From: Flavobacteriales bacterium | GTDB taxonomy: Bacteria > Bacteroidota > Bacteroidia > NS11-12g > UBA955 | Direction: 5' to 3' | NCBI GenBank assembly: GCA_947447955.1 | Contig: CANFLS010000002.1 | Span: 9,072 to 73,071, forward strand | Length of the DNA stretch: 64,000 bases | In this document: piece by piece, positions 1 through 64,000 of the stretch | Layout: every line of letters begins with the position of its first letter | Position numbering within the stretch: the first letter of the stretch is position 1 | Made by a program: the position numbers and the translations under genes | Notes under the pieces: model-generated | Seen by the model: the letters and a program-made list of their open reading frames with translations, nothing else | What the model was told of the DNA's origin: nothing | Databases searched by the model: none

Positions 1-2
1 TT

Positions 3-845
3 ATGATTCGAAAAGCACAAAGACAAAAAGCAAAAATTAAACTCGCCCTACAAGGATCTAGTGGTTCTGGAAAAACGTATTCCGCACTTCAAATAGCAAA
101 TGGTATGGCTGAATGGAATAAAATCTGTGTCATTGATACAGAAAACAATTCAGCTGATTTGTACTCACATTTAGGACCGTACAACGTGCTTACATTAAGC
201 AAACCTTTCACTCCTGAAAAGTACATTGAAGCCATCTCAGAATGCGAAAAATTAGAAATGGAAGTCATTATCATTGATTCCCTATCTCATGAATGGGATG
301 GAGATGGAGGGATTTTAGAAACACATTCAAATATGCCAGGTAATTCATTTACGAACTGGTCTAAATTGACTCCGCGACATAATGCCTGTGTTCAAAGAAT
401 CCTAAACGTAAATGCCCATGTAATCGCAACATTGAGAACCAAACAAGATTATGTCCTTACAGATAAAAATGGAAAGATGGTTCCTGAGAAAGTAGGTTTA
501 AAATCTATTACCCGTGATGGTATGGATTATGAGTTTACAATTGTGTTTGAAATAGATATCACGCATAAATGTGCTGCATCCAAAGATAGAACAGGAATAT
601 TTGTTCAGGATTTTCCATTTCAAGCTTCCAAGATAACAGGACAGCGAATTCTAAACTGGTGTGAAAGCGGAGATAAAACAATTGCTCAACAGATTGAAGA
701 ATGTACCGACGTACAATCCCTCAAAATTCTGTATTACGATTTGTCCCTATCTGAAAAGTCAATGTATCACAAGGATTTTTTAGCCCGTCAAATAGAACTT
801 AAACCAAAATTTGAAAGCAATGGAGCTAGCCACATTCATCAATGA
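3..845 (+). CDS. AAA_24/Sak4-like P-loop ATPase (phage/element recombination-associated ATP-binding protein). The start sits at the window edge and may be 5'-partial.
   Basis: Walker A 'GSSGSGKT' near the N-terminus, a Walker B-like 'VIIIDS' and RecA-like spacing. This is typical of phage AAA_24 ATPases and lies on the integrase-bearing element. Confidence 0.55.
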   Translation: MIRKAQRQKAKIKLALQGSSGSGKTYSALQIANGMAEWNKICVIDTENNSADLYSHLGPYNVLTLSKPFTPEKYIEAISECEKLEMEVIIIDSLSHEWDGDGGILETHSNMPGNSFTNWSKLTPRHNACVQRILNVNAHVIATLRTKQDYVLTDKNGKMVPEKVGLKSITRDGMDYEFTIVFEIDITHKCAASKDRTGIFVQDFPFQASKITGQRILNWCESGDKTIAQQIEECTDVQSLKILYYDLSLSEKSMYHKDFLARQIELKPKFESNGASHIHQ

Positions 846-1758
846 GAACATCGCAGAAGCGAGAGTTTCATCCGACAGCCGATTTATTCATGCGAATACA
901 AAATCTGTTTCATTAAACCACCTTAGAGACGATTGCGTAATACCAGTTTTTTCGAAGGACAATGAACCAACTATTAGCAATGCAGACTTCGTTGAAAGCG
1001 TTTATAATGCTGTTCAGAATGTATTTTGCACGGAGGACATTCTTTTGCCTTCTGTAAGGGTTTCTCATCCAATTAAGGGTAGAATTCCAGATGCAAAAGA
1101 TAAGGCAGCAGAAGAGCTCCTAGACGGCGAAAAAACGGTTTATTATGAACGGGTAATGTTCACTATTGAAATCCCTTCTATTTATCGTGTAATCAATGGC
1201 AATCACCTTACTTTGACTGTCGGTGGTGTTAGGGGTTATCACCTAGAAAACCTTTATTCTAAGCGTTCTTTACAGAAATTCAAGGTATTTGTTGGTTTCA
1301 GAAACAGGGTTTGTTGTAATATGTGCGTCAGTACCGATGGAATCTTGGATGATTTAAAAGTAGGTACGAGTTCTGAGCTTTCGGACACAACAGAAAATCT
1401 ACTTTTGAAGTACGAATCAGCAGAAACTTTGGCTCAATATTCTCATTGGGGAAGAACCAAACTTACCGAACAGCAATTTGCTGAATTCTTGGGAAGATGT
1501 AGAATGTTGAATTTTATGCCATCCATTGAAAAGAAGAAGCTGCCAGAATTATTGTTTACCGACCATCACTTAAATTTGGTTGCTGAGGGATATTTCAAAG
1601 ACCAACACTTCGGTAGAGAAAAAGACGGCAGCATTGACCTATGGAAACTTTACAACCTATTTACAAGTGCTAACAAATCAAGTTATATTGATCGATTCCT
1701 AGATAGAGGCGTAAATGCAGCCACAGTAATTTCTAATTTAGAAAGTTATTTATTCTGA
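811..1758 (+). CDS. DUF3871-like hypothetical protein. It is commonly paired with an AAA ATPase on Bacteroidota mobile elements.
   Basis: 315-aa ORF that overlaps the end of the ATPase gene. I recognise the family only loosely from memory of the ATPase+DUF3871 pairing. Confidence 0.35.
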   Translation: MKAMELATFINENIAEARVSSDSRFIHANTKSVSLNHLRDDCVIPVFSKDNEPTISNADFVESVYNAVQNVFCTEDILLPSVRVSHPIKGRIPDAKDKAAEELLDGEKTVYYERVMFTIEIPSIYRVINGNHLTLTVGGVRGYHLENLYSKRSLQKFKVFVGFRNRVCCNMCVSTDGILDDLKVGTSSELSDTTENLLLKYESAETLAQYSHWGRTKLTEQQFAEFLGRCRMLNFMPSIEKKKLPELLFTDHHLNLVAEGYFKDQHFGREKDGSIDLWKLYNLFTSANKSSYIDRFLDRGVNAATVISNLESYLF

Positions 1759-1788
1759 CTGTAGTTGCGTTGATTAACTTTTAATGTG

Positions 1789-1824
1789 AATCCCTCCAAT
1801 TTAATTGGGGGGATTTATTTTTAT
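1789..1824. terminator. Bidirectional hairpin terminator between convergent genes
   Basis: Imperfect inverted repeat 'aatccctccaa...ttggggggatt' followed by a T-rich run. It sits between the + gene ending at 1758 and the - gene ending at 1855. Confidence 0.4.
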
Positions 1825-1854
1825 ATTGAGCAATTCTAAATATTTTAAACCCTA

Positions 1855-2439
1855 TTATAAAATCAGCCAAGTCATCATAACAACCACATAAGCTCCAAAA
1901 CTAATCAAGCCAATTTTCTTGTTATGTTTTCCTACTTTTTCACGTTCAGCATTATTCATGGCAGCTTTACTTGCATCGTATTTGGGATTCGGAACTAAAT
2001 GCGAATAATTCACACCATAAGATTCCCATTTTGTTACTGTATCATTTGTAAACCAAAATTGAACATACGTTTCAATCGTTGAACTATTAACGGTTTGTCT
2101 ATTAACTTGATTTTGAGTTGTATTTAAAGCTCTATCCTGTGGTCTTAAATAAGGATTCAAGGGATCCTGATATATCCTTCCGACACCGCTTGAAAAGCCA
2201 ATACTTGTTGAGTTTGTTACTTCCGATAATTTGAAGTACCAATTTTCAATATTCTCAAAAGTTTCCTTTCTAGTCGGAGTACCATATTTTACAAATACAG
2301 ATTTTTTAGTTGGAAAATCCTCAGTCATAACCTCGTTGTGCGGTTTCATAATTGATTCCGATATAGTATACGGTGGAGGAACAACTGCACAAGAACTTAC
2401 CCAAATCACTACTAATAAAGCTAATAAATAATTTTTCAT
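1855..2439 (-). CDS. Hypothetical lipoprotein
   Basis: N-terminal signal peptide 'MKNYLLALLVVIWVSSC' with a lipobox Cys. No recognisable catalytic motif. Confidence 0.5.
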   Translation of the reverse strand: MKNYLLALLVVIWVSSCAVVPPPYTISESIMKPHNEVMTEDFPTKKSVFVKYGTPTRKETFENIENWYFKLSEVTNSTSIGFSSGVGRIYQDPLNPYLRPQDRALNTTQNQVNRQTVNSSTIETYVQFWFTNDTVTKWESYGVNYSHLVPNPKYDASKAAMNNAEREKVGKHNKKIGLISFGAYVVVMMTWLIL

Positions 2440-2504
2440 TATTGCAAATCTAAAGCATCAAACCTATTATTTGAAAAAAATCCATAAACTTTAATAACAC
2501 CATT

Positions 2505-2954
2505 ATGAAAAACCCAAACATACAAGAAATCAAACTCCATTATATTGCAAACACAAGCAATGAACCAATCACCATAAAAAGCTCACAGGAAGCGTTTAAG
2601 GCCTTCAAAAACATCTTTGATCAAAATACCTTAGCCGTTAGGGAAGAGTTCAATATAATCTATTTAAATAGGGCAAACAAAGTCATCGGAACCTACCAAG
2701 ATTTCAAAGGCGGAATTACAGGTGTAGCAGTCGATTTAAGGCTGATATTTGCTGTTGCTTTAAAATGCCTTGCTGTAACCATTATAGTGGCCCACAACCA
2801 TCCTACGAACAATTTAAAACCATCACAGGAAGATTTAGACATTACACAGAAACTTCATGATGTAGGAAAAATCCTCGACATCAAACTAATGGACCATCTG
2901 ATTCTAGGAACGGATAACAATTATGTGAGTTTTGTGCAGGAAGGGTGGATGTGA
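2505..2954 (+). CDS. radC: RadC-like JAB/MPN domain protein
   Basis: JAMM motif 'HNHP' plus a downstream 'D' in 'VAHNHPTNNLKPSQEDLDIT', in a 149-aa protein. This is typical of RadC proteins on mobile elements. Confidence 0.8.
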   Translation: MKNPNIQEIKLHYIANTSNEPITIKSSQEAFKAFKNIFDQNTLAVREEFNIIYLNRANKVIGTYQDFKGGITGVAVDLRLIFAVALKCLAVTIIVAHNHPTNNLKPSQEDLDITQKLHDVGKILDIKLMDHLILGTDNNYVSFVQEGWM

Positions 2955-3032
2955 TGAAAATCAAAAATTCCGTTCATTTAATTAAAATTTAAAATATATC
3001 TAAATTTAACACAAAAAATTATCTTTGCCATT

Positions 3033-3767
3033 ATGCAATTCAGGAAATTTATAATGATGATAGTTTTAGGTTTGATGTTTTCTAATTTATCCAGCCAATC
3101 AAAATTATCAGTAGAAAAAAAGCTAACTCCGACTGGATTTGGAAAATTAAAAATTAACAAGACAACAGTTTCAGACTTGTTGAAGGGTGATTCAGATATT
3201 TTGTATTTTTTTTTAATAAAAAACAACATCGACACTTTAACAGGGAATGGGCCTGATTTCAATGAGTTTGGGTCAGAATTTTCGAATATTCTAATTTATT
3301 CAAATTTGTATTATGGCTACAAAGTAAGAATGGGAATCATCAAAGAATACACCATAGGAGAATCAAAAATAAATTTGGCTTTGGTGTTTTATAATGATAC
3401 TTTAGTTCAATTAACTATAGCTAATTTAAATTCTGAACTTCATGATCAATGGAAATTAAAATACGGGGATGGTATCTTGACATCTCAACTCAAAAAGATT
3501 AAGTGTAGCAATATGTATGGAGAATTTAGTGAAGAAGAATTGTATTCAACAGTTAACTGGGGCAATAATTTATCGAAAGTATTAGCAACCTGGGAGTTTG
3601 ATAAATATTATGATTCAAAATGTCAAAAACAATATATGGATTATTTTAAGGTACAAAATCCTAAAAAAATGAAAATTGTAGAAACAATTTCGAATAAAAA
3701 CATATTGAAAATTCAGGGATTAATTGAAAGAAAAAAGAAAAATGAAGCTTTAAAATCAGACCTCTAA
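3033..3767 (+). CDS. Hypothetical secreted protein
   Basis: Signal-peptide-like N-terminus 'MMIVLGLMFSNLSSQ'. No motif recognised. Confidence 0.45.
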   Translation: MQFRKFIMMIVLGLMFSNLSSQSKLSVEKKLTPTGFGKLKINKTTVSDLLKGDSDILYFFLIKNNIDTLTGNGPDFNEFGSEFSNILIYSNLYYGYKVRMGIIKEYTIGESKINLALVFYNDTLVQLTIANLNSELHDQWKLKYGDGILTSQLKKIKCSNMYGEFSEEELYSTVNWGNNLSKVLATWEFDKYYDSKCQKQYMDYFKVQNPKKMKIVETISNKNILKIQGLIERKKKNEALKSDL

Positions 3768-3793
3768 ATACTTATTTTAAATTCCAACTTAAC

Positions 3794-4084
3794 TCAATCA
3801 GTCCTTTGTAACCACTCCAATCCTTTCATAGTCCAGCTTATAAGCAATTCACATTCTTCTGGAGACAACCCTTTTGTTCTGTTTATCTCAAACGTATCGA
3901 TAGATACATGAAAACCACCTAGACATTCTAAGTCCCAAATTACGTAAGTATTGCTTTCATCAAGATATGCATCTGCATTCAGAACTTGCTCATCTCTATT
4001 AAATTTACATATTAGAATCCTTTTGGATGGATCACGTGGTGCTAATGCATATTGAAAAGGCCCGTAAGAAATATAGTTATACAA
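3794..4084 (-). CDS. Small hypothetical protein, paralogue 1 of a tandem pair
   Basis: 96 aa. Its C-terminal half aligns with the neighbouring 100-aa protein: 'VIWDLECLGGFHVSIDTFEINRTKGLSPEECELLISWT' against 'VVWEVDEIGTYHVSLDNLDIDKTEGLFQEETELLQFWT'. Confidence 0.55.
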   Translation of the reverse strand: MYNYISYGPFQYALAPRDPSKRILICKFNRDEQVLNADAYLDESNTYVIWDLECLGGFHVSIDTFEINRTKGLSPEECELLISWTMKGLEWLQRTD

Positions 4085-4126
4085 AACTTGAGTTTTTTAA
4101 TTGAAGTTAATTGTTAAAACATGACA

Positions 4127-4429
4127 TCAGCCTTCTAACAAATGCATTCCATGGTGATTTGTCCAGAATTGGAGCAATTCAGTTTCTTCTTGAAATAAGC
4201 CTTCCGTTTTATCAATATCCAAATTGTCTAATGAAACGTGATAGGTTCCTATTTCATCAACTTCCCATACTACACACGTTTTACTAATATTAAGCGAACC
4301 TTCGGCAGTGATTCTTTGTTCTCCTCTGTGCAGAGTGCCAATTATTACTGTTTTCAAAGGGTCATAATCTGACCTAGGTGTTTCAACTGGAGGTTCAGCA
4401 ATTTTCAATTTGATGTCATTGGTGGTCAT
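4127..4429 (-). CDS. Small hypothetical protein, paralogue 2 of a tandem pair
   Basis: 100 aa, paralogous to 3794..4084. Immediately downstream of the caspase-like gene on the same strand. Confidence 0.55.
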   Translation of the reverse strand: MTTNDIKLKIAEPPVETPRSDYDPLKTVIIGTLHRGEQRITAEGSLNISKTCVVWEVDEIGTYHVSLDNLDIDKTEGLFQEETELLQFWTNHHGMHLLEG

Positions 4430-4485
4430 TTTGAGGGATTTTGTCTATGATTTTTATTAATTATTGAAACCTAAATGAGTATTTC

Positions 4486-5217
4486 TTAATTTAACTTAAA
4501 AAGCTTTGAAAATTCTTGTAAATTCAAGTTGCCCAAGATGTAATCACTCTTTTGAACAGCAAGTTCATCTTTATTTATTTCCTGAACAAATTGTTCAAAG
4601 CTAAATGCTGAATTTTCATTTAATTTTTCCATCAGGGATATGAAGAATTTTTGTGTACCATATCCTCCATGAAAATTTGTATAAGCGAAATTCTCAAGTT
4701 CAGTAACATAGTACATCATGTAAAATGAGTTCATGCAATTTAGGGTATTTTCCCATTGCACTCTATTCTGTTCCGATTTTCCAGGAAAAGAGTATTCTTT
4801 TCTTAAAACTTCAAACTTAGGCGAATTAGGTGCAGGGTTGTTTGACCTACAACAATCCATAAAAATCCATTGTTTCTTATTAGGCCTTATGAATTCAGAT
4901 TCATATATGCTCTGGCCATCCTTAAGAGGGATTTGAATTCTTCTATCCACAAAATTTGAATGTCCCGAAAAATATATAAACGTATAATCAGAAGCGTCTA
5001 TTAACTCAAATATTGCATCACGGGTAATGTCATTTGTTTTGCATGTTGAAATTTCATCATCATTAAAAGAACCACCTGAAGCGGAAGTCAAAAAACACTT
5101 AATAAGTCCCAAATCCGATTCGGATTTAAACTCTTCAGAAGCGTCTAAGCTATTATCATTACAAAGAAGAATTGCTTTTCTTGTGATTTTTTTATGTTCA
5201 TTCATGGGATTATGCAT
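4486..5217 (-). CDS. Caspase-like (peptidase C14 / CHAT-like fold) cysteine protease domain protein
   Basis: beta1-like 'KAILLCND'. Catalytic-His motif 'IYFSGHS'. Catalytic-Cys motif 'IFMDCCRS' about 46 residues later, which matches the caspase/metacaspase His-Cys dyad spacing. The start overlaps the upstream small gene by 8 nt. Confidence 0.6.
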   Translation of the reverse strand: MHNPMNEHKKITRKAILLCNDNSLDASEEFKSESDLGLIKCFLTSASGGSFNDDEISTCKTNDITRDAIFELIDASDYTFIYFSGHSNFVDRRIQIPLKDGQSIYESEFIRPNKKQWIFMDCCRSNNPAPNSPKFEVLRKEYSFPGKSEQNRVQWENTLNCMNSFYMMYYVTELENFAYTNFHGGYGTQKFFISLMEKLNENSAFSFEQFVQEINKDELAVQKSDYILGNLNLQEFSKLFKLN

Positions 5218-5512
5218 CTTTATTTGTCCTGAAAATTTCTATTGCTAAATTCCTTTTTTCATGGAAAACTGTTGGGTGTACATACTCGCATTTGCCATCT
5301 TTTTCTATCCGAAAATATTCTATATGACGATGTATTCCAGCACCATCATTCGAAACATCATCTGGGACTACAGCCAGGAGATATACAATTTCTTCTAATT
5401 CGTAGTAAATCACATTTAAACAACGTCTGCTACCCCACGACAAATAATCAATTATTTGAGTTTCAAGCCTTGCATTAAACTCATCAACTGTTATTTGCTG
5501 TTCATTGGTCAT
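5210..5512 (-). CDS. Small hypothetical protein (100 aa) in an operon with the caspase-like gene
   Basis: Overlaps the downstream caspase-like ORF, so translational coupling is likely. Its start ATG overlaps the stop of an upstream paralogue remnant (ATGA). Confidence 0.5.
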   Translation of the reverse strand: MTNEQQITVDEFNARLETQIIDYLSWGSRRCLNVIYYELEEIVYLLAVVPDDVSNDGAGIHRHIEYFRIEKDGKCEYVHPTVFHEKRNLAIEIFRTNKDA

Positions 5513-5652
5513 ATTGGTATTTTATTTTTAGGTATAAGCAATTTTGTCCAAAATTGAAGCATCTCTGATTCTTCTGACGACAAACCTTCCGTTTTATCAA
5601 CAATTAATTTATATTGGATATATTTTTCAACTACTTCAATTTGCCTAACTTT
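5509..5652 (-). pseudogene. C-terminal remnant of a third member of the small-protein paralogue family. It has no start codon.
   Basis: The minus-strand frame translates to '...KLIVDKTEGLSSEESEMLQFWTKLLIPKNKIPI*'. This matches the C-termini of the 3794..4084 and 4127..4429 proteins, and the nucleotide string 'ccttccgttttatcaa' is shared with 4127..4429. There is no ATG in frame after the upstream stop. Confidence 0.45.
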
Positions 5653-7097
5653 TTCATATTGTTATATGTCCATGAGTTTTGTTTAGACGCAAAAAGTTGA
5701 CGACCATTTTTTTTGTAAAACTCTTCACCTGTCAGTGGATCCCGAATTTTTACTGACCACAAATCATCTTTAAAAAGAAGGTGCTCAGTTAGACTTCTTA
5801 TTGCACCACCAGCAGTAGTAACATTATAAACCGAAACATATTGCTTTCCACGCCTCGTCACTTCTACCTTGTTTAGAACTGCGTTTTTTGAAAGAATATA
5901 CTCTTCGGCTTTTTTGTGTTTTTTAGTACGTTCATCTTCAATTGTATCAGACCATCTAAATCTACTATCTACAATTGGGAATTTAACATTCGCTGATATT
6001 TCGATACCTTTATTCTTCAATTCAGAAATAATGAAATTAACAGAATCTTCAAACCGAAGCAAACTGGGAATTTCAGGTACAACAATTAAATTCACCCCAT
6101 ATTGTTTACATTTTTCTATTTTAAGTTTGTCATCTTGCAACAATTTTTTAGTTCCTCTATGATACTTTTCTGAGTAATGTTGTTTACCATTATGTTCAAA
6201 AGCAATTTTTAAATGATCAGAAAACCCATCTAATTCTAGTCGATTTCCTTCATTATTTAGCAACCATGTAGGTCTAACTTTTAAAAACGGAACTTCGAAA
6301 ATTGATTCGAAAATAAATCTACAAACTCTTTCGCCGACACCAGCTGAACAATAGGGACACCAAATTGATTGACTTTTGATAGTGCTATATTTTGATTTAA
6401 ACTCATGTCCATCTTTACATTTCCAAACTTGCAACTCATATGGATTGTATGTTTCTGATAAAAACTTTCCGTTCCTTGTTTCGGCGAGTGAAATACAATC
6501 TGCAATTGTAACTTTCCCTTTACCACTGCATTTTGGGCAATTTTGTTTATGATTTTTAATATTGTTGTATGTCATTGTAAAAACATGACCTTTTTTATTG
6601 CATTTCCATTGTGCTTTTATAGTTGTTCTATTTGGAATTTGAAGAGATAACAATTCACAATCCACGTGAATACCCGCCATTACATAATCATCTCGTGAAA
6701 CTTTTGTTCGGTCTTTTTGCCAAAGCTCAGTTGATAGACAAATTTTACACCAACTACCTTTAGATAAAGATTGTCCATGAGGATAAAATATATGCCCCTC
6801 ACCACATTTTACCTTGTATTTTGTATGTTGATTGATATATTGCTCACTTAGGAATTCACCACCTTTTTGTTTGCAAATTTCCCGCATGTCATCTATTGTA
6901 ATTTTCTTTTGGCCAGCACAATTAGGACACCAACTTCCTCTTAATATAGAATCCGCAGTGGCAGACCAAATGTGACCATGTTCACATTCCCAATCATAAT
7001 GTGCTTTTACACCAGAATATTCACTACTAAGGCATTTACCCAATTTTTCATTTGCGGTAAAACGCAAGTCTGTTATAGTTTTCTTTGGGTTATTCAT
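5631..7097 (-). CDS. Multi-zinc-ribbon (DUF4379-like repeats) protein with a C-terminal Vsr/DUF559-like (restriction-endonuclease-fold) domain
   Basis: About five repeats of 'W.C..GH.W......G.WCP.C' in the N-terminal 250 aa. The C-terminal 'LELDGFSDHLKIAFEHNGKQHY' matches the DUF559/Vsr 'vDF....klaiEvDGgqH' pattern. Confidence 0.5.
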   Translation of the reverse strand: MNNPKKTITDLRFTANEKLGKCLSSEYSGVKAHYDWECEHGHIWSATADSILRGSWCPNCAGQKKITIDDMREICKQKGGEFLSEQYINQHTKYKVKCGEGHIFYPHGQSLSKGSWCKICLSTELWQKDRTKVSRDDYVMAGIHVDCELLSLQIPNRTTIKAQWKCNKKGHVFTMTYNNIKNHKQNCPKCSGKGKVTIADCISLAETRNGKFLSETYNPYELQVWKCKDGHEFKSKYSTIKSQSIWCPYCSAGVGERVCRFIFESIFEVPFLKVRPTWLLNNEGNRLELDGFSDHLKIAFEHNGKQHYSEKYHRGTKKLLQDDKLKIEKCKQYGVNLIVVPEIPSLLRFEDSVNFIISELKNKGIEISANVKFPIVDSRFRWSDTIEDERTKKHKKAEEYILSKNAVLNKVEVTRRGKQYVSVYNVTTAGGAIRSLTEHLLFKDDLWSVKIRDPLTGEEFYKKNGRQLFASKQNSWTYNNMKKLGKLK

Positions 7098-7192
7098 TAT
7101 ATATCGTGAAGCGTTTATTAAACTATTTAATGAATATCGAAATAAATTGAATTCGAGGGCAGTTTATTCAAAAATCACAAAAAAAATCCAAA

Positions 7193-7232
7193 TTACAACA
7201 AAAAAAACTCCACTCATTGCTGGGTGGAGTTG
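7193..7232 (-). terminator. Rho-independent terminator downstream of the 7256..7861 gene
   Basis: Hairpin 'ctccactcattgctgggtggag' followed, on the minus strand, by a T-run. Confidence 0.45.
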
Positions 7233-7255
7233 AAAACATGTAACATAAAAAGTAT

Positions 7256-7861
7256 CTAGAAAGAACATTCGGCATCGAATTTTTCTTGAAAATACTTTTT
7301 AGGATTACACAATAGCTTCTCACGCATTACCTCGAGGGTTTTATGACCGTGAATTCCAAAATACAGAACAGGTCCAATAAGCGAATTGTCTAATGGCACG
7401 ATTGCATCAAAAGGATTGTTAAATTCATCATTCCTACTAAATAGATTAAAAATCAGGTATGACAAGTTTAGGGATTTGTTGAGTTTGTTTAACTCTGCAA
7501 TTGCTTCTGCATCCAATACTACATCTTTATTTGGAGTTGGAAAATTAATTAATGGGTTTGTCAAATCTTTAAATTTTAGGCCAAATAGTTTACCTTGTTG
7601 CAATAGTTCAAAATTGATTTGCTTACCAAAATCGCCCCAAGTGTAACTACTCATTTCGATTACTGCGTCTTCGTAATCTTTGCGTGAATCAAATCCAAAA
7701 TTTCCATCTTGATGTTCACTTTTTGTTTTTTTAATTTTATCTATTATGTTCATGATATGTTTGCCTTTAGGCAATACAAAGATACAAAATGATAAAAAAA
7801 TTACCAGTAAAATGTATAAATATTTATCAACAGTTACGTTTACATTCAACCCATAAAACAA
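7256..7861 (-). CDS. Hypothetical membrane-anchored protein
   Basis: 201-aa ORF with a hydrophobic N-terminal segment 'YLYILLVIFLSFCIFVL'. Confidence 0.4.
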   Translation of the reverse strand: MFYGLNVNVTVDKYLYILLVIFLSFCIFVLPKGKHIMNIIDKIKKTKSEHQDGNFGFDSRKDYEDAVIEMSSYTWGDFGKQINFELLQQGKLFGLKFKDLTNPLINFPTPNKDVVLDAEAIAELNKLNKSLNLSYLIFNLFSRNDEFNNPFDAIVPLDNSLIGPVLYFGIHGHKTLEVMREKLLCNPKKYFQEKFDAECSF

Positions 7862-8059
7862 AGAAAAAGCAGGGCATTTAACAACCCTGCTTCAACTGGT
7901 TTAACGATTTTATTAGTAACGTATGGCTATTGCACTATCCTCTTTGATTGAAAGGATTTTTAATTTATTTAATTTGGCTGATAGGATACAAATGCATTGA
8001 ATTTCAAAACACATCACGCGACCTGTTTACAAATCTTTAATTTAACATATTTTATTAGA

Positions 8060-9775
8060 TTATATAGCATGTACCCTACCAAATTCATCTATCCTAAATA
8101 AATTCAAATCCTTAAAAATTTGCATCATCATTCGACTTTGTTTAGCATCTATATCATAATTATCCTGAAGAATCCATTCTAAATCCAAATAATAAACCTC
8201 TTCCTGTCTAAAAATACCAGGCCCTGTTTTGAAAAAATCTTCTGCAGCCAAATAGAAATTTTCGTCTTCACCATATACAGAACTACCAATCCTGTCATGT
8301 ATAAATTTTATAATTGGGTCAAGAACATATTCTGTTTCTGATTCAGGCAAAACCAAAATTTCAGGGTTGAAATCGAAACTACCTTCACCTTCTTTTCCTA
8401 GTAAATCTTGAGTGTTGAAGGTAACACGTTCATTTAATTTCAAAATTACATTTTCGCAATTTCCATTACTTCGGCGAAATCCTTCATTTGCCTGAGAGAT
8501 CTCTTTATTACCCTCACCTTCAAAATTCACTATGGTTTGAGGGCTGAAGGTTGAAGCATCTGGATTTTCTGCTGTATCAAATATATTTTCGTTACCATCA
8601 CCTTCAACTTTTTCTTGGGTATTTGGTGTGAAGGTTGTTTTTGTCTCAGCATTTATTTCCGAAGAATCTTTGGGGGCAAATTCATCAAGATAGTAAAGTC
8701 CTTTTACATTTTTAACTCTTTCTATTGTTGCCAAATCTCTTAAACGACGTTCGGCCGTTGTTAATGATACATTTAAAAAAGTTTTAATTTTTAGACACGT
8801 AGTTTTAAACGGAAAACCTTTATCTTTAAATATCATGAATAAATCGGACTCAGTTAATTCTTGTTTGCTTTTTTTAACGTTACTATTCATTGATTCCCAA
8901 TTACCCATAACATCAAAGGTTAATGTTTCCTCTTCAAACTCAACTGGGAGTCTATTTTCCTTGTAAAAGTTGGATGTATAATTTCCTTTGGCTACGTTAA
9001 AAAACTTTTGTCCACTTTCGTTTCTAGATAAATATAATGCATATCTAACTTTTTGGGTTAACCCACTACCGCCTTGTATTAATTCTTGAGATGGATTACT
9101 CTTGTATCCAGCTTTATTAACGTGATGAACAAAAAGAAGAGCCAATCTATGGGTTCTGACTAATTCATCAAACGCTTTGATGTCCCGCCTCATCTGAATA
9201 TTGCTGTTTGTATCGGAACCAGAAAATATATCTCCAAACGCATCTACAATAATTAGATCGACTGGATTTTCTTCACAGAATAAAGACAACTTCTTTATTA
9301 ATTCAGTGATTGTTTCATCGGTTAAAAAAGCCAAGCTAAGATTGTTTTTATCAAGATCTACATGTTTCAGCAATTGCTTGTTTAAACTGCTACTAACGGC
9401 ATCCTCTTGGTCTTCCGTAAAAACATAAAGAACCCGATTGTGAATCGGTTTTAATCTCTGGCCCAAATATTCGGTAGAGCCTTTTGCAATTGTTATAGCC
9501 AATTCTTTAGCTAGTTGAGATTTTCCCATATCAGGAGGTCCAACCAATAATCCTGTTCCTGTGCGAGGAATTAGGTTATCCCATAAGAAGTCCGTTTCTT
9601 TTCCATCAAAGGATGCCAAAAGTTCGGTAGCTGTGTAAACTAATAAGCTACTTTTAGTTTTAACAGCGGTTGTGATTGAACTAACGTTGGTTTGTTCGTG
9701 TGCTCCAGATGAATCTTTCCGATACTCTGAGCTTTTTATTAAATTACTCATAATTGAATGCAAAATTGGCAGCAT
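8060..9775 (-). CDS. AAA_25/RepA-like P-loop ATPase (primase-associated replicative helicase of integrative elements)
   Basis: Walker A 'GPPDMGKS' and Walker B 'LIIVDAF' in a RecA-like core, with a long C-terminal extension. It sits in the position typical of element replication modules, near the integrase and excisionase-like genes. Confidence 0.6.
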   Translation of the reverse strand: MLPILHSIMSNLIKSSEYRKDSSGAHEQTNVSSITTAVKTKSSLLVYTATELLASFDGKETDFLWDNLIPRTGTGLLVGPPDMGKSQLAKELAITIAKGSTEYLGQRLKPIHNRVLYVFTEDQEDAVSSSLNKQLLKHVDLDKNNLSLAFLTDETITELIKKLSLFCEENPVDLIIVDAFGDIFSGSDTNSNIQMRRDIKAFDELVRTHRLALLFVHHVNKAGYKSNPSQELIQGGSGLTQKVRYALYLSRNESGQKFFNVAKGNYTSNFYKENRLPVEFEEETLTFDVMGNWESMNSNVKKSKQELTESDLFMIFKDKGFPFKTTCLKIKTFLNVSLTTAERRLRDLATIERVKNVKGLYYLDEFAPKDSSEINAETKTTFTPNTQEKVEGDGNENIFDTAENPDASTFSPQTIVNFEGEGNKEISQANEGFRRSNGNCENVILKLNERVTFNTQDLLGKEGEGSFDFNPEILVLPESETEYVLDPIIKFIHDRIGSSVYGEDENFYLAAEDFFKTGPGIFRQEEVYYLDLEWILQDNYDIDAKQSRMMMQIFKDLNLFRIDEFGRVHAI

Positions 9776-9800
9776 TCAAGCACTTAACATTCACCCAATT

Positions 9801-10598
9801 TTAAGGTGAATTTTCACTATCGTATTGACTAATAGCATTATGAATGCTTTTTGTAAATTCTTTTAGACGCTCAAATCCTGCATTTTCTGTGTCGCTCATT
9901 ACTGAATTATCGATAGGATTACCTTTTACATCCAATTTCAAAGAAGGCTTTTGTCGTTTTTTAATTCTATTCCAAGCTGTGATAGTATCTTTATATGAGT
10001 TTTCGATATCTAACCTACCGTTATAAAAAAATCCACTTTTGAATATCAAATCTTTAAGGTTGGACATGTCTATTTCCTCCGTTTCTTTTTTAAACGCTCC
10101 AAACTCTTTCAAACTATACAAAACCATCAAAACCTCCCTGTAAGTCCACTTCCAGTTTATAAATTCAATATCTTCCGTAACAAATGGGTAAGCGACTAAA
10201 ATATGGTCAAATTTATTTTTTAAATTAATCCTTACATATTTTATCACATATTTTTTCTTATCTAATTTCAGTCGTTTATTTTCATTTATCAAATCGACAA
10301 GTTTTCTTTGGACCCATTCCAAAAACTTGGCTTTGTAATCCATTTCTGTATAAAATGCCAACTGCACACTTATAGAATTAATTAAAGTTTCCATTTGAGA
10401 TTGAATTATTTCATCCGCAAAATCATCGCCATCCTTCAAATTTTTTAACCATTGTGAAAATTCCTTTAGGGTTTTCTTAAAATCTGCAAATTCACCAGCA
10501 ACTGTTTGTGTCATATTCAAATATATAAAACATTCCCCCAAAACAAAAAAGGTGTCCTTACCAAGAACACCCTTTTCATCTAAAACCACAACCAACAA
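9801..10598 (-). CDS. Hypothetical protein (element-encoded)
   Basis: 265-aa ORF between the helicase and the HTH gene. No motif recognised. Confidence 0.4.
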   Translation of the reverse strand: MLVVVLDEKGVLGKDTFFVLGECFIYLNMTQTVAGEFADFKKTLKEFSQWLKNLKDGDDFADEIIQSQMETLINSISVQLAFYTEMDYKAKFLEWVQRKLVDLINENKRLKLDKKKYVIKYVRINLKNKFDHILVAYPFVTEDIEFINWKWTYREVLMVLYSLKEFGAFKKETEEIDMSNLKDLIFKSGFFYNGRLDIENSYKDTITAWNRIKKRQKPSLKLDVKGNPIDNSVMSDTENAGFERLKEFTKSIHNAISQYDSENSP

Positions 10599-10877
10599 CT
10601 ACGCACACTCCCTACACTTAACTTTATTCTTCTCCATTTGCTCGTAGACGGAGTTTATGTCGTAATAATACATATTACCATACAATGTGAATGTAAGAGC
10701 TCCATTGATCCTTAAATCGGTTAATTTGGTGGTTGAAATTTGAAGCAGTTCTTTGACTTCTGCTCCTTTTAACCATTGTCTGGGATTTCTCTCATTTTGT
10801 AACAAGTCTGTCATAGCTGCTATCATCTCTGCTTTGAACTTGCTGAAGTGTTCTTCAGTAACTAAATCTATTTTCAT
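10599..10877 (-). CDS. Helix-turn-helix DNA-binding protein (excisionase/Xis-like, HTH_17 type)
   Basis: 92 aa with a 'WLKGAEVKELLQISTTKLTDLRINGAL' HTH motif. It lies immediately upstream of the integrase, which is the usual Bacteroidota int-xis arrangement. Confidence 0.6.
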   Translation of the reverse strand: MKIDLVTEEHFSKFKAEMIAAMTDLLQNERNPRQWLKGAEVKELLQISTTKLTDLRINGALTFTLYGNMYYYDINSVYEQMEKNKVKCRECA

Positions 10878-10879
10878 GA

Positions 10880-12208
10880 TTAAATAATTTTTTGTAATTG
10901 TGGTGCTTGTTCAGAATCTTCATTCGAATTGTCTTCATCTGGCCATTGGGTAGTCAGTTCTCTCAGTTTTACCATTTCCCCCAATATTTTCTGATTCGTT
11001 ACCTTGGCGTAAATCTGCGTTGTTTTGATATCAGAATGACCAAGCATCTTACTTACGCTTTCCATAGATATTCCCTGAGTCAAAGTTATGGTAGTAGCAA
11101 ACGTATGTCGAGCCAAATGTGTAGTAAGCGTTTTGTTGATTCCACATATATCTCCAATTTCTTTTAAATATGCATTCATCTTTTGATTGCTCAACACTGG
11201 CAACACTTTTTTATCAATTTCTCTAGCAGGATGGCCATTGTACTTTTTAATAATTCTCAATGCTGCTGGTAAAAGTGGAACATTAACACCATTGCCAGTT
11301 TTTTTACGTGATGTATTAACCCATTGTTCCCCATCTATTCCCATGGAGATTTGATCTATGGTTAACATTTTAATGTCGATATACGCTAATCCCGTATAAC
11401 AGCAAAACACAAAAATGTCCTTTACCATTTCTAACCGTTCATTTGAAAAAACCTTTGCTTCCAATACGCTCAATTCTTCCATTGTTAAATAGCCCCTGTT
11501 AACCTCCCTGATTTTTCCCTTGTACTTTACATATGGGTCTTTGCTAATCATTTCAGTATTTAAAGCATATCCAATAACCGTTCTAAAGTACTTTACATAT
11601 TTAACGGCCGCATTATTGCCAATTCCTTTATCCGTTCGTAAGAAGTGCTCAAAATCCATCAAATTGGAAAATTTAAAGTCGTCGACTGCGACATCTTGAA
11701 CGTTCAACTTTTTGTTCAAGAAATCAAGCAAATGAACTTTTAGGGTGCAATATTTTCGATATGTTAAATGACTGTATTCAATACCTACCAAATCTTTTCT
11801 AATGGCAATAAACCTTTCAAAGATTTCCATAAGGGTAACTCGTTTTTCTGGAGTGCCTAAGTAATGCTTTTTAATGTCATAGACGCTAATTGCATTGCCA
11901 TTACCTACCAACATGGAATACACCTGATAGATGTTGTTGTTAATGTCTCCTAAGCAAGAATTGATGGTTTTAGATTGCTCTGATGAACCTCTTGCCCTTT
12001 TGTTAATTTCACACCATTTGTTAGCTTCAATTTTCAAACCAGTGCTCATTTCAACCCTTTGAGAGTTAAGTGTGATTCGGACGTAAATAATTACTTTTTC
12101 GTCATTCGATGTTCTTGTTTTGCGTGTTGTAAAAATAACGCTGAAAGAATTGTACATTTTTTTACTAATTATATCCATAAAGTTACTACATTTTGCTTCG
12201 AAAGTCAA
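10880..12208 (-). CDS. int: Tyrosine-type site-specific integrase
   Basis: C-terminal catalytic region 'HLARHTFATTITLTQGISMESVSKMLGHSDIKTTQIYAKV' carries the R..H..R..Y signature. An N-terminal Arm-type domain is present. It is adjacent to the tRNA-Asp 3' end. Confidence 0.9.
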   Translation of the reverse strand: MTFEAKCSNFMDIISKKMYNSFSVIFTTRKTRTSNDEKVIIYVRITLNSQRVEMSTGLKIEANKWCEINKRARGSSEQSKTINSCLGDINNNIYQVYSMLVGNGNAISVYDIKKHYLGTPEKRVTLMEIFERFIAIRKDLVGIEYSHLTYRKYCTLKVHLLDFLNKKLNVQDVAVDDFKFSNLMDFEHFLRTDKGIGNNAAVKYVKYFRTVIGYALNTEMISKDPYVKYKGKIREVNRGYLTMEELSVLEAKVFSNERLEMVKDIFVFCCYTGLAYIDIKMLTIDQISMGIDGEQWVNTSRKKTGNGVNVPLLPAALRIIKKYNGHPAREIDKKVLPVLSNQKMNAYLKEIGDICGINKTLTTHLARHTFATTITLTQGISMESVSKMLGHSDIKTTQIYAKVTNQKILGEMVKLRELTTQWPDEDNSNEDSEQAPQLQKII

Positions 12209-12340
12209 GTGAAGTTTTCAACACTATCAACAATATAGCAATAACTTAGAGCCATCCGAGGGAGTCTTTTTTCGCCTAATGACATGACTCCCGAATTGCT
12301 CCCCCTAATGAGCTAATTTTACGGGTATTTTAGATTCGAC

Positions 12341-12380
12341 TAAAAACAAAAAACCCCGTAAACACTAGATTTACGGGGCT
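12341..12380 (-). terminator. Rho-independent terminator downstream of tRNA-Asp
   Basis: Hairpin 'ccccgtaaacactagatttacgggg' followed, on the minus strand, by a T-run. Confidence 0.5.
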
Positions 12381-12403
12381 TAATGATTAAATAATAATTT
12401 TAG

Positions 12404-12480
12404 TGGCGGTCTGGACGGGACTCGAACCCGCGACCCCATGCGTGACAGGCATGTATTCTAACCAGCTGAACTACCAAACC
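12404..12480 (-). tRNA. tRNA-Asp (anticodon GUC)
   Basis: Reverse complement 'GGTTTGGTAGTTCAGCTGGTTAGAATACATGCCTGTCACGCATGGGGGTCGCGGGTTCGAGTCCCGTCCAGACCGCCA'. It folds as a cloverleaf with anticodon loop 'CTGTCAC' and is near-identical to E. coli tRNA-Asp. Confidence 0.9.
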
Positions 12481-12611
12481 GTTTTCCTAATCAGATGTTC
12501 GTGATTGGGAGTGCAAAAATACTATTTTCAATGTCATTTCCAACTTTTTTTTTGATAATTTTAGAAAAAAATTCATTTTACCACTCCCGCTGCCGTATTT
12601 TCGCTATCACA

Positions 12612-15104
12612 ATGACTAAGAAAATATCCATTTTTGCCGCTTTAGTTGCTTGCTTTTCAATTGCTTCGGCGCAATTTCCCGAAATTAATTGCTACCACAA
12701 CGATCCAGGTGCACACGAACGAAATAGAAACATAGATGTTTCTCACATGCTCGTTGAGGTTTCTTTTAACCCCGCTCAAAAACAAGTTTTTGGTGTGGTT
12801 ACCCATACCTTCTCATCACTGCAAAACAATACCGACACCATTTTCTTTGATGCCCCCGGTATAAAAATCAATAAAGTTTGGCTCGATAACAAAGAAATTG
12901 GTTTTCGTACTAATTCTGAGGGACTTATTTGCCAAACAAATTTGAAAAACGATTTCAAAAAAGTTCACATCGTAAAAATTGACTATGCCGCTACCCCTGC
13001 AAAAGGAATCTATTTCATTGGATGGAATGTCCCTCAAATAGAAGATCCTGCAAACATGACACGACGCCAAATCTGGACCCAAGGACAAGGTATCGACAAC
13101 CGCCATTGGATTCCAATGATAGACGACCGTGGTGACAAATTTATTACCGAAACAAAAATTACCTTCCAAAGCGATTATAACGTTTTAAGCAATGGGAATC
13201 TGGTTTCAAAAACTATTGATGCCAAAGACAAATCAAAAACTACCTGGCATTATAAAATGCCAAAACCACATGCCGGTTATTTATTGATGTTGGCCATTGA
13301 CAAATACGCTGTAAAATCTACCAAAACCAAACGTGGAACACCAATGAATTTATGGTACTACCCTGAACATCCAGAACGTGTTGAGCCAACAAATTTATAC
13401 AGTGAAAAAATAATCGAGTTTTTAGAAGACGAAATTGGGGTGCCTTATCAATGGGGATCATATTCTCAAGTAATGGTGCAAGACTTCTTATATGGTGCCA
13501 TGGAAAACACAAGTGCTACCATATTTGGTGATTTCTTTTGGGTAGACAAACGAAGCTTTTTAGACAAAAACTACATTGGCGTGAACGCCCATGAAGCAAC
13601 CCACCAATGGTTTGGTGATTTGATTACCGGTCGTCACGATGGTGAACAATGGTTGCAAGAGAGTTTTGCAACTTTTTACCCTGGATTATTCAACGGTTCT
13701 GCCATTTCAAAATCAGAGATGGATTGGTATTTTAGAGGACAAATGCTAGGTGCCATTGCCGCAGGCAAAGCAAACTCTTTGCCCGTGCGACATAGCCAAG
13801 CAGGAAGTTCTAGACATTATCCGAAAGGAGCTTCTGTGTTATATATGTTGCAACATTTGTTAGGTCGCGATAATTTTAGACGCAGCATTCGATTGTATTT
13901 AGAGCGCAATATGTTTGCTACGGTTGAAACTTGGGATTTGCAAAAAGCAATAGTTGATGCTACGGGCATCAATATGGATTGGTTTTTTGACCAATGGATT
14001 CACCGCGGTGGAGAACCAAAGTTAAAAGTAAGCACTCAAAATGCGGTGCAAAACGGAGAAAATGGCATTGAATTCACGGTTGAACAAGTTCAAAAAATTG
14101 ACCCTGTTGTAGGTGTATTTAAAATGCCAACAGACATAGCAATCTACTTTAAAGATGGCAGTGTGCACCGCCAAACAGTCATGATTGACAAAGCGTTCCA
14201 AAAGTTCTTTGTCCCTACAAAAAATAAAGAAATCGCATTTAAATTGTATGATGAGGGAAGTTTTATTTTAAAGGAAATAGAATTTACAAAATCACCTGAA
14301 GAACTAATGGCTCAATTGGCAAAAGCTGAAAACATGCTTGATAGATATGATGCGTTGGTGGCTTTGAAAGGATTCAACAGCGTTATTTTGAACAATGAAA
14401 ACATAAGTAAGGCTTATGGATTGGCATTGATGAATGCTTGGCAAACAGAAACATACAAAGAGATGCGCACAGAAATTGCAAATCAATTCTTAAATATGGG
14501 AAACTTGCCTTTGCCATTGTACACCCAAATTGCAACAGACAAAATTACTGAAGTGCGCAGGGCATTTGTAAACAAAGCGCCTATCAATGAAGAGACAAAA
14601 GGATTGTTTGAAGCCGCGTTAACCGACAGCAGTTACTTAACAATTGAAGCTGCTTTGATGAAGATGTGGAACCATCAGATGTATCAAAATAAGCATAATA
14701 CGCTTTTAGATAAAATAAAAACTGTGAATGGCTATACAAATAACATCAAAGTAAGATATTGTGAATTGGCCAGTGAAACATATCCTGATATGAAAGGAAG
14801 TTTTATTGGTGCATTGGTAAGTATGAGCAGCGACAAATATGAGTTTAGAACCAGAATATTGGCAATGCAAGCTTTGCAACGTTTGAATTTTTTAAACGAT
14901 GACCTTGTTTTAAATTTATTTGAGGGAATGACCACTTTCAATAGCCGTTTGAATAGTCCAGCCATAGAAGTTGCTACTTATTTCAACAAACAAACGCAGT
15001 ATGCCAGATTATTTGCTAAAGTATTGCAATCATATAGTTTGAATGCCACTAATGAAGCTCAAAAAGCCAATGAAAAGAAAATTCGTCGGATTTTAGGATA
15101 TTAA
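12612..15104 (+). CDS. M1-family zinc aminopeptidase (aminopeptidase N-like), secreted
   Basis: 'GAMEN' exopeptidase motif and the 'HEATHQWFG...E' zincin motif. I placed the start at the Met preceding the signal peptide 'MTKKISIFAALVACFSIASAQ'. Confidence 0.85.
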   Translation: MTKKISIFAALVACFSIASAQFPEINCYHNDPGAHERNRNIDVSHMLVEVSFNPAQKQVFGVVTHTFSSLQNNTDTIFFDAPGIKINKVWLDNKEIGFRTNSEGLICQTNLKNDFKKVHIVKIDYAATPAKGIYFIGWNVPQIEDPANMTRRQIWTQGQGIDNRHWIPMIDDRGDKFITETKITFQSDYNVLSNGNLVSKTIDAKDKSKTTWHYKMPKPHAGYLLMLAIDKYAVKSTKTKRGTPMNLWYYPEHPERVEPTNLYSEKIIEFLEDEIGVPYQWGSYSQVMVQDFLYGAMENTSATIFGDFFWVDKRSFLDKNYIGVNAHEATHQWFGDLITGRHDGEQWLQESFATFYPGLFNGSAISKSEMDWYFRGQMLGAIAAGKANSLPVRHSQAGSSRHYPKGASVLYMLQHLLGRDNFRRSIRLYLERNMFATVETWDLQKAIVDATGINMDWFFDQWIHRGGEPKLKVSTQNAVQNGENGIEFTVEQVQKIDPVVGVFKMPTDIAIYFKDGSVHRQTVMIDKAFQKFFVPTKNKEIAFKLYDEGSFILKEIEFTKSPEELMAQLAKAENMLDRYDALVALKGFNSVILNNENISKAYGLALMNAWQTETYKEMRTEIANQFLNMGNLPLPLYTQIATDKITEVRRAFVNKAPINEETKGLFEAALTDSSYLTIEAALMKMWNHQMYQNKHNTLLDKIKTVNGYTNNIKVRYCELASETYPDMKGSFIGALVSMSSDKYEFRTRILAMQALQRLNFLNDDLVLNLFEGMTTFNSRLNSPAIEVATYFNKQTQYARLFAKVLQSYSLNATNEAQKANEKKIRRILGY

Positions 15105-15151
15105 TATCCGATTTCTATAAACTTTGGCATATGGTTTGCTTATATTCGAGT

Positions 15152-15469
15152 ATGCCAAAGTTTCTAATTATAATCGCACTTATGTTCTCAGGACTAAACA
15201 GTGTATTGGCTGATATACCAAAAGTAAATGCCATACCAAATCCTGCATCAACAATATTAAATATTCAAGTTAGCAATACAGATTTAAGCGATATAAAAAT
15301 CAAACTTTTTTCTGTTTTAGGAAGTGAAGTTACAAATTTAGAAATTCATGAAACCGACAATAAAGGCGGATATTCTTTGAATGTAAGTCAAATACAGGAT
15401 GGTATTTATCTATTAACAGTTCAAAGCGGAAAAGAACAAGTAACAAAGCGAATTAAAATACAACATTAA
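15152..15469 (+). CDS. Small secreted protein made essentially of a T9SS type-A C-terminal sorting domain
   Basis: Signal peptide 'MPKFLIIIALMFSGLNSVLA' followed by a roughly 80-aa CTD-like beta-sandwich ending 'GIYLLTVQSGKEQVTKRIKIQH'. Confidence 0.55.
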   Translation: MPKFLIIIALMFSGLNSVLADIPKVNAIPNPASTILNIQVSNTDLSDIKIKLFSVLGSEVTNLEIHETDNKGGYSLNVSQIQDGIYLLTVQSGKEQVTKRIKIQH

Positions 15470-15520
15470 ATTTAAATATGCCTATTTAATTGCAATAAAT
15501 TTTATAAAAATTAATGAAAA

Positions 15521-15550
15521 AATCTCAATGTAAGTTGAGATTTTTTTTTG
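15521..15550 (+). terminator. Rho-independent terminator
   Basis: Hairpin 'atctcaatgtaagttgagat' followed by a T9 run. Confidence 0.6.
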
Positions 15551-15649
15551 CCACAGCATTGAATTTTGAAGAAAATGCAACAAAAAACAACCGTTTCCTT
15601 TGATTTTTGACAAAAAAACGATTAATTAGCGTTTTATTTAGGATAAATA

Positions 15650-18460
15650 TTGAAAATGAGTCTCCATTTTGATAAACTGCACGCACGAATGTTTAAAAAA
15701 CTAGCGCTACCATTGGTTATTATGACCATTGTTTTCGGAATTAACACAGGTTGTTCTCCGACATTCAAAGAGGCAAAGACCTTATTTGATCAAGAATACT
15801 ACGGTCAAGCGGCTGTAACCTTTGAAGAAGTTTCAAAGCGTGACAAAGACAAAAAAGTAAAAGAAGAAGCAGTATTCATGGCTGCCGAAGCTTATCGCTT
15901 GAACAACGATTACGACAAGGCGAGGAAATTGTACGAGAAGGTTTTGAAAAAAGACCCTAACAATACCCAGTCATTGTTGATGCGTGCAAACATGTTGAAA
16001 AAACTTGAAATGTACCGTGAAGCCAATGATGCTTACAATAAATATTTAGAAAAAGTTCCTGGCGATACTAGCGTACAATTGAAAAAAGCAGGATGCGAAT
16101 TGGCTTTGAGATGGACACCAGATAGTTCATTATTTAAAGTTGAAGCTTTCAAACCTGCAAATTCAAAAGCGAATGACTGGGCACCAATGATTGCTGCAAA
16201 GAAAGACAATATTGTATTTTTTGCTTCAGACAGAGAAGGTGGATTTAGCAAACGTGTTTATGGTGGTACCATGCAAATGTGGTCAGACATTTGGTACGTT
16301 GAAGGTAAAGAAGAAAAAGCAGCATCTACAGGCAAGGGAAATAAGAAAACCAAAGTAAAAGTTGTTAAATGGAATAAGCCTGTTTACGCAGAAAAGAATA
16401 GCAGTAAATGGAATGAAGGTGGATTAACTTTTGACGATAAATTCTCTACCATGTACATTACCCAATGTGGTGGTGAAGATGGAAAAACTGAAAAATGTGC
16501 AATTTACAGCTACAAAAAAACCGGCGTTGATTGGAATTTAGGTGAACCATTAGAAATCTGTAAAGAAGATACTGGCCATAGTTATGGACATCCTTCTTAC
16601 GGTTTGGATGACAAAACTTTATATTTCGCTTCTGACCGTCCAGGTGGATACGGTGGATTTGATATTTGGGCAATCACTTGGAGCAAACGTTCTAAATCAT
16701 GGGGAGCACCTATTAATTTAGGTCCAGACATTAATACTGCTCAAAACGAATACTTCCCTTATTTCAATAAACACGACAAACGTTTATATTTCAGTTCAGA
16801 CGGATGGCCAACTTTAGGTGGTTTGGATATCAATGCGGCTGAATCAACCAACGACATTACCAAATGGAGAGACCGTGAGAACATGCGTGAACCATTGAAT
16901 AGCGGTGGTGACGATTTTGGTATCACTTTCTATGAAGGAAAAAGCAACAAAGGTTTCTTTACTTCAAATAGAGGTGCTAAGAAAAATGACGACGATATTT
17001 ATGCATTTGACATTGTACCTTTGGTTATTACCATTCGTGGTGTTGTTACAGATTGTAACACAAACAAACCATTGGTTGGTGCAACTGTAATGATTTCAAA
17101 CGACAAAGACACCAGCGTAATGATTTTGAAAGCAAATGAGAATGGCGAATACCAGGCTACTTTGAATCCAAAAACAAACTACGAATTATTGGCTAAATAT
17201 CCTGAAAAGTATTATTTTGAAAAACCTCCTGTAAACAGAACTACCCATGGTATTCGTTTTAGCAAAGAGTTGATTCAAGATTTCTGTATGGAAAACCCAT
17301 TGGACAAAATTTACACATTGCCTATTTTCTACGATTTAGACTCTGCAAACATTCGTCCTGATGCTGCCAAAATCCTTGATACATTTGCTGAAACAGTATT
17401 GGTGAAATATCCTCGATTGGTTGCTGAATTTGGATCACATACGGATTGTCGTGCATCAGAAGTTTACAACACCAAATTGGCTCAACGTCGTGCAGACAGT
17501 GCCAAAGTATACTTGCTTAGAAAATACAAAATTGATACAGCACGTATCCATGCCGTTGGTTATGGAGAAAAAGAGTTGATCAACGATTGTAAATGTGAAG
17601 GTGCAGAAAAAGCAGGATTTACGCCTTACCATAAAGACACAACACGCAAAATGGTTGTTGTGAAAGATGCAAAAGGAAACGTAGTAAAAAGCTATTATGA
17701 ACAATACAAACAATCTGAGTTAACCAAAATTGACGGAAAGTGGTTTGTACCTTGTGATGAATACCAACACCAACAAAACAGACGTACTACGGTTAGGTTT
17801 GAATATGGCAATGAGAAATCAAGAGCCAAAATCAACCAAGACGTTGACTTGAACAATAGTAACAAAGGTGCTGAAGCAAAACGCAAAGAAGAAGAAGCAA
17901 AAGCAAGAGAAAATGCAATTATTGCTGATGTTGATATGAGCACTGTAATTCGCGTTAGAATTAGCACCGAAGACAGTATCAGATTTGTTTCTGTAATGGT
18001 TGCAAACAAAGAAGCGAAACAATTTGCTTTTGACTTGAATGGTAAAGTAACTGCGGTTCCTGCAGAAGTTGCTGCTGAATGGTTCGAAAAAGAATTGATC
18101 AACAAGAAAGATTTCGTTGACGGTGAGAAATTTAAAGTTGGTAAAGTAAAATTACCTTCTAACAAATTTGTAGTTGAAGAAATGATGATTGGCGATTACA
18201 TCGTTAAAGGTGTTCAATTTACTATTACTGATAAAGTAAAAGTTCCTACTTTGGGTAAAGGATTCTTTGCTAAACCTTTCAAATCAGATTCAAGAATCAT
18301 AGGTGCGGAATTGGTATTGGTACCTAAGAAAGTTCAGAAAAAGAAGAAAGAAAAAGCTGAGAGCACTTCAACTGAAGATTCATCTTCTTCTAAAAAATCT
18401 AAGAAGTCTAAGAAATCAGATAAAACTGACGAAACTGCGCCAACTGAAGAAAATAAATAA
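15650..18460 (+). CDS. porE: PorE-like OmpA-family lipoprotein (TPR, WD40/TolB-like beta-propeller, carboxypeptidase-regulatory-like domain and OmpA_C) with a Lys-rich C-terminal extension
   Basis: Lipobox 'NTGCS'. TPR region 'AEAYRLNNDYDKARKLYEKVLKKDP'. TolB-like repeats 'FFASDREGG' and 'YFASDRPGGYGGFDIW'. CarbopepD_reg-like 'ITIRGVVTDCNTNKPLVGATVMISND'. OmpA_C 'FGSHTDCRASEVYNTKLAQRRADSAKVYL'. The domain order matches the T9SS component PorE. Confidence 0.6.
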   Translation: MKMSLHFDKLHARMFKKLALPLVIMTIVFGINTGCSPTFKEAKTLFDQEYYGQAAVTFEEVSKRDKDKKVKEEAVFMAAEAYRLNNDYDKARKLYEKVLKKDPNNTQSLLMRANMLKKLEMYREANDAYNKYLEKVPGDTSVQLKKAGCELALRWTPDSSLFKVEAFKPANSKANDWAPMIAAKKDNIVFFASDREGGFSKRVYGGTMQMWSDIWYVEGKEEKAASTGKGNKKTKVKVVKWNKPVYAEKNSSKWNEGGLTFDDKFSTMYITQCGGEDGKTEKCAIYSYKKTGVDWNLGEPLEICKEDTGHSYGHPSYGLDDKTLYFASDRPGGYGGFDIWAITWSKRSKSWGAPINLGPDINTAQNEYFPYFNKHDKRLYFSSDGWPTLGGLDINAAESTNDITKWRDRENMREPLNSGGDDFGITFYEGKSNKGFFTSNRGAKKNDDDIYAFDIVPLVITIRGVVTDCNTNKPLVGATVMISNDKDTSVMILKANENGEYQATLNPKTNYELLAKYPEKYYFEKPPVNRTTHGIRFSKELIQDFCMENPLDKIYTLPIFYDLDSANIRPDAAKILDTFAETVLVKYPRLVAEFGSHTDCRASEVYNTKLAQRRADSAKVYLLRKYKIDTARIHAVGYGEKELINDCKCEGAEKAGFTPYHKDTTRKMVVVKDAKGNVVKSYYEQYKQSELTKIDGKWFVPCDEYQHQQNRRTTVRFEYGNEKSRAKINQDVDLNNSNKGAEAKRKEEEAKARENAIIADVDMSTVIRVRISTEDSIRFVSVMVANKEAKQFAFDLNGKVTAVPAEVAAEWFEKELINKKDFVDGEKFKVGKVKLPSNKFVVEEMMIGDYIVKGVQFTITDKVKVPTLGKGFFAKPFKSDSRIIGAELVLVPKKVQKKKKEKAESTSTEDSSSSKKSKKSKKSDKTDETAPTEENK

Positions 18461-18480
18461 TCATATTTAATACCTAAGAA

Positions 18481-18521
18481 AACCCTTCAATGCCGAAAGC
18501 TTAGAAGGGTTTTCTTTTTTT
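18481..18521 (+). terminator. Rho-independent terminator
   Basis: Hairpin 'aacccttcaatgccgaaagcttagaagggtt' followed by a T-run. Confidence 0.55.
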
Positions 18522-18544
18522 ATAACCCTACAAAATCAAATTTT

Positions 18545-19357
18545 ATGATACCTCATATTCCAAAAATTAAACATCTCGATTCTAATAACTTTTTCCTACT
18601 TGCTGGTCCTTGTGCAATTGAAGGCCGTGACATGGCATTTAAAATTGCAGAACAATTGGTTACAACTTGCGACAAGTTACAAATCCCATTGGTTTTCAAA
18701 GGATCTTATAGAAAGGCAAACCGTTCTAGAATTGATTCTTTTACCGGAATTGGAGATGAATTGGCACTATCTATCTTACAAGAGGTAGGTGCACATTTTA
18801 ATATTCCAACAGTAACAGACATTCACGAATCGCACGAAGCTGCAATGGCGGCACAAGCAGTTGATGTATTACAAATTCCTGCCTTTCTTTTTAGACAAAC
18901 CGAATTATTGGTGGCAGCAGCAAAAACAGGCAAGTGGGTAAATATTAAAAAAGGACAATTTGCGGGATCAGACGCCATGCAACATGCCTACCAAAAATGC
19001 GTTGACAGTGGAAACGACAGGGTAATTTTAACCGACAGAGGTAATTCTTTCGGCTATACCGATTTGGTAGTTGACTTTAGAAACATCCCTCAAATGCAAC
19101 GAATTGGAGCGCCAGTTGTAATGGACATTACACATAGCCTTCAACAGCCCAACCAAAGCAGTGGGGTAACAGGTGGCAAACCAGAATTGATTGAAACAAT
19201 TGCCAAAGCAGCCATTGCCGTTGGTACCGATGGTTTGTTTATGGAAACACATCCAGATCCATCAACAGCCAAAAGTGATGGAGCCAACATGATACCATTA
19301 CACAAGGTTGAAGATTTATTACAAAAGTTAGTACGTATTCGTCAAGCAATTATTTGA
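18545..19357 (+). CDS. kdsA: 3-deoxy-8-phosphooctulonate (KDO-8-P) synthase
   Basis: Strong resemblance to KdsA: 'LAGPCAIE', 'KGSYRKANRSRIDSFTGIG', 'LQIPAFLFRQTELLVAAAKTGKWVNIKKGQF', 'DITHSLQ'. Confidence 0.9.
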   Translation: MIPHIPKIKHLDSNNFFLLAGPCAIEGRDMAFKIAEQLVTTCDKLQIPLVFKGSYRKANRSRIDSFTGIGDELALSILQEVGAHFNIPTVTDIHESHEAAMAAQAVDVLQIPAFLFRQTELLVAAAKTGKWVNIKKGQFAGSDAMQHAYQKCVDSGNDRVILTDRGNSFGYTDLVVDFRNIPQMQRIGAPVVMDITHSLQQPNQSSGVTGGKPELIETIAKAAIAVGTDGLFMETHPDPSTAKSDGANMIPLHKVEDLLQKLVRIRQAII

Positions 19358-19369
19358 TTGACATCTTAT

Positions 19370-19408
19370 AAAACGAAAAAGGGCGCTAAAAGCGCCCTTT
19401 TTCGTTTT
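19370..19408. terminator. Bidirectional rho-independent terminator between kdsA and htrA
   Basis: Perfect 18-bp inverted repeat 'aaaacgaaaaagggcgct/agcgccctttttcgtttt' lying between the convergent kdsA (+) and htrA (-) genes. Confidence 0.7.
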
Positions 19409-19421
19409 AATCATTGATTAC

Positions 19422-20867
19422 TTAATATCTATAAAAGCTATAGCTTCTGTTACTTCCATTGGGGTCTTTCCCCTCAATTTCTAATCTACCATTAGATCCT
19501 TCCATGGCCGCAATTAAATCAACTGCCTCTGTATACGTTTTGCCATTGAATTTCATTACAATAAATCCATTTGGCAATCCCATCTGCGCAACAAATAAGT
19601 TATTCTTAATGTTGATGATTCTTATACCTGATGCAATTTTGTATTTCTCACAATCTGATTTGGTTAAAGGTTGAAAATCAGCACCCAGATATTTGCTATT
19701 TACAGCGCCTTTCATTACCAAAGCTTGATTCTCTTTCTTGTCTACCAAGTTAATGGTAAATTCCATTTCCTTCCCAGCCCTTAGAACATGCACCTTGATA
19801 GCATTTCCTGGACGTTGGTATGCCATGAATTCATCGTAAGACGAACGGCCATTGATATTTGTATTTCCAATTTTAACAATGATATCATTTGCTTTTAAAC
19901 CTGCTTTTGATGCAGGTCCATCGGCTAAAACATCTTTCACTTTCACAGGCTCAAGTTTCAATCCCAAAGTTTCAATTTCATTTGAACTGGCTTCGCCAAT
20001 TTCCATTCCAGAAAACGCCCTTTGCACTTCTCCTTTTTCAATGAAATCTTTTACGATTTTCTGAACAATGTTACTAGGAATGGCAAACCCATAACCGGTA
20101 TAACTTCCCGTATTGCTTTGGATGGCTGTATTTATTCCAACCAATTGTCCCTTCAAATCAACCAAAGCCCCACCACTGTTTCCAGGATTGATGGCGGCAT
20201 CGGTTTGAATAAAGCTCTCAATGGGAAACTGATTTTTTACAATATTGATATTTCTGCCTTTGGCACTCACAATACCCGCTGTAACGGTACTATTTAAGTT
20301 AAATGGATTTCCTACTGCAAGCACCCATTCTCCCACTTTCACATCATCGGAATTGGCAAAAACTACTGCGGGCAAATTCTTCTCCTCAATTTTTATCAAA
20401 GCCAAATCTGAACCTGGATCGGTTCCAACCACCTTGGCTACATATTCTTTTTTGCTGTTATTCAATACTACCGTAATTTTATCTCCACCTTGAACAACAT
20501 GGTTGTTGGTTACAATATATCCATCGCTGTTTACGATAACACCACTTCCCGTTGAGGTAGCTTGTCCCCTACTGCCAAATGGGTCAAAATCCCAAAAACC
20601 GAAAGGACTTTCATATTGAACGGTGCTGAGGGTTTTGATAAAAACAACGGTGGGGGTAGAAATGGCACTTGCCTCTTCAAACCCGGCTAAATTCATACCA
20701 TTCGACGCCATCTTAACAGGAATATCATCTCCGGCAACCCTTAAAAATGCAATACCCGAATTGTTTGCTTTGTTAAATATCCAAGACCCAACGAATCCAG
20801 ACGCAACCGACAATAAAACAACCGTAATCCACGAAACATTCTTTTTCATAACATTTAAATATAGCAA
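19422..20867 (-). CDS. DegP/HtrA (Do-family) periplasmic serine endopeptidase with PDZ domains. The start may be the internal Met at 20849.
   Basis: Trypsin-like catalytic motifs 'TNNHVV', 'DLALIK' and 'GNSGGALVDLKGQLVGINTAI', followed by PDZ-like regions. Confidence 0.85.
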   Translation of the reverse strand: MLYLNVMKKNVSWITVVLLSVASGFVGSWIFNKANNSGIAFLRVAGDDIPVKMASNGMNLAGFEEASAISTPTVVFIKTLSTVQYESPFGFWDFDPFGSRGQATSTGSGVIVNSDGYIVTNNHVVQGGDKITVVLNNSKKEYVAKVVGTDPGSDLALIKIEEKNLPAVVFANSDDVKVGEWVLAVGNPFNLNSTVTAGIVSAKGRNINIVKNQFPIESFIQTDAAINPGNSGGALVDLKGQLVGINTAIQSNTGSYTGYGFAIPSNIVQKIVKDFIEKGEVQRAFSGMEIGEASSNEIETLGLKLEPVKVKDVLADGPASKAGLKANDIIVKIGNTNINGRSSYDEFMAYQRPGNAIKVHVLRAGKEMEFTINLVDKKENQALVMKGAVNSKYLGADFQPLTKSDCEKYKIASGIRIINIKNNLFVAQMGLPNGFIVMKFNGKTYTEAVDLIAAMEGSNGRLEIEGKDPNGSNRSYSFYRY

Positions 20868-20922
20868 ATTTTAAGCAAAAATACAATGAGAAACGACAAG
20901 AATCAATTGGAAATCGATGGAG

Positions 20923-21963
20923 TTAATTTGCAGTTCGATTTAACAATAAATACTCATTGATGCGATTTTCAACATTCAATCGAATATCCATATAATAGAA
21001 ATTCAAATCGGCAATGTGATAATTGGGATTCCTATAAAAAACACTCCCTCTAAAGCGGGGTTTGTTCACCCATAAAATTCCTCCATGAACTTGGGCGTCG
21101 CATCGATTCGGCAAAACTTTGTGCGCAGGCAAAAGCACCGTTCCTTTGCTTAGTTCCTTAGGAACATAGTTTTCGTTATACTCCCAAGTAATGGGATTGA
21201 TACAAATTGCCTTTTCGGCGGTTACCCATGGATTATCAGGAACGAAGCCGTGTTCGTAGCTCCTCCAACTCACCCAACATTGGGTTTGATTGGCGTTGTG
21301 ACAAAAGTCAATTGCCGGCAATGAATCTGTTGGAACTGGCATTCCAATGATATACGCCACAACCAATTTCTTCTTTAAGGTATCACTAAAAAATTCCTTC
21401 AATAACCTCGCGGCATGAATGGTTCCTTGGCTGTGAGATGCAATCACAATTGGACGGTTGTGGTTGTAATTTTTCAAATAATACAAAAATGCATTTCTAA
21501 TATCTTGATAGGCATAATCGAGTGCTTTCCATTTATCGCTCAAATCCTTGGTTCTAAAACAGTACATATGCGCTTGACGGTATCGAGGAGCATACACCTT
21601 ACAACTTCCATTAAAAATGGAAGCTTGAAACTTTACGGGCGATTTGTCTACGCTTTCATTTTCCTCTTGGTCATTCACATCGGCATTCCATTGATAAGGT
21701 CCTATGGCTTGCTTTTGAAAAGTTGTAGGATGAATGTAAAACAAATCCGCTTTTGCAGATGATTGATTGTCTTTTAGTTCTTGAGGGACAAAATCAGCTT
21801 GGTCCCTTTTTGTAGGCAATGCCGACCAATTTTGCACTAAGGAATAATCGGTTAAGGGAGGTTTGACGCAGGAATCAAAGGCAACGGGTATTTTATATAC
21901 TTTTTGCGCAGATACCGTTTGTAAAACAAACAACAAAGCAAGTTGCAACGTGAACTTTTTCAT
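20923..21963 (-). CDS. Secreted alpha/beta-hydrolase (DUF3089-like lipase/esterase fold)
   Basis: Signal peptide 'MKKFTLQLALLFVLQTVSAQ'. Nucleophile-elbow motif 'ASHSQGT' (G-x-S-x-G variant). Confidence 0.5.
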   Translation of the reverse strand: MKKFTLQLALLFVLQTVSAQKVYKIPVAFDSCVKPPLTDYSLVQNWSALPTKRDQADFVPQELKDNQSSAKADLFYIHPTTFQKQAIGPYQWNADVNDQEENESVDKSPVKFQASIFNGSCKVYAPRYRQAHMYCFRTKDLSDKWKALDYAYQDIRNAFLYYLKNYNHNRPIVIASHSQGTIHAARLLKEFFSDTLKKKLVVAYIIGMPVPTDSLPAIDFCHNANQTQCWVSWRSYEHGFVPDNPWVTAEKAICINPITWEYNENYVPKELSKGTVLLPAHKVLPNRCDAQVHGGILWVNKPRFRGSVFYRNPNYHIADLNFYYMDIRLNVENRINEYLLLNRTAN

Positions 21964-22032
21964 AGGATTGATAATATAACCAAAAGAGGCGCAAAATGTT
22001 GCGCCTCTTTTGAAATTTTGTTTGTTATTTTT

Positions 22033-22446
22033 TTAATGCATTCCTGGCATCAATGGACGATACCAAGGAATTCCGGCCAAAATTAAAATTAACGCCACAA
22101 GGTAAAACCATTTTGCATTGTCTTTTCCTTTTTTCACTGAAACTCCAGCAACTGTAATCAAGGCAATAGAAATAATCATCATCAAAGGATGTTCAACCGC
22201 CATTTTGCGCTGCATTGCATCTTTCATTACAGCACCCATTCCACCGGCAGCTTGAATCAATTTCAATCCCCAAGCACCTGCATACCATTGAACCAAACCC
22301 AATAGCAACATTACATGAGAAGTAATGGTTAAAATCCTGGTTTCCTTGCCATTCTTTTTAGAAAAACTATTGATCAAAGACCAAATTAACAACACCAATA
22401 TTACCCAACGGAGTAAATTGTGTAAATGTACAAATCCTGTCATCAT
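22033..22446 (-). CDS. Hypothetical multi-pass membrane protein
   Basis: 137 aa with four predicted hydrophobic helices. Confidence 0.4.
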   Translation of the reverse strand: MMTGFVHLHNLLRWVILVLLIWSLINSFSKKNGKETRILTITSHVMLLLGLVQWYAGAWGLKLIQAAGGMGAVMKDAMQRKMAVEHPLMMIISIALITVAGVSVKKGKDNAKWFYLVALILILAGIPWYRPLMPGMH

Positions 22447-22659
22447 ATTCTATTTGTTTATGTTTGTTTGCAAGCAAATATAATGGAAAAGCAATTGCCT
22501 ATTTCCACAAAAAAATGAAAATTAAACATGTGTATCTAAAAAATTACGCCGAGAATAAAATCATGACTTAAACATCAGAAAATCATGAAATAATCTTGTT
22601 GAATTTAGCATTGCGAAGGAATTAGAATTTTACTACCTTCGTGATAGAAAAATCTATCT

Positions 22660-25470
22660 ATGAAAAAGTGGTTAAAGCGCATTGGCATTGGTATTGCCGT
22701 AATTTTTTTGATTTTATTCATCCTTCCATTTGCATTTAAAGGAAAAATTTTAAAAATGGCCCAAGAAAGTGCTAGCACTTCTGTTAATGCCAAAATATCC
22801 TTCGATGACGATTTGAGTTTGAGTCTCATTCGCAATTTTCCAAATTTATCGGTTGGGGTAAACAATTTAAAAGTTATTGGTATCGACTCATTCAAACACG
22901 ATACCTTGTTCTCGGCTCCAGAAATCCGATTAACCATTGATATCTCTTCATTGATTGGGGGAAATAAACCTATCAATATTCGCAGAATATATTTAAATCA
23001 ACCACGCCTCAATGTGGTTGTACTTAAAAGCGGAAAAGCCAATTACGACATTGCTAAACCTGATACATCAACCGTGGTTGACACGTCTACAAGTGCTCCT
23101 TTGTCGTTGAAATTGAAAAATGTTGAAATTGAAAATGGCTATATTGCCTATAACGACCATAGCATGGATTTTGATATGGTTGCCGGTGGTGCAAACTTGA
23201 ACCTAAAAGGCGACTTTGCCGATAACATCTTTGTAATGAGTACCGAACTTGGTTCAAGCAACTTGAATATGAGTTTTGGTGGCATGACCCTGGTTTCTAA
23301 ATCTAATCTCGATGTGAAAACCAACGTAGATGTGGATTTAAACAAAATGCGCTTTGCCATCAAAGACATTGCCGTAAAAATGAATGAACTTCCTTTGGAT
23401 GCCAAAGGTTGGTTGCAAATGAACGAGAATAACATGGATATGGATTTTGCAATTGAAGCACCAACGTCTGAATTCAAATCATTCCTTTCTGTAGTTCCAG
23501 GTTGCTATACCAAAGACTTTTCTCAAGTGAAAACTTCTGGTAAACTTGGTTTGAAATTTGGAATTAAAGGTATTATGGACAGTTTGAGAATGCCAGCAAC
23601 CCTTGCCGAATTGAAAGTAGATAATGCATCGTTTCAATATCCAGGATTGCCAGCAAGTGTTTCTGGTATCAATGTAGATTTCAAATTCGACAATCCCGAT
23701 GGAACTCCAGACAAAAGCATTGTTGACCTTAAGAAATTCCAAGCCAACTTAGGTGGAGAACCTTTGGATGCACAACTATATTTGTCGAACCCTATTTCAA
23801 ATGCCTATGCAAAAGGGTACTTAAAAACTGCATTGCATTTAGAAAAATGGTTGAATTTAATGCCATTGGAGAAAAATACTGCGCTCAAAGGTGAAATCTT
23901 GGCAGACATGAATTTTGATGGACATTATTCAGAAATTGCCCCTGGCAAACTGCAAGATTTAAAGGCAGAGGGACATATAGCCATCAACGGTTTGCAATAC
24001 AATGCGCCTTCTACCCTTCCTTTGTCTATCAATAATTTGAAACTTAATTTAAGTCCTAAACAGTTTGATTTACCTTCTGTTGATTTGACCTATGGGAAAT
24101 CAACCATTTCTGCCAACGGACAAATTACCAATATGTTGGGTTACTTGTTCAATGAAGAAACTTTACATGGAAACTTGAATTTAACGAGCAACGGATTAGA
24201 CCTGAACGAATGGATGAACTCATTGCCAAAATCAACCGAAGAAACTGCCAAAGTAGATACTTCAGCGCCAATGGCGGCACCGATTATTCCAGCTAATATT
24301 GACTTCCAACTTACAGCAAATGCAGCAAGCATGCAATTCCAAGATTACAACCTTACAAATTGTATAGCGAAATTAATTGTTGCGAATGGGGTTGTTAGCA
24401 TTGATCCTATCAAAGCAAGTTTATGGGGAAGTACCTTCGAAATGAACCGAACATCTTATTCTCATATAAAAGGTGGCGATCCAATTGTAAATAGCAGTGT
24501 TGCATTGTCGAATTTAAATCCCTCAAAACTCAATGAAAAAATAGCGTTGGTAAACAAATATGCACCGGCGTTGAAAGACATTGAAGGATTGGCAAACTTG
24601 AATATGAATTTAAAAACCAACTTAACCCAAGAAATGGGCGTTGACATGAATTCTGTTTTTGCCGATGGAAATTTAGATGTTTTGAAAGGTTTAATTAACA
24701 TGCCGAATTGGTTAAGTGAAGCAGGTAAATTCTTCAAATGGGACGCTAAAAAACTTGAATTACAACCTACCAAAGTGGGATTCACCATTGAAAATGGCGA
24801 ATTAAAATTGAAAGATTCTATCCGCATGAAATTGCCTAAAGGTGGCAAAATGAGTTTGATAGGTAGGGTAAAATTGGATCAAACCATTGATTTTGGGGGA
24901 CGTATTATTGCCGAAGGAAAATCTTTGCCCTTAAAAATTACAGGAACAGTTCAAAGTCCTAAATTGGTGATCGATTGGAAAGGTTTTGGAAAAGACTTGG
25001 CACAAACATACTTGGATAAAGGCAAGGAAGAAATCAAAAACAAAGCCATGAAAGCAGCCGATGATATTTTGAACAAAGCCAGAGCTGAGGCCGACAATTT
25101 GAAGCAAACTGCCCGCGAAAAGGCTGAACAACTCCGTCAAGAAGCTCACAAATTGGCCGATAAAGAAAGATCAGAAGGCGATAGGCTTGCAACAGAAGCT
25201 TTGAAAAAAGCAAACGATGAAGCGGATAAATTGATGGGTAGAGCATCTAACCCAATCGAAAAATTTGCTGCTGAAAAAGCGGTGAAAATTTTGAAGAAGG
25301 AAGCAGAAAAGAAAGCCAACCAGTTCAAACTTGCCGCAGGAAATAACGCCAGTAAAATTGAAACAGAAGCCAATAAAAAAGCGGATGCTTTGGTGGCCGA
25401 GGCCGACAATAAATCTGCCGAGATTATAAAAAATGCAGAAGAGCAAAGAAATAGAATCAACGAGAAATAA
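22660..25470 (+). CDS. AsmA-family outer-membrane-assembly protein with a C-terminal coiled-coil tail
   Basis: N-terminal TM anchor 'IGIGIAVIFLILFILPFAF', a long repetitive beta-rich body, and a C-terminal Ala/Lys/Glu-rich coiled coil ('KAADDILNKARAEADNLKQTAREKAEQLRQEAHKLADKER...'). Confidence 0.55.
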   Translation: MKKWLKRIGIGIAVIFLILFILPFAFKGKILKMAQESASTSVNAKISFDDDLSLSLIRNFPNLSVGVNNLKVIGIDSFKHDTLFSAPEIRLTIDISSLIGGNKPINIRRIYLNQPRLNVVVLKSGKANYDIAKPDTSTVVDTSTSAPLSLKLKNVEIENGYIAYNDHSMDFDMVAGGANLNLKGDFADNIFVMSTELGSSNLNMSFGGMTLVSKSNLDVKTNVDVDLNKMRFAIKDIAVKMNELPLDAKGWLQMNENNMDMDFAIEAPTSEFKSFLSVVPGCYTKDFSQVKTSGKLGLKFGIKGIMDSLRMPATLAELKVDNASFQYPGLPASVSGINVDFKFDNPDGTPDKSIVDLKKFQANLGGEPLDAQLYLSNPISNAYAKGYLKTALHLEKWLNLMPLEKNTALKGEILADMNFDGHYSEIAPGKLQDLKAEGHIAINGLQYNAPSTLPLSINNLKLNLSPKQFDLPSVDLTYGKSTISANGQITNMLGYLFNEETLHGNLNLTSNGLDLNEWMNSLPKSTEETAKVDTSAPMAAPIIPANIDFQLTANAASMQFQDYNLTNCIAKLIVANGVVSIDPIKASLWGSTFEMNRTSYSHIKGGDPIVNSSVALSNLNPSKLNEKIALVNKYAPALKDIEGLANLNMNLKTNLTQEMGVDMNSVFADGNLDVLKGLINMPNWLSEAGKFFKWDAKKLELQPTKVGFTIENGELKLKDSIRMKLPKGGKMSLIGRVKLDQTIDFGGRIIAEGKSLPLKITGTVQSPKLVIDWKGFGKDLAQTYLDKGKEEIKNKAMKAADDILNKARAEADNLKQTAREKAEQLRQEAHKLADKERSEGDRLATEALKKANDEADKLMGRASNPIEKFAAEKAVKILKKEAEKKANQFKLAAGNNASKIETEANKKADALVAEADNKSAEIIKNAEEQRNRINEK

Positions 25471-25487
25471 TTAAGTAGGTTGATACT

Positions 25488-26339
25488 ATGAAACTCAATT
25501 CCTTTCTTTTTCTGTTTTCTTATTTTATTTTCAATATTGGGATTTCTCAAGAAAACTATTTACCAATACCCAATACCCTTGAACCTTGCAGCGATTCAAA
25601 AAGAACAATTGTTTGCGGCAACACAGGACAAAAAATCTATTTGGCACCTAGTTATTCATTAAGGGAATTTACCTTCATCGAATACATAGAAGGTCCATCA
25701 AATGGCATTATTGAAGTGGTAGAAAATCTATTGTTAAAAGATACTTTTACCATTTGGATCAATGATGCACAACTGAAATTACAAAATAAAGAACCCTTTG
25801 TGAAAGGGAGAAAACTGAAAGCGGTTTGCACCTTTATACAAGATTACGACACCATCATTGCAGGTGGTAGGGGAAGTTTATCGGGGTGGTACGCTTTAGA
25901 AATTGTAAATGTCAATAAAAAATTTACCGCACCCGAAATTATATCTGCTCCGGCATTTGAAAAGTTTGTGAAATCATTTCAAAGTGCAGGATCAAATTGC
26001 GACAAAAATATTTTTGGAGTTTTTTGCGATTCCGCCACCCAAGATACCCTGTGTATTTTTCCCTCAAAAATCAGAAATGAAATTAAAGGCAAATACATTT
26101 TGAAAAATTCACTTGAAAGATCTGATTTAGAGGTACAAGTACTTTACAACAACTATTTGGGCATATTGCGAATCAAATTGCCTTATCCTTCAGAATCAAG
26201 TTTTATTTACTACCATCCAAACTGTTGGGTGCTGCCTGGTGAAGTGGGTACAAAAGCCTATTTTCAAGAAGGAAGTACCATTGAAGGTGAAATTTTTCCG
26301 GCTAGACCGCCAAAATTCTTTAAACGCATCTCTAAATAA
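25488..26339 (+). CDS. Hypothetical secreted protein
   Basis: Signal peptide 'MKLNSFLFLFSYFIFNIGISQ'. Confidence 0.4.
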   Translation: MKLNSFLFLFSYFIFNIGISQENYLPIPNTLEPCSDSKRTIVCGNTGQKIYLAPSYSLREFTFIEYIEGPSNGIIEVVENLLLKDTFTIWINDAQLKLQNKEPFVKGRKLKAVCTFIQDYDTIIAGGRGSLSGWYALEIVNVNKKFTAPEIISAPAFEKFVKSFQSAGSNCDKNIFGVFCDSATQDTLCIFPSKIRNEIKGKYILKNSLERSDLEVQVLYNNYLGILRIKLPYPSESSFIYYHPNCWVLPGEVGTKAYFQEGSTIEGEIFPARPPKFFKRISK

Positions 26340-26340
26340 C

Positions 26341-26688
26341 ATGGTAAGATTCGAAACAAAAAAACAAAAAGTACTTCCTATGAAGGATTTTATAAAAAGA
26401 TTATTTAAGTACTTTTTATATGCCTCTCTCATTGTGATTTTCTCAATGGCATTGGGCGTAATTGGATATATGCATTTTGCACAACTGAATTTTATTGATG
26501 CCTTCCACATGTCTGCCCTCATTCTAACAGGAATGGGTCCTGTTGTTGAAATGAAAACAACCGCAGCCAAGTTGTTTTCATCGTTTTATGCCTTATATAG
26601 TGGAGTAGCATTCCTAACCATGATTGCCACATTTTTGGCACCCATTTTACACCGCTTGTTGCATGTTTTACATCTCGACGACGAATAA
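26341..26688 (+). CDS. Small membrane protein with an ion-channel-like two-helix architecture (hypothetical)
   Basis: TM1 'YFLYASLIVIFSMALGVIGYM', a short re-entrant-like segment 'ILTGMGPVVEM', then TM2. There is no TVGYG potassium-channel signature, so the function is uncertain. The start is the Met after the upstream stop. Confidence 0.35.
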   Translation: MVRFETKKQKVLPMKDFIKRLFKYFLYASLIVIFSMALGVIGYMHFAQLNFIDAFHMSALILTGMGPVVEMKTTAAKLFSSFYALYSGVAFLTMIATFLAPILHRLLHVLHLDDE

Positions 26689-26712
26689 TTATCCCTCAAA
26701 ATAAATACAGAT

Positions 26713-27321
26713 ATGAACCGTACACTTTTTATTGTCCTTGGTTTGTTGTTTATGTTCTCTTGCAATCAAAACAACACCACTACCGAAAATAACCAATCGT
26801 ATGATGTTTCGGGACTTACCGTTTTAGACAGTTCACGCAATGATTTTCATATTGCGTTTGATAAAAACATTGGACAAGTGGGACTCATTGTTCACGAAAA
26901 TCAAAGCGTTCAATATTATCCGTTGGGGTTATTTCACAACTCAGAAAATGGTGTTCCCAATAAAATAATTGTAGATACCTTGAGTCAAAATGTGTACCTA
27001 TTTACCGTGATTTCTCACTTGAAAACGGGCAATCTCGTGGGGAATAATATTAACCTAGTTTCATTCAATGTACAAACAAAAAATATTACCCAAATTCATG
27101 CCTTCAAGAACCTCGGTGCCTTCGCCGATACATTGGCTTACGATACCCTAAAAGACGTAAAATTCTTTGATTACAAGTTTATCAAAGTCAACCAAAAGGA
27201 TTCCTTCCTATTTGATATTAAAGAGTATAAACCTTTCAAACCCCTTGATCAAAATCCTAGCAAAAAGTCAAAATACGTAACTGCCATTCAACAGCATCCT
27301 TTTCGTTTGAAAGGGTTGTAG
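26713..27321 (+). CDS. Hypothetical lipoprotein
   Basis: 'MNRTLFIVLGLLFMFSCNQ' lipobox. Confidence 0.45.
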   Translation: MNRTLFIVLGLLFMFSCNQNNTTTENNQSYDVSGLTVLDSSRNDFHIAFDKNIGQVGLIVHENQSVQYYPLGLFHNSENGVPNKIIVDTLSQNVYLFTVISHLKTGNLVGNNINLVSFNVQTKNITQIHAFKNLGAFADTLAYDTLKDVKFFDYKFIKVNQKDSFLFDIKEYKPFKPLDQNPSKKSKYVTAIQQHPFRLKGL

Positions 27322-27332
27322 TTCTTATGTAT

Positions 27333-28463
27333 TTAAAGCAAATATTCTAAAAAATTTGCTTCGGTTACAATACCAACCTCTGCTTCCGGATATTTAGAAG
27401 TAAATGCCTTTGTTATTTTGCTTTTTTGCTTCACCTTGCATTCAAAAGCATAAATTTTATCGTCACGTTTTTCAATTAAATCTACCTCTTGTTGTGCATA
27501 GGTTCGCCAGAAATAAAATTGCGTAAACTGTCGTTTGTATTGATTCAATTTGATTCTTTCTTGAATTACAAAGGCCTCAAACAAAGCACCCCAATCTTCA
27601 CGGCTGTTTCTAGCACCGAATTTTCTGATGATTGCGTTCCGGATTCCATTATCGTAAAAATACCATTTGTGGGTTTTCGTAACTTCGCTGCGGTCGTTAT
27701 TGCTATACCCTCGCAAGGAAAAAAGAATAAAGTTCTTTTCAAGCAAATCTAAATAACGCTCTACGGTATTCTTACTAATTCCCAATGATTTACCAAGTTC
27801 GTTGTATGAAACTTCGCTGCCCATTTGATGGGCCACCAATTCTAACAATTGCTGAACTTTTGATGAATTTTGAATTCCCTCAAATTTAAACACATCACGC
27901 AGCAAATTGCCAATTCCCAAATCTACCAAATATTCTTGCTTGTCAATTTCATTCTCAAATTTGAAAATTTCGGGATAACTCCCATAAATAAGTCTTGTAT
28001 CCAACTGATTCATTATTTCAAAGTTTGAATCTACATTGCTTTGCTCAATGATACTTATTGGCATTAAATGATACGTGTAACTTCTTCCCAACAAAGGTGC
28101 ACCGGCAGCATTTGAAATGTCAAATGAAGACGATCCAGTAACAATAATTGTTAAGCCTTCAATGTGATCTATAATCAACTTTAAAACTTGCCCAATTTCT
28201 TCAATATTTTGCGCTTCATCAATACAGAGCAACTTGATTCCACTAAAAAGCAATTGATAATTTGCAACCGATCTATTGCTTAATTTCTTTTGAATTTCAA
28301 CATCTTCTCCGTTAATCCATAACTTTTTTGAAGTTTGCACCTCAAAAAGTTGTTGCATCAAATACGTTTTCCCAGTACGGCGAGAACCGTAAATAATCAA
28401 AACTTTTTGCTGCCCAATTTTAGCTTGAATTTGTTCTAAAATTCCGCGTTGAAATTGTTTCAT
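27333..28463 (-). CDS. AAA_14 + DUF4143 family ATP-binding protein
   Basis: Walker A 'GSRRTGKT' near the N-terminus, Walker B 'LLCIDEAQ', and a C-terminal DUF4143-like region. This is a paralogue of 30106..31305. Confidence 0.8.
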   Translation of the reverse strand: MKQFQRGILEQIQAKIGQQKVLIIYGSRRTGKTYLMQQLFEVQTSKKLWINGEDVEIQKKLSNRSVANYQLLFSGIKLLCIDEAQNIEEIGQVLKLIIDHIEGLTIIVTGSSSFDISNAAGAPLLGRSYTYHLMPISIIEQSNVDSNFEIMNQLDTRLIYGSYPEIFKFENEIDKQEYLVDLGIGNLLRDVFKFEGIQNSSKVQQLLELVAHQMGSEVSYNELGKSLGISKNTVERYLDLLEKNFILFSLRGYSNNDRSEVTKTHKWYFYDNGIRNAIIRKFGARNSREDWGALFEAFVIQERIKLNQYKRQFTQFYFWRTYAQQEVDLIEKRDDKIYAFECKVKQKSKITKAFTSKYPEAEVGIVTEANFLEYLL

Positions 28464-28485
28464 ACTTCAAATATAAAACAAAAAC

Positions 28486-28580
28486 TATGAATTTAGTCAG
28501 TAAAATTTGAAATTATCTATTAATTTAGTCAGTAAGTTGACCAAATTTACTATTAATTTAGTCAGCCAACTGACTAAAAT
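28486..28580. promoter_or_regulatory. Operator-like repeats upstream of the DUF4143 ATPase gene
   Basis: Three copies of 'TAATTTAGTCAG' spaced about 32 bp apart. The last copy forms the perfect palindrome 'TTTAGTCAG-ccaa-CTGACTAAA'. Confidence 0.4.
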
Positions 28581-28613
28581 CATACTTTTTCAATTCAAAC
28601 AACTAAAAATCAA

Positions 28614-29648
28614 TTACTTATTGTAATTTCCCAAAATTTCAACCACTTTATCTATCATTTGGGGGGTAACATCGAGGTGGGTAACCATCCGAATTTGGGT
28701 GGCACTCATGGCAGATACGCGGATGTTGTTTGCCAATAAATAATCCGAAACTTGCTTCACCGTTGTTGGTGCTTTAATTGAAAAAATTACTATGTTGGTT
28801 TCTACCGGAAGCACCGCTTCTACCCAATTCAACGATGCTAACGTTTTACCCAAAACTTGCGCATGCGCATGGTCTTCGGCCAATCGATTTACTTGATGTT
28901 CCAAAGCATAGCTTGCAGCGGCTGCTAAAAATCCGGCTTGACGCATGCCTCCGCCCATTACTTTTCTTACCCTTCTGGCTTCTTTGATAAACTCTTTGCT
29001 TCCCAAAAGCACACTGCCAACAGGTGCGCCCAAGCCTTTGCTCAAGCACAAAGAAATGCTATGAAATATTTTCCCATACATCAACGGGTCGTTGTTTTGG
29101 GCAACTATGGCGTTCATTAATCGAGCACCGTCGAGGTGCAGGCTCAATCCATGTTCATCGCAAAGATTTCGAATTGCTTGCAATTCGCTCATTTGGTAGC
29201 AGCTACCCCCACCCCTGTTGCAGGTATTTTCCAAACTCACCAATCGGGTTCTGGCACGGTGCACATCGTCGGGGTTGATGACCTCGGCAATTTGCGCAGC
29301 TGTAATTTGTCCGCGGTTGCCTCGAATCAATCTTGCTTGACAGCCAGAATTCTTGCCAATTCCACCTCCCTCATAAAAATAAATGTGCGAACCTTCTTCG
29401 CAAATGACTTCATCGCCGGGTTGTGTATGCACGTTAATGGCAATTTGGTTGGTCATGGTTCCTGAGGGACAAAACAGCGCAGCTTCCATTCCAAACATTT
29501 GTGCAGCAAAGTGTTCCAATTCGTTTATGGAGGGATCTTCGCCAAACACATCATCGCCCACAGCGGCATTCATCATGGCAGTGAGCATATTTGGGGTTGG
29601 TTTTGTAAAGGTATCGGAACGAAGTTCTATGGGCGTATTTGTATTCAT
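28614..29648 (-). CDS. ltaE: Low-specificity L-threonine aldolase (PLP-dependent)
   Basis: 'RSDTFTKPT', 'GTMTNQIAI', 'SLCLSKGLGAPVGSVLLG' (PLP-Lys region). 344 aa. Confidence 0.8.
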   Translation of the reverse strand: MNTNTPIELRSDTFTKPTPNMLTAMMNAAVGDDVFGEDPSINELEHFAAQMFGMEAALFCPSGTMTNQIAINVHTQPGDEVICEEGSHIYFYEGGGIGKNSGCQARLIRGNRGQITAAQIAEVINPDDVHRARTRLVSLENTCNRGGGSCYQMSELQAIRNLCDEHGLSLHLDGARLMNAIVAQNNDPLMYGKIFHSISLCLSKGLGAPVGSVLLGSKEFIKEARRVRKVMGGGMRQAGFLAAAASYALEHQVNRLAEDHAHAQVLGKTLASLNWVEAVLPVETNIVIFSIKAPTTVKQVSDYLLANNIRVSAMSATQIRMVTHLDVTPQMIDKVVEILGNYNK

Positions 29649-29798
29649 GACTTTTATTATTTTGGGGGATATTTTGCCGTGAGCCGGCTTTCAAAGTAAC
29701 GAATTTATGATGAATTTTTCAGAAATGCGTCCCTCAAAAATAAAACCATTACAATGAAGCACTATCTTTGTAAATGAATTTACAACAAAATAAAGATC

Positions 29799-30104
29799 AT
29801 GTTAGAAAACTGCTATACCACCAATAAATTATTAAGCAAAGAAGAAACCATTGTTGCCATTTTACGCGATGCGGAAGACCAATGGGAATTTGTAGGCGAC
29901 AAACCAAACAATGAGGAAGAAATTGTGGTGGTATCGTTGGAGCAGATTTATGAATCTTACCCTGAGTTAAAAGAGATTTGCGAACAGCTTGAATTGAGCC
30001 AATGCGCAGTGTGGGACAACATCGACAACGAGTGGTTGATAGACGAATACGACGACGAAGAAGAATACGACGAAGACGAGGAATCTGAAGAAGAGGGTGC
30101 GTAA
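29799..30104 (+). CDS. Small acidic hypothetical protein
   Basis: 101 aa with a poly-Asp/Glu C-terminus 'DEYDDEEEYDEDEESEEEGA'. No motif recognised. Confidence 0.35.
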   Translation: MLENCYTTNKLLSKEETIVAILRDAEDQWEFVGDKPNNEEEIVVVSLEQIYESYPELKEICEQLELSQCAVWDNIDNEWLIDEYDDEEEYDEDEESEEEGA

Positions 30105-30105
30105 T

Positions 30106-31305
30106 TTAGAATAGACTCTTTGGGTCTATTGTTATAAATTTTTGCCACGTCAACCCATTCTCAGAAAGTTGATATACTTTGTGGGGTTTGAATTTCTTTT
30201 GAAATTCAGCCAAACCTGTTATTTTATCTGTGCCAATTTTCACTTCCAAAGCAATGTATTTTTGCTGGTATTGGATAATAAAATCAACTTCGGCATTGCT
30301 TTCATTCCAATAATACACTTTAAACTCATTTGAAGCATAAGCCATTAAATGTGTACCAATTGCCGATTCAATAATGCGTCCCCACAATTTTTTATTTTGG
30401 AAGGATTCTTCAAAATTTGAATTTAAAGCAGTTGTCATTAACGCTTGATTTTGCACTTGAAACTTAGGACTACTGCTTTTTTGTCGGGCAGCATCAATTG
30501 AAAACTTTTGCAACCCGGTTAACAAACCTGCTGCATTCATCAGTTCTATATATTGCGCCAATGTAACCGTGTTGCCAGAATCTTGCAGTTGCCCCAAAAT
30601 TTTATTGAACGATAAAATTTGACCAGAATAGCTTGCACCTAATTCAAACAATCTCCTCATTAACAAAGGCTTATCGATTCGTTTGAGCATTAAAATATCT
30701 TTGGTAATTGCAGTTTCCACCAATGAATCTTTTACGTAATTTTTCCATCTAAGTTCGTTATCAATCATCGACATTGAACCTGGATAAGCCCCAAACCAAG
30801 CATATTGTTCTGGTGTTATTCCAAATGCTTCTTTGAGTTCGGTATACTTCCAATGATTCAATTGTATATTTTCAAAACGACCTGCGAGCGATTCAGAAAG
30901 TCCTTCTTGAATCAATAATTTAGAAGAGCCCAATAAAATAATTTTCAATTTATCGCTAACATTCCGATATTTATCTTCGTCTGATAAGCGCTTTACAATT
31001 TCACTCCATTGGTGTATTTTTTGTATTTCATCAATTGCCAAAACAGTAACTTTATTTGATAGGGAGCTGTCAATTCTAGCGGCATTCCAAATTGCTTCTA
31101 TCCAAGTTGTATCGGCGTTGCTTACAGAATCCGCAATATGGTATTGCCCATTAATTTGATCGAGTTCGAAAAGTTGCTTCACCATGGTTGTTTTTCCAAC
31201 TTGACGTGGACCAACAATTACTTGAATCAGCGCGTGCTGTTCAAGAATGCGGTTTTTCAATTCAAAAAAGGCCTCTCTGTAGTACATAAATGCAAATATA
31301 GTCAA
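30106..31305 (-). CDS. AAA_14 + DUF4143 family ATP-binding protein. The start may be the Met at 31287.
   Basis: Walker A 'GPRQVGKT' and Walker B 'VLAIDEIQ'. Same architecture as 27333..28463. Confidence 0.8.
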   Translation of the reverse strand: MTIFAFMYYREAFFELKNRILEQHALIQVIVGPRQVGKTTMVKQLFELDQINGQYHIADSVSNADTTWIEAIWNAARIDSSLSNKVTVLAIDEIQKIHQWSEIVKRLSDEDKYRNVSDKLKIILLGSSKLLIQEGLSESLAGRFENIQLNHWKYTELKEAFGITPEQYAWFGAYPGSMSMIDNELRWKNYVKDSLVETAITKDILMLKRIDKPLLMRRLFELGASYSGQILSFNKILGQLQDSGNTVTLAQYIELMNAAGLLTGLQKFSIDAARQKSSSPKFQVQNQALMTTALNSNFEESFQNKKLWGRIIESAIGTHLMAYASNEFKVYYWNESNAEVDFIIQYQQKYIALEVKIGTDKITGLAEFQKKFKPHKVYQLSENGLTWQKFITIDPKSLF

Positions 31306-31311
31306 TCTTTT

Positions 31312-31483
31312 ACAATTTTACTCAATGTACTGAGTAATTTTACTCAATACGCTGAGTAATTTTACTCAGTAAAAAACCGTATGAAATCACCAATTTCGAT
31401 ATGAATTTGGTGGTTATAATCGCCAATTTCGATATGAATTTGGTGGTTATAATCGCCAATTTCGATATGAATTTGGCGATTTC
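31312..31483. promoter_or_regulatory. Operator-like repeats plus a tandem 33-bp repeat upstream of the second DUF4143 ATPase gene
   Basis: Three copies of 'AATTTTACTCA(A/G)', including the palindrome 'TACTGAGTAATTTTACTCAGTA' (31312..31378). Then about 2.9 tandem copies of 'tc(a/g)ccaatttcgatatgaatttggtggttataa' (31387..31483). Confidence 0.4.
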
Positions 31484-31502
31484 AATAAATAAAACCTAAT
31501 TA

Positions 31503-33059
31503 TTACTCGTTTTTGAATTTAAATTTCAGTTGGTATACCAAATCGGCAGATTGGAAAACGCATTGCTTTTCGAGGAAGATTTTTGCACTAGAAAAAATCG
31601 GATTTGTGTTCATTTCTAATTTTTTCAATTCAAAATTCTCATTGGTGATTGCAAACAAGATTCCTTGTTTTAGTGTAAATGCAAACAAATAAGCGTGCAA
31701 CTTTGCGTTGTAACTCACCCCGCGAAGAAATAGGTTTTCCCCATAACTGGTGTTTAATTTGCGCCACCAACCTAATTCCACAGCTGTCCCTTTTTTGAAA
31801 TCATACGCATAAGGCATTCCAAAGAAAAATAATTGATTGTTTAAAAAAGTATTCATAATCAAACCAAAATCGGCCGATTCATTAGATAATTTCGTTATTA
31901 ACTCATTTGAAACGTTGTATTCTTTTAAAATTTTAAACGAGGGTGATTTAACTACAGAAATATTAGACCAATGGTATTCCCCCGTCGGATTTACTTCACA
32001 AATTTTAGCAGGTTGCAACTCAACAGCCAAAGGAGATTTATCATTTTTAAAAATCGCCATATCCTTCAATTCATCGTCTGAAAAAATCCGCCCCAATAAT
32101 TTAGATCCATTCGGGTACGGAATTAAATAATTATATGGAAGCGTGTGGCCATTTTTCAAGGATGCATCGACTTCATTGTTGGACATGATTTCATAAGTAA
32201 AAGCACCGTTTTTATTGAAGGTAATAAAAAGGGTGGCCTTCCAAAAAATCACCGTATCACCTTGGTGTTTATACAAATAGTTAAATGCCACATGAAAAAC
32301 CGTATTTTCTCCGCTCGGGAAAATGCCCAAAAGCATATATTTATCTTTGAGCATATCTTTCAGTTCATTCGAATACAAAACCTCACCCATTGGTTTGGGA
32401 ACGCGTTTTAAAATAGAATCGTAATTAAATTGATCAAACAATTTCAATTCTGAGGCAATAGTATCATTGGGTTTTACCCAAAACAAACGGTTGCGCACAT
32501 CGTTAAAGAAGTTGCCCATTTGAGTCTTTGCTGTATATCTAATTATGAATGAACCCACTGGAACTTTACATATTTTAATAAGAGACAAATCGATAACGGA
32601 TTTTTGGGCCAGCAATTCTTTAATATTGGAAGCATTCACAGCGTCAATTTGCGCAAATTGGGGATTGACATTGAATTGAAAATAATACCCCTTATTTTGA
32701 TCCACATTAAGTTTGCCTAACAAATCGAATATATGGTCATTAAAAACGATGATTCTATTTTTAAATTGATCTTTAATCAATGTTTGTAAAGCGGTATCTG
32801 CTAGTGGAAATACAAGCGGAACAGATTTTAATTTCTCAAAGGCGTATCCTGAAATTTCATCTTTACACCAATCGCAACTGGCGTATTTAAGCGTCATCAA
32901 TTGCAGCGACTGCCCTTGATTTAATTTCAAAGTCTCTGAAAAATCATTAAAAATTTGATCCACCAATTTTATTTCCCGATCATTTTGAGGGATCCAAACG
33001 TTGGCAGAAGAGAACGAAAGAGTGAAAAAACCAATAAGTAAACTACATATATATTTCAT
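31503..33059 (-). CDS. Hypothetical secreted protein with an N-terminal CxxC ('CDWC') motif
   Basis: Signal peptide 'MKYICSLLIGFFTLSFSSA', then 'ASCDWCKD', which may indicate a thioredoxin-like fold. Confidence 0.35.
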   Translation of the reverse strand: MKYICSLLIGFFTLSFSSANVWIPQNDREIKLVDQIFNDFSETLKLNQGQSLQLMTLKYASCDWCKDEISGYAFEKLKSVPLVFPLADTALQTLIKDQFKNRIIVFNDHIFDLLGKLNVDQNKGYYFQFNVNPQFAQIDAVNASNIKELLAQKSVIDLSLIKICKVPVGSFIIRYTAKTQMGNFFNDVRNRLFWVKPNDTIASELKLFDQFNYDSILKRVPKPMGEVLYSNELKDMLKDKYMLLGIFPSGENTVFHVAFNYLYKHQGDTVIFWKATLFITFNKNGAFTYEIMSNNEVDASLKNGHTLPYNYLIPYPNGSKLLGRIFSDDELKDMAIFKNDKSPLAVELQPAKICEVNPTGEYHWSNISVVKSPSFKILKEYNVSNELITKLSNESADFGLIMNTFLNNQLFFFGMPYAYDFKKGTAVELGWWRKLNTSYGENLFLRGVSYNAKLHAYLFAFTLKQGILFAITNENFELKKLEMNTNPIFSSAKIFLEKQCVFQSADLVYQLKFKFKNE

Positions 33060-33122
33060 TTTTCTATATTCATTATTTGTAATTTAACAAATAAAATACA
33101 TTTATTCGTAAATAAAAAATAT

Positions 33123-36100
33123 TTGCTAACCAATGCAATATCAACTATATTCGAAACTTCCTTGAACATTGCAACAACATATATCAATCAATCAAAAAAG
33201 TGGATAGTGCTTTTGCTCTATCCACTTTTTTGTTCAACAACTTTGTTGGCTCAAAATACCTACGTCAAATCAAATCCATTTCCAACCGATTATTTTATTC
33301 AAAACAAAGGACAATGGAACCACGAAGATTCTAGCATTGGTTATATACTTTGGAATGGCATTCACAACGTGCACCTTTTTAAAAATAAACCCGGATTTAC
33401 TTGGAAATTTACACAAGTAAAAATGCACAAAGAAGATCATGAAAATGAATTTTCTGAAATAGAATCTGAGTATGAAAAAGAACGTGAAAGAGAATTGGAA
33501 GCAGGAAATGGCAAAGAAAAATCTGATGAACTTACCCAAGTTTTTTTAAATGCCAACCCCAATCCTGAAATTGTAGTAGAAAAACCTTCCGATTTTTATT
33601 GGACCTATGGTCCCGAAAAATGGAATTCAATCGGATTTAAACGCATTACCTACAAAAATATTTATCCGTTTATTGATGTGTATTACGAAACCTGCAACAA
33701 CCCAGCTTTGGGAAATTTCAAATACGGTTTCATTTTACACCCCGGTGCAAATCCAAACCACATTCAGATGCAACTAAAAGGGGCCAAATTCAAAAACCTC
33801 AAGGAGAACTCCATTCAATATGTTGCCAAAGAGTTTACCCTGTTTGATTCAGGGTGGAATGCAGTTCAAAACGAAAAAAACATCCCCCTAAAATTAAAAT
33901 TATCAAAAAGTTTATCAAACTTAAAGAACACGCTTCAAATCAATTTAAATTGTCCAAACCCAATTCAATCTGAAACATATATTGATCCTTATGTGAAAGT
34001 AATTGATAGTTTTTTAGATGCGCCTAGAAATTACTACAATTTTGAAAATTTAGTTTCTCAAATGGATTATGATAGCGATGACAATACTTTGGTAATGAGC
34101 CAAAACGAACGTTATCCATTAGTTGCTAAATACAATAAAAATGGAAAACTTCAATGGCTTTTCTCAGGGCAGTTACCATTAATAAATTGGTATTCCTCGG
34201 TGTATACATATTATGCACCTGGTGCGATTATTATGGATAGAAACAATAAAAAATTGTATATAGGACCAGGATTTAAACCATACGGCAACGGCCCACAACT
34301 TATTAGATTAGATACCAAAGGAAATCATGATAATTTCTTATCACAGGCAAGAGCTGACGCACCTGAACTTTGGGATTTAAACATAAATTGCAAACTAAAT
34401 AAAATCGTAGTTTCTGGTGGTGGCATAATGGCCCCTGTAAATATGACTTTAATTAGCAAAGACACTAGTACTTTAAAACCAAATGTTTACCGAATTACTA
34501 GTGATACTAAAAACATTGGACAAGACATAATACGTTCAATCATCGATTTTGAAAATAATTATTTTGTGTTAATTAATTACAGTAAATTAACTATGAAATA
34601 TGATAGTATTGGTCAACCAATTGGCAGTTATTGGAAGGATTACCGCGGACTTATATTAGCAAATGATTCTTTCAATGGGCCAAAATATGAAATTGATATC
34701 AGTCCATATTTCGTGTTTCACGAATACAGCAATTTTACAAAGATGAACACAATTACGAACAGATTCAATGGATTGGCAGTAAATGATAGCTTTGTATTTA
34801 TTTATGATGGCAAAGTATTGATGGTGAATGAAAAGTTTACCGGTAAAATTCGATGTATTGATTCTGTGGCCTGGCATAAAGGTAGGCGTGGGCATTTAGG
34901 GCAGTCCGGCATAGCGGCAGACAACTGCAACCACGTTTTCTTAGGGGGTGACAGTGCCAATGTTTTGGTCTACACCTTTGCAAAAAACAAACTCAAACTT
35001 GATACCACCATCTACCTGTTTAAACCGGCTAAAATCCGAAAAGTGATCGATATCCGACTCAACGAATTAAGCAATCAACTTTTTGTTGCGGGCGATAGTT
35101 TTACCGCCTCCTTTCCCAACCCCTTTGCCAAATCTTGCTCTGTAGTGCGCACTTTTAAGGTCGATACCATACTCACTTCAAAATGCCAAGGAAATTTTAT
35201 TGCCAAAATACCCAATGCCGATTCTATTACTGATTATACCTTTCAGTGGACAAAACTCAATGCCAAAAATCAACCCATTGTGCAACTTTTTACGGGCTCA
35301 AAGCATTTTTACGATACCCTTAAAAATCCCAATCCCGGTGACACCTTTGAACTCCTTGTAGCCAAAAACTATTTCTGCAACGGCGAATACCAAAAGTTCA
35401 TTTTTACCACAGGCAAAATACACAACATTGACGTTTACGATACCCTTTGTGCCGGCGCAATTTATACCAACCGAAAACACAAAATCTATAAAGACTCTAC
35501 GTTTCCCTATACCCTAAGCAACCGTTACAAATGTGATTCTGTGGTTACTTATCACATTCATTTTAAAGATACTTCATCTACCTATCAAAAGGTAGTTCGC
35601 TGCAGGGGTGACTCTTTGAAAGTGGGCAAACACGTGTATACCAACGCCGGCTTTTTTAAAGACACTTTGGTGAACAAATTTGGTTGCGACTCTTTTGTGT
35701 ATTCTAAATTTAGCATTGCCTCTGATACGGTGTATTTGAAGGAGCACGTTTGCAACACCTATATTTACAAACTTGGTGATTCTACTTTTTACAAACCCGG
35801 AAACTACAAAGTGGTGTTTAGGAGTTCCAAAGGTTGTGATTCTATGGTAATTGCCAAAATCACCATGTCGCGCGATACCGCTGTGCGCATCAAACCCACC
35901 ATTTGCCAAGGAGATTCGTTTGTGCTTCGGGGATTAAAGTATGTGCTTTCAGGAAATTACCAAGTCAAATTGCCCCGTTTTGACGGCTGCGATTCAACCA
36001 TCCGCATTGCATTAAGCGTGAAACCAAAATCGTTCATCCAAAACAAAATTTCACTTTGTTTTGGTGACTCATTGATTGTGGGAAAGCACAATTACAAAAA

Positions 36101-36869
36101 AACCGGAACCTATTTTGATACATTAAAGAGTTTGTGGGGATGTGATTCGGTAATCAACTCAACCGTTGTGGTTCACCCAAAATACGACACCACTGCCGTT
36201 TACATACTCTGCGGAGACAGCACTGTGGTGATTAACAACGTTCCTTATTCTAAAAATACCAGTTTCAATTTCAAACACACTTCTTTTGCCGGGTGCGATT
36301 CCATGGTGCGGTACAGAATTTTAAAAACCAAATTGACTCCAGACTTTGCCATTGATTCTAGTCAGGTTCCAGAATTTACGTTCACCAATGCATCACGAGA
36401 TGCCATTAAATTCCTTTGGAGCTTTGATGATGGCTACAAAGATTCAACCCGTGCTAAATTAACTTATCAATTTAACAAAATCGACAACTTGCATCGCATT
36501 TGTTTGCGCGTCACCGACAGCTTGGGCTGCATCGATTCAACTTGCATTGACATCCCTCCATCAAAAATATCTTTTGATTTATACAACAGTTTTAGTCCCA
36601 ATGGCGACGGAATCAACGATCAGTTTGCTGTGATGTCGAAGGGCAAAGATTTGCAATACGATTTGATGATATTCAACCGTTGGGGAGCCAAAGTTTACGA
36701 AGTGGAACATGCTTACACCCGCCAACCCAATTTATATTGGAATGGAAGGGTGATGAACAACGGCGCGGAATGTCCTGCCGCCACTTATTTCGCCCTCTAC
36801 ACCCTCTACCTAAACGGCCCCAACAACCCACCATCAATCATCCACGGAACGGTGATGTTGGTGAGATAA
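33123..36869 (+). CDS. Large T9SS type-B (CHU_C/gliding-associated) C-terminal-domain protein with about six Cys-containing tandem repeats. A cell-surface adhesin-like protein.
   Basis: C-terminus 'FSPNGDGINDQF...IFNRWGAKVYE' is a type-B sorting domain. Residues around 800-1050 carry about six repeats of roughly 45 aa with a conserved 'GCDS(x)V' motif. Confidence 0.6.
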   Translation: MLTNAISTIFETSLNIATTYINQSKKWIVLLLYPLFCSTTLLAQNTYVKSNPFPTDYFIQNKGQWNHEDSSIGYILWNGIHNVHLFKNKPGFTWKFTQVKMHKEDHENEFSEIESEYEKERERELEAGNGKEKSDELTQVFLNANPNPEIVVEKPSDFYWTYGPEKWNSIGFKRITYKNIYPFIDVYYETCNNPALGNFKYGFILHPGANPNHIQMQLKGAKFKNLKENSIQYVAKEFTLFDSGWNAVQNEKNIPLKLKLSKSLSNLKNTLQINLNCPNPIQSETYIDPYVKVIDSFLDAPRNYYNFENLVSQMDYDSDDNTLVMSQNERYPLVAKYNKNGKLQWLFSGQLPLINWYSSVYTYYAPGAIIMDRNNKKLYIGPGFKPYGNGPQLIRLDTKGNHDNFLSQARADAPELWDLNINCKLNKIVVSGGGIMAPVNMTLISKDTSTLKPNVYRITSDTKNIGQDIIRSIIDFENNYFVLINYSKLTMKYDSIGQPIGSYWKDYRGLILANDSFNGPKYEIDISPYFVFHEYSNFTKMNTITNRFNGLAVNDSFVFIYDGKVLMVNEKFTGKIRCIDSVAWHKGRRGHLGQSGIAADNCNHVFLGGDSANVLVYTFAKNKLKLDTTIYLFKPAKIRKVIDIRLNELSNQLFVAGDSFTASFPNPFAKSCSVVRTFKVDTILTSKCQGNFIAKIPNADSITDYTFQWTKLNAKNQPIVQLFTGSKHFYDTLKNPNPGDTFELLVAKNYFCNGEYQKFIFTTGKIHNIDVYDTLCAGAIYTNRKHKIYKDSTFPYTLSNRYKCDSVVTYHIHFKDTSSTYQKVVRCRGDSLKVGKHVYTNAGFFKDTLVNKFGCDSFVYSKFSIASDTVYLKEHVCNTYIYKLGDSTFYKPGNYKVVFRSSKGCDSMVIAKITMSRDTAVRIKPTICQGDSFVLRGLKYVLSGNYQVKLPRFDGCDSTIRIALSVKPKSFIQNKISLCFGDSLIVGKHNYKKTGTYFDTLKSLWGCDSVINSTVVVHPKYDTTAVYILCGDSTVVINNVPYSKNTSFNFKHTSFAGCDSMVRYRILKTKLTPDFAIDSSQVPEFTFTNASRDAIKFLWSFDDGYKDSTRAKLTYQFNKIDNLHRICLRVTDSLGCIDSTCIDIPPSKISFDLYNSFSPNGDGINDQFAVMSKGKDLQYDLMIFNRWGAKVYEVEHAYTRQPNLYWNGRVMNNGAECPAATYFALYTLYLNGPNNPPSIIHGTVMLVR

Positions 36870-36882
36870 AGGTAGGGGGGGA

Positions 36883-37359
36883 TTAGTTTGGTAATTTACG
36901 ATTTGTCCATCCAGATTTCAAAGAATTAACCTTTACAGGATTCAAATTGAATTTATGCAACTCAAATAAATGATTGTATATTAATTCATATGCAAATACT
37001 GCCTTTTCAAATCCATCGGCACCGATATAATCAGGTTGAGGTTTTGACTTTCCAGCTGAATCAAATAAATATCTGGCCCTTCGAGATAGTAATTGTAATT
37101 TCTCATATGCAATACCAACCTCACTCGGAAGTTTTGCTTTGCTTCCATCATTTGAATGGTGTATGATATTCTGAACCGAAACATGGGTATAATAATATCC
37201 ACCATCTGTTTCTTTGATATGAGAATTTACCAAATGCAAGGCTGAATAAAAAAGTGCAGTAACCTGCCAATCCCAAAATTTTTCAGGGGTCAAATTCAAT
37301 GTCTCAACAAGTTTAAGATTCCTTTCCGCTTGACGATAATGAAAAACAGATTTTGGCAT
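36883..37359 (-). CDS. Hypothetical protein
   Basis: ORF immediately following the stop of 37364..37840, with the start taken at 'MPKS'. No motif recognised. Confidence 0.35.
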   Translation of the reverse strand: MPKSVFHYRQAERNLKLVETLNLTPEKFWDWQVTALFYSALHLVNSHIKETDGGYYYTHVSVQNIIHHSNDGSKAKLPSEVGIAYEKLQLLSRRARYLFDSAGKSKPQPDYIGADGFEKAVFAYELIYNHLFELHKFNLNPVKVNSLKSGWTNRKLPN

Positions 37360-37363
37360 AAAG

Positions 37364-37840
37364 TTAAAGTACTTTAAAATGCGCAGGAACAGATAAATTA
37401 TCTGATTGCTCAACAATCATTGGTGATAGGGAAATTCCACTATCTCTGTGTTCAAAATTTGCATCAATGACAGATGCTAAAATAGCTTCCATAGTTTCGT
37501 CATCTCCATCAGCTATTTCGGCCCAAATATACACTTTATTATTCTTTTGACTTAACGCCAATTTATGTGGCTTCGATTTGTGTATTGCCTTTAAATTTTG
37601 AATAAAACTTAAAGCAATTTGAACACCTAGTATTTCATTGTTATTATTTTGATTCACTTTAAGCATTGGCAGATAATTGCCTTTTAAAATTTGTTCCCAA
37701 ATTTCTTTTTTTTGCGTAGGAGCCACACCAGCAGTTATTTCCAACTCTTCTCCTTTAATATATGCAGCAACTTGATCAATAAAATAATCAAAGCCTGTTT
37801 CTTTATTTTTTGTGTTGATGATTTCTGTTTCCATACGCAT
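37364..37840 (-). CDS. Hypothetical protein
   Basis: 158-aa ORF forming a two-gene unit with 36883..37359. Confidence 0.35.
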   Translation of the reverse strand: MRMETEIINTKNKETGFDYFIDQVAAYIKGEELEITAGVAPTQKKEIWEQILKGNYLPMLKVNQNNNNEILGVQIALSFIQNLKAIHKSKPHKLALSQKNNKVYIWAEIADGDDETMEAILASVIDANFEHRDSGISLSPMIVEQSDNLSVPAHFKVL

Positions 37841-37936
37841 TACAAATTTGCAACATTTTTTTTAAAATCAGTGTATTATATAATTCAAAGTGAATACTTT
37901 AACTGTAAAATTATTTGCGAAAAACGCAAAATAACA

Positions 37937-38008
37937 ACCCCATAGCCTCCGCTGCTTCGCAGCTAGCGGGCTTTTTCCTGAATCCCTCTCTCAAACTTCG
38001 TTTGGAAC
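37937..38008. repeat. Copy A (3' half) of a hairpin-containing ~115-bp repeat family
   Basis: 'agcctccgctgcttcgcagctagcgggctttttc...ccctctctcaaacttcgtttgga' is nearly identical to the copies at 43322..43574. Confidence 0.7.
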
Positions 38009-38155
38009 CTTAAATATCCCTCATGATTAATATTGAGCATATTGATGTGTAATATTATATCTAATTACATATAATCTAAATAAAAAATATAAAAATGTAT
38101 GTAATTGCATATAATTAGAATATTTTCACTATTTTTGTATGTAAAAACATATAAT

Positions 38156-38353
38156 ATGAGTGAATTATCAGACTTTGTGAAGACCCGAAGAAAGCATTTA
38201 GGCTTGACGCAGGAAGAGTTTGCAGAAAAAGCAGGAGTTGCACTTACAGTGGTTAGAAAGATTGAACAAGACAAAGAAAACCTTAGTTTGTCAAAAGTCA
38301 ATCAGGTATTAATGATGTTTGGGTATAGTATAGGACCAGTTAAATCCAATTAA
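38156..38353 (+). CDS. XRE-family HTH protein, HipB-like component of a tripartite Hip toxin-antitoxin module
   Basis: 'LGLTQEEFAEKAGVALTVVRKIEQ' HTH. It lies immediately upstream of the HipA-N and HipA-C genes. Confidence 0.65.
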   Translation: MSELSDFVKTRRKHLGLTQEEFAEKAGVALTVVRKIEQDKENLSLSKVNQVLMMFGYSIGPVKSN

Positions 38354-38355
38354 AA

Positions 38356-38691
38356 ATGCGAAAAGCAATCATAAAATACAATAACAACTTGGCCGGAATT
38401 TTAACCGAAGAAGACAATGGAGAGTACCAGTTCGTTTATGATGAAACGTATGCTCAAACTTTTCCCAACCAATTCATTACCTTCCAAATGCCGGTAACAA
38501 CAAGACCATATAGAAGCAAAATACTTTTTCCTTTTTTTGATGGACTAATACCGGAAGGATGGCTTTTAAATATTGCTGCTGAAAGTTGGAAAATCAACAA
38601 AAATGACCGCATGGGATTGCTCCTTGCCTGTTGTCAAAATGCGATAGGTGCGGTAAGTATTCATCCAATTAAAATAGAAACAAATGCATAA
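38356..38691 (+). CDS. HipA N-terminal subdomain protein (HipS-like antitoxin component)
   Basis: 111 aa resembling the HipA N-terminal 'couple_hipA' region. It overlaps the next ORF by 8 nt. Confidence 0.6.
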   Translation: MRKAIIKYNNNLAGILTEEDNGEYQFVYDETYAQTFPNQFITFQMPVTTRPYRSKILFPFFDGLIPEGWLLNIAAESWKINKNDRMGLLLACCQNAIGAVSIHPIKIETNA

Positions 38692-39628
38692 ATGTTTATA
38701 TTGTTATCTGCCCTTAGATAAAACTGAAGTTGATTACCACGCAAAGTGCAGTAAAGCATTCTACGGATCAAAATATGCACCCGTATTACCCTACCAATTA
38801 TCAGAGATGGAAAAATTGGCAACGGAAGCAGCCCAACTATCCATTACCGTTCCGGGAGTACAACCCAAATTATCATTAGGTTGGCTTAAAACACAATTAG
38901 AAGATGGACACATGGGTAGATTAAACATTATGAATGCGTTAGATGGGAACTACATATTAAAACCTCAAAATTCTCTTTATCCTCAAATGCCAGAAAATGA
39001 ACATCTTTCTATGAAACTGGCAGAACTATTTAAAATTGACGTTGTGCCTGTGAGCATGATTCGTTTACAGTCGGGAGAACTCTGTTTTATTACCAAACGA
39101 ATTGATAGAAATTCGGATGGATCAAAAAACCACATGATTGATTTTCTGCAAATTTTAGAACTCTCAGACAAATACAAAGGAACCACAGAAGCATTGGGAA
39201 AAACGATTGGAGATTTATCCGTAAACACATTATTCGACAAACTCCGTTTTTTTGAATCTGTAGTATTCAACTTTATCATTGGAAATAACGATATGCATCT
39301 AAAAAACTATTCCATGTTTATATCTGAAATGGGTTGGGTATTATCGCCATTTTATGACCTACTGAATGTGAAAATAATATTACCCAAAGACAAAGAAGAC
39401 ACGGCTTTGCTACTTGGTGGAAAAAAAGAAAACTTCAAAAAAGGGTATTTTGATCAACTTGCATTGGTGTTGAATTTAAATGAAAAACAAACAAAAGGGG
39501 TATACAAGAAATTACAAAAATGGTTACCGCTCGCAATTCAATTGATTGAAATATCATTTCTAGAAGCTGAACTCCAAGAATCCTATAAAAAATTGATTAC
39601 CGAGCGCGTAAAGCTTTTCACTAAATAA
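38684..39628 (+). CDS. HipA-family Ser/Thr kinase domain protein (HipT-like toxin component)
   Basis: HipA catalytic motif 'GNNDMHLKNYS' and the 'LSPFYDLL' region. It also has an N-terminal Cys-rich stretch 'CLYCYLPLDKTEVDYHAKC'. Confidence 0.7.
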   Translation: MHKCLYCYLPLDKTEVDYHAKCSKAFYGSKYAPVLPYQLSEMEKLATEAAQLSITVPGVQPKLSLGWLKTQLEDGHMGRLNIMNALDGNYILKPQNSLYPQMPENEHLSMKLAELFKIDVVPVSMIRLQSGELCFITKRIDRNSDGSKNHMIDFLQILELSDKYKGTTEALGKTIGDLSVNTLFDKLRFFESVVFNFIIGNNDMHLKNYSMFISEMGWVLSPFYDLLNVKIILPKDKEDTALLLGGKKENFKKGYFDQLALVLNLNEKQTKGVYKKLQKWLPLAIQLIEISFLEAELQESYKKLITERVKLFTK

Positions 39629-39666
39629 CAAAGGCCCTAGATTGCTCTGAGGCCTTTGTTTTATTG
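39629..39666 (+). terminator. Rho-independent terminator after the hip operon
   Basis: 'aaaggccctagattgctctgaggccttt' followed by 'gttttatt'. Confidence 0.5.
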
Positions 39667-39680
39667 ATCGGGATGACTGG

Positions 39681-39780
39681 ATTATCCTCGATAATCTTAG
39701 CAGATTATCTTCGATGATCTCGGTGGGGGTGGTGAATCAACAAAAAAGCCTTCGCTGCTTCGCAGCTTTTGGCTTTCTTC
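39681..39780. repeat. Copy B of the ~115-bp repeat family (diverged)
   Basis: 'tatcctcgataatcttagcagattatcttcgatgatctcggtgggggtggtgaatcaacaaaaaagccttcgctgcttcgcagctttt' aligns with 43437..43540. Confidence 0.6.
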
Positions 39781-40498
39781 AATTGGCTAAATTATCGGCT
39801 GACTTCAACACTATCGCTTTTAGCATTCTCCCAAATAACTCTCAAACGCACATTTTTAGACAAAACGCACAAAAACCAATAAAACCTTACATTTATTATT
39901 AAAACCATGCCAATTCCATAAAGATTGCAAATGTGTGAGGAACGGACCAGAAGGATTGAAAATAACAGTCTCAGGCTGCTGAAATTGAAGGAAGAACAAA
40001 AGCTGACCGATCAGGAAGCGCTGAAGATTGGGATAAAAGTAGTGGCGGGAATTGCTATTTTTAGAGGTCTGGTTTCGCTATTGGATTCAAAGCCTCCCCC
40101 CAAAACCTAATTTTGTCAATTTTCGAAAATAGGAGTATATTTTCCAAAAAGGATACACGGTAAAACACCCCAATTAAAACAAGAGTCATTCGTGAAAACA
40201 TTTGAATATGAAATATTTACATATTCACCTTATCGGAATTCTTAAAATAATTTTGAAGAAATTTGTTTTTTATTTATTTATTTTATATGTTCGTTTTGTG
40301 ATTCCTACAAAATAATACGTTACAAGTTTTGAAATCATTACATTCTTTACCGCAAGGTCGAACTCCTTTACATATTTTTCCTAGCATAGATTTGAATATG
40401 CAAATATTTAAAATCTTTAATATTAGAAATCCCGATTCATGTTTTCAAAATCAACAACATATTGTTTAAAAAACGACAGCCCTTGCCCACAAAAAAAG

Positions 40499-40750
40499 AT
40501 GACATACTCAAACAAAATGCATGGTCTGTTGAATGCCTTTTTTTTAAGTTTGGTTATTTTGAACTTGGTTCTAGCCTCATGCACAAGATGTGACTGTAAA
40601 GAGACATTTGACAGCAACAAAGTGTACCATAAAGGAGACCTTGTTATATATTCAGGGAAATGTTGGAAAGCTGTTACACAAGGTCAGGGAATAGTTCCGG
40701 GGCCTTGGCAGCAAAATGGCAATGATATTTGGACGGAATGCATGAAATAA
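40499..40750 (+). CDS. Small lipoprotein with a CBM5/12-like carbohydrate-binding motif
   Basis: Lipobox 'LVLASC'. 'YHKGDLVIYSGKCWKAVTQGQG..PGPWQQNGNDIWTEC' resembles the CBM5/12 consensus (W...Y..GD.V.Y.G..Y.A......G..P). Confidence 0.4.
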   Translation: MTYSNKMHGLLNAFFLSLVILNLVLASCTRCDCKETFDSNKVYHKGDLVIYSGKCWKAVTQGQGIVPGPWQQNGNDIWTECMK

Positions 40751-40770
40751 AATCTAATAAAAACTGATAT

Positions 40771-41475
40771 ATGAAAATGGTCAAATTTAGAATACTTGGA
40801 TTTATGATTCTTAATTCATATATATCATTTGGAGCTGCACAGGAGCGCAATTCAATTAGCTTGGGTAGCAACTTTGTAACGATTGGAGGGCCTAATAGTT
40901 ATTTTCATACTCCGTCTTTTACTAGTTCCCCTTATGTTGATGCTGGAATTACTGCAGAATATGCCAAGCGCCTCTTTCTTAAATCTGAAACTTCTGCTGT
41001 AAGTGGTGACACTTTTAAAAATAAGAAAATCAACACGCAAAGATGGTTTACAGAAATTGGTGTAAGAATAAATTATACAAGATATGGAATCACTGCCACC
41101 ACCAAAATACCATTCGACCAGGATTTTATTTGTTCAACTAAGAGATTATCTATCAATCTTGTGCAAGCTGTAAACTTTAATCTATCAAAATCGGTCATTA
41201 TTAATATTAGTCTTTTGGAAGGATTTGCGTTTAGTGAGGTTACAGGTGACACCCTTGTATCAAGGAAGTATGGATTAATAGATGAACAAGGCAATTCGAA
41301 TCTTCGAAGTTTTTCTTTAGACATAAATGGGAGTTTATCATTCATAATTATTCCAAAGCTTTACTTTAACATTGGGTATACAAATGGCTTACTGAATATT
41401 ATTAAAATGGGTGAATCAAATTACCCTGTTTCAAAGGAATTTTACCCATATTTAAGAATAACCAAAACATTTTAA
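40771..41475 (+). CDS. Hypothetical outer-membrane beta-barrel-like protein
   Basis: Signal peptide 'MKMVKFRILGFMILNSYISFGAAQ', alternating hydrophobic beta-strand pattern, and a C-terminal aromatic residue ('...RITKTF'). Confidence 0.4.
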   Translation: MKMVKFRILGFMILNSYISFGAAQERNSISLGSNFVTIGGPNSYFHTPSFTSSPYVDAGITAEYAKRLFLKSETSAVSGDTFKNKKINTQRWFTEIGVRINYTRYGITATTKIPFDQDFICSTKRLSINLVQAVNFNLSKSVIINISLLEGFAFSEVTGDTLVSRKYGLIDEQGNSNLRSFSLDINGSLSFIIIPKLYFNIGYTNGLLNIIKMGESNYPVSKEFYPYLRITKTF

Positions 41476-41581
41476 TATAAAAACTGTATTAATCGGAGTT
41501 GTATTCACTCTAACCGCCCTTAAGGTTAATTTTACTAGCGCTCAAGAGATAAGAGCATTTCAAAAAACGAGTATTAAGGAA

Positions 41582-42958
41582 TTGCATAATATTGAAAAAG
41601 GATCAAACGGAAGATACCTTGTTGGGGGGAACTTTAATTCAAAGCTTGATTTTTTATCAATCCACGATAGCTGTACCACTTTCACAAGTGCCTTTTTTGC
41701 AGAGATGGACTCATCTAGTAATAACCTAAAGTATAATAAGGTTTCATCTTCGGGATATATAAGGGTTATAAAAGCTGGACTTTCAGGAAGTTCTGGCTCT
41801 TGGGGGCTAATACTATTCAATAAAAGTTTACAAATTGGGACTAAAACAATATTCATAGGTGAGAAATGGGGAATATCACTTTTAATATTTAGTGATTCAG
41901 TCAGTGATTTACTGATTGATTCAGGAAGTAACTTTGATGTGGTTGAGGCAAGAGTAAACAATGGAAAATGTAATGTACTCTACGGAAAAACTGGAAGTAC
42001 GGCATTTCTTTTTAGCGCAATTAGCATGGATATTAATGCAAAAATATCAAGTACTTCGATTGCAAGAACCGTGTCATATACGGACTTTTTAAGTGCATAT
42101 ATCATAGATGACAATAAGTTTTATCTGATAGGTCGATCAGAAGATGAAATAAAAGTTAATTTTTTTGAGTCGAAAAACAATAATTGGAGGAACGCACTCA
42201 TCGGTCTTCCGGGATTAAGGTTTATCAGCTCATATCACTCTGGAAATTTTGCCAATCTTATTATTCAAAGGGAAGATTCTATAATTCTTGAGTCGATTGA
42301 TTTTGGTAATTCAAGCAATCAGTTAAAGGAGATTTACTTGTTTAAAGGTGATAAGGTAAATATTAAAGCAATCAGCCAAGGAGCATCTCTATATTATATA
42401 GGTACGGCCAATTCTTATGTTAGTGCAGAGAGCGCACCAATATACATTTCTTCTGACTCGAATTCTTTTGTTGCTATAGACTTTGAATCTGATGGATTAA
42501 TTGATACTCTTTTGAGTTTGAATGTAAAAAACATTTTTGACTACTTAATATTCAATGAATATACAATAATATATATGGATGAATTGAATGAGAATACAAT
42601 ATCAGCTGAGAATCAGTTCCTCATTCCTGGTTTGACAACTTCCATTGGATTTTCCTCAATTTCAGGCAAAATTCCTTATACCCAACATTCTAAACCTTTA
42701 CCAACAGCATGTGCAAAGAATAAAAATATTGGAACTGTGATTCCAAATCCATCCAAAGCGAATTTTGGGTTTCAACTTAACGATTGGAAATTGATTGAAC
42801 TCAAATCGATAATTGTCTTTGATATTAATGGCAGAACTGTGCAAAACAGAGTGGAATTAAATAAAATATGGGTCGAAATGCCTGGAACTTACATAATTCA
42901 ATATAAATATTTTGAGTCCAATATTTTATACAGAAAAAAAGTGGTTGTTACCGACTAA
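41582..42958 (+). CDS. Hypothetical protein with a possible T9SS type-A C-terminal sorting domain
   Basis: The C-terminal roughly 80 aa ('IIVFDINGRTVQNRVELNKIWVEMPGTYIIQYKYFES') is CTD-like. The true start and signal peptide are uncertain. Confidence 0.4.
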   Translation: MHNIEKGSNGRYLVGGNFNSKLDFLSIHDSCTTFTSAFFAEMDSSSNNLKYNKVSSSGYIRVIKAGLSGSSGSWGLILFNKSLQIGTKTIFIGEKWGISLLIFSDSVSDLLIDSGSNFDVVEARVNNGKCNVLYGKTGSTAFLFSAISMDINAKISSTSIARTVSYTDFLSAYIIDDNKFYLIGRSEDEIKVNFFESKNNNWRNALIGLPGLRFISSYHSGNFANLIIQREDSIILESIDFGNSSNQLKEIYLFKGDKVNIKAISQGASLYYIGTANSYVSAESAPIYISSDSNSFVAIDFESDGLIDTLLSLNVKNIFDYLIFNEYTIIYMDELNENTISAENQFLIPGLTTSIGFSSISGKIPYTQHSKPLPTACAKNKNIGTVIPNPSKANFGFQLNDWKLIELKSIIVFDINGRTVQNRVELNKIWVEMPGTYIIQYKYFESNILYRKKVVVTD

Positions 42959-43321
42959 GGTCTCCCACAATATCAACTTCGTCACCGTCTTTTCCATTTA
43001 CTTCAATGATGATTTAAATATCATCCATGACCTATGCGGTCTCTGAACGCCACCACATCCGTTGGAACACATGGACTAGTTGGAGAAAACTCATTTGCCC
43101 CAAATTTTCTGTGTGTTTTATCATCCGTTTTTGCAAGGTTTTTCCCTATTTCTCTCAAATCTTGCAATTTTGAACACATATTTCGTTCACATCCTGTACA
43201 TTGGGCTTATATCCTTGCCCTTTTCAAGGGTCGACTAACTAATTTGAACTATGTTTGAAACATCATTAACAAACAAGACTTCCAGTTTCCCGAAAGCTTT
43301 GTCCTGATTGAGTATGGATTG

Positions 43322-43436
43322 CGAGATTATCTCCAATGATCTCGTGGGGGTGGTGGCTCAACCCAAAAGCCTCCGCTGCTTCGCAGCTAGCGGGCTTTTT
43401 CATGCATCCCTCTCTCAAACTTCGTTTGGATTCGGT
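43322..43436. repeat. Copy D1 of the ~115-bp repeat family (tandem with D2)
   Basis: 'agattatctccaatgatctcgtgggggtggtggctcaacccaaaagcctccgctgcttcgcagctagcgggctttttcatgcatccctctctcaaacttcgtttggattcggtc'. Confidence 0.8.
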
Positions 43437-43574
43437 CGAGACTATCCTCGATAATCTTAACAGATTATCTCCAATGATCTCGTGGGGGTGGTGGCTCAAC
43501 CCAAAAGCCTGCGCAGCTTCGCAGCTAGCGGGCTTTTTCATGCATCCCTCTCTCAAACTTCGTTTGGATTCGGT
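43437..43574. repeat. Copy D2 of the repeat family
   Basis: Near-identical to D1, with an additional 5' segment shared with copy B ('tatcctcgataatcttaacagattatctcc'). Confidence 0.8.
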
Positions 43575-43579
43575 CTGCA

Positions 43580-43612
43580 TGAAAAAGCCCTACGCTTCGC
43601 GTAAGGCTTTTT
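43580..43612 (-). terminator. Rho-independent terminator downstream of tRNA-Pro
   Basis: On the minus strand: 'aagccttacgcgaagcgtagggcttttt'. Confidence 0.55.
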
Positions 43613-43615
43613 TGT

Positions 43616-43692
43616 TGGTCGGGATGGCGAGATTCGAACTCACGACCCCTTGCACCCCATGCAAGTGCGCTACCGGGCTGCGCTACATCCCG
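43616..43692 (-). tRNA. tRNA-Pro (anticodon GGG)
   Basis: Reverse complement 'CGGGATGTAGCGCAGCCCGGTAGCGCACTTGCATGGGGTGCAAGGGGTCGTGAGTTCGAATCTCGCCATCCCGACCA'. It is similar to E. coli proL, with anticodon loop 'ATGGGGT'. Confidence 0.85.
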
Positions 43693-43781
43693 ATTGTGTT
43701 GCTAGTTTTACTAACTCCGGTAATTGCGCATGGGAACGGGTCTCCCCTAAAGGGACGGCAAAATTAATATTTTTTTTTCAA

Positions 43782-45005
43782 TTATTGTGCCCACAATCCA
43801 GACAAATGTACCAATACCTCACTCGCTTTTTCCATGTCTTGCACACTCACATATTCGTGCTTTCCATGAAATGCCATTTCACCAGTGAAAATATTCGGAC
43901 AAGGCAATCCCATGAAGCTCAATCTGCTACCATCGGTGCCACCGCGTGCACTTGTTAATTGTGGTGTCATTCCTGCCATCTCAATCGCCTTGATTGCATA
44001 TTCAGAAATTTCAGGTGTCAACTGCACCACATCTTTCATATTTCGGTATTGCTCAGCAACTTCCATACTCGCAGTTGCTCCAGGATATTCAGCAACAGTT
44101 GCTTCCATCAACGCTTTCAACTTCGCTTCATGCTCTGCCAAATTCGCAGTAATAAAGTCCCTCACAATGAACTTCACATAGGCATGTTCGGCACCGCCAC
44201 CCATGGTAACCGGGTGAACAAATCCCTCACGATCAGACGTAGTTTCAGGACTCCATTCATTCTTAGGCAAACGACTCAAAAAGTCGCCAGCAATTTTCAA
44301 GGCATTCACCAACTTATCTTTGGCATAACCCGGATGGGCAGAAATTCCATAGAAATTCACTGTTGCTCCATCGGCACTAAATGTTTCATCTTCGTAGCAA
44401 CCGCGCTCACCCGCATCGAGGGTATAGCCATAATCGGCCCCTAATTTTTCAATATTTACATGATCTACCCCATGTCCAATTTCCTCATCTGGGGTAAATA
44501 AAATTTTAATATCACCATGAGGGATATTCGGATTTTGAACCATTTTTTGAACGAAATCCATAATAACCGCAACGCCTGCCTTATCATCGGCACCCAAGAG
44601 GGTTGTACCCGAAGCGGTTACGATATCGTCGCCAATTCTTTCTAACAAATAGGGATGCTCTGAAGGTTTAATCACTTGTGAAGTATCGTCGGGAAGCACA
44701 ATGTCTTGACCTTGATAATTTCTATGAACAATGGGTTTCACATTGGCCCCAGTACAATCTGGAGAAGTATCAACATGAGAGCAAAAGCAAATCACAGGTA
44801 CTTTTTTATTTACATTCGACGGCAAAGTTGCATACACATATCCATACTCATCAAGATGCGCATCGGTTAATCCCATTTCCAACAGTTCCGCGACCAAAAC
44901 CCTACTCAAATCTTTTTGTTTTTCGGTACTTGGAAACGTAGTTGACTCAGGATCACTTTGTGTATCAATCTTCACATAATTGCAGAAACGTTGTTCTATG
45001 TTCAT
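43782..45005 (-). CDS. pepT: Peptidase T (tripeptide aminopeptidase, M20B)
   Basis: M20 metal-binding motifs 'CFCSHVDTS', 'GADDKAGVA', 'TPDEEIGHG' and a C-terminal 'ARGGTDGS'. 407 aa. Confidence 0.85.
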   Translation of the reverse strand: MNIEQRFCNYVKIDTQSDPESTTFPSTEKQKDLSRVLVAELLEMGLTDAHLDEYGYVYATLPSNVNKKVPVICFCSHVDTSPDCTGANVKPIVHRNYQGQDIVLPDDTSQVIKPSEHPYLLERIGDDIVTASGTTLLGADDKAGVAVIMDFVQKMVQNPNIPHGDIKILFTPDEEIGHGVDHVNIEKLGADYGYTLDAGERGCYEDETFSADGATVNFYGISAHPGYAKDKLVNALKIAGDFLSRLPKNEWSPETTSDREGFVHPVTMGGGAEHAYVKFIVRDFITANLAEHEAKLKALMEATVAEYPGATASMEVAEQYRNMKDVVQLTPEISEYAIKAIEMAGMTPQLTSARGGTDGSRLSFMGLPCPNIFTGEMAFHGKHEYVSVQDMEKASEVLVHLSGLWAQ

Positions 45006-45037
45006 AGGTCAAAGATAAACATAAATGTTTATCTTTT

Positions 45038-45135
45038 GGATTAGACGGATTAGACGGATTAGACAGATTAGACAGATATTTTGATTAGACAGATTAGACC
45101 GGTTAGACGGATTAGACGGATTAGACGGATTTTGG
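45038..45135. repeat. Array of about 10 copies of the 9-mer (G/A)GATTAGAC. This is the left inverted terminal array of the four-helix-bundle cassette.
   Basis: 'ggattagacggattagacggattagacagattagacagatattttgattagacagattagac...'. Confidence 0.8.
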
Positions 45136-45245
45136 GTTAGGAGGGTTTGATAGTTTATTAGAGAAATTGCAATAAATGCAATTTAATTAATGAAATAACT
45201 TAGAGATTATTTAGGGGAAAGGAATTATGAATTTGTAATGAAGAA

Positions 45246-45635
45246 ATGTTTACAAGAAAAATATTCAGTTTTGAAAAATTAGAAGCGTGGAAAAATGCAC
45301 AATCTATTGCAATGAAAGTCTTTGAAATTACAGCAAAATATCCCGATTCTTATTTTTCACCCATGGCAAACCAAATGAGGCGTTCCGCCATTTCAATTAG
45401 TTCAAATATTGCCGAAGGACAAGGAAGATTTGAAGGAAAAGAACAAAGTCAATTTTACAAATTTGCTTATTCTAGTCTCATGGAATTATTAAACCAACTC
45501 ATCATAAGTCATGAATTAAATATGATTACGATTGAAGAATATGACGAAATTAGAAACCTTATTGACAAAACATCTTTACAATTAAATGGGTTAAACAGAT
45601 ACACTCGAACAAAAATCCCTCAAAAGAAATCTTAG
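45246..45635 (+). CDS. Four-helix-bundle protein (23S rRNA intervening-sequence protein family)
   Basis: 129 aa. 'FEKLEAWKNAQSIAMKVFEIT', 'MRRSAISISSNIAEGQGR', 'FYKFAYSSLMEL' match the TIGR02436/IVS-protein pattern. Confidence 0.75.
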   Translation: MFTRKIFSFEKLEAWKNAQSIAMKVFEITAKYPDSYFSPMANQMRRSAISISSNIAEGQGRFEGKEQSQFYKFAYSSLMELLNQLIISHELNMITIEEYDEIRNLIDKTSLQLNGLNRYTRTKIPQKKS

Positions 45636-45664
45636 AATCCTCCCGATAAATATCGGGATAAACA

Positions 45665-45760
45665 TCTTTATCACTAATCAAAATATCTGTCTAACCCGTT
45701 TAACCCCTAAACAAAAAATCAGTCTAATCTGTCTAACCCGTCTAATCTGTCTAACCCTAA
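45665..45760. repeat. Right inverted terminal array (GTCTAATCT / GTCTAACCC units) of the four-helix-bundle cassette
   Basis: 'ctaatcaaaatatctgtctaa' is the exact reverse complement of 'ttagacagatattttgattag' at 45067..45087. It is followed by '...gtctaatctgtctaacccgtctaatctgtctaaccc'. Confidence 0.75.
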
Positions 45761-46992
45761 ACGAGATCTGTCAAACTCATCTCCAACGCTTTGGCGCTTA
45801 AGCCTGTAGTTTTTGGATTGAATTGGTGTACACGCATGATGCTTGAGCGGATGATGTTGCTTACATCTTTGAAAATGGCAACGTCGGTTACTTCGGCATC
45901 TTGTTTCATCAAATAGGCAAATACACGCGCCATTCCACAGTTTGCAATGAAATCTGGAATAACTGCAAATTGGCTATCTGCAAGGCGAGAAATTGGACCC
46001 ATGAAAATTTCTTCATCGGCAAACGGAACGTTTGCACCACAAGAAACCACTTCGATTCCAGATTTCGCCATGCGATTTACTTGGTCTTCAGTTACCAAAC
46101 GGCTTGCAGCACCTGGAATAAATATTTCCGCAGGCAAATCCCAGATTTGGGCATTTACTTCTTCGAAGCTCATCATGTTTGGAGCGTTCAAAGAGTTACC
46201 ATCGCGGGTGAGGAACAATTCTAAAATTTCTTCATGTCCCAAACCATTCTTACTGATAATACCGCCATTGCGATCTATGATCCCTCCAATGCGAACACCG
46301 TATTTTGTTAGATAGAAGGCAGCTGCAGCAGCTACATTTCCCCAACCTTGGATAATTGCCAATTTGTTGTTCATGAAACCACCATACACTTCGTAATAGT
46401 GGCGAACACCTTCTGCAACACCCCAACCGGTAATCATGTCGGCAATGGTCAATTCTTTAGTAACATCTGGACTCAAACGCTCGTCGGTAATTGGCAACAA
46501 AACTCCTTTTTGCAAACGAGAAATGGCTTTCAATTTGTCTTCTGGAGAGTATTGAGTTAAATGTCCAGCAACAACACCTTCTTGGGGATGTAACACACCC
46601 AAAGCAGCTGTCATTGGAATCACCTCGTGAATTTCATCTACGTTTAAGTCACCACCTGTTCCATAGTAGTTTTTCAACAACGGACGAACGGCCTTGTACC
46701 AACGCTCTAAAACCCCTTTTTTACGTGGATCAGCAGGATCGAAATTAATACCAGACTTGGCACCACCAATTGGAGGACCGGCCACGGTAAATTTCACTTC
46801 CATGGTTTTTGCAAGGCTTTCAACTTCACGTTGGTTTAAACCTTTGCGCATTCGGGTTCCACCACCAGCAGCACCGTTTCTTAATGAATTGATTACAATC
46901 CAACCTTCCGCCTCTGTTTCGGCATCTTTCCAAGCAAAAACAATTTCTGGTTGTTTTCCCTCAAATTTCTGTATTAACTGATCTAATTTCAC
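45757..46992 (-). CDS. Glu/Leu/Phe/Val-family amino-acid dehydrogenase (glutamate dehydrogenase-like)
   Basis: 'GGGTRMRKGLNQREVESLAKTMEVKFTVAGPPIGGAKSG' (catalytic Lys-rich Gly motif). Rossmann motif 'IQGWGNVAAAAAFYL'. Confidence 0.75.
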   Translation of the reverse strand: MKLDQLIQKFEGKQPEIVFAWKDAETEAEGWIVINSLRNGAAGGGTRMRKGLNQREVESLAKTMEVKFTVAGPPIGGAKSGINFDPADPRKKGVLERWYKAVRPLLKNYYGTGGDLNVDEIHEVIPMTAALGVLHPQEGVVAGHLTQYSPEDKLKAISRLQKGVLLPITDERLSPDVTKELTIADMITGWGVAEGVRHYYEVYGGFMNNKLAIIQGWGNVAAAAAFYLTKYGVRIGGIIDRNGGIISKNGLGHEEILELFLTRDGNSLNAPNMMSFEEVNAQIWDLPAEIFIPGAASRLVTEDQVNRMAKSGIEVVSCGANVPFADEEIFMGPISRLADSQFAVIPDFIANCGMARVFAYLMKQDAEVTDVAIFKDVSNIIRSSIMRVHQFNPKTTGLSAKALEMSLTDLV

Positions 46993-47001
46993 GTGTATAT
47001 T

Positions 47002-48084
47002 TTAAATTAATTTCGAAAAATCTCCATCTAAAGAGCCCCCAACAAAAGCATGTTTTGCTCCGGTTGCATTGGGCAAAGTATTGCAAATATTTTTGGCGCG
47101 CATGGCTCCCAACAAGGCGAAAATCATGGCTTCTTTGTAGTTTACCAATTGTTCATCTGGCACCACTACTTGGGCTTCGGTTTCAGACTTAATAAAGTCT
47201 ACCAACACCTGATTCAAAGCACCGCCACCGGTAACCAAAATTCGCGTTTCTTGCAAATCTTTTTCGGCAATTCGGTCTAGGGCAATGGCAATTTGAGTTG
47301 CAATGTGCATCACCAAAGTTTTCATGCGATCTTCTAATGGTTGATCGTCATAATCTCTCACCAAATGCCAAAAGTTTTTATTAATCCATTCTCTACCCAA
47401 GCTTTTTGGGTAGTTATTTTTGTAATAGGGAATTTCGTTTAAGGCATGTAACAACGGATAAATGATATTGCCGTTTTCGGCAATTTTACCATCTTCATCG
47501 TATTTCAAATTGCGTTCACGGGCCAAACGGTTTAGAATGATGTTACAAGGAGCAATGTCGAAGGCAATGCGTTTTCCTTGGTGTTTTGCAGAGATATTGC
47601 AAAATCCACCCAGATTCAAACAGAAGTCGTAATCTGGAAAGAGTAAATCGTCGCCCAATCCCACTAACGGAGCACCTTGACCACCAAGGGCCACGTCGCC
47701 ACGGCGAAAATTGGTAACCGCAGGAATTCCCGCTGTTGCTGCCAAAGTAGCGCCATCGCCAATTTGATTGGTAATCCAATTCTTGGGATCGTGAAAAATG
47801 GTATGTCCATGAGAAGCAATCAGGTCAATTTGCTTGCCCGTTTCTTGGGCAAAACCTCTTGCCAATTCGCCCAAATAACGTCCGTAAAACACATCGGTTT
47901 TTACAAAAACTTCGGAGTTTTGGTATTTCAATTGCGACAATCGCACCCTCCAAGTTTCGTTGTAAGGCACTGTAATTGCGCTGTCAATATTCACCGACCA
48001 TTGGTCGCCATTTTGCTGCACATCGCACAATGCCAAATCAATGCCATCCATGCTTGTGCCACTCATTATACCTAGTACCTTCAT
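47002..48084 (-). CDS. anmK: Anhydro-N-acetylmuramic acid kinase
   Basis: 'MKVLGIMSGTSMDGIDLALCDV' and overall AnmK/ASKHA-fold similarity. 360 aa. Confidence 0.8.
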   Translation of the reverse strand: MKVLGIMSGTSMDGIDLALCDVQQNGDQWSVNIDSAITVPYNETWRVRLSQLKYQNSEVFVKTDVFYGRYLGELARGFAQETGKQIDLIASHGHTIFHDPKNWITNQIGDGATLAATAGIPAVTNFRRGDVALGGQGAPLVGLGDDLLFPDYDFCLNLGGFCNISAKHQGKRIAFDIAPCNIILNRLARERNLKYDEDGKIAENGNIIYPLLHALNEIPYYKNNYPKSLGREWINKNFWHLVRDYDDQPLEDRMKTLVMHIATQIAIALDRIAEKDLQETRILVTGGGALNQVLVDFIKSETEAQVVVPDEQLVNYKEAMIFALLGAMRAKNICNTLPNATGAKHAFVGGSLDGDFSKLI

Positions 48085-48229
48085 ACTTTCTTACAATGTG
48101 TAAAAATGCAAAAATAGGCAATGAAAAGGAATAATTTTTGGATAAAATAGCAACCACAACCAATTATTTCAGGAATATGTAGCAGTTTTCACAAAGATTT
48201 TGTAAAATGCAAGTTCAAATTTATTTGCT

Positions 48230-49528
48230 ATGAAAAGAAAATCGTTTTTAACCATTGGAACTGGTCTTTTTGCCGCTGCTAATTTAAAGGCTGCCAATTC
48301 ACAAATTATTGAAGCACAACTCAATGATATGGGTTCTTTGGCACAACTTGACCAAACCGACAATTTCGATTGGGCCGCAATTAGAAGTATGTTTCCACTT
48401 GGTAACGACCGTATTTTCTTAAACAATGGCACCATGGGAATTACGCCCTACCCCGTTTTGAATGCAGTTCAAAATAGCTTTGAATCCATTGCCGAAAAAG
48501 CAGAATACCCGCACCATAGCGACGACTTAGAAAAAATGCTCGCAAGCATCATTGGCACCGATCCAAAAGAAATTGGCATTACCAAAAATGTAAGCGAAGG
48601 CATCAATCACATTTGTTGGGGTTTGGATTTGAAGCGTGGCGATGAGGTTATTTTAACCGAACATGAACATGTTGGGGGATGCTTGGCCTGGTTACACCGT
48701 GCAAAAGTGGATGGCATTGTCATCAAAACTTTTGTTCTTGGAAAAACCGCCGAAGAAACTTTGAATAACCTAAATGCGGCTATCACCAAAAAAACCAAAG
48801 CCATTGCAGTACCGCATATACCTTGCACCATTGGACAAATTTTGCCCGTAAAAGAAATCTGTGATTTGGCAAGAAGTAAAAACATTATCAGTTGCATTGA
48901 TGGAGCCCATCCGCTGGGAATGATTCAATTTAATGTGAAGGACATTGGCTGCGATTATTATGCAGGTTGTTTTCACAAATGGGTTTTGGGACCTATTGGT
49001 TCGGGTTGGTTATACATTGCACAACAAAAACTACAGCAGACCAAAATTTACCATGTGGCGGCATACAGCGCTGGAGAGTTCAACATGAGAGCAACTCCGC
49101 CAAGCATGGGACCTTTGGTAGATTCTGCAGGCCGATACAGTTATGGTACTTTTTGTGGACCTTTGCATGTGGGTGCATTGAAATCGTTGGAGTTTTACAC
49201 CAAAATTGGTCCTTCGCGCATTGAAAATCGCGTGAAATATTTGGCACAAAAATTACAAAATTCACTATTGGAAATTGGCGATGGCATAGAAATGCTTACC
49301 CCAACGGAAGACAGATCGCGGGGTGCTCAAATTGGATTCAGAATTAAAAAATCTAAGAAAGACAATCCAAATATTGGCTTTGTAAACTATGCAAGGTCTA
49401 AGCAAATGATTTTGAGGCATGTGGCAGAAAACGGACTCGATAATATTCGAATTTCAACCCATTATTACAATACCGAACGTGAAATAGAACAATGCGTATC
49501 TTTGCTCAAAGAATATGCATTCGGATAA
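48230..49528 (+). CDS. Class-V aminotransferase-fold PLP-dependent enzyme (secreted or periplasmic)
   Basis: Signal peptide 'MKRKSFLTIGTGLFAAANLKAANS', 'FLNNGTMGITP', and a 'HKW' PLP-Lys region. 432 aa. Confidence 0.6.
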   Translation: MKRKSFLTIGTGLFAAANLKAANSQIIEAQLNDMGSLAQLDQTDNFDWAAIRSMFPLGNDRIFLNNGTMGITPYPVLNAVQNSFESIAEKAEYPHHSDDLEKMLASIIGTDPKEIGITKNVSEGINHICWGLDLKRGDEVILTEHEHVGGCLAWLHRAKVDGIVIKTFVLGKTAEETLNNLNAAITKKTKAIAVPHIPCTIGQILPVKEICDLARSKNIISCIDGAHPLGMIQFNVKDIGCDYYAGCFHKWVLGPIGSGWLYIAQQKLQQTKIYHVAAYSAGEFNMRATPPSMGPLVDSAGRYSYGTFCGPLHVGALKSLEFYTKIGPSRIENRVKYLAQKLQNSLLEIGDGIEMLTPTEDRSRGAQIGFRIKKSKKDNPNIGFVNYARSKQMILRHVAENGLDNIRISTHYYNTEREIEQCVSLLKEYAFG

Positions 49529-50492
49529 TTCAAATGAAAAACTTGCCTCTCTCTTTTTTGAGGGATGGGAAAACGATCAAATCCAATTTGAACTAACCAC
49601 TTCTGGAAGCACCGGCGAACCCAAGAGAATCATTCTTGAAAAAGACAAACTCGTTTGGAGCGCCAATAATACCAAAGAAGCTTTCTTAAAAAGAACCATC
49701 AACAAATACCAACTTTGTTGTTTGCCCGTATCAAAGGTTGGTGGATTTATGCAACTGGTGCGCAGCGCTGTTTGGCATTCCCCGGTTGATGTGGTTGAAG
49801 CAAGTGCAAATCCGCTGTTGGAATATAGAGGTGCAGCACAAATTGCATCATTTACCCCCATGCAATTGTGGCATATTTTGAACCATGAAATTAGCAGAGA
49901 GGTGCTACATCAGTTTCACACTGTGTTGATTGGCGGCGGCACAATATCCCCCGAAATAGAAAAAACTTTGCTGAATAACTACCCCGACACCCGCTGGTTT
50001 CATACCTTCGGAATGACAGAAACTTATTCTCATTTTGCGGGACGAGAGTTGGGTAAAAATATATACGAAGTATTGTCCAATACAGAAATTGCCCAGAACG
50101 AACTTGGAGCATTAAAAGTGAGGAATTTTATTACAGATAACGAATGGGTCCAAACCAACGATATTGTTGAACTCATTGATGAAAAGCAATTTATATGGTT
50201 GGGAAGAACAGATTTCACTATTAATTCTGGGGGATTTAAAATTCAATTAGAAACGGTAGAATCTGAAATTCAAAAACAAACAAATTGGCCGAGCGATGCT
50301 TTTTTTTGTTGGCACATGCCCGATGAAATATTGGGACAAAAACTTGTTCTGGTTACCACTGAAAAGAATGTCCCTCAAAAATGGAATTTCTCGAATGACT
50401 ATTTCAAACCCAAAGAAATATTTGTAATTGATCAATTGATATACACCGAAAACGGCAAAATCAACCGGGCAAAAAGCTTTGAATTAATTTAG
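49515..50492 (+). CDS. AMP-binding (adenylate-forming) enzyme, short MenE/O-succinylbenzoate-CoA ligase-like
   Basis: AMP-binding core motif 'TSGSTGEPK', a downstream 'GMTET' and 'NGKINRAK'. 325 aa. Confidence 0.55.
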   Translation: MHSDNSNEKLASLFFEGWENDQIQFELTTSGSTGEPKRIILEKDKLVWSANNTKEAFLKRTINKYQLCCLPVSKVGGFMQLVRSAVWHSPVDVVEASANPLLEYRGAAQIASFTPMQLWHILNHEISREVLHQFHTVLIGGGTISPEIEKTLLNNYPDTRWFHTFGMTETYSHFAGRELGKNIYEVLSNTEIAQNELGALKVRNFITDNEWVQTNDIVELIDEKQFIWLGRTDFTINSGGFKIQLETVESEIQKQTNWPSDAFFCWHMPDEILGQKLVLVTTEKNVPQKWNFSNDYFKPKEIFVIDQLIYTENGKINRAKSFELI

Positions 50493-50915
50493 TGTTCCGA
50501 AGTAAAAATACATTCCAATACACAACGAAACGATGCCCACAAATCTCACAATTTGCGATTTCAATTGTGCATCTAAATAGGATTTTGGAAGACCCATTTC
50601 ACGTTGTTTTTTAAGGGTATAGGTGCTGAGAATAACGATATAAAGCGCAATCAATACGAAGTATGATAACGTTGGATTGATATGCCTATTTTCGAGCCAA
50701 ACCGATGCCCCAGAATACATGGCAGCTAGGTAAATAATTACAATTGACATTAAAATAACCACTGATGCCATTCGGGTTTTTGAGAAATTTGAAATCAACA
50801 TTCCTTTTTCTTCGTTGGACAGTACTTTCAATCCTTTTTCGCTTAAAATTTTGGAAACTATAATGGAAGTAATCATTATGCCCATTCCTAAATAGAAGTA
50901 ATATTCTGGTTTCAT
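50484..50915 (-). CDS. Hypothetical membrane protein
   Basis: 143 aa with four hydrophobic helices. Confidence 0.4.
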   Translation of the reverse strand: MKPEYYFYLGMGIMITSIIVSKILSEKGLKVLSNEEKGMLISNFSKTRMASVVILMSIVIIYLAAMYSGASVWLENRHINPTLSYFVLIALYIVILSTYTLKKQREMGLPKSYLDAQLKSQIVRFVGIVSLCIGMYFYFGTLN

Positions 50916-50960
50916 TTTGTAAAATTAGTGAGAATTGATGAATTTATATTAACAACCAAA

Positions 50961-51827
50961 TTAATTGGCTGGCATTTCTATTGAATAGGAAAATTGTTTC
51001 ATTTGGTTTGGTTCCAAAATATGGATACCTTCTTTGTCTCTCAAATTACCGGTTGCATTGGTTGAGTCGGCAAGTCCAGCCCAAGGTTCAATGCAAAAAA
51101 ATGGTGCACCGGGTTTGGTCCAAAATCCCCAATGAGGAAAATCAGAACTACTTACAGTAACCACTGGAGTATTGTCTAACTCGCAAAGCGTTACGCGGTA
51201 AAACGGTACATTTTTAAATACTACTGCATCGTGTTGAATGAGTTCATCAGATAGCAACAGTTCATGGGTGTTTTGCATAGTAGGAGTTGATTCTCCTGTA
51301 TATAATCCATTATCAATCAAATATCTATCTGCGGTAAATGGTTGATCGAACACCAATTTATATTGATTAAGGGGTTTGTCAATTGCAAATCCGGGATGAG
51401 CCCCTATAGAAAAAGGCATTTCAACTGACGATAAATTTGTTACAGAATAATGAATATCGAGGCAATTTTCTGTAAGAATATAAGAAATATTTAGCAGAAA
51501 ATCAAATGGGAATTGTTTGCGCGTTTCTTCATTGGAAGTCAGTTGCATGGATAAGGAATTTTCAGTATGCTGAATTATTTCAAATTCCATATTTCTGGCA
51601 AAACCATGTTGTAGCATTTCAAAATGCATTTCATTTTCCAAAAAACTATTATCTTTTAATTTACCTACAATTGGAAATAAAACGGGTGAAATTCTATTCC
51701 AAAATTTTAAATCCGGATTCCATAAAATATCTGTTTTATTAGTTAAATTGTGAATCGAGATTAATTCTGCTCCGCTTTTCGATGCATTCACAAAAAAGAC
51801 ATTGTTTTTTAGAGAATAATTGGTCAT
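50961..51827 (-). CDS. Aldose 1-epimerase family protein
   Basis: 288 aa. 'FPFDF', 'GAHPGF', 'HWGFWT' are characteristic of YihR/mutarotase-like epimerases. Confidence 0.6.
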   Translation of the reverse strand: MTNYSLKNNVFFVNASKSGAELISIHNLTNKTDILWNPDLKFWNRISPVLFPIVGKLKDNSFLENEMHFEMLQHGFARNMEFEIIQHTENSLSMQLTSNEETRKQFPFDFLLNISYILTENCLDIHYSVTNLSSVEMPFSIGAHPGFAIDKPLNQYKLVFDQPFTADRYLIDNGLYTGESTPTMQNTHELLLSDELIQHDAVVFKNVPFYRVTLCELDNTPVVTVSSSDFPHWGFWTKPGAPFFCIEPWAGLADSTNATGNLRDKEGIHILEPNQMKQFSYSIEMPAN

Positions 51828-51882
51828 TTTGCGCGAAATTAGGCAAAAGTATACCTAGCTCCCAAAAATCATTCTATATCAA

Positions 51883-52599
51883 ATGAATAATCAATCATCA
51901 AAACTTAAAATACTCATCATAGACGATGAATTATCGGGAAGGACGATGATTGAATATTATATTCAACAATTTCTAAATAATTTGGTTGATAAAATGGTTA
52001 AAGTTTCGTCGATTGATGAAGCAAAAGAAGCAATGTTGAGTTTAAGTCCAAATATTGTTTTCACCGATTATGAGTTGAGCGGAGAAGATGGACTTAAGAT
52101 TGCCCCCTTTTTATCTAAAGATTGTGTTTTGGTTGTTGTAACGGCTCACTCTCAATATGCAATCAATGCAATACGAGCAAATGTTTTTGATTATTTGTTA
52201 AAGCCAATTGATGAGGCAGAATTTATCAAATTTAAAAACCGATTAATTCAAAAATTAAGTATAAAATTTGGATTGCCTAATCCTTTAAATCCATCAGAAT
52301 CTTTTGTAATTAAAGAAAACGGAGAAAATATCTTAATTCCATTTGAAGATATTATTTTTATTGAGGCAAGTGGCGCTTACTCAAAAGTTGTAACTTTGAA
52401 CCGCAAATACGTAGCAACTAAAACTTTAAAAGCATTAGAAGAAACCATTTTACCAAAATCATTTTTAAGGGTTCATAGATCTTTTTTGGTACCTAAATGG
52501 CAAATTACAAGTTTTAGTAGTAATTATTTATGTCTAAAAGATGGCACACATATAAACCTTTCCAAAACTGGAAGAAAAATATTACAGGATTCTTTTTAG
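51883..52599 (+). CDS. LytTR-family two-component response regulator
   Basis: Receiver domain 'KILIIDDE...FTDYEL...LKP' and a C-terminal LytTR DNA-binding domain ('FLRVHRSFLV'). Confidence 0.85.
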   Translation: MNNQSSKLKILIIDDELSGRTMIEYYIQQFLNNLVDKMVKVSSIDEAKEAMLSLSPNIVFTDYELSGEDGLKIAPFLSKDCVLVVVTAHSQYAINAIRANVFDYLLKPIDEAEFIKFKNRLIQKLSIKFGLPNPLNPSESFVIKENGENILIPFEDIIFIEASGAYSKVVTLNRKYVATKTLKALEETILPKSFLRVHRSFLVPKWQITSFSSNYLCLKDGTHINLSKTGRKILQDSF

Positions 52600-55430
52600 T
52601 CCTAATTTGTACTACGTTATTTGCTTCGGGTGATTATGGTCTAGAATTAGATTATAACAAAGGGTTGCCATCAACTGTTACAAGAAAAACATTCATAGAC
52701 AAAGAAGGTACTGTTTGGGTAGGCACAGATGCCGGCTTGGGCGTATTTCCTAAAATCAGCGCACCTAAAGTAATCATTGCTAAAAAAGTTGGCTTTAGTC
52801 AAGTCTGGGATATCATACAAAGGGAGAACCTCCTATACATTGCGAGTTATGATTCTGGATTGTTTATTTTCAATATCAATAGTGGAGATTTAATCAAACG
52901 ATATCGCTACAGCCAATATCCCAGAATTAGAAAATTTAAAGAAATTAATAACCGACTCTTTTTAATTGCGGGCAATGGTTTTTTTGAAATTTCAGGATTA
53001 AAAGTAAACTGTATATTGAATAAAGTGAAAAATAAATCTGAAGGCAAGAATATGCCAGTAGACATATTTTACTTTAACAAGCAGTTTTATGTAAGTTTTT
53101 ATGACAAGCAGCCATTATTGACTTGGAAAAATGAAAAGAAATGGGAAACTAATCCCGAAGACCCGCTGAATAAATATTTACTTCAAAATGGGAAATACAA
53201 AACGGTGATGACCACTATTGTTTTCCAAAACAAATTATTTGGCAGCACCGGATTCAATTCGTATTTCTCATTAGATGCAAATGGAAAAACAGAAACCTAC
53301 TCTTTTAAATATAAAAATAATGATAATTATGTGGTGTGGGATTTTGCAGCAACACATAACAAATTAATTTTAGCGGTTGGAAATACCAATAACCTTGAAA
53401 GCGGTTATTTGTATACACACAACGAATACCAAAAAACATTTGACATTAGCCAGCAGCCTAAAAAACCGTTCTTTTGGGGAGTCACCTATGATTCAATAAA
53501 CCATGGAATTTGGGCAAACTCAATACACAAAGGTGTTTATTATTATCCTCAATTTCAAAACAACATTGACTTACCATTTGCGGTTGAAGATTATTTTGAA
53601 AGTCAGAACTTTCAATTTGCTTGGAAAGCGAATGAACTCATTTTCAAAACCAAGCAGGGTTTGATTTGGGAGACGTTTAAAACAGAAACCAATATTCGGT
53701 CAGTGCAGGCATTCAACGGAAATATCATTATTCATTGCGAAGATGGAATTTGCATTTTTAATTCAAAACAGAAGAGTAAAATAAAACACATTTTCAGAAC
53801 AGCCTTTCAACACGTTTTTATTCAAAATGAAATTTTATATTGTATTAATTATTTTGGCCCTATTTGGAGTTATGACTTAAATAAAGAAAAAGTAATTAAT
53901 CATTTAGATCAGTCTATTACCTATTTCAATTCAATTGCCTCATCAAAACTATTTACCATATTGCATTCCGATAATCTAGGTTATTTTATTCTTCAAAATG
54001 ATTCAATTTATCATCTAACTGTAGATATACCGATTGATAAAAGTAAATTTAATTTTTATTTGGCTGGAAATGCAATGCTCATCCGAGACGGTCAAAATTT
54101 AATTTGCTGCGAAATTGATTTTATTCGAAAACGAATCAAAGCCAAAGAAACAATAAATCTGCAAAAGTTATTTCCAACAATTGAAATAACTTGGATTAAA
54201 GGCGATGAAAAAGGCTTGTGGCTGGGAAATAGCAACAATGCACTGCAATTTGCCATCAATCAAAAGAGCAAATACATAAAATTCTTAAATCAGTTTTACT
54301 TAGGCAATTCACAGGAAATTAATGACATACATTTTGAATCAACTTACTTGTATTTATTAAGAAATAATTATGTACAAAAAATCAATTTTTTAGAATCTCT
54401 GAAGCAAAATCAATTATTCAACTGCGTATTTGAAACATATCAAAATATTTCTGATTTTAAATTACCCTATTATAATCAGCGAGAGAACTTTCCCATTCGA
54501 TTAATTTCACCCAATTATATTCATGGCAATCACAGTGTATGTGAATTGATGTTATCAAATGACGATTCGATTTTGTTTCAAAATTTCAAAGAAACGCGCC
54601 TCCCAATTTGGATGAATGACATAAACGAGGGGTTATTTCAAATATCCATAAATACAATCAAATGGAAAAAGGGAATTCCTTTGAAAATAGAAAATCCTTT
54701 GTTAAGAAGAACGGAATTTTGGATTTTGGTCCTGATTGCCGCATTCATTTTCTTCTTCTTCATATACAACGAGCAATTTCAAAAATTTCAACTACAAGAG
54801 AAAATTATTGGATTAGAATTAAGCCGTTTGAAATCAAACATGAATCCACATTTCATTTTTAATGTAATGAATTTTGTACAAGCCATGATTGTCAAGGACA
54901 ACAAAACTATGGCGTTGAAGGCAACAACAAAACTGTCTCAAATAAACAGGTTGTTTTTGGAAACCTCAGAAAAAGATTTCATCAGTATCAAACAAGAATT
55001 AGAATTTGCAGATACCTATATCCAATTAGAAAAAATGCGCTTTGAAAGTGATAAAGAATTTGAATTTAATATTATTATTGAAGAGGGAATAAATATAGAA
55101 ATCTGGAATTTACCCCCCTTGATATTGCAGCCACTTTTAGAAAATGCGCTCAAACATGGTGTTTTACTAGAGAAAAAAGCAATTGGGTTTATATCTATTC
55201 ATATTACATCAACCTCGCCAAATGAAATCATCATTCATATTCAAAACAAAGGCTTAACGAGTGCATTTAAGCGCAAAATAGGCACTTCAAATGGCCAAAA
55301 GATGGTGCTTGAAAGAATTGGATTATTCAATAAGAAATTCAAGAAAATATCTAAAATCGATTTTTCAACAAGCTTTGAAGGTAAATATTACAATTGTTTC
55401 ATTTTAATCTCAAAAATCGATTCAAATTAA
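52530..55430 (+). CDS. Sensor histidine kinase: N-terminal periplasmic beta-propeller-like sensor, TM, LytS/YehU-type His_kinase + HATPase
   Basis: TM 'FWILVLIAAFIFFFFIY', then 'LSRLKSNMNPHFIFNVMNFV' (PF06580 H-box) and the C-terminal ATPase 'LILQPLLENALKHG'. The start is uncertain because the ORF overlaps the response-regulator gene end by 70 nt. Confidence 0.75.
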   Translation: MSKRWHTYKPFQNWKKNITGFFLVLICTTLFASGDYGLELDYNKGLPSTVTRKTFIDKEGTVWVGTDAGLGVFPKISAPKVIIAKKVGFSQVWDIIQRENLLYIASYDSGLFIFNINSGDLIKRYRYSQYPRIRKFKEINNRLFLIAGNGFFEISGLKVNCILNKVKNKSEGKNMPVDIFYFNKQFYVSFYDKQPLLTWKNEKKWETNPEDPLNKYLLQNGKYKTVMTTIVFQNKLFGSTGFNSYFSLDANGKTETYSFKYKNNDNYVVWDFAATHNKLILAVGNTNNLESGYLYTHNEYQKTFDISQQPKKPFFWGVTYDSINHGIWANSIHKGVYYYPQFQNNIDLPFAVEDYFESQNFQFAWKANELIFKTKQGLIWETFKTETNIRSVQAFNGNIIIHCEDGICIFNSKQKSKIKHIFRTAFQHVFIQNEILYCINYFGPIWSYDLNKEKVINHLDQSITYFNSIASSKLFTILHSDNLGYFILQNDSIYHLTVDIPIDKSKFNFYLAGNAMLIRDGQNLICCEIDFIRKRIKAKETINLQKLFPTIEITWIKGDEKGLWLGNSNNALQFAINQKSKYIKFLNQFYLGNSQEINDIHFESTYLYLLRNNYVQKINFLESLKQNQLFNCVFETYQNISDFKLPYYNQRENFPIRLISPNYIHGNHSVCELMLSNDDSILFQNFKETRLPIWMNDINEGLFQISINTIKWKKGIPLKIENPLLRRTEFWILVLIAAFIFFFFIYNEQFQKFQLQEKIIGLELSRLKSNMNPHFIFNVMNFVQAMIVKDNKTMALKATTKLSQINRLFLETSEKDFISIKQELEFADTYIQLEKMRFESDKEFEFNIIIEEGINIEIWNLPPLILQPLLENALKHGVLLEKKAIGFISIHITSTSPNEIIIHIQNKGLTSAFKRKIGTSNGQKMVLERIGLFNKKFKKISKIDFSTSFEGKYYNCFILISKIDSN

Positions 55431-56716
55431 CCATTTATCTTGTACATGAATTCCTTAGGCTTCTTGGGATTGAGAACTTTCTCAATTTTCCCAGGATAAT
55501 TTTGATTCACTTCGTTAATTATTTGACTTCTCTTGATTTTTCTAACTTGGCTAGAGTAATGATAAATTCGAAAAATCAAATCAATTTCTTGCTCTGAATA
55601 TGCATTGTCTTTAAGCGTATCCAAGTAACCAAAAATATTTATTTCTTCTTCTAAATGTCTGTATTGATTCAGTATTTTTTTGTTATAAATTCCACCTGTA
55701 CTAAAAAAATGATACCCGAGAAACATAACCAACATCAATAAAACTAAGATAAAGTATTTGTATGAAAAATCAGACCACTCAAATTTAGGATTTAAAGGAG
55801 TCCAGTTTTCGAATTTAAATTCTTCAAAACAGTACAATTCAATATAGTTATCTAAGTTAATTCTTTCAATGGAAAGATCTGGCAAAACACTCACTAGTTC
55901 GTTTCCAATTAGAAATCTATAAAATGAGTCTACGAAATCTATTCTTTGCGTATTCGACTCATGATAGAGAGACGGCCCCGAACCATTTTTGTACATTGTT
56001 TTTTTTGATTTGTCAAAAATATACATGATAGAATTGGGGGTTCCATAAATGATATATTTTGAAAATTGATTGTTATACCCCACAGAACAGGCTTGGATTT
56101 CAGTATTTGGGCTCTCACTTTTAAATTCTAAAAACTGAAGTTTTTTCAAATCTAAAATATAACAATTGGCATTTATCGAAGTTCCTTTTAAGCTAACATG
56201 GTGTCTAATTGTTCCATAAATGTAAATAGAATCACCCTGAAGCACCGACATCAAGGGCTTCCCAATTAAATACACATCGTTTTTCACCATCACCAATTCC
56301 CACTCTTTGGTGCGTTTGTCGAACCTAATTAATTTGGCATGGTCATTCCAAAACCCATATCCCCCAAAAGCATAAATTTCACCTTTATACAGAAACAAAT
56401 GGCGCACAAAATTGTGTCCATGAAACTGAGAATGATCTAAGCGTATAAATGTATTTCTAGAGGGTAAATATGAATATAAATAATGCGTTCCATCGGGATT
56501 TAAAAACATGGAATCACCTGAAATTAGATAATCTGTTTCACCAATTGCTGAATGACTCAAACTATTAGTTTCGGCATTGGCCTTGTTTAAGATTTTGGTA
56601 ATTTCAACCGGAGTATAATTAAATGCAAATCCTTGATTATAGATAAATAGCATAGCCATAATCAAAAAAAGTAATTTTTGAGTTTGGCGGCTGTTATATT
56701 TAGTTTTCAAGTTCAT
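55427..56716 (-). CDS. Hypothetical membrane protein with Kelch-like repeat motifs
   Basis: Signal peptide, 'IYAFGGYGFWND' Kelch-like motif, internal TM 'YFILVLLMLVMFLGY'. Confidence 0.4.
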   Translation of the reverse strand: MNLKTKYNSRQTQKLLFLIMAMLFIYNQGFAFNYTPVEITKILNKANAETNSLSHSAIGETDYLISGDSMFLNPDGTHYLYSYLPSRNTFIRLDHSQFHGHNFVRHLFLYKGEIYAFGGYGFWNDHAKLIRFDKRTKEWELVMVKNDVYLIGKPLMSVLQGDSIYIYGTIRHHVSLKGTSINANCYILDLKKLQFLEFKSESPNTEIQACSVGYNNQFSKYIIYGTPNSIMYIFDKSKKTMYKNGSGPSLYHESNTQRIDFVDSFYRFLIGNELVSVLPDLSIERINLDNYIELYCFEEFKFENWTPLNPKFEWSDFSYKYFILVLLMLVMFLGYHFFSTGGIYNKKILNQYRHLEEEINIFGYLDTLKDNAYSEQEIDLIFRIYHYSSQVRKIKRSQIINEVNQNYPGKIEKVLNPKKPKEFMYKING

Positions 56717-56927
56717 TGTTTGAACAAATGTATTAAATAAACATCTGTTTATTGTTTTGACTTTTTGCTTATTTCCGTCAATATTTTGATATCCATAACA
56801 GAAACCTCACCCATCAATTCCCAAATTGTTAATATTCTATATTTTACATATTTAAAATAGCTACATAACAATCAATTTTCAAAACATAATAATATCTAAC
56901 ATTCAAAGTTGTAAATTTGTATTACCA

Positions 56928-57710
56928 ATGTCGCACCAAAAACCTTTAATTTTAATTAGCAATGACGATGGAATTACCGCACCCGGTATTCAAGCACTCA
57001 TTGATGTGATGAAAGAAATTGGCGAAGTAATTGTAGTTGCTCCTGATAAGCCGCAAAGCGCAATGGGACATGCCATTACCATTAACCAACCTATTCGCAT
57101 TACCGAAGTACATATTCATGAAGGAGTAATCGCTTATCAATGTACGGGTACACCCGTTGACTGTGTGAAAATTGCCATTGACAAAATTCTTCCTAGAAAA
57201 CCCGATTTAATGGTTTCTGGAATCAATCACGGTTCAAATTCATCTATCAATGTTATTTATTCCGGCACCATGTCGGCCGCAGTTGAAGCATCTATCGATG
57301 GAATGAAAGCCATTGGATTTTCTCTTTGCGATTATGCTTGGGATGCCGATTTTGAATCGATCAAACCCTACATCAAAACCATTGCACTTGAAACCCTAAA
57401 AAATGGTTTGCCTTATGGTACTTTGTTAAATGTAAATATTCCAGTTCCTGCTGATAAAAATATTTTAGGCATTAAAATTTGCCGTCAAGCTCAAGCAAAA
57501 TGGAAGGAAGATTTCGACCGCCGTCAAGATCCTTTTGGACGCGATTATTTCTGGATGACAGGGCAGTTTGTGAATATGGACAAAGGAGAAGATACAGATC
57601 AATGGGCACTTGATCATGGATATATTTCTATAGTGCCAACTATGTATGACCTCACCGACCACCAAAGAATTGGGTCGCTTAATCAATGGAACCTCAATGG
57701 AACAACTTAA
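56928..57710 (+). CDS. surE: 5'/3'-nucleotidase SurE
   Basis: 'ILISNDDGITAPGIQAL' N-terminal DD motif and overall SurE similarity. 260 aa. Confidence 0.85.
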   Translation: MSHQKPLILISNDDGITAPGIQALIDVMKEIGEVIVVAPDKPQSAMGHAITINQPIRITEVHIHEGVIAYQCTGTPVDCVKIAIDKILPRKPDLMVSGINHGSNSSINVIYSGTMSAAVEASIDGMKAIGFSLCDYAWDADFESIKPYIKTIALETLKNGLPYGTLLNVNIPVPADKNILGIKICRQAQAKWKEDFDRRQDPFGRDYFWMTGQFVNMDKGEDTDQWALDHGYISIVPTMYDLTDHQRIGSLNQWNLNGTT

Positions 57711-57720
57711 CCTAAAACAA

Positions 57721-57996
57721 ATGGCTATAGGATTTATTATTGGATTAATAATTCCTTTTTTACTAGGTACCGGAATTGCAACTGTTATGCACATCCATGC
57801 CGAAACATTCATCAAGAGCATTATTCATTTAAGACATGTTTACAACACCCCGTTTCAAGTTGGAGTAGCTGGAAATATTGGTTTGTTTTTCTATTTAATG
57901 AAATACGATAAAATGATTTTCTTTAATAGGGGATTGTTAATCGCTACAATGCTGATGGCCATTTTAGCCATGATTATTGAATTGCAATCATTCTAA
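57721..57996 (+). CDS. Small hypothetical membrane protein
   Basis: Three hydrophobic helices. The stop overlaps the lpxB start. Confidence 0.35.
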   Translation: MAIGFIIGLIIPFLLGTGIATVMHIHAETFIKSIIHLRHVYNTPFQVGVAGNIGLFFYLMKYDKMIFFNRGLLIATMLMAILAMIIELQSF

Positions 57997-59126
57997 TGAA
58001 ACTCTTTTTTGTAGCAGGAGAAGCCTCCGGCGACCAACATGGCTCTCGTTTGATAGCCAAAATCAAATCACTTGACCCATCTATTGAAATGGTGGCTTGG
58101 GGCGGAGATTTGATGCAAAATGAAGGCGCCAAATTGCTTTCTCACTACAAAAACAGGGCTTATATGGGCTTGGTTGAAGTATTGAAAAACATACGTGCAA
58201 TTAAAGGCTATATGAAGCAAGCCAAAGCAGATATTCTTGCCGAAAAGCCCGATGCCATTATATTCATTGACAATCCAGGTTTCAATTTACCCTTGGCACA
58301 GTTTGCCAAAAAACACGACATTGCTGTTCATTGGTACATTGCTCCAAAAGCTTGGGCTTGGAACAAAAGCAGGGTGAAAACCATGCGCAAATGCATTGAT
58401 CACCTTTACGTGATTTTTCCTTTTGAAGTTTCTTTTTTTGAGGGACTTGGGATGCCTTGCACCTATGTTGGAAACCCTACCCTTGAATCGGTGTTGGAAT
58501 TTCAACAAGTCCAACCAAAACAACCCGATTTCATAGGATTAAATCCAGATAAACCTACCATTGCTATTTTAGCAGGAAGCCGCAAAAACGAAGTCTCTAC
58601 CCTGTTGCCCAATTTCATCAAGGCAGCGAATCAAATTGGCAATGCAAATGTAGTTGTTGCCGGTGCTCCCGGTTTGGATATGGAATTTTACAATGATATT
58701 TTAAATACCCATCAGTTAACAGCAAGCATTGTATTTGGTAAAACTTTTGAAATTTTAAGTCAAGCACATCAAACCAAAGGATTTGCCTTGGTGGCAAGTG
58801 GTACGGCAACTTTAGAAACAGCTTTGTTTAAAGTACCGCAAGTGGTTGCTTACAAGGTAAATAAAATTACTTATTTCGTTGGTAAACGTCTTTTGAAAAT
58901 ACCTTACGTGTCTCTGGTAAATATTTTGTTGCAACGCCAATTGGTAGAAGAGCATTTACAAGATATTGAGGTCAAAACGCTCACGAATGCCATTACCCGT
59001 TTGCAAACTCCTTCATCATTAGAAACGATCAACAAAGGATATATTGAGCTTTGGAACATGCTTATTTCGAAGGGACAAGACGTAAGTAAAAACGTAGCAG
59101 AAAATATCTTAAAGTCATTTAATTAG
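57996..59126 (+). CDS. lpxB: Lipid-A-disaccharide synthase
   Basis: 'MKLFFVAGEASGDQHGSRLI' N-terminus and GT-B fold similarity throughout. 376 aa. Confidence 0.85.
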   Translation: MKLFFVAGEASGDQHGSRLIAKIKSLDPSIEMVAWGGDLMQNEGAKLLSHYKNRAYMGLVEVLKNIRAIKGYMKQAKADILAEKPDAIIFIDNPGFNLPLAQFAKKHDIAVHWYIAPKAWAWNKSRVKTMRKCIDHLYVIFPFEVSFFEGLGMPCTYVGNPTLESVLEFQQVQPKQPDFIGLNPDKPTIAILAGSRKNEVSTLLPNFIKAANQIGNANVVVAGAPGLDMEFYNDILNTHQLTASIVFGKTFEILSQAHQTKGFALVASGTATLETALFKVPQVVAYKVNKITYFVGKRLLKIPYVSLVNILLQRQLVEEHLQDIEVKTLTNAITRLQTPSSLETINKGYIELWNMLISKGQDVSKNVAENILKSFN

Positions 59127-59171
59127 TTAAATTTCTATTTAACAAAACCTTTTCCCTATTTTTGCCACAGA

Positions 59172-59248
<77 letters not shown>

Positions 59249-59264
59249 CCCAAATTTTCAATTT

Positions 59265-59795
59265 ATGTTATCTACCATTTTCACCATCGTAGGTAGTGTT
59301 TTTGCACTTATCCTCTTATTGGCCTTAATTATGCCAAAAAAATCAACCATCATTGCCGATATTGACATTGAATTAGGGAAAGATCAAGTGTTTGAATATG
59401 TAAAACTTATGACAAACCAAAAGTACTTTAACAAATGGGTTATGGCCGATCCAAATTCAGAAATGGTATATACTGGTGAAGATGCCAAAGTTGGTTTTAA
59501 AGTTTACTGGAATAGCAAAAACAACAACGTTGGCGAGGGAGAACAAGAAATCATTGAAATTGTAGAAGGTGAAAAAATGAAAGTTGAAATTAGGTTTGTG
59601 CGTCCAATGCAAGGAACGAGTTATTCAACTACCACCACAACAATGAAATCTGAGAACTTAACAAATGTGAACTTAACATTTGAATCTACCAGTAAAATTC
59701 CGTTCAACGTAATGTCTGCCTTGTTTGTTCCAATGCTTAGAAAAGACATGAATCAAACACTTTCAAATTTGAAAGCGTTATTAGAAAAAAAATAG
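59265..59795 (+). CDS. SRPBCC-superfamily (START/Bet v1-like) membrane-anchored protein
   Basis: N-terminal TM 'IFTIVGSVFALILLLALIM', followed by about 150 aa with an SRPBCC-like secondary-structure pattern. Low certainty. Confidence 0.35.
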   Translation: MLSTIFTIVGSVFALILLLALIMPKKSTIIADIDIELGKDQVFEYVKLMTNQKYFNKWVMADPNSEMVYTGEDAKVGFKVYWNSKNNNVGEGEQEIIEIVEGEKMKVEIRFVRPMQGTSYSTTTTTMKSENLTNVNLTFESTSKIPFNVMSALFVPMLRKDMNQTLSNLKALLEKK

Positions 59796-59800
59796 GCTTC

Positions 59801-60274
59801 TTACAACCCCAAATGTTTCATGTACAGCGTTGCGCATGCTTCGGCATCGCTTAAGGCATCGTGGTGATTCAGGTGGATACCGTATTCATCGCACAATTTT
59901 TTCAAGCCTTTTTTAAAGATTACATAGGTGCACTTTTTCACATACTTCGGATGGGGCAACTGATAAAAATCTAATACTTTCGCCAAGCAAGTAAAATCAA
60001 ATTTACCGTTGTGGGCCACAACCGTTTGTCCCTCAAAAAAATGTGAAATATCATCCCAAACTTCATCAAAAGTGGGTGCATTTCTGGTATTCATTGCCGT
60101 AATGCCATGCACTTTGGTATTCCAATAATGGTACTCGTTATTTGGAGGCTGCACCAAAATAGAAACCCTTTCGGTAACAACGCCAAACATCACTTTTACA
60201 ATCCCAATTTGGCAAACGCTATAACCGTTGCTATTGGCTGTTTCAAAATCTAGGGCCGTAAAAATGTGGCTCAT
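59801..60274 (-). CDS. DEDDh 3'-5' exonuclease domain protein (DnaQ-like)
   Basis: Exo I 'LDFETAN', Exo II 'VAHNGKFDFTCL', Exo III 'HHDALSDAEA'. Confidence 0.8.
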   Translation of the reverse strand: MSHIFTALDFETANSNGYSVCQIGIVKVMFGVVTERVSILVQPPNNEYHYWNTKVHGITAMNTRNAPTFDEVWDDISHFFEGQTVVAHNGKFDFTCLAKVLDFYQLPHPKYVKKCTYVIFKKGLKKLCDEYGIHLNHHDALSDAEACATLYMKHLGL

Positions 60275-60787
60275 TTAATCCTTTTTTTCTTTGAGTTCTT
60301 TTCTCTTCCTTGGAGAAATTAAACTGTCTGCTGGATACTGACGTTTCATGCTATCTAAAACACCATGCGCCCAAAGTTCAAATTCATGCTTTTGCAAATC
60401 GGTTAAAACTGCAACTTTATGAATAAACGTATAACTTTCTAAAGGCATTTCGCCTTCTGTAATTTCGTCTAAACACTCTTCAATTTTATGGAACTGTTTC
60501 CAAGGTCTATAATTTTGAAACTCATAAATGTTGAAGTGCTCTTTACCCTCCTCAATGTGATCGGCCAACCAAAATTTAACCGGTTGAATCTTCGAATACC
60601 AAGGGTATTCTGTATTGTTAGAATGGCAGTCGTAACACGACGTTCTCAAGATGTTTTTAAATGTATTTGAAGTTGGATACATTGTATACAACTCAGGATC
60701 TTTTTGATCAGATACATTTTTTTCTGAGGGAATAAGTTGGATCAAAGCGAAAACCGCAATGATTCCTAAGAGAACTTTCTTTAGCAT
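60275..60787 (-). CDS. Heme-binding domain (PF14376-like) protein
   Basis: 'CYDCHSNNTEYPWYSK' motif after an N-terminal anchor. Confidence 0.6.
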   Translation of the reverse strand: MLKKVLLGIIAVFALIQLIPSEKNVSDQKDPELYTMYPTSNTFKNILRTSCYDCHSNNTEYPWYSKIQPVKFWLADHIEEGKEHFNIYEFQNYRPWKQFHKIEECLDEITEGEMPLESYTFIHKVAVLTDLQKHEFELWAHGVLDSMKRQYPADSLISPRKRKELKEKKD

Positions 60788-61254
60788 AATCTATTTACCC
60801 AAATATCGGTATTTTCTTTGATAATTTGAAATACATTTTCAAAACCTTCATCGCCACCAAACCAAGGATCAGGGACATCGGCTCCCGGATTTTCCACATC
60901 AAAAGTTCTAAATAATTTCACTTTTGCCCTTTGCTCATCGTTCATGCACATTTTCAAAACACGCTGATTGATACTGTCGTCCATGGTTAGAATTAAATCA
61001 AAGTCAGTAATATCTGATAATTTAATTCTACGGCTAACATGAGGTATATTAATACCATGAATCATGGCATTTCTTCTTGTTCTTACATCTGCACGCTCGC
61101 CATCGTGCAATCCATTGGTGCCACAAGAATCAATTTTAAATTGATTTACTAAATTTCTAGATTCAATTTCCGATTGAAACAAAGCCTCAGCCAATGGGCT
61201 TCGACAAATATTACCCAAACAAACAAAGAGGATGCGTTGCACTTTCTGACTCAC
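60781..61254 (-). CDS. Low-molecular-weight protein-tyrosine phosphatase
   Basis: P-loop 'CLGNICRSP' (CX5R), plus a downstream Asp general acid in 'GTNGLHDGE'. Confidence 0.85.
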   Translation of the reverse strand: MSQKVQRILFVCLGNICRSPLAEALFQSEIESRNLVNQFKIDSCGTNGLHDGERADVRTRRNAMIHGINIPHVSRRIKLSDITDFDLILTMDDSINQRVLKMCMNDEQRAKVKLFRTFDVENPGADVPDPWFGGDEGFENVFQIIKENTDIWVNRLC

Positions 61255-61282
61255 ACAGCAAAGTTACTGCAAGAAATTGATA

Positions 61283-62377
61283 TTATTTCTTTAGCTCTTT
61301 GATTGTGCCTTGTGGCGTAATCAAGAGTATTTCCGTTTCCTTTTGAACTTTGGTATTGTGATAAACAGTTGGTACAATTTTGTATTTCACTTCCAAAGAA
61401 TACACAAACTGAATCCCTGGTTTTAATGGCGAAGGATTCACAACGATATCAAATCCATCGCTTGAAATCTGGTTATAAAACAAGGTTGATCTGCTGTTGT
61501 TCGTTGGCATTGCCATTTTAGAAGCATCGCTAGACGATTCATCATCCAATGTACTCACCGCCAAAGGCGAATAAGACACATACTGATCTACCGGAAAATT
61601 CTGAGCTTGTTGTTCTGTAATGGTTCTAAAATTAGTATCCAGTTGCACACCCAATTTGGCATAATATTTCAATTTCTTCTGCAAAATCAATTGTGCCTTT
61701 TCTCTGATGATGGCATTCGCAACTTCGGTAGAATCGAATTGATATTCAACCTTTACCAAATCATAAATTTCACATTGTGCAGCCATTGAGAACAATTGAT
61801 CTAATTGAGCTGGGTCGCGATAACGAACATGCAAATTCTTTTGAATTTCAAATCCTTTAGGAACCTGGATATATGATTTAGAAAATGTTTTTTTCTCTCT
61901 TTCAAAAATTGGAACCAATGCAATCATATCTAAGTAAAAATTGTCTTTTTTTACCCCAATTTTATTCGCCAACGAAACGAATTTATTCACCCTCCATTGC
62001 AACAAACTATCCAATTCTTGGATTTTCTTACCCGCTTGATTCAAATGAAAAATGGCAGTATAATTATTTGGAACTGCATTGTACAATACATTTACTTTCA
62101 CTACATAATCATTACCGCTAGAATAAGAACTGTAATTGTTTGTTACTTGTTGCATCAATGCCTTATCGTCATTTTGATATCCATTGTTGTATCCATTGTT
62201 GTATCCATTATTCCCAGCAACTCCAGCATCACTTCTACCCTTCGACTTGGCTTTAGATTGATACATTTCGCTGTTTTTAAAGCGGTTGTTTTCATTATAA
62301 GCGGCATTGCCAGAAACTTGTGCCGAAAGAGAAATTGTTGCAAAAAGCGCAACAAAAAACAGATATATTTTTTGCAT
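61283..62377 (-). CDS. Hypothetical secreted protein (possibly SIMPL/DUF541-like)
   Basis: Signal peptide 'MQKIYLFFVALFATISLSAQ' and an N-terminal 'NGYNNGYNNGY' low-complexity stretch. Confidence 0.35.
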   Translation of the reverse strand: MQKIYLFFVALFATISLSAQVSGNAAYNENNRFKNSEMYQSKAKSKGRSDAGVAGNNGYNNGYNNGYQNDDKALMQQVTNNYSSYSSGNDYVVKVNVLYNAVPNNYTAIFHLNQAGKKIQELDSLLQWRVNKFVSLANKIGVKKDNFYLDMIALVPIFEREKKTFSKSYIQVPKGFEIQKNLHVRYRDPAQLDQLFSMAAQCEIYDLVKVEYQFDSTEVANAIIREKAQLILQKKLKYYAKLGVQLDTNFRTITEQQAQNFPVDQYVSYSPLAVSTLDDESSSDASKMAMPTNNSRSTLFYNQISSDGFDIVVNPSPLKPGIQFVYSLEVKYKIVPTVYHNTKVQKETEILLITPQGTIKELKK

Positions 62378-62467
62378 AATTTTAAAACGTATTTACTTAG
62401 ATTAAGTTACAAGTTAATAACGAACAAATCCCAAAACAATTGTTCACTTCACAATAGAATTTGGGTT

Positions 62468-63634
62468 TTAGTATTCTAAACTGCCCCAAGCACCTTCAAT
62501 GGTCAATTTTTTGCCTGAATGTCCCTCAACAAAACCAATAATTTGTGCTTCTACCCCAAATGATTTAGAAATGGCAATCATGGTTTCGGCAGATTTGGCA
62601 TCGGTATAAATCTCTAATCTATGTCCCATATTAAATACTTGGAACATTTCTCTCCAATCGGTACCGCTTTGGGTTTTAATCAAATCAAACAATGGAGGAA
62701 TTGGCATCAAGTTGTTTTTCATAATGTGCACATTGTCGGCAAAATGCAAAACTTTTGTTTGTGCACCACCCGAACAATGAATCATACCTTTCACTACTTC
62801 CCTGCCGCATTCGTCAAATATCTTTTTCACAATTGGGGCGTATGTTCTGGTTGGCGACAACACCAATTTACCTGCGTTTAAAGGAGAACCTTCAACCGCA
62901 TCGGTTAGTTTCATGTTGCCACAATAAACCACATCTTCTGGTAAATCGGTGTTGTAAGATTCAGGATATTTCTCACGGTATTCTTTTGAAAAAACATCAT
63001 GGCGGGCGCTGGTTAAACCATTGCTTCCCATTCCACCGTTATATTCGGTTTCGTAAGTAGCTTGTCCATAACTAGAAAAAGCCACAATTACTTGTCCATC
63101 AGCAATATTTGAATTGTCAATGATATCAGAACGCTTTCCATGGGCTACAAGGGTAGAATCAACAATGATTGTTCTAACCAAATCTCCAACATCGGCGGTT
63201 TCACCACCAGTTGCATGGATTTCAATGCCATGCTCACGCATGCTTTGGCAAAACATTTCTGATCCCTCAATCAAAGAAGAAATAACTTCACCAGGAATTA
63301 GGTTCTTGTTTCGGCCAATGGTACTCGACAATAAAAATGGGCCAGTTAATCCAGCACATAGCAAATCGTCGGTATTCATTACAATGGCATCTTGAGAAAT
63401 GCCTTTCCAAACCGACATATCGCCAGTTTCTTTCCAATAAATATAGGCCAAACTGCTTTTGGTACCTGCTCCATCGGCATGCACAATGGTACAAGCATTT
63501 GGGTCGTTGCTCAAGTAATCGGGAATAACCTTACAAAACGCTTTGGGAAACAATCCTTTATCTATGTTTTTGATGGCGTTGTGTACATCTTCTTTTTGCG
63601 AAGAAACTCCCCTACGAGAATATTTATCAGACAT
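62468..63634 (-). CDS. purM: Phosphoribosylformylglycinamidine cyclo-ligase (AIR synthase), Bacteroidota-type
   Basis: 'MSDKYSRRGVSSQKEDVHNAIKNIDKGLFPKAFCKV...HADGAGTKS' matches the Bacteroidota PurM N-terminus as I recall it. The ORF extends to 63655, and I placed the start at 'MSDKY'. Confidence 0.65.
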   Translation of the reverse strand: MSDKYSRRGVSSQKEDVHNAIKNIDKGLFPKAFCKVIPDYLSNDPNACTIVHADGAGTKSSLAYIYWKETGDMSVWKGISQDAIVMNTDDLLCAGLTGPFLLSSTIGRNKNLIPGEVISSLIEGSEMFCQSMREHGIEIHATGGETADVGDLVRTIIVDSTLVAHGKRSDIIDNSNIADGQVIVAFSSYGQATYETEYNGGMGSNGLTSARHDVFSKEYREKYPESYNTDLPEDVVYCGNMKLTDAVEGSPLNAGKLVLSPTRTYAPIVKKIFDECGREVVKGMIHCSGGAQTKVLHFADNVHIMKNNLMPIPPLFDLIKTQSGTDWREMFQVFNMGHRLEIYTDAKSAETMIAISKSFGVEAQIIGFVEGHSGKKLTIEGAWGSLEY

Positions 63635-63733
63635 GGTGCAAAGATACGAATTCAAAATTAAAGTCGCCGAAAAAGTCCCTCAAACCGCTACTTTCTGTTC
63701 CTTCCGAATCGTTTTTTCCCTATTTTTGAAGCA

Positions 63734-64000
63734 ATGAAAATAATTTCTTACAACGTAAACGGTATTCGCAGTGCAACCACCAAAGGACTTTATGAATATT
63801 TAATGGCCGAGGGTGCCGATATTGTTTGCTTTCAAGAACTAAAGGCGCTTCCAGAGCAAATTGATCAAGCTCCTCTTGAAGAAATGGGCTACAATTGCCA
63901 TTGGTTTTCAGCCCAAAAGAAAGGCTACAGCGGCGTAGGAATTATTTCAAAACACAAACCTAACAATGTAGTTTACGGTTGTGAAAATGATCTTTTTGAT
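63734..64000 (+). CDS. xth: Exodeoxyribonuclease III (Xth/APE family), 3'-truncated by the window end
   Basis: 'MKIISYNVNGIRSA...IVCFQELK...GYSGVGI' are the N-terminal EEP-nuclease motifs. Confidence 0.75.
   Translation, partial: MKIISYNVNGIRSATTKGLYEYLMAEGADIVCFQELKALPEQIDQAPLEEMGYNCHWFSAQKKGYSGVGIISKHKPNNVVYGCENDLFD

What the first reader, a model, noticed from the sequence alone, without database searches (positions are those of the whole stretch)
1..12480. Integrative element (PICI-like) inserted at the tRNA-Asp 3' end and extending beyond the window
A tyrosine integrase (10880..12208) lies directly adjacent to the 3' end of the minus-strand tRNA-Asp, and they are transcribed in the same direction. 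Behind the integrase sit an Xis-like HTH protein, a RepA/AAA_25 helicase, an AAA_24 Sak4-like ATPase with a DUF3871 partner, RadC/JAB, and cargo genes including the candidate defence operon. No capsid or tail genes are seen in the 12 kb visible. The layout int-xis-(hyp)-primase/helicase-accessory resembles phage-inducible chromosomal islands and Bacteroidota mobilizable elements. The left boundary (attL) must lie upstream of coordinate 1.
Basis: partly seen in the sequence, partly recalled or inferred. Interest (0 to 1): 0.5.

Follow-up and report, generated by a model that had tools for sequence, protein, structure and literature searches.

The report
Excisable tRNA-Asp island in a flavobacterium
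This is a real, complete 19.7-kb mobile island inserted into the end of a tRNA-Asp gene of a freshwater Flavobacteriales bacterium; it is also found as an excised circle, but it is an ordinary kind of element and nothing shows that it is a phage satellite.

Summary
tRNA-Asp(GTC) lies at 12404-12480(-). A tyrosine integrase (10880-12157) starts 246 nt from the tRNA's 3' end. A 222-kb metagenome contig identical to the window supplies the missing left side. There, the last 19 nt of the tRNA (TGGCGGTCTGGACGGGACT) recur exactly, 7,275 nt left of window position 1. The element is therefore 19,679 bp, and 63% of it lies in the window.

Related genomes at about 90% nucleotide identity have the empty site, with the left flank joined directly to the tRNA. 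One independent 19,650-nt contig is 100% identical to the circularly permuted element across the predicted attP. So the element excises, or forms tandem copies.

No ORF of the whole element matches a capsid, terminase, portal, tail, lysis, relaxase or conjugation-pore family. The backbone is Int, a small Xis-like protein, a 237-aa protein and a RepA-like AAA_25 helicase. It also includes an iteron-like array followed by a 115-aa gene, AAA_24 and DUF3871. Sister elements keep this backbone and carry a type I restriction-modification system in the cargo slot.

"PICI-like" holds only for the layout; the defining packaging module was not found. I rate it a new member of a known kind, of modest interest.

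The parts
1..12422 (.). The right 63% of a 19,679-bp integrative element. The element continues left of the window to attL at window -7275..-7257 (L001:1859-1877).
   Evidence: L001 is identical to the window over 10,843 nt and extends 9,136 nt further left. The 19-nt core is repeated exactly. Unit length is 19,679 bp, with GC 0.320 against 0.353 and 0.364 in the flanks.
12404..12480 (-). tRNA-Asp(GTC), the integration target. It is intact because the element supplies a copy of its last 19 nt.
   Evidence: ARAGORN and Rfam. The same tRNA sits next to the M1 peptidase gene in many Flavobacteriales MAGs.
12404..12422 (.). attR core, TGGCGGTCTGGACGGGACT. It is the complement of the tRNA's 3'-terminal 19 nt, including the encoded CCA.
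   Evidence: Exact second copy at L001:1859-1877. In alignment A1 the core is invariant and the sequences diverge on either side of it.
12209..12403 (.). Right-end (attP-derived) arm. It holds a candidate arm-type Int site, TGACTCCCGAATTGCT, at 12285-12300, an inverted partial copy at 12260-12266, and an element-supplied terminator hairpin at 12352-12378 just downstream of the tRNA.
   Evidence: The 16-mer occurs only twice in 73 kb. The other copy is at L001:1933-1948, 56 nt inside attL. It is conserved in L016, L019 and L112. Protein binding is inferred, not shown.
10880..12157 (-). Tyrosine integrase, 425 aa, reading inward from the attR end.
   Evidence: Pfam Arm-DNA-bind_5, Phage_int_SAM_5 and Phage_integrase; phrog_1 integrase, E 4e-39. 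HxxR and the catalytic Tyr motif (HLARH ... GHSDIKTTQIY) are visible in the sequence.
10599..10877 (-). 92-aa Xis-like small DNA-binding protein. The assignment rests on position and weak similarity.
   Evidence: It starts 2 nt after the int stop codon. phrog_668 HTH DNA-binding, E 6e-4; no Pfam or NCBIfam hit. Conserved next to int in sister elements L112 and L113.
9801..10514 (-). 237-aa protein always paired with the helicase. It is a candidate replication initiator or helicase loader (inference).
   Evidence: Only 11 homologues in 5.8 billion proteins. A protein of 233-269 aa sits between int and AAA_25 in L095, L096, L098 and L112. The AlphaFold model is all-helical but poor, pLDDT 69.
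8060..9775 (-). RepA-type (AAA_25) hexameric-helicase-like protein, 571 aa, with a C-terminal extension of about 300 aa and no detected domain.
   Evidence: Pfam AAA_25, E 8e-24, residues 62-223. PDB RSF1010 RepA 1g8y, E 0.0017. 27-30% identity to 'helicase RepA family' genes of small mobilizable plasmids. phrogs primase/helicase families match the ATPase region only.
7256..7774 (-). 172-aa conserved hypothetical protein at the helicase-side edge of the cargo slot.
   Evidence: Called in all copies. A 164-aa gene holds the same position in L112, with weak nucleotide similarity. No family hit.
4127..7097 (-). Variable cargo slot. It holds a 488-aa protein with DUF4379 zinc-ribbon repeats and an HNH-like endonuclease region (5631-7097), a 100-aa protein (5210-5512), a 243-aa caspase-like protein (4486-5217), and the conserved 100-aa boundary gene (4127-4429).
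   Evidence: Pfam DUF4379, E 2e-13, and Peptidase_C14, E 2e-4, at threshold. phrog_559 HNH endonuclease, E 3e-38. No PADLOC hit. Sister elements L112 and L114 carry hsdMSR in this slot beside the same 100-aa gene, which is 91% and 79% identical.
3794..4084 (-). Diverged paralogue of the 100-aa boundary gene (36% aa identity). Public gene callers do not call it.
   Evidence: Alignment A5. The 58-nt repeat family has copies at 3828-3885, 4158-4215 and 5543-5600 (L001 coordinates minus 9134).
1855..3767 (.). Accessory genes: a 194-aa lipoprotein (1855-2439, -), RadC/JAB (2505-2954, +) and a 236-aa secreted protein (3057-3767, +).
   Evidence: Pfam RadC, E 1e-35. Signal and lipobox sequences can be read. 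RadC is conserved in sister element L114.
3..1758 (+). Conserved AAA_24 (3-845) and DUF3871 (820-1758) pair. It is preceded, outside the window, by a 115-aa gene (L001:8701-9048) and an iteron-like array (L001:8286-8554, window -848..-580).
   Evidence: Pfam AAA_24, E 6e-17, and DUF3871, E 5e-111. phrog_1366, E 2e-76. The trio is conserved at 83% nt in L114. The DUF3871 model (pLDDT 80) resembles phage DUF932/TIGR03299 proteins by Foldseek, E 1e-5 to 1e-3, TM 0.4-0.57.

Best explanation
A 19,679-bp integrative element of a freshwater Flavobacteriales bacterium that can excise and probably replicates on its own.

Shown:
- It is bounded by an exact 19-nt direct repeat of the 3' end of tRNA-Asp(GTC).
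- The site is empty in related genomes.
- The attP junction exists in an independent assembly, as a contig that is essentially one circular unit.

Inferred mechanism:
- The arm-binding tyrosine integrase recombines the attP core with the last 19 nt of the tRNA gene. It may use the two TGACTCCCG[A/T]ATTGCT sites that flank the core.
- The element replaces the displaced tRNA end and supplies its own terminator.
- The 92-aa protein next to int acts as the directionality factor for excision.
- The circle is then maintained or amplified by a RepA-type helicase with its 237-aa partner. The iteron-like array beside the 115-aa/AAA_24/DUF3871 operon would serve as origin or operator.
- The HTH_3 protein at the far left end is transcribed divergently from int across attP in the circle, and is the likely master regulator.

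The rest is cargo. It includes a set of signal-peptide proteins with a 744-aa secreted MORN/trypsin-like protease. It also includes a swappable slot that holds nuclease-like and caspase-like genes here and type I restriction-modification genes in sister elements.

The element encodes no recognisable means of leaving the cell, so its transfer route is unknown.
For: - Boundaries: the exact 19-mer lies at L001:1859-1877 and window 12404-12422, with about 7e-8 chance matches expected.
- Empty sites: in L015 and L108 (flanks 89-93% nt identical), the TA-side flank and terminator join directly to core plus tRNA. L105, L106, L017 and L018 show the same in more distant relatives.
- Excised form: contig ERZ27263685 k141_436188 (19,650 nt) matches the permuted unit with 0 mismatches. 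The 419-nt predicted attP is found exactly.
- Integrated form: all 4 contigs that carry the identical M1 peptidase have it, namely 3 of 0.2-1 Mb (one read as L117, the other two reported only as similar places not shown) plus the 15.8-kb contig of NCBI MAG GCA_947371205.1.
- Enzymes: integrase domains; RepA-type helicase.
- Repeats: iteron-like array; arm-site pair.
- Family: sister elements keep int, xis, the 237-aa gene and AAA_25 at 90.7% nt, and the 115-aa/AAA_24/DUF3871 trio at 83% nt, with different cargo.
- No virion, lysis, relaxase or T4SS families were hit in any ORF.
Against: - Replication is inferred from homology only. No primase or initiator was recognised, and the 237-aa model is poor.
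- A head-to-tail tandem in the chromosome would give the same attP junction.
- No same-species empty site was seen among the 4 contigs with the identical flanking gene, so recent mobility within this population rests on the attP contig alone.
- The Xis assignment is weak.
- Many ORFs have no detectable family, so an unrecognised transfer or packaging function cannot be excluded.
Confidence: 0.82

Rival explanations
1. Phage satellite (PICI-like or VEIME-like). A helper phage induces excision and replication, and the 19.7-kb circle is packaged into helper capsids using determinants that current profiles do not recognise.
For: - The layout is int, xis, a replication module and a repressor, with no structural genes.
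- In one sample the assembler ran straight through attP. This suggests the excised form outnumbered the integrated junctions (inference).
- AAA_24 is a strongly phage-associated family (phrog_1366, E 2e-76). The AAA_24 and DUF3871 pair also occurs on a human-gut virome scaffold, MT839478, at 55% and 50% identity.
- Marine virion-encapsidated elements are reported integrated in Flavobacteria, and some encode HNH endonucleases and serine proteases (PMC9618062).
Against: - No terS, capsid, portal, cpm/ppi-like or other packaging gene was found in any ORF.
- The element's junctions are absent from IMG/VR, and its helicase family has only two distant hits there.
- No helper phage is identified.
- The sample type of the attP contig is unknown.
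Confidence: 0.2
2. Integrative mobilizable element that excises and is transferred by a co-resident conjugative element through an unrecognised oriT. It would resemble relaxase-less mobilizable islands or Bacteroides NBU-type elements.
For: - The integrase has the Bacteroidota architecture Arm-DNA-bind_5, SAM_5 and catalytic domain. From memory, this architecture is shared with the integrases of Bacteroides mobilizable and conjugative transposons.
- The closest plasmid relatives of the RepA helicase are on small mobilizable plasmids.
- DUF3871 resembles DUF932/TIGR03299 'phage/plasmid-like' proteins.
Against: No relaxase, Mob or coupling protein was hit. No oriT can be recognised. No conjugative element is seen in the window.
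Confidence: 0.15
3. The attP junction comes from a chromosomal head-to-tail tandem duplication of the island and not from a free circle.
For: Site-specific integration of a second copy into attL or attR gives exactly this junction. Collapsing a tandem repeat in a short-read assembly also yields a unit-length contig (inference). Other islands at this site show complex duplicated att structures, as in L019 and L107.
Against: With a tandem, the attL and attR branches would be as abundant as attP and should break the contig at the core. Instead the contig crosses attP and breaks elsewhere, 29 nt short of a full unit. In the 222-kb contig of another sample the element is single-copy.
Confidence: 0.1
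4. Decayed prophage or immobile remnant island fixed next to the tRNA.
For: Decayed remnants do exist at the same site in relatives. L016 keeps only about 380 nt, including the right-end arm.
Against: In this copy both att cores are exact, all backbone ORFs are intact, and independent samples hold copies with 0 mismatches, including the attP form. No phage structural gene fragments were found.
Confidence: 0.03

Closest known systems
Cargo-carrying tycheposons of Prochlorococcus (bioRxiv 10.1101/2020.12.28.424599, read)
   Same: A site-specific tyrosine integrase faces inward at one end, with a small replication module beside it. The element integrates at a tRNA and leaves a partial tRNA repeat at the far end. 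It has a swappable cargo module. Decayed elements pile up at the same tRNA. It has no capsid or conjugation genes and is 10-20 kb in size.
   Different: The host phylum and habitat differ (freshwater Flavobacteriales). Tycheposons are defined by their own integrase lineages and hallmark gene profiles, which I could not test. Here the helicase is of the RepA/AAA_25 type, with DUF3871 and AAA_24 partners.
Phage-inducible chromosomal islands (PICIs) and marine virion-encapsidated elements (VEIMEs, PMC9618062)
   Same: It has int at one end, a small Xis/AlpA-like protein, a replication helicase and an HTH regulator. It lacks tail and lysis genes, integrates at a specific site and forms a circular excised molecule.
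   Different: No terS, capsid-redirection or capsid genes were detected. No helper phage and no virion evidence are available. At 19.7 kb it sits at the upper edge of the 10-20 kb quoted for PICIs in the tycheposon preprint. About half of it is secreted-protein cargo.
Bacteroides NBU1/Tn4555-type mobilizable elements (comparison from memory)
   Same: It has a Bacteroidota-type tyrosine integrase with an N-terminal arm-binding domain. NBU1 also integrates into the 3' end of a tRNA gene (tRNA-Leu). It forms an excised circle.
   Different: Those elements are defined by a relaxase (Mob) and an oriT. Neither was found here.
RSF1010 (IncQ) RepA replicative helicase, PDB 1g8y
   Same: The AAA_25 ATPase core aligns over residues 61-254. 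'Helicase RepA family' genes of small plasmids are its nearest plasmid relatives.
   Different: Identity is only 27-30% over 40% of the protein. A C-terminal extension of about 300 aa has no match. No RepB primase or RepC initiator homologue was detected.
Bacteroides finegoldii 'plasmid 58' (NZ_OY725960.1), 15.5 kb, circular, uncharacterised
   Same: It is a circular molecule that carries site-specific integrases, small HTH proteins, DUF3871 (43% identical) and a restriction-modification cargo gene.
   Different: It has two integrases and an additional gene annotated only as 'recombinase family protein'. No AAA_25 or AAA_24 gene is annotated. It is known only as a database record.

Membership tests
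Site-specific integrative element at a tRNA gene (generic genomic island) | Tyrosine or serine recombinase gene at one end, next to the att site | tested here: met
   Integrase 10880-12157(-), 246 nt from the tRNA end.
Site-specific integrative element at a tRNA gene (generic genomic island) | Direct repeats that duplicate part of the tRNA bound the element | tested here: met
   Exact 19-nt repeat at L001:1859-1877 and window 12404-12422.
Site-specific integrative element at a tRNA gene (generic genomic island) | Unoccupied attB in related genomes | tested here: met
   L015, L108, L105, L106, L017 and L018. Not seen within the same species.
Site-specific integrative element at a tRNA gene (generic genomic island) | Excision product with an attP junction | tested here: met
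   A 19,650-nt contig with 0 mismatches to the permuted unit, and the exact 419-nt attP. A tandem copy is not formally excluded.
PICI / phage satellite | Packaging or capsid-redirection module (terS, cpm/ppi, or capsid genes in cfPICIs) | tested here: not met
   No such Pfam or PHROG family in any ORF of 55 aa or more across the 19.7 kb.
PICI / phage satellite | Replication module (primase and/or helicase plus an origin) | tested here: inconclusive
   A RepA-type helicase and an iteron-like array are present. No primase domain was found, and origin function is untested.
PICI / phage satellite | Induction by a helper phage and packaging into its virions | not testable with these tools
   The junctions are absent from IMG/VR and the helicase family has only two distant hits there. 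The sample fraction of the attP contig is unknown.
PICI / phage satellite | Absence of tail and lysis genes; size well below that of a phage | tested here: met
   None detected. Size is 19.7 kb.
Integrative mobilizable element (NBU-type IME) | Relaxase (Mob) gene and oriT | tested here: not met
   No relaxase or Mob family hit in Pfam or NCBIfam. oriT cannot be tested.
Integrative conjugative element (CTn) | Type IV secretion (Tra) genes and a coupling protein | tested here: not met
   None found. The element is too small.
Temperate prophage | Major capsid, portal, terminase, tail and lysis genes | tested here: not met
   No PHROG structural, packaging or lysis family except a protease-domain match of the secreted trypsin-like protein. 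The DUF3871 fold is not a jelly-roll or HK97 capsid fold.
Tycheposon | Inward-facing site-specific integrase at one end, an adjacent small replication module, cargo, and a tRNA target with a partial-tRNA repeat | tested here: met
   definition as read.
Tycheposon | Integrase belongs to the tycheposon-specific recombinase lineages and shares their hallmark gene profiles | not testable with these tools
   The profiles and trees are not available here. The architecture points to a Bacteroidota integrase clade instead.

The most novel reading that the evidence does not exclude
The element and its sister elements form a so-far undescribed family of capsid-less hitchhikers in freshwater Flavobacteriales. 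Under this reading they are phage satellites or vesicle-borne replicons. The conserved backbone of uncharacterised proteins (the 237-aa protein, the extended RepA helicase, the 115-aa/AAA_24/DUF3871 trio) would carry induction, over-replication and packaging functions that no current profile recognises. The swappable slot would deliver anti-phage systems. The dominance of the attP form in one sample would then reflect an induction event.
Probability: 0.2. Interest if true: 0.6.

Novelty: new member of a known kind. Interest (0 to 1): 0.35.

Why it matters
This is a cleanly delimited, apparently active mobile element from an uncultured freshwater Flavobacteriales lineage. Its core att sequence, candidate arm sites, empty site and circular form were all recovered from public data. 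It shows that this tRNA-Asp locus is an island hotspot, and that a small conserved backbone shuttles interchangeable cargo: type I restriction-modification genes in some copies, nuclease-like and caspase-like genes in this one. That places the neighbouring 'candidate defence operon' in a slot that holds a known defence system in sister elements. The element also gives a concrete test case for how elements without relaxase or capsid genes move. In itself it is an ordinary kind of element.

Tried and rejected
The true repeat is the terminal 19 nt.
- Exact-protein look-ups failed for the TTG-start DUF3871 ORF and for an M1 peptidase start I had guessed.
- IMG/VR searches gave nothing with the single helicase and only two distant hits of 35% and 27% identity with the family alignment. 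The four-junction pattern had no viral hit.
- PADLOC returned no known defence family for the caspase-like operon, the DUF4379 protein, AAA_24 or DUF3871. It matched only the protease domain of the secreted trypsin-like protein.
- NCBIfam added nothing specific.
- Rfam found no RNA family in the element other than the tRNA.
- The 237-aa protein model was too poor to search (pLDDT 69), and its PDB sequence search gave only noise.
- Logan contigs break at window 12433-12435. I considered this as evidence for mixed junctions. I rejected it as ambiguous, because the identical tRNA is shared by related species in the same samples.
- No paper was found for the sample or assembly accessions, and only one irrelevant paper mentions DUF3871.
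- Relative L098 was checked for terminal overlap that would indicate a circle. None was found.

Full report
**Observation**

ARAGORN finds tRNA-Asp(GTC) at 12404-12480 on the minus strand, and Rfam agrees. The neighbouring minus-strand ORF, 10880-12208, is called from 12157 by public gene callers, giving 425 aa. It carries Arm-DNA-bind_5, Phage_int_SAM_5 and Phage_integrase domains and matches phrog_1 integrase at E 4e-39. It starts 246 nt from the tRNA's 3' end and runs in the same direction.

- a 92-aa protein (10599-10877), with only weak HTH support (phrog_668, E 6e-4; no Pfam hit);
- a 237-aa hypothetical protein;
- an AAA_25 protein (8060-9775);
- RadC (2505-2954);
- an AAA_24 (3-845) and DUF3871 (820-1758) pair.

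The described features are all present at the stated coordinates.

**Finding the left end**

The AAA_24 protein is encoded on 15 public contigs. One of them, ENA ERZ27263722 k141_1556852 (222,446 nt; locus L001), is identical to the window over 10,843 nt and extends 9,136 nt further left. L001 coordinates equal window coordinates plus 9134.

A k-mer comparison between the tRNA region and this extension gives one long exact match. TGGCGGTCTGGACGGGACT occurs at L001:1859-1877 (window -7275..-7257) and at window 12404-12422. About 7e-8 such matches are expected by chance. This 19-mer is the complement of the last 19 nt of the tRNA, including the encoded CCA.

From core to core the element measures 19,679 bp, of which 63% lies in the window. 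Its GC content is 0.320, against 0.353 for the left flank and 0.364 for the right.

Left of attL the contig carries:
- a hairpin terminator;
- a small ORF;
- a PIN/DUF2281 toxin-antitoxin pair;
- the 5' end of a 16S rRNA gene at the very end of the contig (the AGAGTTTGATCCTGGCTCAG site is read directly).

The rRNA gene explains why the assembly stops there.

**Is it an insertion?**

A scan of one genome per species with the adjacent M1 peptidase shows that tRNA-Asp next to this peptidase is conserved synteny in many Flavobacteriales MAGs from freshwater. The host is therefore an uncultured freshwater Flavobacteriales bacterium.

In the closest species representative, L015 (peptidase 94% identical; flanks 89% and 93% nt), the TA-side flank and its terminator are joined directly to the core and the rest of the tRNA. 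A degenerate pattern that matches all four possible junction types found four JGI metagenome contigs:
- L108 is an empty site and matches both flanks at about 90% nt.
- L105 and L106 are empty sites in more distant relatives.
- L107 has the attB-type junction (chromosomal-type terminator, core, tRNA), but a different mosaic island lies to its left, so it is not counted as an empty site.

Alignment A1 shows the three-way relation expected for site-specific recombination. attL shares its left side with attB, attR shares its right side with attB, and the sequences switch at the 19-nt core.

Other relatives carry other things at the same site:
- L016 has a remnant of about 380 nt that keeps the element's right arm.
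- L019 has a 1.9-kb island with a 284-aa ORF and a duplicated terminator plus core. I read the ORF as KilA-N-like from its sequence only.
- L107 has a different mosaic island that shares the iteron region and the 115-aa gene.

The locus is therefore an integration hotspot.

Among the four contigs that encode the identical peptidase, all carry the element. I did not see an empty site within the same species.

**Does it excise?**

Looking up the integrase returned, besides the integrated copies, contig ERZ27263685 k141_436188 (19,650 nt). In it the integrase end is joined to the element's left-end genes.

The contig, rebuilt from loci L002 and L102, aligns to the circularly permuted unit over its full length with 0 mismatches and 0 gaps. 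It contains the 419-nt attP that I predicted from attL and attR, exactly. Only 29 nt of the circle are missing. One further similar place was reported but not shown.

The assembler crossed attP and did not break at the core, so the attP form was probably much more abundant there than attL or attR (inference). That fits an amplified extrachromosomal state. A chromosomal tandem cannot be formally excluded.

**Anatomy of the whole element** (L001 coordinates for the part outside the window)

- attL core at 1859-1877.
- Candidate arm site at 1933-1948.
- HTH_3 regulator, 218 aa (1986-2642), matching phrog_3 repressor and RstR-like families.
- Six small proteins with signal-peptide or lipoprotein N-termini, two of them paralogous.
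- A 744-aa secreted MORN plus trypsin-like protease (5467-7701).
- Two small membrane proteins.
- An array of three to four iteron-like repeats with a 53-nt period (8286-8554).
- A 115-aa gene, after which the in-window genes listed under 'parts' follow.

In the circle the HTH gene and int are transcribed divergently across attP. The motif TGACTCCCG[A/T]ATTGCT occurs only twice in 73 kb, once on each side of the core. It is conserved in L016, L019 and L112. I propose these as arm-type sites for the integrase's N-terminal domain, which is an inference. The element also supplies a terminator hairpin (12352-12378) just downstream of the reconstituted tRNA.

**What kind of element?**

Every ORF of at least 55 aa was scanned against Pfam and PHROGs, and a subset against NCBIfam and PADLOC. 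There is no capsid, portal, terminase (large or small), tail, lysis, relaxase/Mob, coupling-protein or T4SS family.

- The AAA_25 core aligns to the RSF1010 RepA helicase (1g8y, E 0.0017). It also aligns to 'helicase RepA family' genes of small mobilizable plasmids at 27-30% identity. No primase domain is detected.
- The helicase family is tiny, with 30 proteins in 5.8 billion, and so is that of its 237-aa partner, with 11.
- Its relatives sit in the same int, hypothetical, AAA_25 arrangement. One of them lies next to a tRNA-Asn gene.
- The helicase family is essentially absent from IMG/VR, and so are the element's junction sequences.
- AAA_24 belongs to a strongly phage-associated family (phrog_1366, E 2e-76).

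**Sister elements and cargo**

L112 shares int (87% aa), the 92-aa gene, the 237-aa gene and AAA_25 at 90.7% nt. L114 and L115 share the 115-aa/AAA_24/DUF3871 trio (83% nt), RadC and the 100-aa gene.

Between the conserved 100-aa gene and the helicase module these relatives carry hsdM, hsdS and hsdR. The present element carries instead the DUF4379/HNH-like 488-aa protein, a caspase-like 243-aa protein and a second 100-aa protein.

Fragments of the 100-aa gene recur at the edges of this slot. They may be the substrate for cargo exchange by homologous recombination, which is an inference. None of the cargo genes here matches a PADLOC model.

A Pontibacter chromosome and a circular 15.5-kb Bacteroides finegoldii 'plasmid' likewise combine DUF3871 with restriction-modification or other defence genes. 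The Pontibacter island also carries an AAA_25 gene, and the B. finegoldii record carries two integrases.

**Comparison with known kinds**

- The element works like a cargo-carrying tycheposon as defined in the Prochlorococcus study. That means an inward-facing site-specific integrase, an adjacent small replication module, cargo, a tRNA target with a partial-tRNA repeat, and decayed elements accumulating at the same tRNA. Membership cannot be tested, because it depends on lineage-specific integrase and hallmark profiles.
- It resembles PICIs and marine virion-encapsidated elements in layout, but fails the defining packaging-module test.
- It fails the relaxase test for NBU-type mobilizable elements, and the structural-gene test for prophages and ICEs.

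**Verdict**

This is a real, complete and apparently active integrative element. It is a new member of a known kind, not a new kind.

What remains open is how an element without any recognisable transfer function spreads. The satellite reading is not excluded (about 0.2), and read mapping and virus-fraction data from the same lakes could decide it.

Noticed in passing
L001:1128-1211 and L001:1742-1825 (left of attL, outside the window): An 84-nt direct repeat (85% identical) brackets a segment of about 530 bp with a 126-aa ORF, between the PIN/DUF2281 toxin-antitoxin pair and attL. Sister genomes L015, L016 and L108 have a single copy and lack the segment, so this is a separate small insertion or duplication.
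   Followed up: partly
L001:1-50: The 222-kb contig ends in the reverse complement of the 5' end of a 16S rRNA gene (27F primer site). The island therefore lies about 1.8 kb from an rRNA operon, and the rRNA repeat explains the contig break.
   Followed up: no
L001:8286-8554 (window -848..-580): Three to four iteron-like repeats of about 30 nt recur at a 53-nt period. Each contains a short palindrome (for example GGAATTCC), and a C-rich tract follows. They lie upstream of the conserved 115-aa/AAA_24/DUF3871 operon and are 84% conserved in L107. Several Logan contigs break just downstream of the array, at window -517 to -355.
   Followed up: partly
window 3828-3885, 4158-4215 and 5543-5600: A 58-nt segment from the 3' part of the conserved 100-aa gene (4127-4429) recurs in a diverged paralogue (3794-4084) and as an intergenic fragment. 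Together these copies bracket the caspase-like cargo, so they may be recombination scars from cargo swapping.
   Followed up: partly
L112:1-330: A sister element with an 87%-identical integrase and a 90.7%-identical backbone abuts a different tRNA-like 3' end (TGCGGAGAGTTAGGGATTCGAACCCC...). The contig ends 54 nt in, so the tRNA could not be identified. This may be a recent change of target.
   Followed up: partly
L016:1250-1640; L019:7879-9867; L107:1-4507: Other occupants sit at the same tRNA-Asp site in relatives. L016 has a decayed remnant of about 380 nt that keeps the right arm. L019 has a 1.9-kb island with a 284-aa ORF (read as KilA-N-like from its sequence only), in which terminator plus core are duplicated. 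L107 has a mosaic island that shares the iteron region and the 115-aa gene.
   Followed up: partly
L116 (NZ_OY725960.1, Bacteroides finegoldii 'plasmid 58'): This 15.5-kb circular record carries two site-specific integrases, two small HTH genes, DUF3871 and an Eco57I-type restriction-modification gene. It looks like an excised integrative element deposited as a plasmid.
   Followed up: no
L099 (MT839478.1, 4.2-kb human-gut virome scaffold): It carries the AAA_24 and DUF3871 gene pair at 55% and 50% identity. The record is unverified, linear and unannotated.
   Followed up: no
L001:2871-7701 (left half of the element): A run of small proteins with signal-peptide or lipoprotein N-termini, two of them paralogous (130 aa and 153 aa), ends in a 744-aa secreted MORN-repeat and trypsin-like protease. 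A trypsin/TPR protein also lies three genes beyond the AAA_24 and DUF3871 pair in relative L098.
   Followed up: partly
window 43000-49000 and 52000-57000: Composition shifts elsewhere in the window. GC rises to 0.41-0.44 around tRNA-Pro (43616-43692) and falls to 0.30 at 53-57 kb. I did not examine these regions.
   Followed up: no

What the first reader, a model, noticed from the sequence alone, without database searches (positions are those of the whole stretch)
3794..7097. Element-borne operon: zinc-ribbon/Vsr-like nuclease, small protein, caspase-like protease, and tandem small paralogues. Candidate novel defence or abortive-infection system.
Five co-directional minus-strand genes sit on an integrase-bearing element, with short gaps and overlaps between them.
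- A 488-aa protein has about five treble-clef zinc-ribbon repeats ('W.C..GH.W......G.WCP.C') and a C-terminal DUF559/Vsr-like endonuclease fold ('LELDGF...KIAFEHNGKQH').
- A 100-aa protein follows, and its start is overlapped by the next gene.
- A 243-aa protein carries a caspase-type His-Cys dyad ('YFSGHS' ... 'FMDCCRS', about 46 residues apart) and a beta1-like 'KAILLCND'. It is only the bare protease domain, with no sensor or delivery domain.
- Two paralogous ~100-aa proteins follow.

A predicted nuclease and a caspase-like protease with no obvious targeting domains, on a PICI-like element, resembles known defence architectures (CHAT/caspase effectors, nuclease effectors). I do not recognise this exact combination as a described system. 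An alternative reading is a toxin with an immunity-paralogue array.
Basis: partly seen in the sequence, partly recalled or inferred. Interest (0 to 1): 0.78.

Follow-up and report, generated by a model that had tools for sequence, protein, structure and literature searches.

The report
Solo caspase-like protease in element cargo slot
The five genes are real, and the 243-aa protein is a genuine caspase-fold protease, but they are three independently moving modules in the cargo slot of a Bacteroidota mobile element rather than one five-gene defence system.

Summary
All five minus-strand ORFs exist. Four of them (B, C, D, E) are under purifying selection.

**What holds up**
- It has an invariant His86 and an Asp121-x-Cys123 motif.
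- The 488-aa protein has four DUF4379 zinc ribbons, not five, plus a conserved nuclease-like core. A Vsr/DUF559 fold could not be confirmed.

**What does not hold up: the five-gene system**
- The nuclease's 68-69% relatives lie elsewhere, without the other four genes. Its phage relatives are annotated as multicopy homing endonucleases.
- The tandem paralogues D and E are backbone genes. They mark the edge of a cargo slot in sister tRNA-Asp elements that carry restriction-modification (R-M) genes and no caspase.
- The 100-aa protein B accompanies the protease only in the >=77% clade. Caspase relatives at 42-60% identity lack B, D and E.
- A 70-nt relic of a third D copy lies between the nuclease gene and B, which points to cassette shuffling.

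**Most likely reading:** a stand-alone, probably Arg/Lys-specific caspase-like effector of a small Bacteroidota clade. It travels through defence islands, and B may regulate it in one lineage. A defence role rests on gene context only.

The parts
5631..7097 (-). Gene A, 488 aa, basic (pI 9.3). It has four DUF4379 treble-clef zinc ribbons and a conserved nuclease-like core. It is an independent module related to phage 'homing endonuclease' families.
   Evidence: Pfam DUF4379 E 1.6e-13. phrog_559 2.8e-38 and phrog_681 4.6e-24. tblastn matches 110 phage records, the best being multicopy Campylobacter-phage 'putative homing endonuclease' genes. Relatives at 68-69% identity in L030 and L031 lie in unrelated contexts.
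6348..6986 (-). The zinc-ribbon block of A: four C-x(1-4)-H...C-x2-C repeats at aa 38-60, 98-120, 166-190 and 227-250.
   Evidence: Regular-expression scan of the translation. Pfam reports three DUF4379 stretches.
6063..6332 (-). The nuclease-like core of A (aa ~256-345): ER.CR ... LELDG(F/Y) ... AFEHNGKQHY ... D..K ... IP. The motif is PD-(D/E)xK / Vsr-like, but the fold is not confirmed.
   Evidence: Alignment of 11 relatives gives invariant D41, E52, G55, Q57, H58, Y59, D74 and K77 in A7 numbering. There is no Pfam or PDB sequence hit.
5542..5612 (-). Relic of a third D-type gene (codons ~69-92, 'VDKTEGLSSEESEMLQFWTK'). It lies between A's stop codon and B's start codon.
   Evidence: tblastn of D gives E 9.9e-6 at 65% identity. 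The DNA alignment shows it is closest to the D genes of L014 and L012. Homology among the B upstream regions of the window, L009 and L017 begins only at about the ATG.
5210..5512 (-). Gene B, 100 aa, acidic (pI 5.0), with no known family. Its 3' end abuts or overlaps the start of C.
   Evidence: Only 5 clusters were found among 5.8 billion proteins. B lies upstream of C in the window, L009 and L017. dN/dS is 0.18-0.59. There are no Pfam, PHROG, NCBIfam, PADLOC or PDB hits. The AF2 model has pLDDT 48 and is unusable.
4486..5217 (-). Gene C, 243 aa, probably 239 aa from Met5 at position 5205. It is a minimal caspase/metacaspase-fold cysteine protease with no extra domain.
4960..4962 (-). Codon of His86 (YFSGH86S), the predicted catalytic histidine.
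   Evidence: Invariant in 16 relatives. The same Y.SGHG motif occurs in remote Peptidase_C14 relatives.
4849..4857 (-). Codons of Asp121-Cys122-Cys123 (FMDCCRS). Cys123 is the predicted nucleophile. Asp121 is at the position of the acidic S1 residue of metacaspases and MALT1.
   Evidence: Cys123 is at least 90% conserved. Remote Peptidase_C14 relatives read D-(C/A)-C-(R/S), so the second Cys is the constant one. The S1 inference is from recalled literature on metacaspases and MALT1.
4127..4429 (-). Gene D, 100 aa, acidic. It is a backbone gene marking the edge of the cargo slot in this element family.
   Evidence: 20 clusters at 57-95% identity. D is present after type I R-M in L012 and L013, and after the N6_Mtase cargo in L014-L016, with no B or C. 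dN/dS is 0.17-0.24.
3794..4084 (-). Gene E, 96 aa, TTG start. It is a paralogue of D (38% identity) and is also a backbone gene.
   Evidence: BLASTP E 1e-20. Conserved at 85-93% amino-acid identity in L009 and L014, where no caspase is present. dN/dS is 0.14-0.64.
7198..7230 (-). Terminator-like hairpin (ACTCCAC-N10-GTGGAGT followed by T9) after gene F. It separates F from A.
   Evidence: Read directly from the sequence. Its 10-nt loop exceeds the scanner's limit, so one search did not list it.
7256..7861 (-). Gene F (201-aa ORF, called as 172 aa). It is a backbone gene at the other edge of the cargo slot.
   Evidence: 55% identical to a 177-aa protein in L014-L016 that precedes their cargo.
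10880..12480 (-). Tyrosine integrase (10880-12208) and the adjacent tRNA-Asp (12404-12480). This is the element end and the probable attachment site.
   Evidence: Pfam Phage_integrase, SAM_5 and Arm-DNA-bind_5. ARAGORN tRNA-Asp. Sister elements have the same Peptidase_M1 flank.

Best explanation
The region is the cargo slot, between backbone genes F and D/E, of a tRNA-Asp-integrated element in a Bacteroidota MAG. It holds three independently assorting modules, not one system.

1. **Gene A** is a free-standing zinc-ribbon nuclease-like gene. Its family behaves like homing or selfish endonucleases in phages. It sits directly against a relic of a D-type gene.
2. **Genes B and C** form a tightly coupled pair. 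C is a minimal clan-CD (caspase/metacaspase/paracaspase-like) cysteine protease with His86 and Cys123. Asp121 lies two residues before the Cys, as in Arg/Lys-specific metacaspases and MALT1. C belongs to a small Bacteroidota-only clade that is usually a solo gene in defence-island-like neighbourhoods. I infer that it is an executioner-type protease: once activated during phage or MGE attack, it cleaves cellular or invader proteins after basic residues, as in abortive infection. I also infer that the acidic 100-aa B is a lineage-specific regulator, either an inhibitor/antitoxin or an adaptor, made in fixed ratio with C through translational coupling.
3. **Genes D and E** are paralogous acidic backbone proteins of the element family. 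They are unrelated to the caspase, and their function is unknown.

**Shown:** gene reality, the fold, the catalytic motifs, modular independence and slot context. **Inferred:** protease activity, P1 specificity, the defence role and the role of B.
For: **Fold and motifs**
- establish the fold and the catalytic motifs.
- The profile search links C to about 800 representatives of stand-alone Peptidase_C14 proteins of about 240 aa. These share FL.S..GG.(W/F), Y.SGHG and DCCR.

**Modular independence**
- A is absent from every other C, B, D or E locus. Its close relatives lie elsewhere.
- D and E occur with R-M cargo and without C.
- B is present only with the C sequences whose contigs reach far enough upstream: the window plus the two loci at 81% and 85% identity. 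It is absent next to C relatives at 42-60% identity.
- The D relic between A and B shows that rearrangement happened here.

**Slot context**
- Type I R-M fills the same F...D interval in L012 and L013, and the N6_Mtase cargo fills it in L014-L016.
- Distant C relatives lie near SNF2-Mrr, WYL, Endonuc_Holl pairs, HipA and an SF1 helicase.

**Precedent**
- Bacterial caspase-like proteases are known promiscuous Arg-specific executioners in type IV Thoeris and in the type III-B PCaspase pathway (bioRxiv 10.1101/2024.10.24.620036).
Against: - There is no functional data.
- No PADLOC model hits C.
- Defence-island association was judged by eye over about 12 contexts, not tested statistically. Two contexts (L007/L018 and L020) are largely housekeeping.
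- C homologues are absent from IMG/VR and the family is tiny: 16 clusters.
- A 53% relative of B occurs without C, so the B-C partnership may be incidental.
- Two family members (P0011, L023) lack Cys123 but keep Cys122, so the nucleophile assignment is not airtight.
- How a solo protease with no sensor domain is kept silent and then triggered is unexplained.
Confidence: 0.55

Rival explanations
1. One reading: A, B, C, D and E together form one novel defence or abortive-infection operon. Its nuclease and caspase effectors act jointly, and the small proteins act as regulators.
For: The genes are co-directional and closely spaced. No strong terminator was detected between A and E. All lie in a cargo slot.
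Against: - A co-occurs with C only in copies of this same element, L001-L005.
- Relatives of A in L030 and L031 lack B through E.
- L009 and L017 have B-C(-D-E) without A.
- L012 and L014 have D(/E) without A, B or C.
- A relic of a D gene between A and B shows that the juxtaposition is secondary.
Confidence: 0.04
2. B-C is a toxin-antitoxin-type addiction module that stabilises the element. C is a proteolytic toxin and B is its labile acidic antitoxin. It has no dedicated anti-phage role.
For: A small acidic gene sits directly upstream of, and overlaps, a larger enzyme gene. The pair is located on an MGE. Sister elements carry ParD/PIN modules. An orthocaspase interacting with a TA module has been reported (PMC7935541).
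Against: - Most C relatives are solo genes with no B, so C alone cannot be constitutively toxic.
- B has no recognisable DNA-binding or antitoxin domain.
- A 53% relative of B occurs without C.
Confidence: 0.15
3. C is a non-defence processing protease. It would mature or degrade specific host or element proteins, or act in stress-induced programmed cell death like cyanobacterial orthocaspases. It would merely be hitch-hiking in variable regions, and B would be unrelated.
For: Solo genes lie next to housekeeping genes in L007/L018 and L020. Remote Peptidase_C14 relatives sit in an SMEK_N / radical-SAM-SPASM / ABC operon that looks like peptide maturation.
Against: The distribution is patchy, mobile and low in copy number. 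C recurs next to R-M, WYL, Mrr, HipA and helicase genes. It occupies an MGE cargo slot otherwise used by R-M systems.
Confidence: 0.18
4. D and E are substrates, immunity proteins or antitoxin-like partners of the caspase.
For: D and E lie immediately downstream of C. They are acidic tandem paralogues. MaOC1 cleaving the antitoxin of a downstream TA module is a precedent (PMC7935541).
Against: D, or D+E, is conserved at the same backbone position in elements with no caspase, L012-L016. C relatives at 42-60% identity have no D or E.
Confidence: 0.05

Closest known systems
Metacaspases, paracaspase MALT1 and bacterial orthocaspases (Peptidase_C14, clan CD)
   Same: - His in 'SGH' after beta-3.
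- Cys in a 'D-x-C-(R/H)' motif. By recall, MALT1 has 'LDMCRK' and metacaspases have 'DSCHSG'.
- An acidic residue two positions before the Cys, which suggests a basic P1 preference.
   Different: - Only about 240 aa: no prodomain, no Ig/death/p10-linker insertions, no sensor or repeat domains.
- Only 11-18% identity to the solved structures.
- Pfam score sits right at the gathering threshold.
- The clade is restricted to Bacteroidota MAGs.
Type IV Thoeris caspase-like effector (Rousset et al., bioRxiv 10.1101/2024.10.24.620036; Science 2025) and type III-B CRISPR PCaspase
   Same: A short bacterial caspase-like protease in a defence context. The likely mode of action is the same: promiscuous cleavage after Arg as an executioner.
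   Different: - No TIR gene is adjacent; B has no TIR match and no TIR-like secondary structure.
- C has no C-terminal ligand-binding domain.
- There is no CRISPR or SAVED-CHAT neighbour.
- The PADLOC 'caspase' model does not hit C, although it weakly hits remote relatives.
Phage 'homing endonuclease' families phrog_559 and phrog_681 (DUF4379 zinc-ribbon endonucleases, e.g. the multicopy genes of Campylobacter phages)
   Same: Gene A aligns over aa 16-370 to phrog_559 (E 2.8e-38). It matches 110 phage records over its ribbons plus nuclease core. Like them it is free-standing and is found in varied contexts.
   Different: - A lies on a chromosomal integrative element rather than in a phage.
- It has an extra C-terminal region of about 100 aa of unknown function.
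- No homing, target site or nuclease activity has been demonstrated.
- The fold class (Vsr/PD-(D/E)xK versus the 'HNH' label in PHROGs) is unresolved.
Defence/cargo hot spots of integrative elements and phage satellites (concept recalled from the literature on P4-like satellites, PICIs and ICEs)
   Different: The element type is unresolved, because its far end lies outside the window. Slot occupancy was seen in only a handful of metagenomic loci.

Membership tests
Peptidase_C14 / clan CD caspase-like proteases (gene C) | Caspase-hemoglobinase alpha/beta fold | tested here: met
   [not shown]
Peptidase_C14 / clan CD caspase-like proteases (gene C) | Conserved His-Cys catalytic dyad in the canonical motifs | tested here: met
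   His86 is invariant and Cys123 is at least 90% conserved in 16 relatives. Bona fide Peptidase_C14 relatives carry the same Y.SGHG and D(C/A)C(R/S) motifs. Residue-level superposition on a solved active site was not possible, and two relatives lack Cys123.
Peptidase_C14 / clan CD caspase-like proteases (gene C) | Pfam PF00656 score above the gathering threshold | tested here: met
   21.5 bits against a cut-off of 21.4, which is marginal. 10 of 16 relatives match, best E 9.4e-6. Remote profile hits score E 1e-10 to 1e-18.
Peptidase_C14 / clan CD caspase-like proteases (gene C) | Proteolytic activity and P1 specificity | not testable with these tools
   This needs enzyme assays. The Arg/Lys preference is inferred only from Asp121 at position -2 of the Cys.
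Type IV Thoeris (TIR + caspase-like) | Adjacent TIR-domain signal-producing protein | tested here: not met
   No TIR hit in B, D, E, F or other neighbours, in Pfam, NCBIfam or PADLOC.
Type IV Thoeris (TIR + caspase-like) | Caspase with a C-terminal signal-binding domain, and a match to the Thoeris_IV caspase HMM | not testable with these tools
   C is about 240 aa and the protease fold takes up all of it. The DefenseFinder Thoeris_IV model is not in the PADLOC 2023 library used here. The PADLOC 'caspase' model gave no hit.
Gasdermin-protease and CHAT/Craspase/SAVED-CHAT systems | Neighbouring gasdermin, type III CRISPR, or SAVED/TPR-CHAT genes | tested here: not met
   None appears among the neighbours in the window or in 14 related loci.
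Type II toxin-antitoxin module (B-C) | Small upstream gene translationally coupled to a larger toxin gene, with conserved pairing | tested here: inconclusive
   The overlap or 4-nt spacing is present. However, pairing is confined to the closest clade: the loci examined have C at 81-100% identity. A relative of B also occurs without C.
DUF4379 treble-clef zinc-ribbon proteins (gene A) | Repeated C..H...C..C treble-clef units matching PF14311 | tested here: met
   E 1.6e-13 and 51 bits against a cut-off of 24.5. Four repeats were located.
Vsr / DUF559 PD-(D/E)xK endonucleases (gene A, C-terminal half) | Sequence or structural match to the Vsr/DUF559 fold | tested here: inconclusive
   No Pfam hit for aa 240-400 even at E 10. 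There was no PDB or Pfam hit with a profile, or with the members, of 11 relatives. The conserved D...E-H-N-G-K-Q-H...D..K pattern is compatible with the fold. No structure prediction was available for A.
Homing endonuclease genes (gene A) | Mobile, multicopy or variable-context gene inserted in or next to a conserved target gene that is intact in other genomes | tested here: inconclusive
   Phage relatives are multicopy and annotated as homing endonucleases. The contexts of close relatives differ. A abuts a truncated D-type gene that is intact in L012 and L014. Cleavage of the intact allele is untested.

The most novel reading that the evidence does not exclude
B-C, or C alone, is an undescribed minimal anti-phage abortive-infection module. 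It would be a domain-bare, Arg/Lys-specific caspase-like executioner of about 240 aa with no nucleotide-signal receptor, sensor or partner enzyme. It would be silenced or triggered through a new 100-aa acidic protein, or through direct sensing. It would be exchanged as a cassette in a cargo hot spot whose boundary genes (the D/E family) act as recombination anchors.
Probability: 0.25. Interest if true: 0.6.

Novelty: new variant of a known kind. Interest (0 to 1): 0.4.

Why it matters
Caspase-like proteases have recently been shown to be executioners in bacterial immunity, in type IV Thoeris, type III CRISPR PCaspase and gasdermin systems. In all of these an upstream sensor or signal activates the protease.

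A clade of bare caspase domains would raise the question of how such a protease is controlled without any sensor. Here the clade travels alone, or with only a 100-aa partner, through R-M-rich slots of Bacteroidota mobile elements. It could offer the simplest caspase-based immune module to study.

The locus also shows how element cargo slots are rebuilt. A relic of the boundary gene marks an old junction, and a selfish nuclease gene sits next to it.

If C proves to be only a housekeeping or stress protease, the finding is an ordinary accessory gene.

Tried and rejected
1. **Structure of B.** The AF2 model from 5 sequences had pLDDT 48 and pTM 0.36, so it was unusable and no fold search was run. 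My impression that B might be cystatin-like, from its helix plus beta-strands, is unsupported.
2. **Sequence searches of B and D/E.** Profiles searched against the PDB gave only chance-level hits with E > 0.3. Pfam, NCBIfam, PHROG and PADLOC gave nothing.
3. **Vsr/DUF559 test for A.** Pfam on sub-segments at E <= 10, the PDB with a profile of 11 sequences, and Pfam on all members all gave nothing.
4. **AFDB50 fold search.** The library was not available.
5. **TAG read-through.** The D relic is in frame with A after its TAG stop. I rejected read-through fusing A to the relic for three reasons:
   - TAG ends 6 of 37 long ORFs in the window.
   - Relatives of A end at the same place.
   - The frame match has a one-in-three chance.
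6. **B as a TIR domain (type IV Thoeris).** Rejected. B is too short, has no hit, and its predicted secondary structure starts with a helix.
7. **Phage origin of C.** There are no relatives in IMG/VR and no PHROG hit.
8. **Sigma-70 promoter scan.** It was uninformative: 19 sites found against 22 expected by chance, and Bacteroidota promoters are not covered by the scan.

Full report
**Observation**

The window has five co-directional minus-strand ORFs at the stated coordinates:
- A: 5631-7097, 488 aa
- B: 5210-5512, 100 aa
- C: 4486-5217, 243 aa
- D: 4127-4429, 100 aa
- E: 3794-4084, 96 aa, TTG start

Spacing and transcription signals:
- A-B: 118 nt.
- B-C: an 8-nt overlap, or a 4-nt gap if C starts at its fifth codon, which is where its relatives start.
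- C-D: 56 nt. D-E: 42 nt.
- A terminator-like hairpin (7198-7230) follows the upstream gene F, so any transcript starts at A at the earliest.

Evidence that B through E are real genes:
- Against orthologues in other contigs, their dN/dS is 0.14-0.64.
- Public gene callers miss E, but it is conserved at about 90% nucleotide identity, TTG start included.
- D and E are paralogues (38% identity, E 1e-20), and B is unrelated to them.

- A has four zinc-ribbon repeats, not about five.
- His and Cys in C are 37 residues apart, not about 46.

**The protease (gene C)**

- C reaches Pfam Peptidase_C14 only at the threshold: 21.5 bits against 21.4. Ten of its 16 database relatives also match.
- An AlphaFold2 model built from those 16 sequences is confident, with pLDDT 81.7 and pTM 0.86.
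- Foldseek agrees, with probability 1.00.
- His86 (YFSGHS) is invariant and Cys123 (FMDCCRS) is nearly so.
- A profile search of 1.84 billion representatives finds only 10 proteins at E <= 1e-30 but 812 at E <= 1e-3. The more remote ones are stand-alone proteins of about 240 aa that match Peptidase_C14 at E 1e-10 to 1e-18. They share FL.S..GG.(W/F), Y.SGHG and D(C/A)C(R/S). This identifies the second Cys as the constant one.
- Asp121 lies two residues before the Cys. From what I recall of those structures, this position corresponds to the acidic S1 residue of metacaspases and MALT1. I therefore infer specificity for Arg or Lys at P1.
- The whole protein is taken up by the protease fold. There is no sensor, prodomain or ligand-binding domain.

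**The nuclease-like protein (gene A)**

- DUF4379 treble-clef ribbons are confirmed (E 1.6e-13).
- A aligns over aa 16-370 to phrog_559 (E 2.8e-38) and to phrog_681, both annotated as endonucleases.
- tblastn finds 110 phage records. The best are multicopy 'putative homing endonuclease' genes of Campylobacter phages.
- The core ER.CR...LELDG(F/Y)...AFEHNGKQHY...D..K is strongly conserved in 11 relatives. It looks PD-(D/E)xK / Vsr-like.
- Neither Pfam nor PDB sequence searches support that assignment, so the fold class remains open.

**Is it one system? No.**

I compared 30 related loci from metagenomes and MAGs.

- **A.** It accompanies C only in copies of this very element (L001-L005). Its 68-69% relatives (L030, L031) sit in other contexts with no B, C, D or E, and they end at the same C-terminal position.
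- **D and E.**
  - They occur at the same backbone position in sister elements. Those elements share the integrase (87% identity), the Xis-like gene, F, RadC, DUF3871 and AAA_24. L014 and L015 also share the Peptidase_M1 flank.
  - The sister elements carry other cargo in the F...D interval: type I R-M plus a 237-aa HExxH protein in L012 and L013, and an N6_Mtase with two further genes in L014-L016. They have no caspase.
- **B-C.**
  - In L009 the order is HsdR / 237-aa HExxH / B / C / D / E.
  - B has only five clusters in 5.8 billion proteins.
  - C relatives at 42-60% identity have no B, D or E. Their neighbours vary: SNF2-Mrr, WYL, pairs of Endonuc_Holl genes, HipA, an SF1 helicase, and sometimes housekeeping genes.
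  - A 53% relative of B occurs without C.

The F...D interval is therefore a cargo slot. In the window it contains two separate arrivals, A and B-C.

**A relic of rearrangement**

- Between A's stop and B's start lie about 70 nt (5542-5612) that encode 'VDKTEGLSSEESEMLQFWTK'. This corresponds to codons ~69-92 of a D-type gene and is closest to the D alleles of L014 and L012.
- Homology among the B upstream regions of the window, L009 and L017 starts only at about the ATG.
- So a D-type gene once stood here. It was truncated on one side by the arrival or junction of A, and on the other by the B-C cassette.
- This fits D acting as a recombination anchor. It also fits A, which is homing-endonuclease-like, having landed in or beside it.
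- The relic is in frame with A after A's TAG stop. Read-through is unlikely because TAG is a normal stop here and relatives of A end at the same place.

**Mechanism, and how sure**

- **Shown:** the fold, the motifs, purifying selection, modular independence and slot context.
- **Inferred:**
  - C is an active clan-CD protease that prefers basic P1 residues.
  - It acts as an executioner in abortive infection. This follows the experimentally characterised type IV Thoeris caspase and the type III-B PCaspase, both promiscuous proteases reported or suggested to cut after Arg (10.1101/2024.10.24.620036).
  - B, which is acidic and translationally coupled to C, is a clade-specific regulator.
- **Weak points:**
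  - Most relatives are solo genes, so the protease must be self-restrained. Possible mechanisms are a zymogen state, control of dimerisation, or ion dependence as in metacaspases. The trigger is unknown.
  - The AF2 model of B failed (pLDDT 48).
- **Rivals:** a TA-type addiction module, a non-defence processing or stress protease, or D/E as substrates. The presence of D/E without C disfavours the last of these.
- **Confidence:** about 0.85 that the five genes are not one system, about 0.45 that C is a defence effector.

**Comparison with known systems and novelty**

- C is a member of Peptidase_C14 / clan CD: fold, dyad and threshold are all met.
- It is not type IV Thoeris, because there is no TIR gene and no receptor domain.
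- It is not a gasdermin, CHAT or CRISPR-linked protease, because it has none of those neighbours.
- No PADLOC model matches any of the five proteins.
- A belongs with the DUF4379 phage endonuclease families.
- The most that can be claimed is a new, minimal variant of the known caspase-like effector theme, carried in an MGE cargo slot. The five-gene 'system' as proposed is not real.
- Interest is moderate at 0.4. The protease clade and its control are worth an experiment, but the evidence for function is contextual only.

Noticed in passing
window 5542-5612 (-): A relic of a third D-type gene (about 23 codons, roughly 92-95% nucleotide identity to the D allele of L014). It is wedged between the stop of A and the start of B, and is in frame with A after A's TAG stop. 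It marks an old junction in the cargo slot.
   Followed up: yes
window 12404-12480 (-) and 10880-12208 (-): tRNA-Asp (GTC) lies about 200 nt beyond the integrase gene, so it is the probable attachment site of the element. The element's other end lies beyond position 1 of the window, so the att repeats could not be sought.
   Followed up: partly
[not shown]
   Followed up: partly
L008 6340-7379; L019 928-2012; L021 321-1439: Tandem pairs of Endonuc_Holl (PF10107) genes of about 172 aa each lie within 1-2 kb of distant caspase relatives in three loci. A WYL regulator accompanies them in L008 and L021. This may be a separate, uncharacterised island module.
   Followed up: no
L025-L028 1-8203: A remote 243-aa Peptidase_C14 relative (P0051) sits in a conserved eight-gene operon. 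The operon has SMEK_N, a radical-SAM/SPASM enzyme and an 887-aa ABC-type protein. This is a different setting, looking like peptide maturation or conflict, for the same minimal caspase architecture.
   Followed up: no
L029 2935-4878: Two paralogous Peptidase_C14 genes of about 245 aa are separated by a 151-aa gene, downstream of a DUF4276 gene.
   Followed up: no
L030 4559-5677: Two genes downstream of a 68% relative of A is a 372-aa protein. Its C-terminus carries a related motif (FDVYLP...VAIEYQGEQHY...D..K). It aligned with the nuclease core of A in alignment A7, so nuclease-like genes cluster there.
   Followed up: partly
window 3-2954 and 7256-10877: The element backbone is shared with the sister loci. 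It comprises AAA_24 (phrog_1366), DUF3871, RadC/JAB, an AAA_25 primase/helicase-like 571-aa protein and a 92-aa Xis-like HTH protein. Other genes between these backbone genes differ from locus to locus (G244 and H194 here), so the element has several variable slots.
   Followed up: partly
window 7866-7893 (-) and 7198-7230 (-): Two terminator-like hairpins bracket gene F. F is therefore probably transcribed apart from both the replication genes and the cargo.
   Followed up: no
P0049, P0052 (remote relatives): Some remote stand-alone Peptidase_C14 relatives end in a hydrophobic, transmembrane-like tail. Membrane-anchored variants of the minimal caspase may therefore exist.
   Followed up: no

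What the first reader, a model, noticed from the sequence alone, without database searches (positions are those of the whole stretch)
3794..5652. Tandem paralogue family with a start-less third remnant whose stop overlaps the next gene's ATG
The proteins from 3794..4084 and 4127..4429 share a clear C-terminal block ('(D/E)I(D/N)(K/R)T(E/K)GL..EE.ELL..WT'). A third copy exists only as a C-terminal fragment at 5509..5652, on the minus strand: '...KLIVDKTEGLSSEESEMLQFWTKLLIPKNKIPI*'. The fragment has no start codon, shares the DNA string 'ccttccgttttatcaa' with the 4127..4429 gene, and ends in an ATGA overlap with the 100-aa gene. Arrays of diverged paralogues plus truncated 'orphan' fragments are a hallmark of immunity-protein or cassette shuffling, as seen downstream of polymorphic toxins and in rapidly evolving defence loci. 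This argues that the operon is under conflict-driven diversification.
Basis: seen in the sequence. Interest (0 to 1): 0.55.

Follow-up and report, generated by a model that had tools for sequence, protein, structure and literature searches.

The report
Gene scar in a defence hotspot
The "third copy" is a roughly 60-base dead remnant of a small conserved gene, left beside a homing-endonuclease-like gene where a mobile element repeatedly swaps defence genes; it is an ordinary recombination scar, not an expressed gene or an immunity-protein array.

Summary
The sequence observations hold. p96 (3794..4084) and p100 (4127..4429) are true paralogues (38% identity over 81 aa, E=1e-20). A third start-less piece lies at 5509..5652.

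Only 5543..5607 (p100 codons 70-91) is family sequence. It matches p100 alleles of other elements at 55-56/59 nt, against 46/59 for the neighbouring p100. So it is a relic of a different allele, not a local duplicate. The TGA in the ATGA overlap comes from the next gene's own ATG-ACC, which recurs in a locus that has no relic.

The region is the cargo hotspot of an integrase element inserted at tRNA-Asp. The p100-p96 pair forms its conserved right flank. Related metagenomic elements carry at least six different cargo sets upstream, including type I and type IIG restriction-modification systems.

The relic abuts a 488-aa gene with zinc-finger repeats and a Vsr/EDxHD-like nuclease domain, the architecture of a homing endonuclease. 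A sister element has the same 488 gene followed by a more decayed p100 relic and then p96.

p100 and p96 evolve under purifying selection (dN/dS 0.07-0.35). The family is rare (13 clusters among 1.84 billion representatives) and matches no known family or fold.

Cassette turnover is supported. The polymorphic-toxin/immunity reading is not. Low interest.

The parts
3794..4084 (-). p96: the downstream paralogue of the small-protein pair (96 aa, TTG start conserved across loci). It forms the outer end of the conserved island at the right edge of the hotspot.
   Evidence: BLASTP against p100 gives E=1e-20. Orthologues are present in L002, L007, L009, L010, L011, L012 and L013. dN/dS is 0.07-0.35. 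Homology with every related locus stops at 3793/3794.
4127..4429 (-). p100: the upstream paralogue (100 aa). It has a four-strand beta meander and a C-terminal helix. The conserved block DKTEGL..EE.ELLQFWT covers the loop and the start of the helix.
5543..5607 (-). Core of the p100 relic: codons 70-91 of a p100 allele (LIVDKTEGLSSEESEMLQFWTK). It has no start codon and is cut at both ends.
   Evidence: blastn of 5600..5543 gives 94.8% identity to L006 p100 (E=5e-20) and 93% to L007 p100. The counts are 56/59 to L012 against 46/59 to the window's own p100. It is copy 3 of repeat family D1.
5509..5542 (-). Tail of the open frame (LLIPKNKIPI*). It is junction DNA or a heavily decayed p100 3' end and intergenic piece. 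The TGA belongs to the ATG-ACC of the next gene.
   Evidence: The global alignment with L007 needs 15-nt and 11-nt deletions here. Homology with L009 begins only at 5516.
5210..5512 (-). X: a 100-aa gene unrelated to p100/p96. It is the first gene of the X-caspase cargo pair, and its stop overlaps the caspase-like gene's start by 8 nt.
   Evidence: hhalign against the family gives probability 0.1%. L009 has an 88% aa orthologue in the same X-caspase-p100-p96 order.
4486..5217 (-). Caspase-like protease (243 aa, Peptidase_C14 with a His/Cys dyad context). Cargo gene.
   Evidence: Pfam PF00656 E=2e-4, just at the cutoff. There are 16 homologues. The gene is absent from L006, which otherwise shares the 237-aa HEIGH gene and p100 with L009.
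5631..7097 (-). 488-aa homing-endonuclease-like protein: three or more DUF4379/CapR treble-clef zinc-finger repeats followed by a Vsr/EDxHD-fold nuclease. The relic lies immediately 3' of it.
7256..7861 (-). 201-aa gene: the conserved left flank of the hotspot.
   Evidence: Conserved in L002 (39% aa) and in L007/L008 (57% aa). DNA homology with L007 ends at 7201.
10880..12208 (-). Tyrosine integrase of the element that carries the hotspot.
   Evidence: Pfam Phage_integrase, Phage_int_SAM_5 and Arm-DNA-bind_5.
12404..12480 (-). tRNA-Asp next to the integrase: the probable attachment site and element boundary.
   Evidence: ARAGORN.

Best explanation
Shown:
- The window begins inside an integrative element inserted at tRNA-Asp. 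It carries an integrase, an AAA_25 replication ATPase, RadC, DUF3871 and AAA_24.
- Between a conserved 201-aa gene (left flank, boundary near 7200) and the conserved p100-p96 pair (right flank, from 4442) lies a cargo hotspot. In related elements the hotspot holds entirely different genes, two of the sets including restriction-modification systems.
- The 'third copy' is a non-coding relic of a p100 gene. About 60 nt from the most conserved block survive, with no start, directly after the 488-aa homing-endonuclease-like gene.

Inferred history:
1. Arrival of the 488-aa gene destroyed the 5' two-thirds of a resident p100. That state is still seen, more decayed, in L001/L002: 488, then a p100 3' relic, then p96.
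2. Recombination with an L009-like element then placed X-caspase-p100 between the relic and p96.
3. The reverse order is equally possible. L002-type elements could arise from a window-type element by deletion between the 58-nt direct repeats at 5543-5600 and 4158-4215.

In both orders the conserved flank genes supply the homology for cassette exchange, and the relic is the scar of an illegitimate join inside one of them. The frame stays open and ends in ATGA by accident.

p100 and p96 are real, selected genes of unknown biochemical role. My working view is that they are the hotspot's terminal genes, co-transcribed with whatever cargo sits upstream.
For: Homology and allele origin:
- Paralogy of p96 and p100.
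- The relic is significant at protein level and at DNA level, and it is closest to foreign p100 alleles.

Hotspot structure:
- Synteny breakpoints fall at window 5618 and 4117 against L002, at 5516 against L009, and at 7201 and 4442 against L007.
- Cargo differs upstream of p100 in L006, L007/L008, L009, L011 and L012. It includes a type I RM system (Pfam) and a type IIG RM system (PADLOC E=2e-235).
- L002 has a decayed p100 3' relic between 488 and p96.

The 488-aa gene:
- Its ORF is complete. All 14 close homologues stop at the same place and none carries the motif.
- It is HEG-like (PMC12350094).
- It occupies other slots in other elements.

Selection and context:
- The intact paralogues are under purifying selection.
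- The ATGACC start is shared with L009, which has no relic.
- Integrase and tRNA-Asp are adjacent.
Against: - The relic is still 93-95% identical to live alleles and has no internal stop, whereas the L002 relic has indels. If both descend from one old junction, the window's copy is surprisingly well preserved. Possible reasons are a recent event, gene conversion, or some retained role.
- The order of events (insertion or deletion) cannot be resolved.
- Every related locus is a metagenomic contig, and only a handful were found.
- No expression data exist.
- The function of p100/p96 is unknown, so a role for the conserved block as DNA or peptide cannot be excluded.
Confidence: 0.8

Rival explanations
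1. p96, p100 and the fragment form an array of diversifying immunity-type proteins with an orphan remnant, as found downstream of polymorphic toxins (Rhs/CDI-like loci).
For: There are tandem paralogues plus a truncated copy. The neighbourhood is conflict-related. Distant family members sit directly after, and overlap the stop of, unrelated upstream genes: DUF2130 in L014 and a TonB_C protein beside AbiEii and NERD genes in L018-L020. That would fit a small partner-protein role.
Against: - No polymorphic toxin gene or toxin-CT fragment is present.
- The upstream genes beside nearly identical p100 genes are unrelated: a caspase-like protease, an HEIGH protein, a DUF4145/HEPN-like protein and others. 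One immunity protein could not plausibly serve all of them.
- Orthologues are conserved, with dN/dS 0.07-0.35.
- No locus has more than two copies.
- The relic belongs to another p100 allele and is not a diverged paralogue.
Confidence: 0.05
2. The fragment is expressed. One route is a C-terminal extension of the 488-aa nuclease through a -1 shift at G AAA AAG (about 5645-5651). The fragment is in the -1 frame, and one extra A would fuse the two ORFs. The other route is a small peptide from a non-canonical start.
For: The frame relation and the AAAAAG run can be read directly from the sequence. The frame is open for 50 codons. The relic retains the helix-forming block nearly intact.
Against: - All 14 close homologues of the 488-aa protein stop at the same ...KKLGKLK position, and none carries the motif.
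- In L002 the -1 frame closes after 7 codons.
- The downstream RNA has no stimulatory structure (z=-0.14).
- The heptamer is not a canonical X XXY YYZ.
- 17% of random 50-codon frames here are open.
Confidence: 0.04
3. The roughly 60-nt block is kept as a functional DNA element. It could be the recognition or homing site of the neighbouring endonuclease, or a preferred crossover site for cassette exchange.
For: The relic is 93-95% identical to live alleles. In both the window and L002 the p100 remnant begins within a few codons of the same place, right after the 488 gene. The 488 protein is HEG-like.
Against: The two junctions may be one inherited event. The block is no more conserved among intact alleles than the rest of p100 (block 78-95% against overall 79-93%). 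The 488 gene also sits in unrelated positions that lack p100.
Confidence: 0.08
4. The fragment is an assembly artefact: a chimeric join between co-occurring element variants in a metagenome assembly.
For: The source is probably a metagenome-assembled contig. The exact proteins are on record from a contig of 222,446 bp held by NCBI, Logan and ENA. Variants sharing p100 could confuse an assembler.
Against: A chimera at shared k-mers would join homologous positions. It would not leave a 60-nt internal piece with unique flanks on both sides. The exact 488, X, caspase-like and p100 proteins are recorded on 4-9 contigs each, from three sources. L001 and L002, from two samples, independently show a 488/relic junction.
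Confidence: 0.03

Closest known systems
Defence-system hotspots of integrative elements and phage satellites
   Same: Conserved flanking genes in related integrase-bearing elements. Unrelated cargo at one position, including restriction-modification systems. Exchange presumably by recombination in the flanks.
   Different: The host and element type differ: a Bacteroidota-style integrase (Arm-DNA-bind_5, Phage_int_SAM_5) with RadC, DUF3871 and AAA_24, inserted at tRNA-Asp. The right flank is a pair of orphan paralogous 100-aa genes. A flank gene was itself truncated, which left a scar. No defence activity has been tested.
Free-standing homing endonuclease genes of the CapR/DUF4379-repeat + EDxHD/Vsr-like class (PMC12350094; I-Bth0305I, PDB 3r3p)
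   Different: Homing has not been shown. No HEG-minus/HEG-plus pair with an intact target at the same site was recovered. The protein could equally be a defence nuclease carried as cargo.
Orphan toxin/immunity cassettes of Rhs/CDI polymorphic toxin loci
   Same: Truncated start-less gene pieces lie next to intact paralogues in a recombination-prone locus.
   Different: There is no toxin gene and no toxin-CT module. The intact genes are conserved rather than hypervariable. Only one short relic is present.

Membership tests
Polymorphic-toxin orphan immunity array | A large upstream toxin gene with a conserved N-terminal part and a variable C-terminal toxin domain | tested here: not met
   The ORFs and Pfam results for 3700-7900 show a caspase-like 243-aa protein, a 100-aa protein and a 488-aa zinc-finger nuclease. 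No Rhs, CdiA or similar gene is present.
Polymorphic-toxin orphan immunity array | Orphan modules made of a toxin-CT fragment followed by its cognate immunity gene | tested here: not met
   The relic is about 60 nt of p100 only. It is flanked by the 488 stop and by the start of gene X.
Polymorphic-toxin orphan immunity array | Immunity genes hypervariable between strains | tested here: not met
   p100 and p96 orthologues share about 80-93% aa identity, with dN/dS 0.07-0.35.
Defence/cargo hotspot of an integrative mobile element | The element is integrative (integrase next to a tRNA attachment site) | tested here: met
   tRNA-Asp at 12404..12480 lies beside the integrase at 10880..12208.
Defence/cargo hotspot of an integrative mobile element | The same conserved flanks in related elements, with unrelated cargo between them | tested here: met
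   The flanks are the 201-aa gene and p100-p96. Cargo differs in the window, L002, L006, L007, L009, L011 and L012.
Defence/cargo hotspot of an integrative mobile element | Cargo includes recognised defence systems | tested here: met
   HsdM, HsdS and HsdR in L006. A type IIG REase-MTase (PADLOC E=2e-235) with a specificity subunit in L007.
Defence/cargo hotspot of an integrative mobile element | The cargo protects against phage | not testable with these tools
   This needs phage challenge of cloned cassettes. The window's own cargo (488, X, caspase-like) has no PADLOC hit.
Gene relic (pseudogene fragment) | Significant similarity to an intact gene, but truncated and without a start | tested here: met
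Gene relic (pseudogene fragment) | Not expressed as protein | not testable with these tools
   No transcriptome or ribosome-profiling data are available.
CapR/DUF4379 + EDxHD/Vsr-like homing endonuclease (the 488-aa neighbour) | Three to five CapR/DUF4379-like N-terminal repeats | tested here: met
   Pfam finds three DUF4379 stretches (E=1.6e-13) and CapR.
CapR/DUF4379 + EDxHD/Vsr-like homing endonuclease (the 488-aa neighbour) | A C-terminal nuclease domain with the Vsr/EDxHD fold | tested here: met
   [not shown]
CapR/DUF4379 + EDxHD/Vsr-like homing endonuclease (the 488-aa neighbour) | Catalytic motif residues in place | tested here: inconclusive
   Invariant E-L-D-G, F-E, H, D and K columns exist in the C-terminal domain. 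I did not map them onto the EDxHD active site.
CapR/DUF4379 + EDxHD/Vsr-like homing endonuclease (the 488-aa neighbour) | Site-specific cleavage and homing into HEG-less alleles | not testable with these tools
   Only sporadic occurrence in different slots was observed.
Programmed -1 ribosomal frameshift | A slippery heptamer in the correct frame | tested here: inconclusive
   G AAA AAG is present in frame, but it is not a canonical X XXY YYZ.
Programmed -1 ribosomal frameshift | A downstream stimulatory RNA structure | tested here: not met
   Fold z-score -0.14.
Programmed -1 ribosomal frameshift | A conserved -1 extension in homologues | tested here: not met
   In L002 the -1 frame stops after 7 codons. 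No homologue carries the motif.

The most novel reading that the evidence does not exclude
The 488-aa CapR/DUF4379 + Vsr-like nuclease is an active free-standing homing endonuclease, and its target lies in or next to the conserved p100 block. On this reading the relic is the co-converted flank that travels with the nuclease gene, and homing-type double-strand breaks drive cargo turnover at this hotspot. That would make a newly recognised HEG class an engine of defence-island shuffling in Bacteroidota-type integrative elements.
Probability: 0.1. Interest if true: 0.55.

Novelty: new member of a known kind. Interest (0 to 1): 0.25.

Why it matters
The result is mainly a clean worked example. A start-less "third paralogue" turns out to be a recombination scar that marks the edge of a cargo hotspot in an integrative element.

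It also flags three uncharacterised items that could be followed up:
- a very rare orphan family of 100-aa proteins (p100/p96) that sits at the 3' end of many unrelated defence-type cassettes;
- a compact X + caspase-like two-gene cassette that behaves as a mobile unit;
- a homing-endonuclease-like gene lying next to the damaged flank gene.

None of these changes current understanding as it stands.

Tried and rejected
1. Fusion or sequencing-error idea. One extra A in the A5 run would fuse the 488 ORF to the fragment. I rejected this as the ancestral state because all 14 close homologues end at the same stop and lack the motif.
2. Programmed -1 frameshift. There is no downstream structure and no conservation of the extension.
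3. Family assignment for p100, p96, X and the fragment. Pfam, PADLOC, PHROGs and NCBIfam gave nothing.
5. Scans with the family alignment. The GTDB representative genomes and IMG/VR returned no relatives. The metagenome scan returned only 3 short loci.
6. X as a family member. Rejected: hhalign probability 0.1%.
7. P0148, an 1183-aa repeat protein in the HMM search. I judged it, by inspection only, to be a spurious match caused by its repeats.
8. Homology of the sequence upstream of X between the window and L009. It begins only 4 nt before the ATG.
9. Sigma-70 promoter and terminator scan of 3700-7400. Counts did not exceed the shuffles, and the consensus used does not suit Bacteroidota anyway.
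10. PDB sequence search with the 488-aa protein. No hits.
11. Literature searches for DUF3871 (uninformative) and DUF4379. Only PMC12350094 was useful.
Full report
OBSERVATION

p96 (3794..4084, TTG start) and p100 (4127..4429) align over 81 residues at 38% identity (BLASTP E=1e-20). They are paralogues along most of their length, not only in the C-terminal block.

The frame that ends at 5509 reads *QYEKVRQIEVVEKYIQYKLIVDKTEGLSSEESEMLQFWTKLLIPKNKIPI*. It contains no ATG, GTG or TTG that would give 30 codons or more.

- It matches p100 at 15/23 residues (E=1e-9) and p96 at 10/19 (E=7e-6).
- A tblastn of p100 against the window plus all loci held at that point recovers it at E=7.5e-6.
- The shared 16-mer occurs exactly twice, against about 0.13 expected.
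- The repeat finder reports one 58-nt block in three copies: 3828-3885, 4158-4215 and 5543-5600.
- The ATGA overlap at 5509..5512 is present.

WHAT THE FRAGMENT REALLY IS

The family-derived part is short: 5543..5607, which corresponds to p100 codons 70-91 of 100.

At DNA level it is 56/59 identical to the p100 allele of locus L012 and 55/59 to those of L006 and L007. It is only 46/59 identical to the window's own p100 and to L009's. It is therefore not a diverged third paralogue and not a recent local duplicate. It is a leftover of a different p100 allele.

Upstream, the open frame simply runs into the 3' end of the 488-aa gene (5631..7097) in the -1 frame. Downstream, I see no clear p100 homology in the ten codons LLIPKNKIPI. 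An alignment with an intact locus needs 15-nt and 11-nt deletions there.

The terminal TGA is made by the next gene's own ATG-ACC. That sequence is identical in L009, where no relic exists and where homology with the window begins only 4 nt before the ATG. Open 11-codon stretches occur in 55% of random frames here, and open 50-codon stretches in 17%. Neither the open frame nor the ATGA overlap is evidence of coding.

CONTEXT

tRNA-Asp (12404..12480) sits next to a tyrosine integrase (10880..12208). From there to the start of the window lies an integrative element. Reading from the integrase, it carries:

- a 92-aa gene and a 265-aa gene;
- an AAA_25 replication-type ATPase (8060..9775);
- a 201-aa gene;
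- the region of interest;
- RadC, DUF3871 and AAA_24.

Related metagenomic contigs share this backbone. In them the stretch between the 201-aa gene and p100 is completely different:

| Locus | Content between the left flank and p96 |
|---|---|
| L006 | HsdM-HsdS-HsdR, a 237-aa HEIGH protein, p100 (no p96) |
| L007/L008 | type IIG REase-MTase (PADLOC E=2e-235), specificity subunit, a 264-aa membrane protein with weak, sub-threshold DUF4145/HEPN-like matches, p100, p96 |
| L009 | HsdR end, a 240-aa HEIGH protein, X, caspase-like, p100, p96 |
| L011 | an unknown 252-aa protein, p100, p96 |
| L012 | methylase end, a 130-aa protein, p100, p96 |
| L001/L002 | 488-aa gene, p96 |

Homology with every locus ends exactly at the p96 stop (3793/3794) and resumes at RadC. 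A second variable stretch therefore lies beyond p96. p100-p96 is a small conserved island at the 3' edge of a cargo hotspot, which spans about 7200..4443 in the window.

THE 488-AA NEIGHBOUR

PMC12350094 describes this architecture as a large, previously unrecognised outgroup of EDxHD/Vsr homing endonucleases.

Its homologues sit in other slots of other integrase elements, between the integrase and an HTH_17 gene, and once in a chromosomal setting. The gene therefore moves independently.

All 14 close homologues end at ...NNLKKLGKLK/T and none carries the DKTEGL..WT motif. The 488 ORF is complete and was never fused to the fragment.

HISTORY

In L001/L002 the 89%-identical 488 gene is followed by a decayed p100 3' remnant. 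That remnant runs from about codon 77 through the p100 stop and the normal spacer into p96, and it has indels. Part of it was mis-called as an N-terminal extension of p96 (MHQFW...).

Window and L002 are collinear up to 5618, 13 nt past the 488 stop. They are collinear again from 4117. So both elements have a 5'-truncated p100 directly behind the 488 gene. The window has in addition X, the caspase-like gene and an intact p100.

Two orders of events fit:

- An L002-like state (488, relic, p96) received X-caspase-p100 from an L009-like element.
- A window-like state lost X-caspase by recombination between the 58-nt direct repeats (5543-5600 and 4158-4215, 79% identical), which would produce the L002 type.

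I cannot decide between them. In both cases the relic is a scar of cassette turnover at the hotspot.

THE p100/p96 FAMILY

Both intact genes are under purifying selection: dN/dS is 0.09-0.24 for p100 and 0.07-0.35 for p96. Either one can be missing. L006 has no p96, and L002 has only a p100 relic.

The family is very rare.

- The word-indexed search found 20 hits.
- An exhaustive profile search of 1.84 billion representatives found only 13 clusters. All are single-domain proteins or fragments of 56-114 aa, except one 1183-aa repeat protein that I judged by inspection to be spurious.
- The GTDB representative genomes and IMG/VR yielded none.
- No Pfam, PADLOC, PHROG or NCBIfam model matches.

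Distant members lie directly after, and overlap the stop of, unrelated genes. These are DUF2130 in L014 and a TonB_C protein next to AbiEii and NERD genes in L018-L020. The family thus tends to be the last small gene of conflict-type operons. Its biochemical role remains unknown.

VERDICT ON THE INTERPRETATION

The locus is a high-turnover, defence-type region and the fragment is a product of cassette exchange. That part of the reading stands.

The model of orphan immunity genes downstream of polymorphic toxins does not stand.

- There is no toxin gene and no toxin-CT piece.
- Near-identical p100 genes follow completely unrelated upstream genes.
- The paralogues are conserved rather than diversifying.
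- The array never exceeds two copies.

RIVALS CONSIDERED

- A -1 frameshift at G AAA AAG would append the relic to the 488 protein. There is no downstream RNA structure (z=-0.14). The -1 frame closes after 7 codons in L002. No homologue has the extension.
- A functional DNA site, such as a homing target or crossover hotspot, cannot be excluded. The block is no more conserved than the rest of p100 among intact alleles, and the two junctions may be one inherited event.
- An assembly chimera is unlikely. The relic has unique flanks on both sides, and the exact proteins are recorded on several contigs from three sources.

UNEXPLAINED

The 33 nt ending in the p100 ATG (4427-4459) match 6529-6561 inside the 488 ORF at 28/33. 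The 25 nt just after the p100 stop (4101-4125) match the directly adjacent 6565-6589 at 20/25.

The next-best matches anywhere in the window are 22-23/33 and 17-18/25. None of 1500 random pairs of segments gave such an adjacent double match.

The 488 segment is conserved coding sequence for a zinc-finger motif. A-rich composition inflates the apparent significance. A short ectopic conversion patch is possible. I did not resolve this.

SCORES

This is an ordinary kind of feature, a gene relic at a mobile-element cargo hotspot, in a poorly charted lineage. I rate it a new member of a known kind, with interest 0.25.

Noticed in passing
[not shown]
   Followed up: partly
window 4486..5512 (-); L009 2340..3363: X (100 aa) and a caspase-like Peptidase_C14 protein (243 aa) overlap by 8 nt (ATGCATAA). 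They behave as a two-gene insertion/deletion unit between the HEIGH gene and p100, as shown by comparing L009 with L006. The pair has no PADLOC hit and is a candidate uncharacterised defence cassette.
   Followed up: partly
window 4427-4459 and 4101-4125 compared with 6529-6561 and 6565-6589: The immediate 5' and 3' flanks of p100 match two adjacent pieces of the 488 coding sequence (28/33 and 20/25), in permuted order. These are far better than any other match in the window. The cause could be chance in A-rich DNA or a short ectopic conversion patch. Unresolved.
   Followed up: partly
window 5645..5651 (-): G AAA AAG lies near the end of the 488 ORF, and the -1 frame from there runs into the relic. 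One extra A would fuse the two frames. This is not conserved in L002 and there is no downstream RNA structure.
   Followed up: yes
window 10880..12480: tRNA-Asp is directly adjacent to a Bacteroidota-type tyrosine integrase (Arm-DNA-bind_5, Phage_int_SAM_5). This marks one end of the integrative element. The other end lies beyond the start of the window.
   Followed up: partly
window 2958..3793: A second variable stretch lies between the p96 stop and RadC. The window has a 244-aa gene on the + strand with a hydrophobic N-terminal stretch that could be a signal peptide (judged by eye). L007 has genes of 126 and 247 aa there, L009/L010 have a 455-aa ORF that reads like a TPR-type repeat protein (also by eye), L006 has genes of 194 and 183 aa, and L002 has a 143-aa gene.
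   Followed up: no
L002 7519..7890; L007 7278..7634; L011 1105..1461: Gene callers give p96 orthologues an N-terminal extension of 20-27 aa. The extension actually reads through the p100 3' end, or through its relic, in another frame. The conserved start is the TTG at ...TTGTATAAC, and the window and L009 have a stop codon just upstream of it.
   Followed up: partly
window 7247..7300: A 25-nt inverted repeat with a 4-nt loop (76% complementary) straddles the stop of the 201-aa gene, at the left boundary of the hotspot. It may be a terminator or a regulatory hairpin.
   Followed up: no
L007 6159..6953: The cargo protein directly upstream of p100 in L007/L008 has an N-terminal half that looks hydrophobic (possible membrane helices, by eye). 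Its C-terminal part contains RNKVAH (an Rx4H HEPN-like motif) and gives weak Pfam matches, below the curated cutoffs, to DUF4145 and HEPN_Swt1. It follows a type IIG restriction-modification system.
   Followed up: partly
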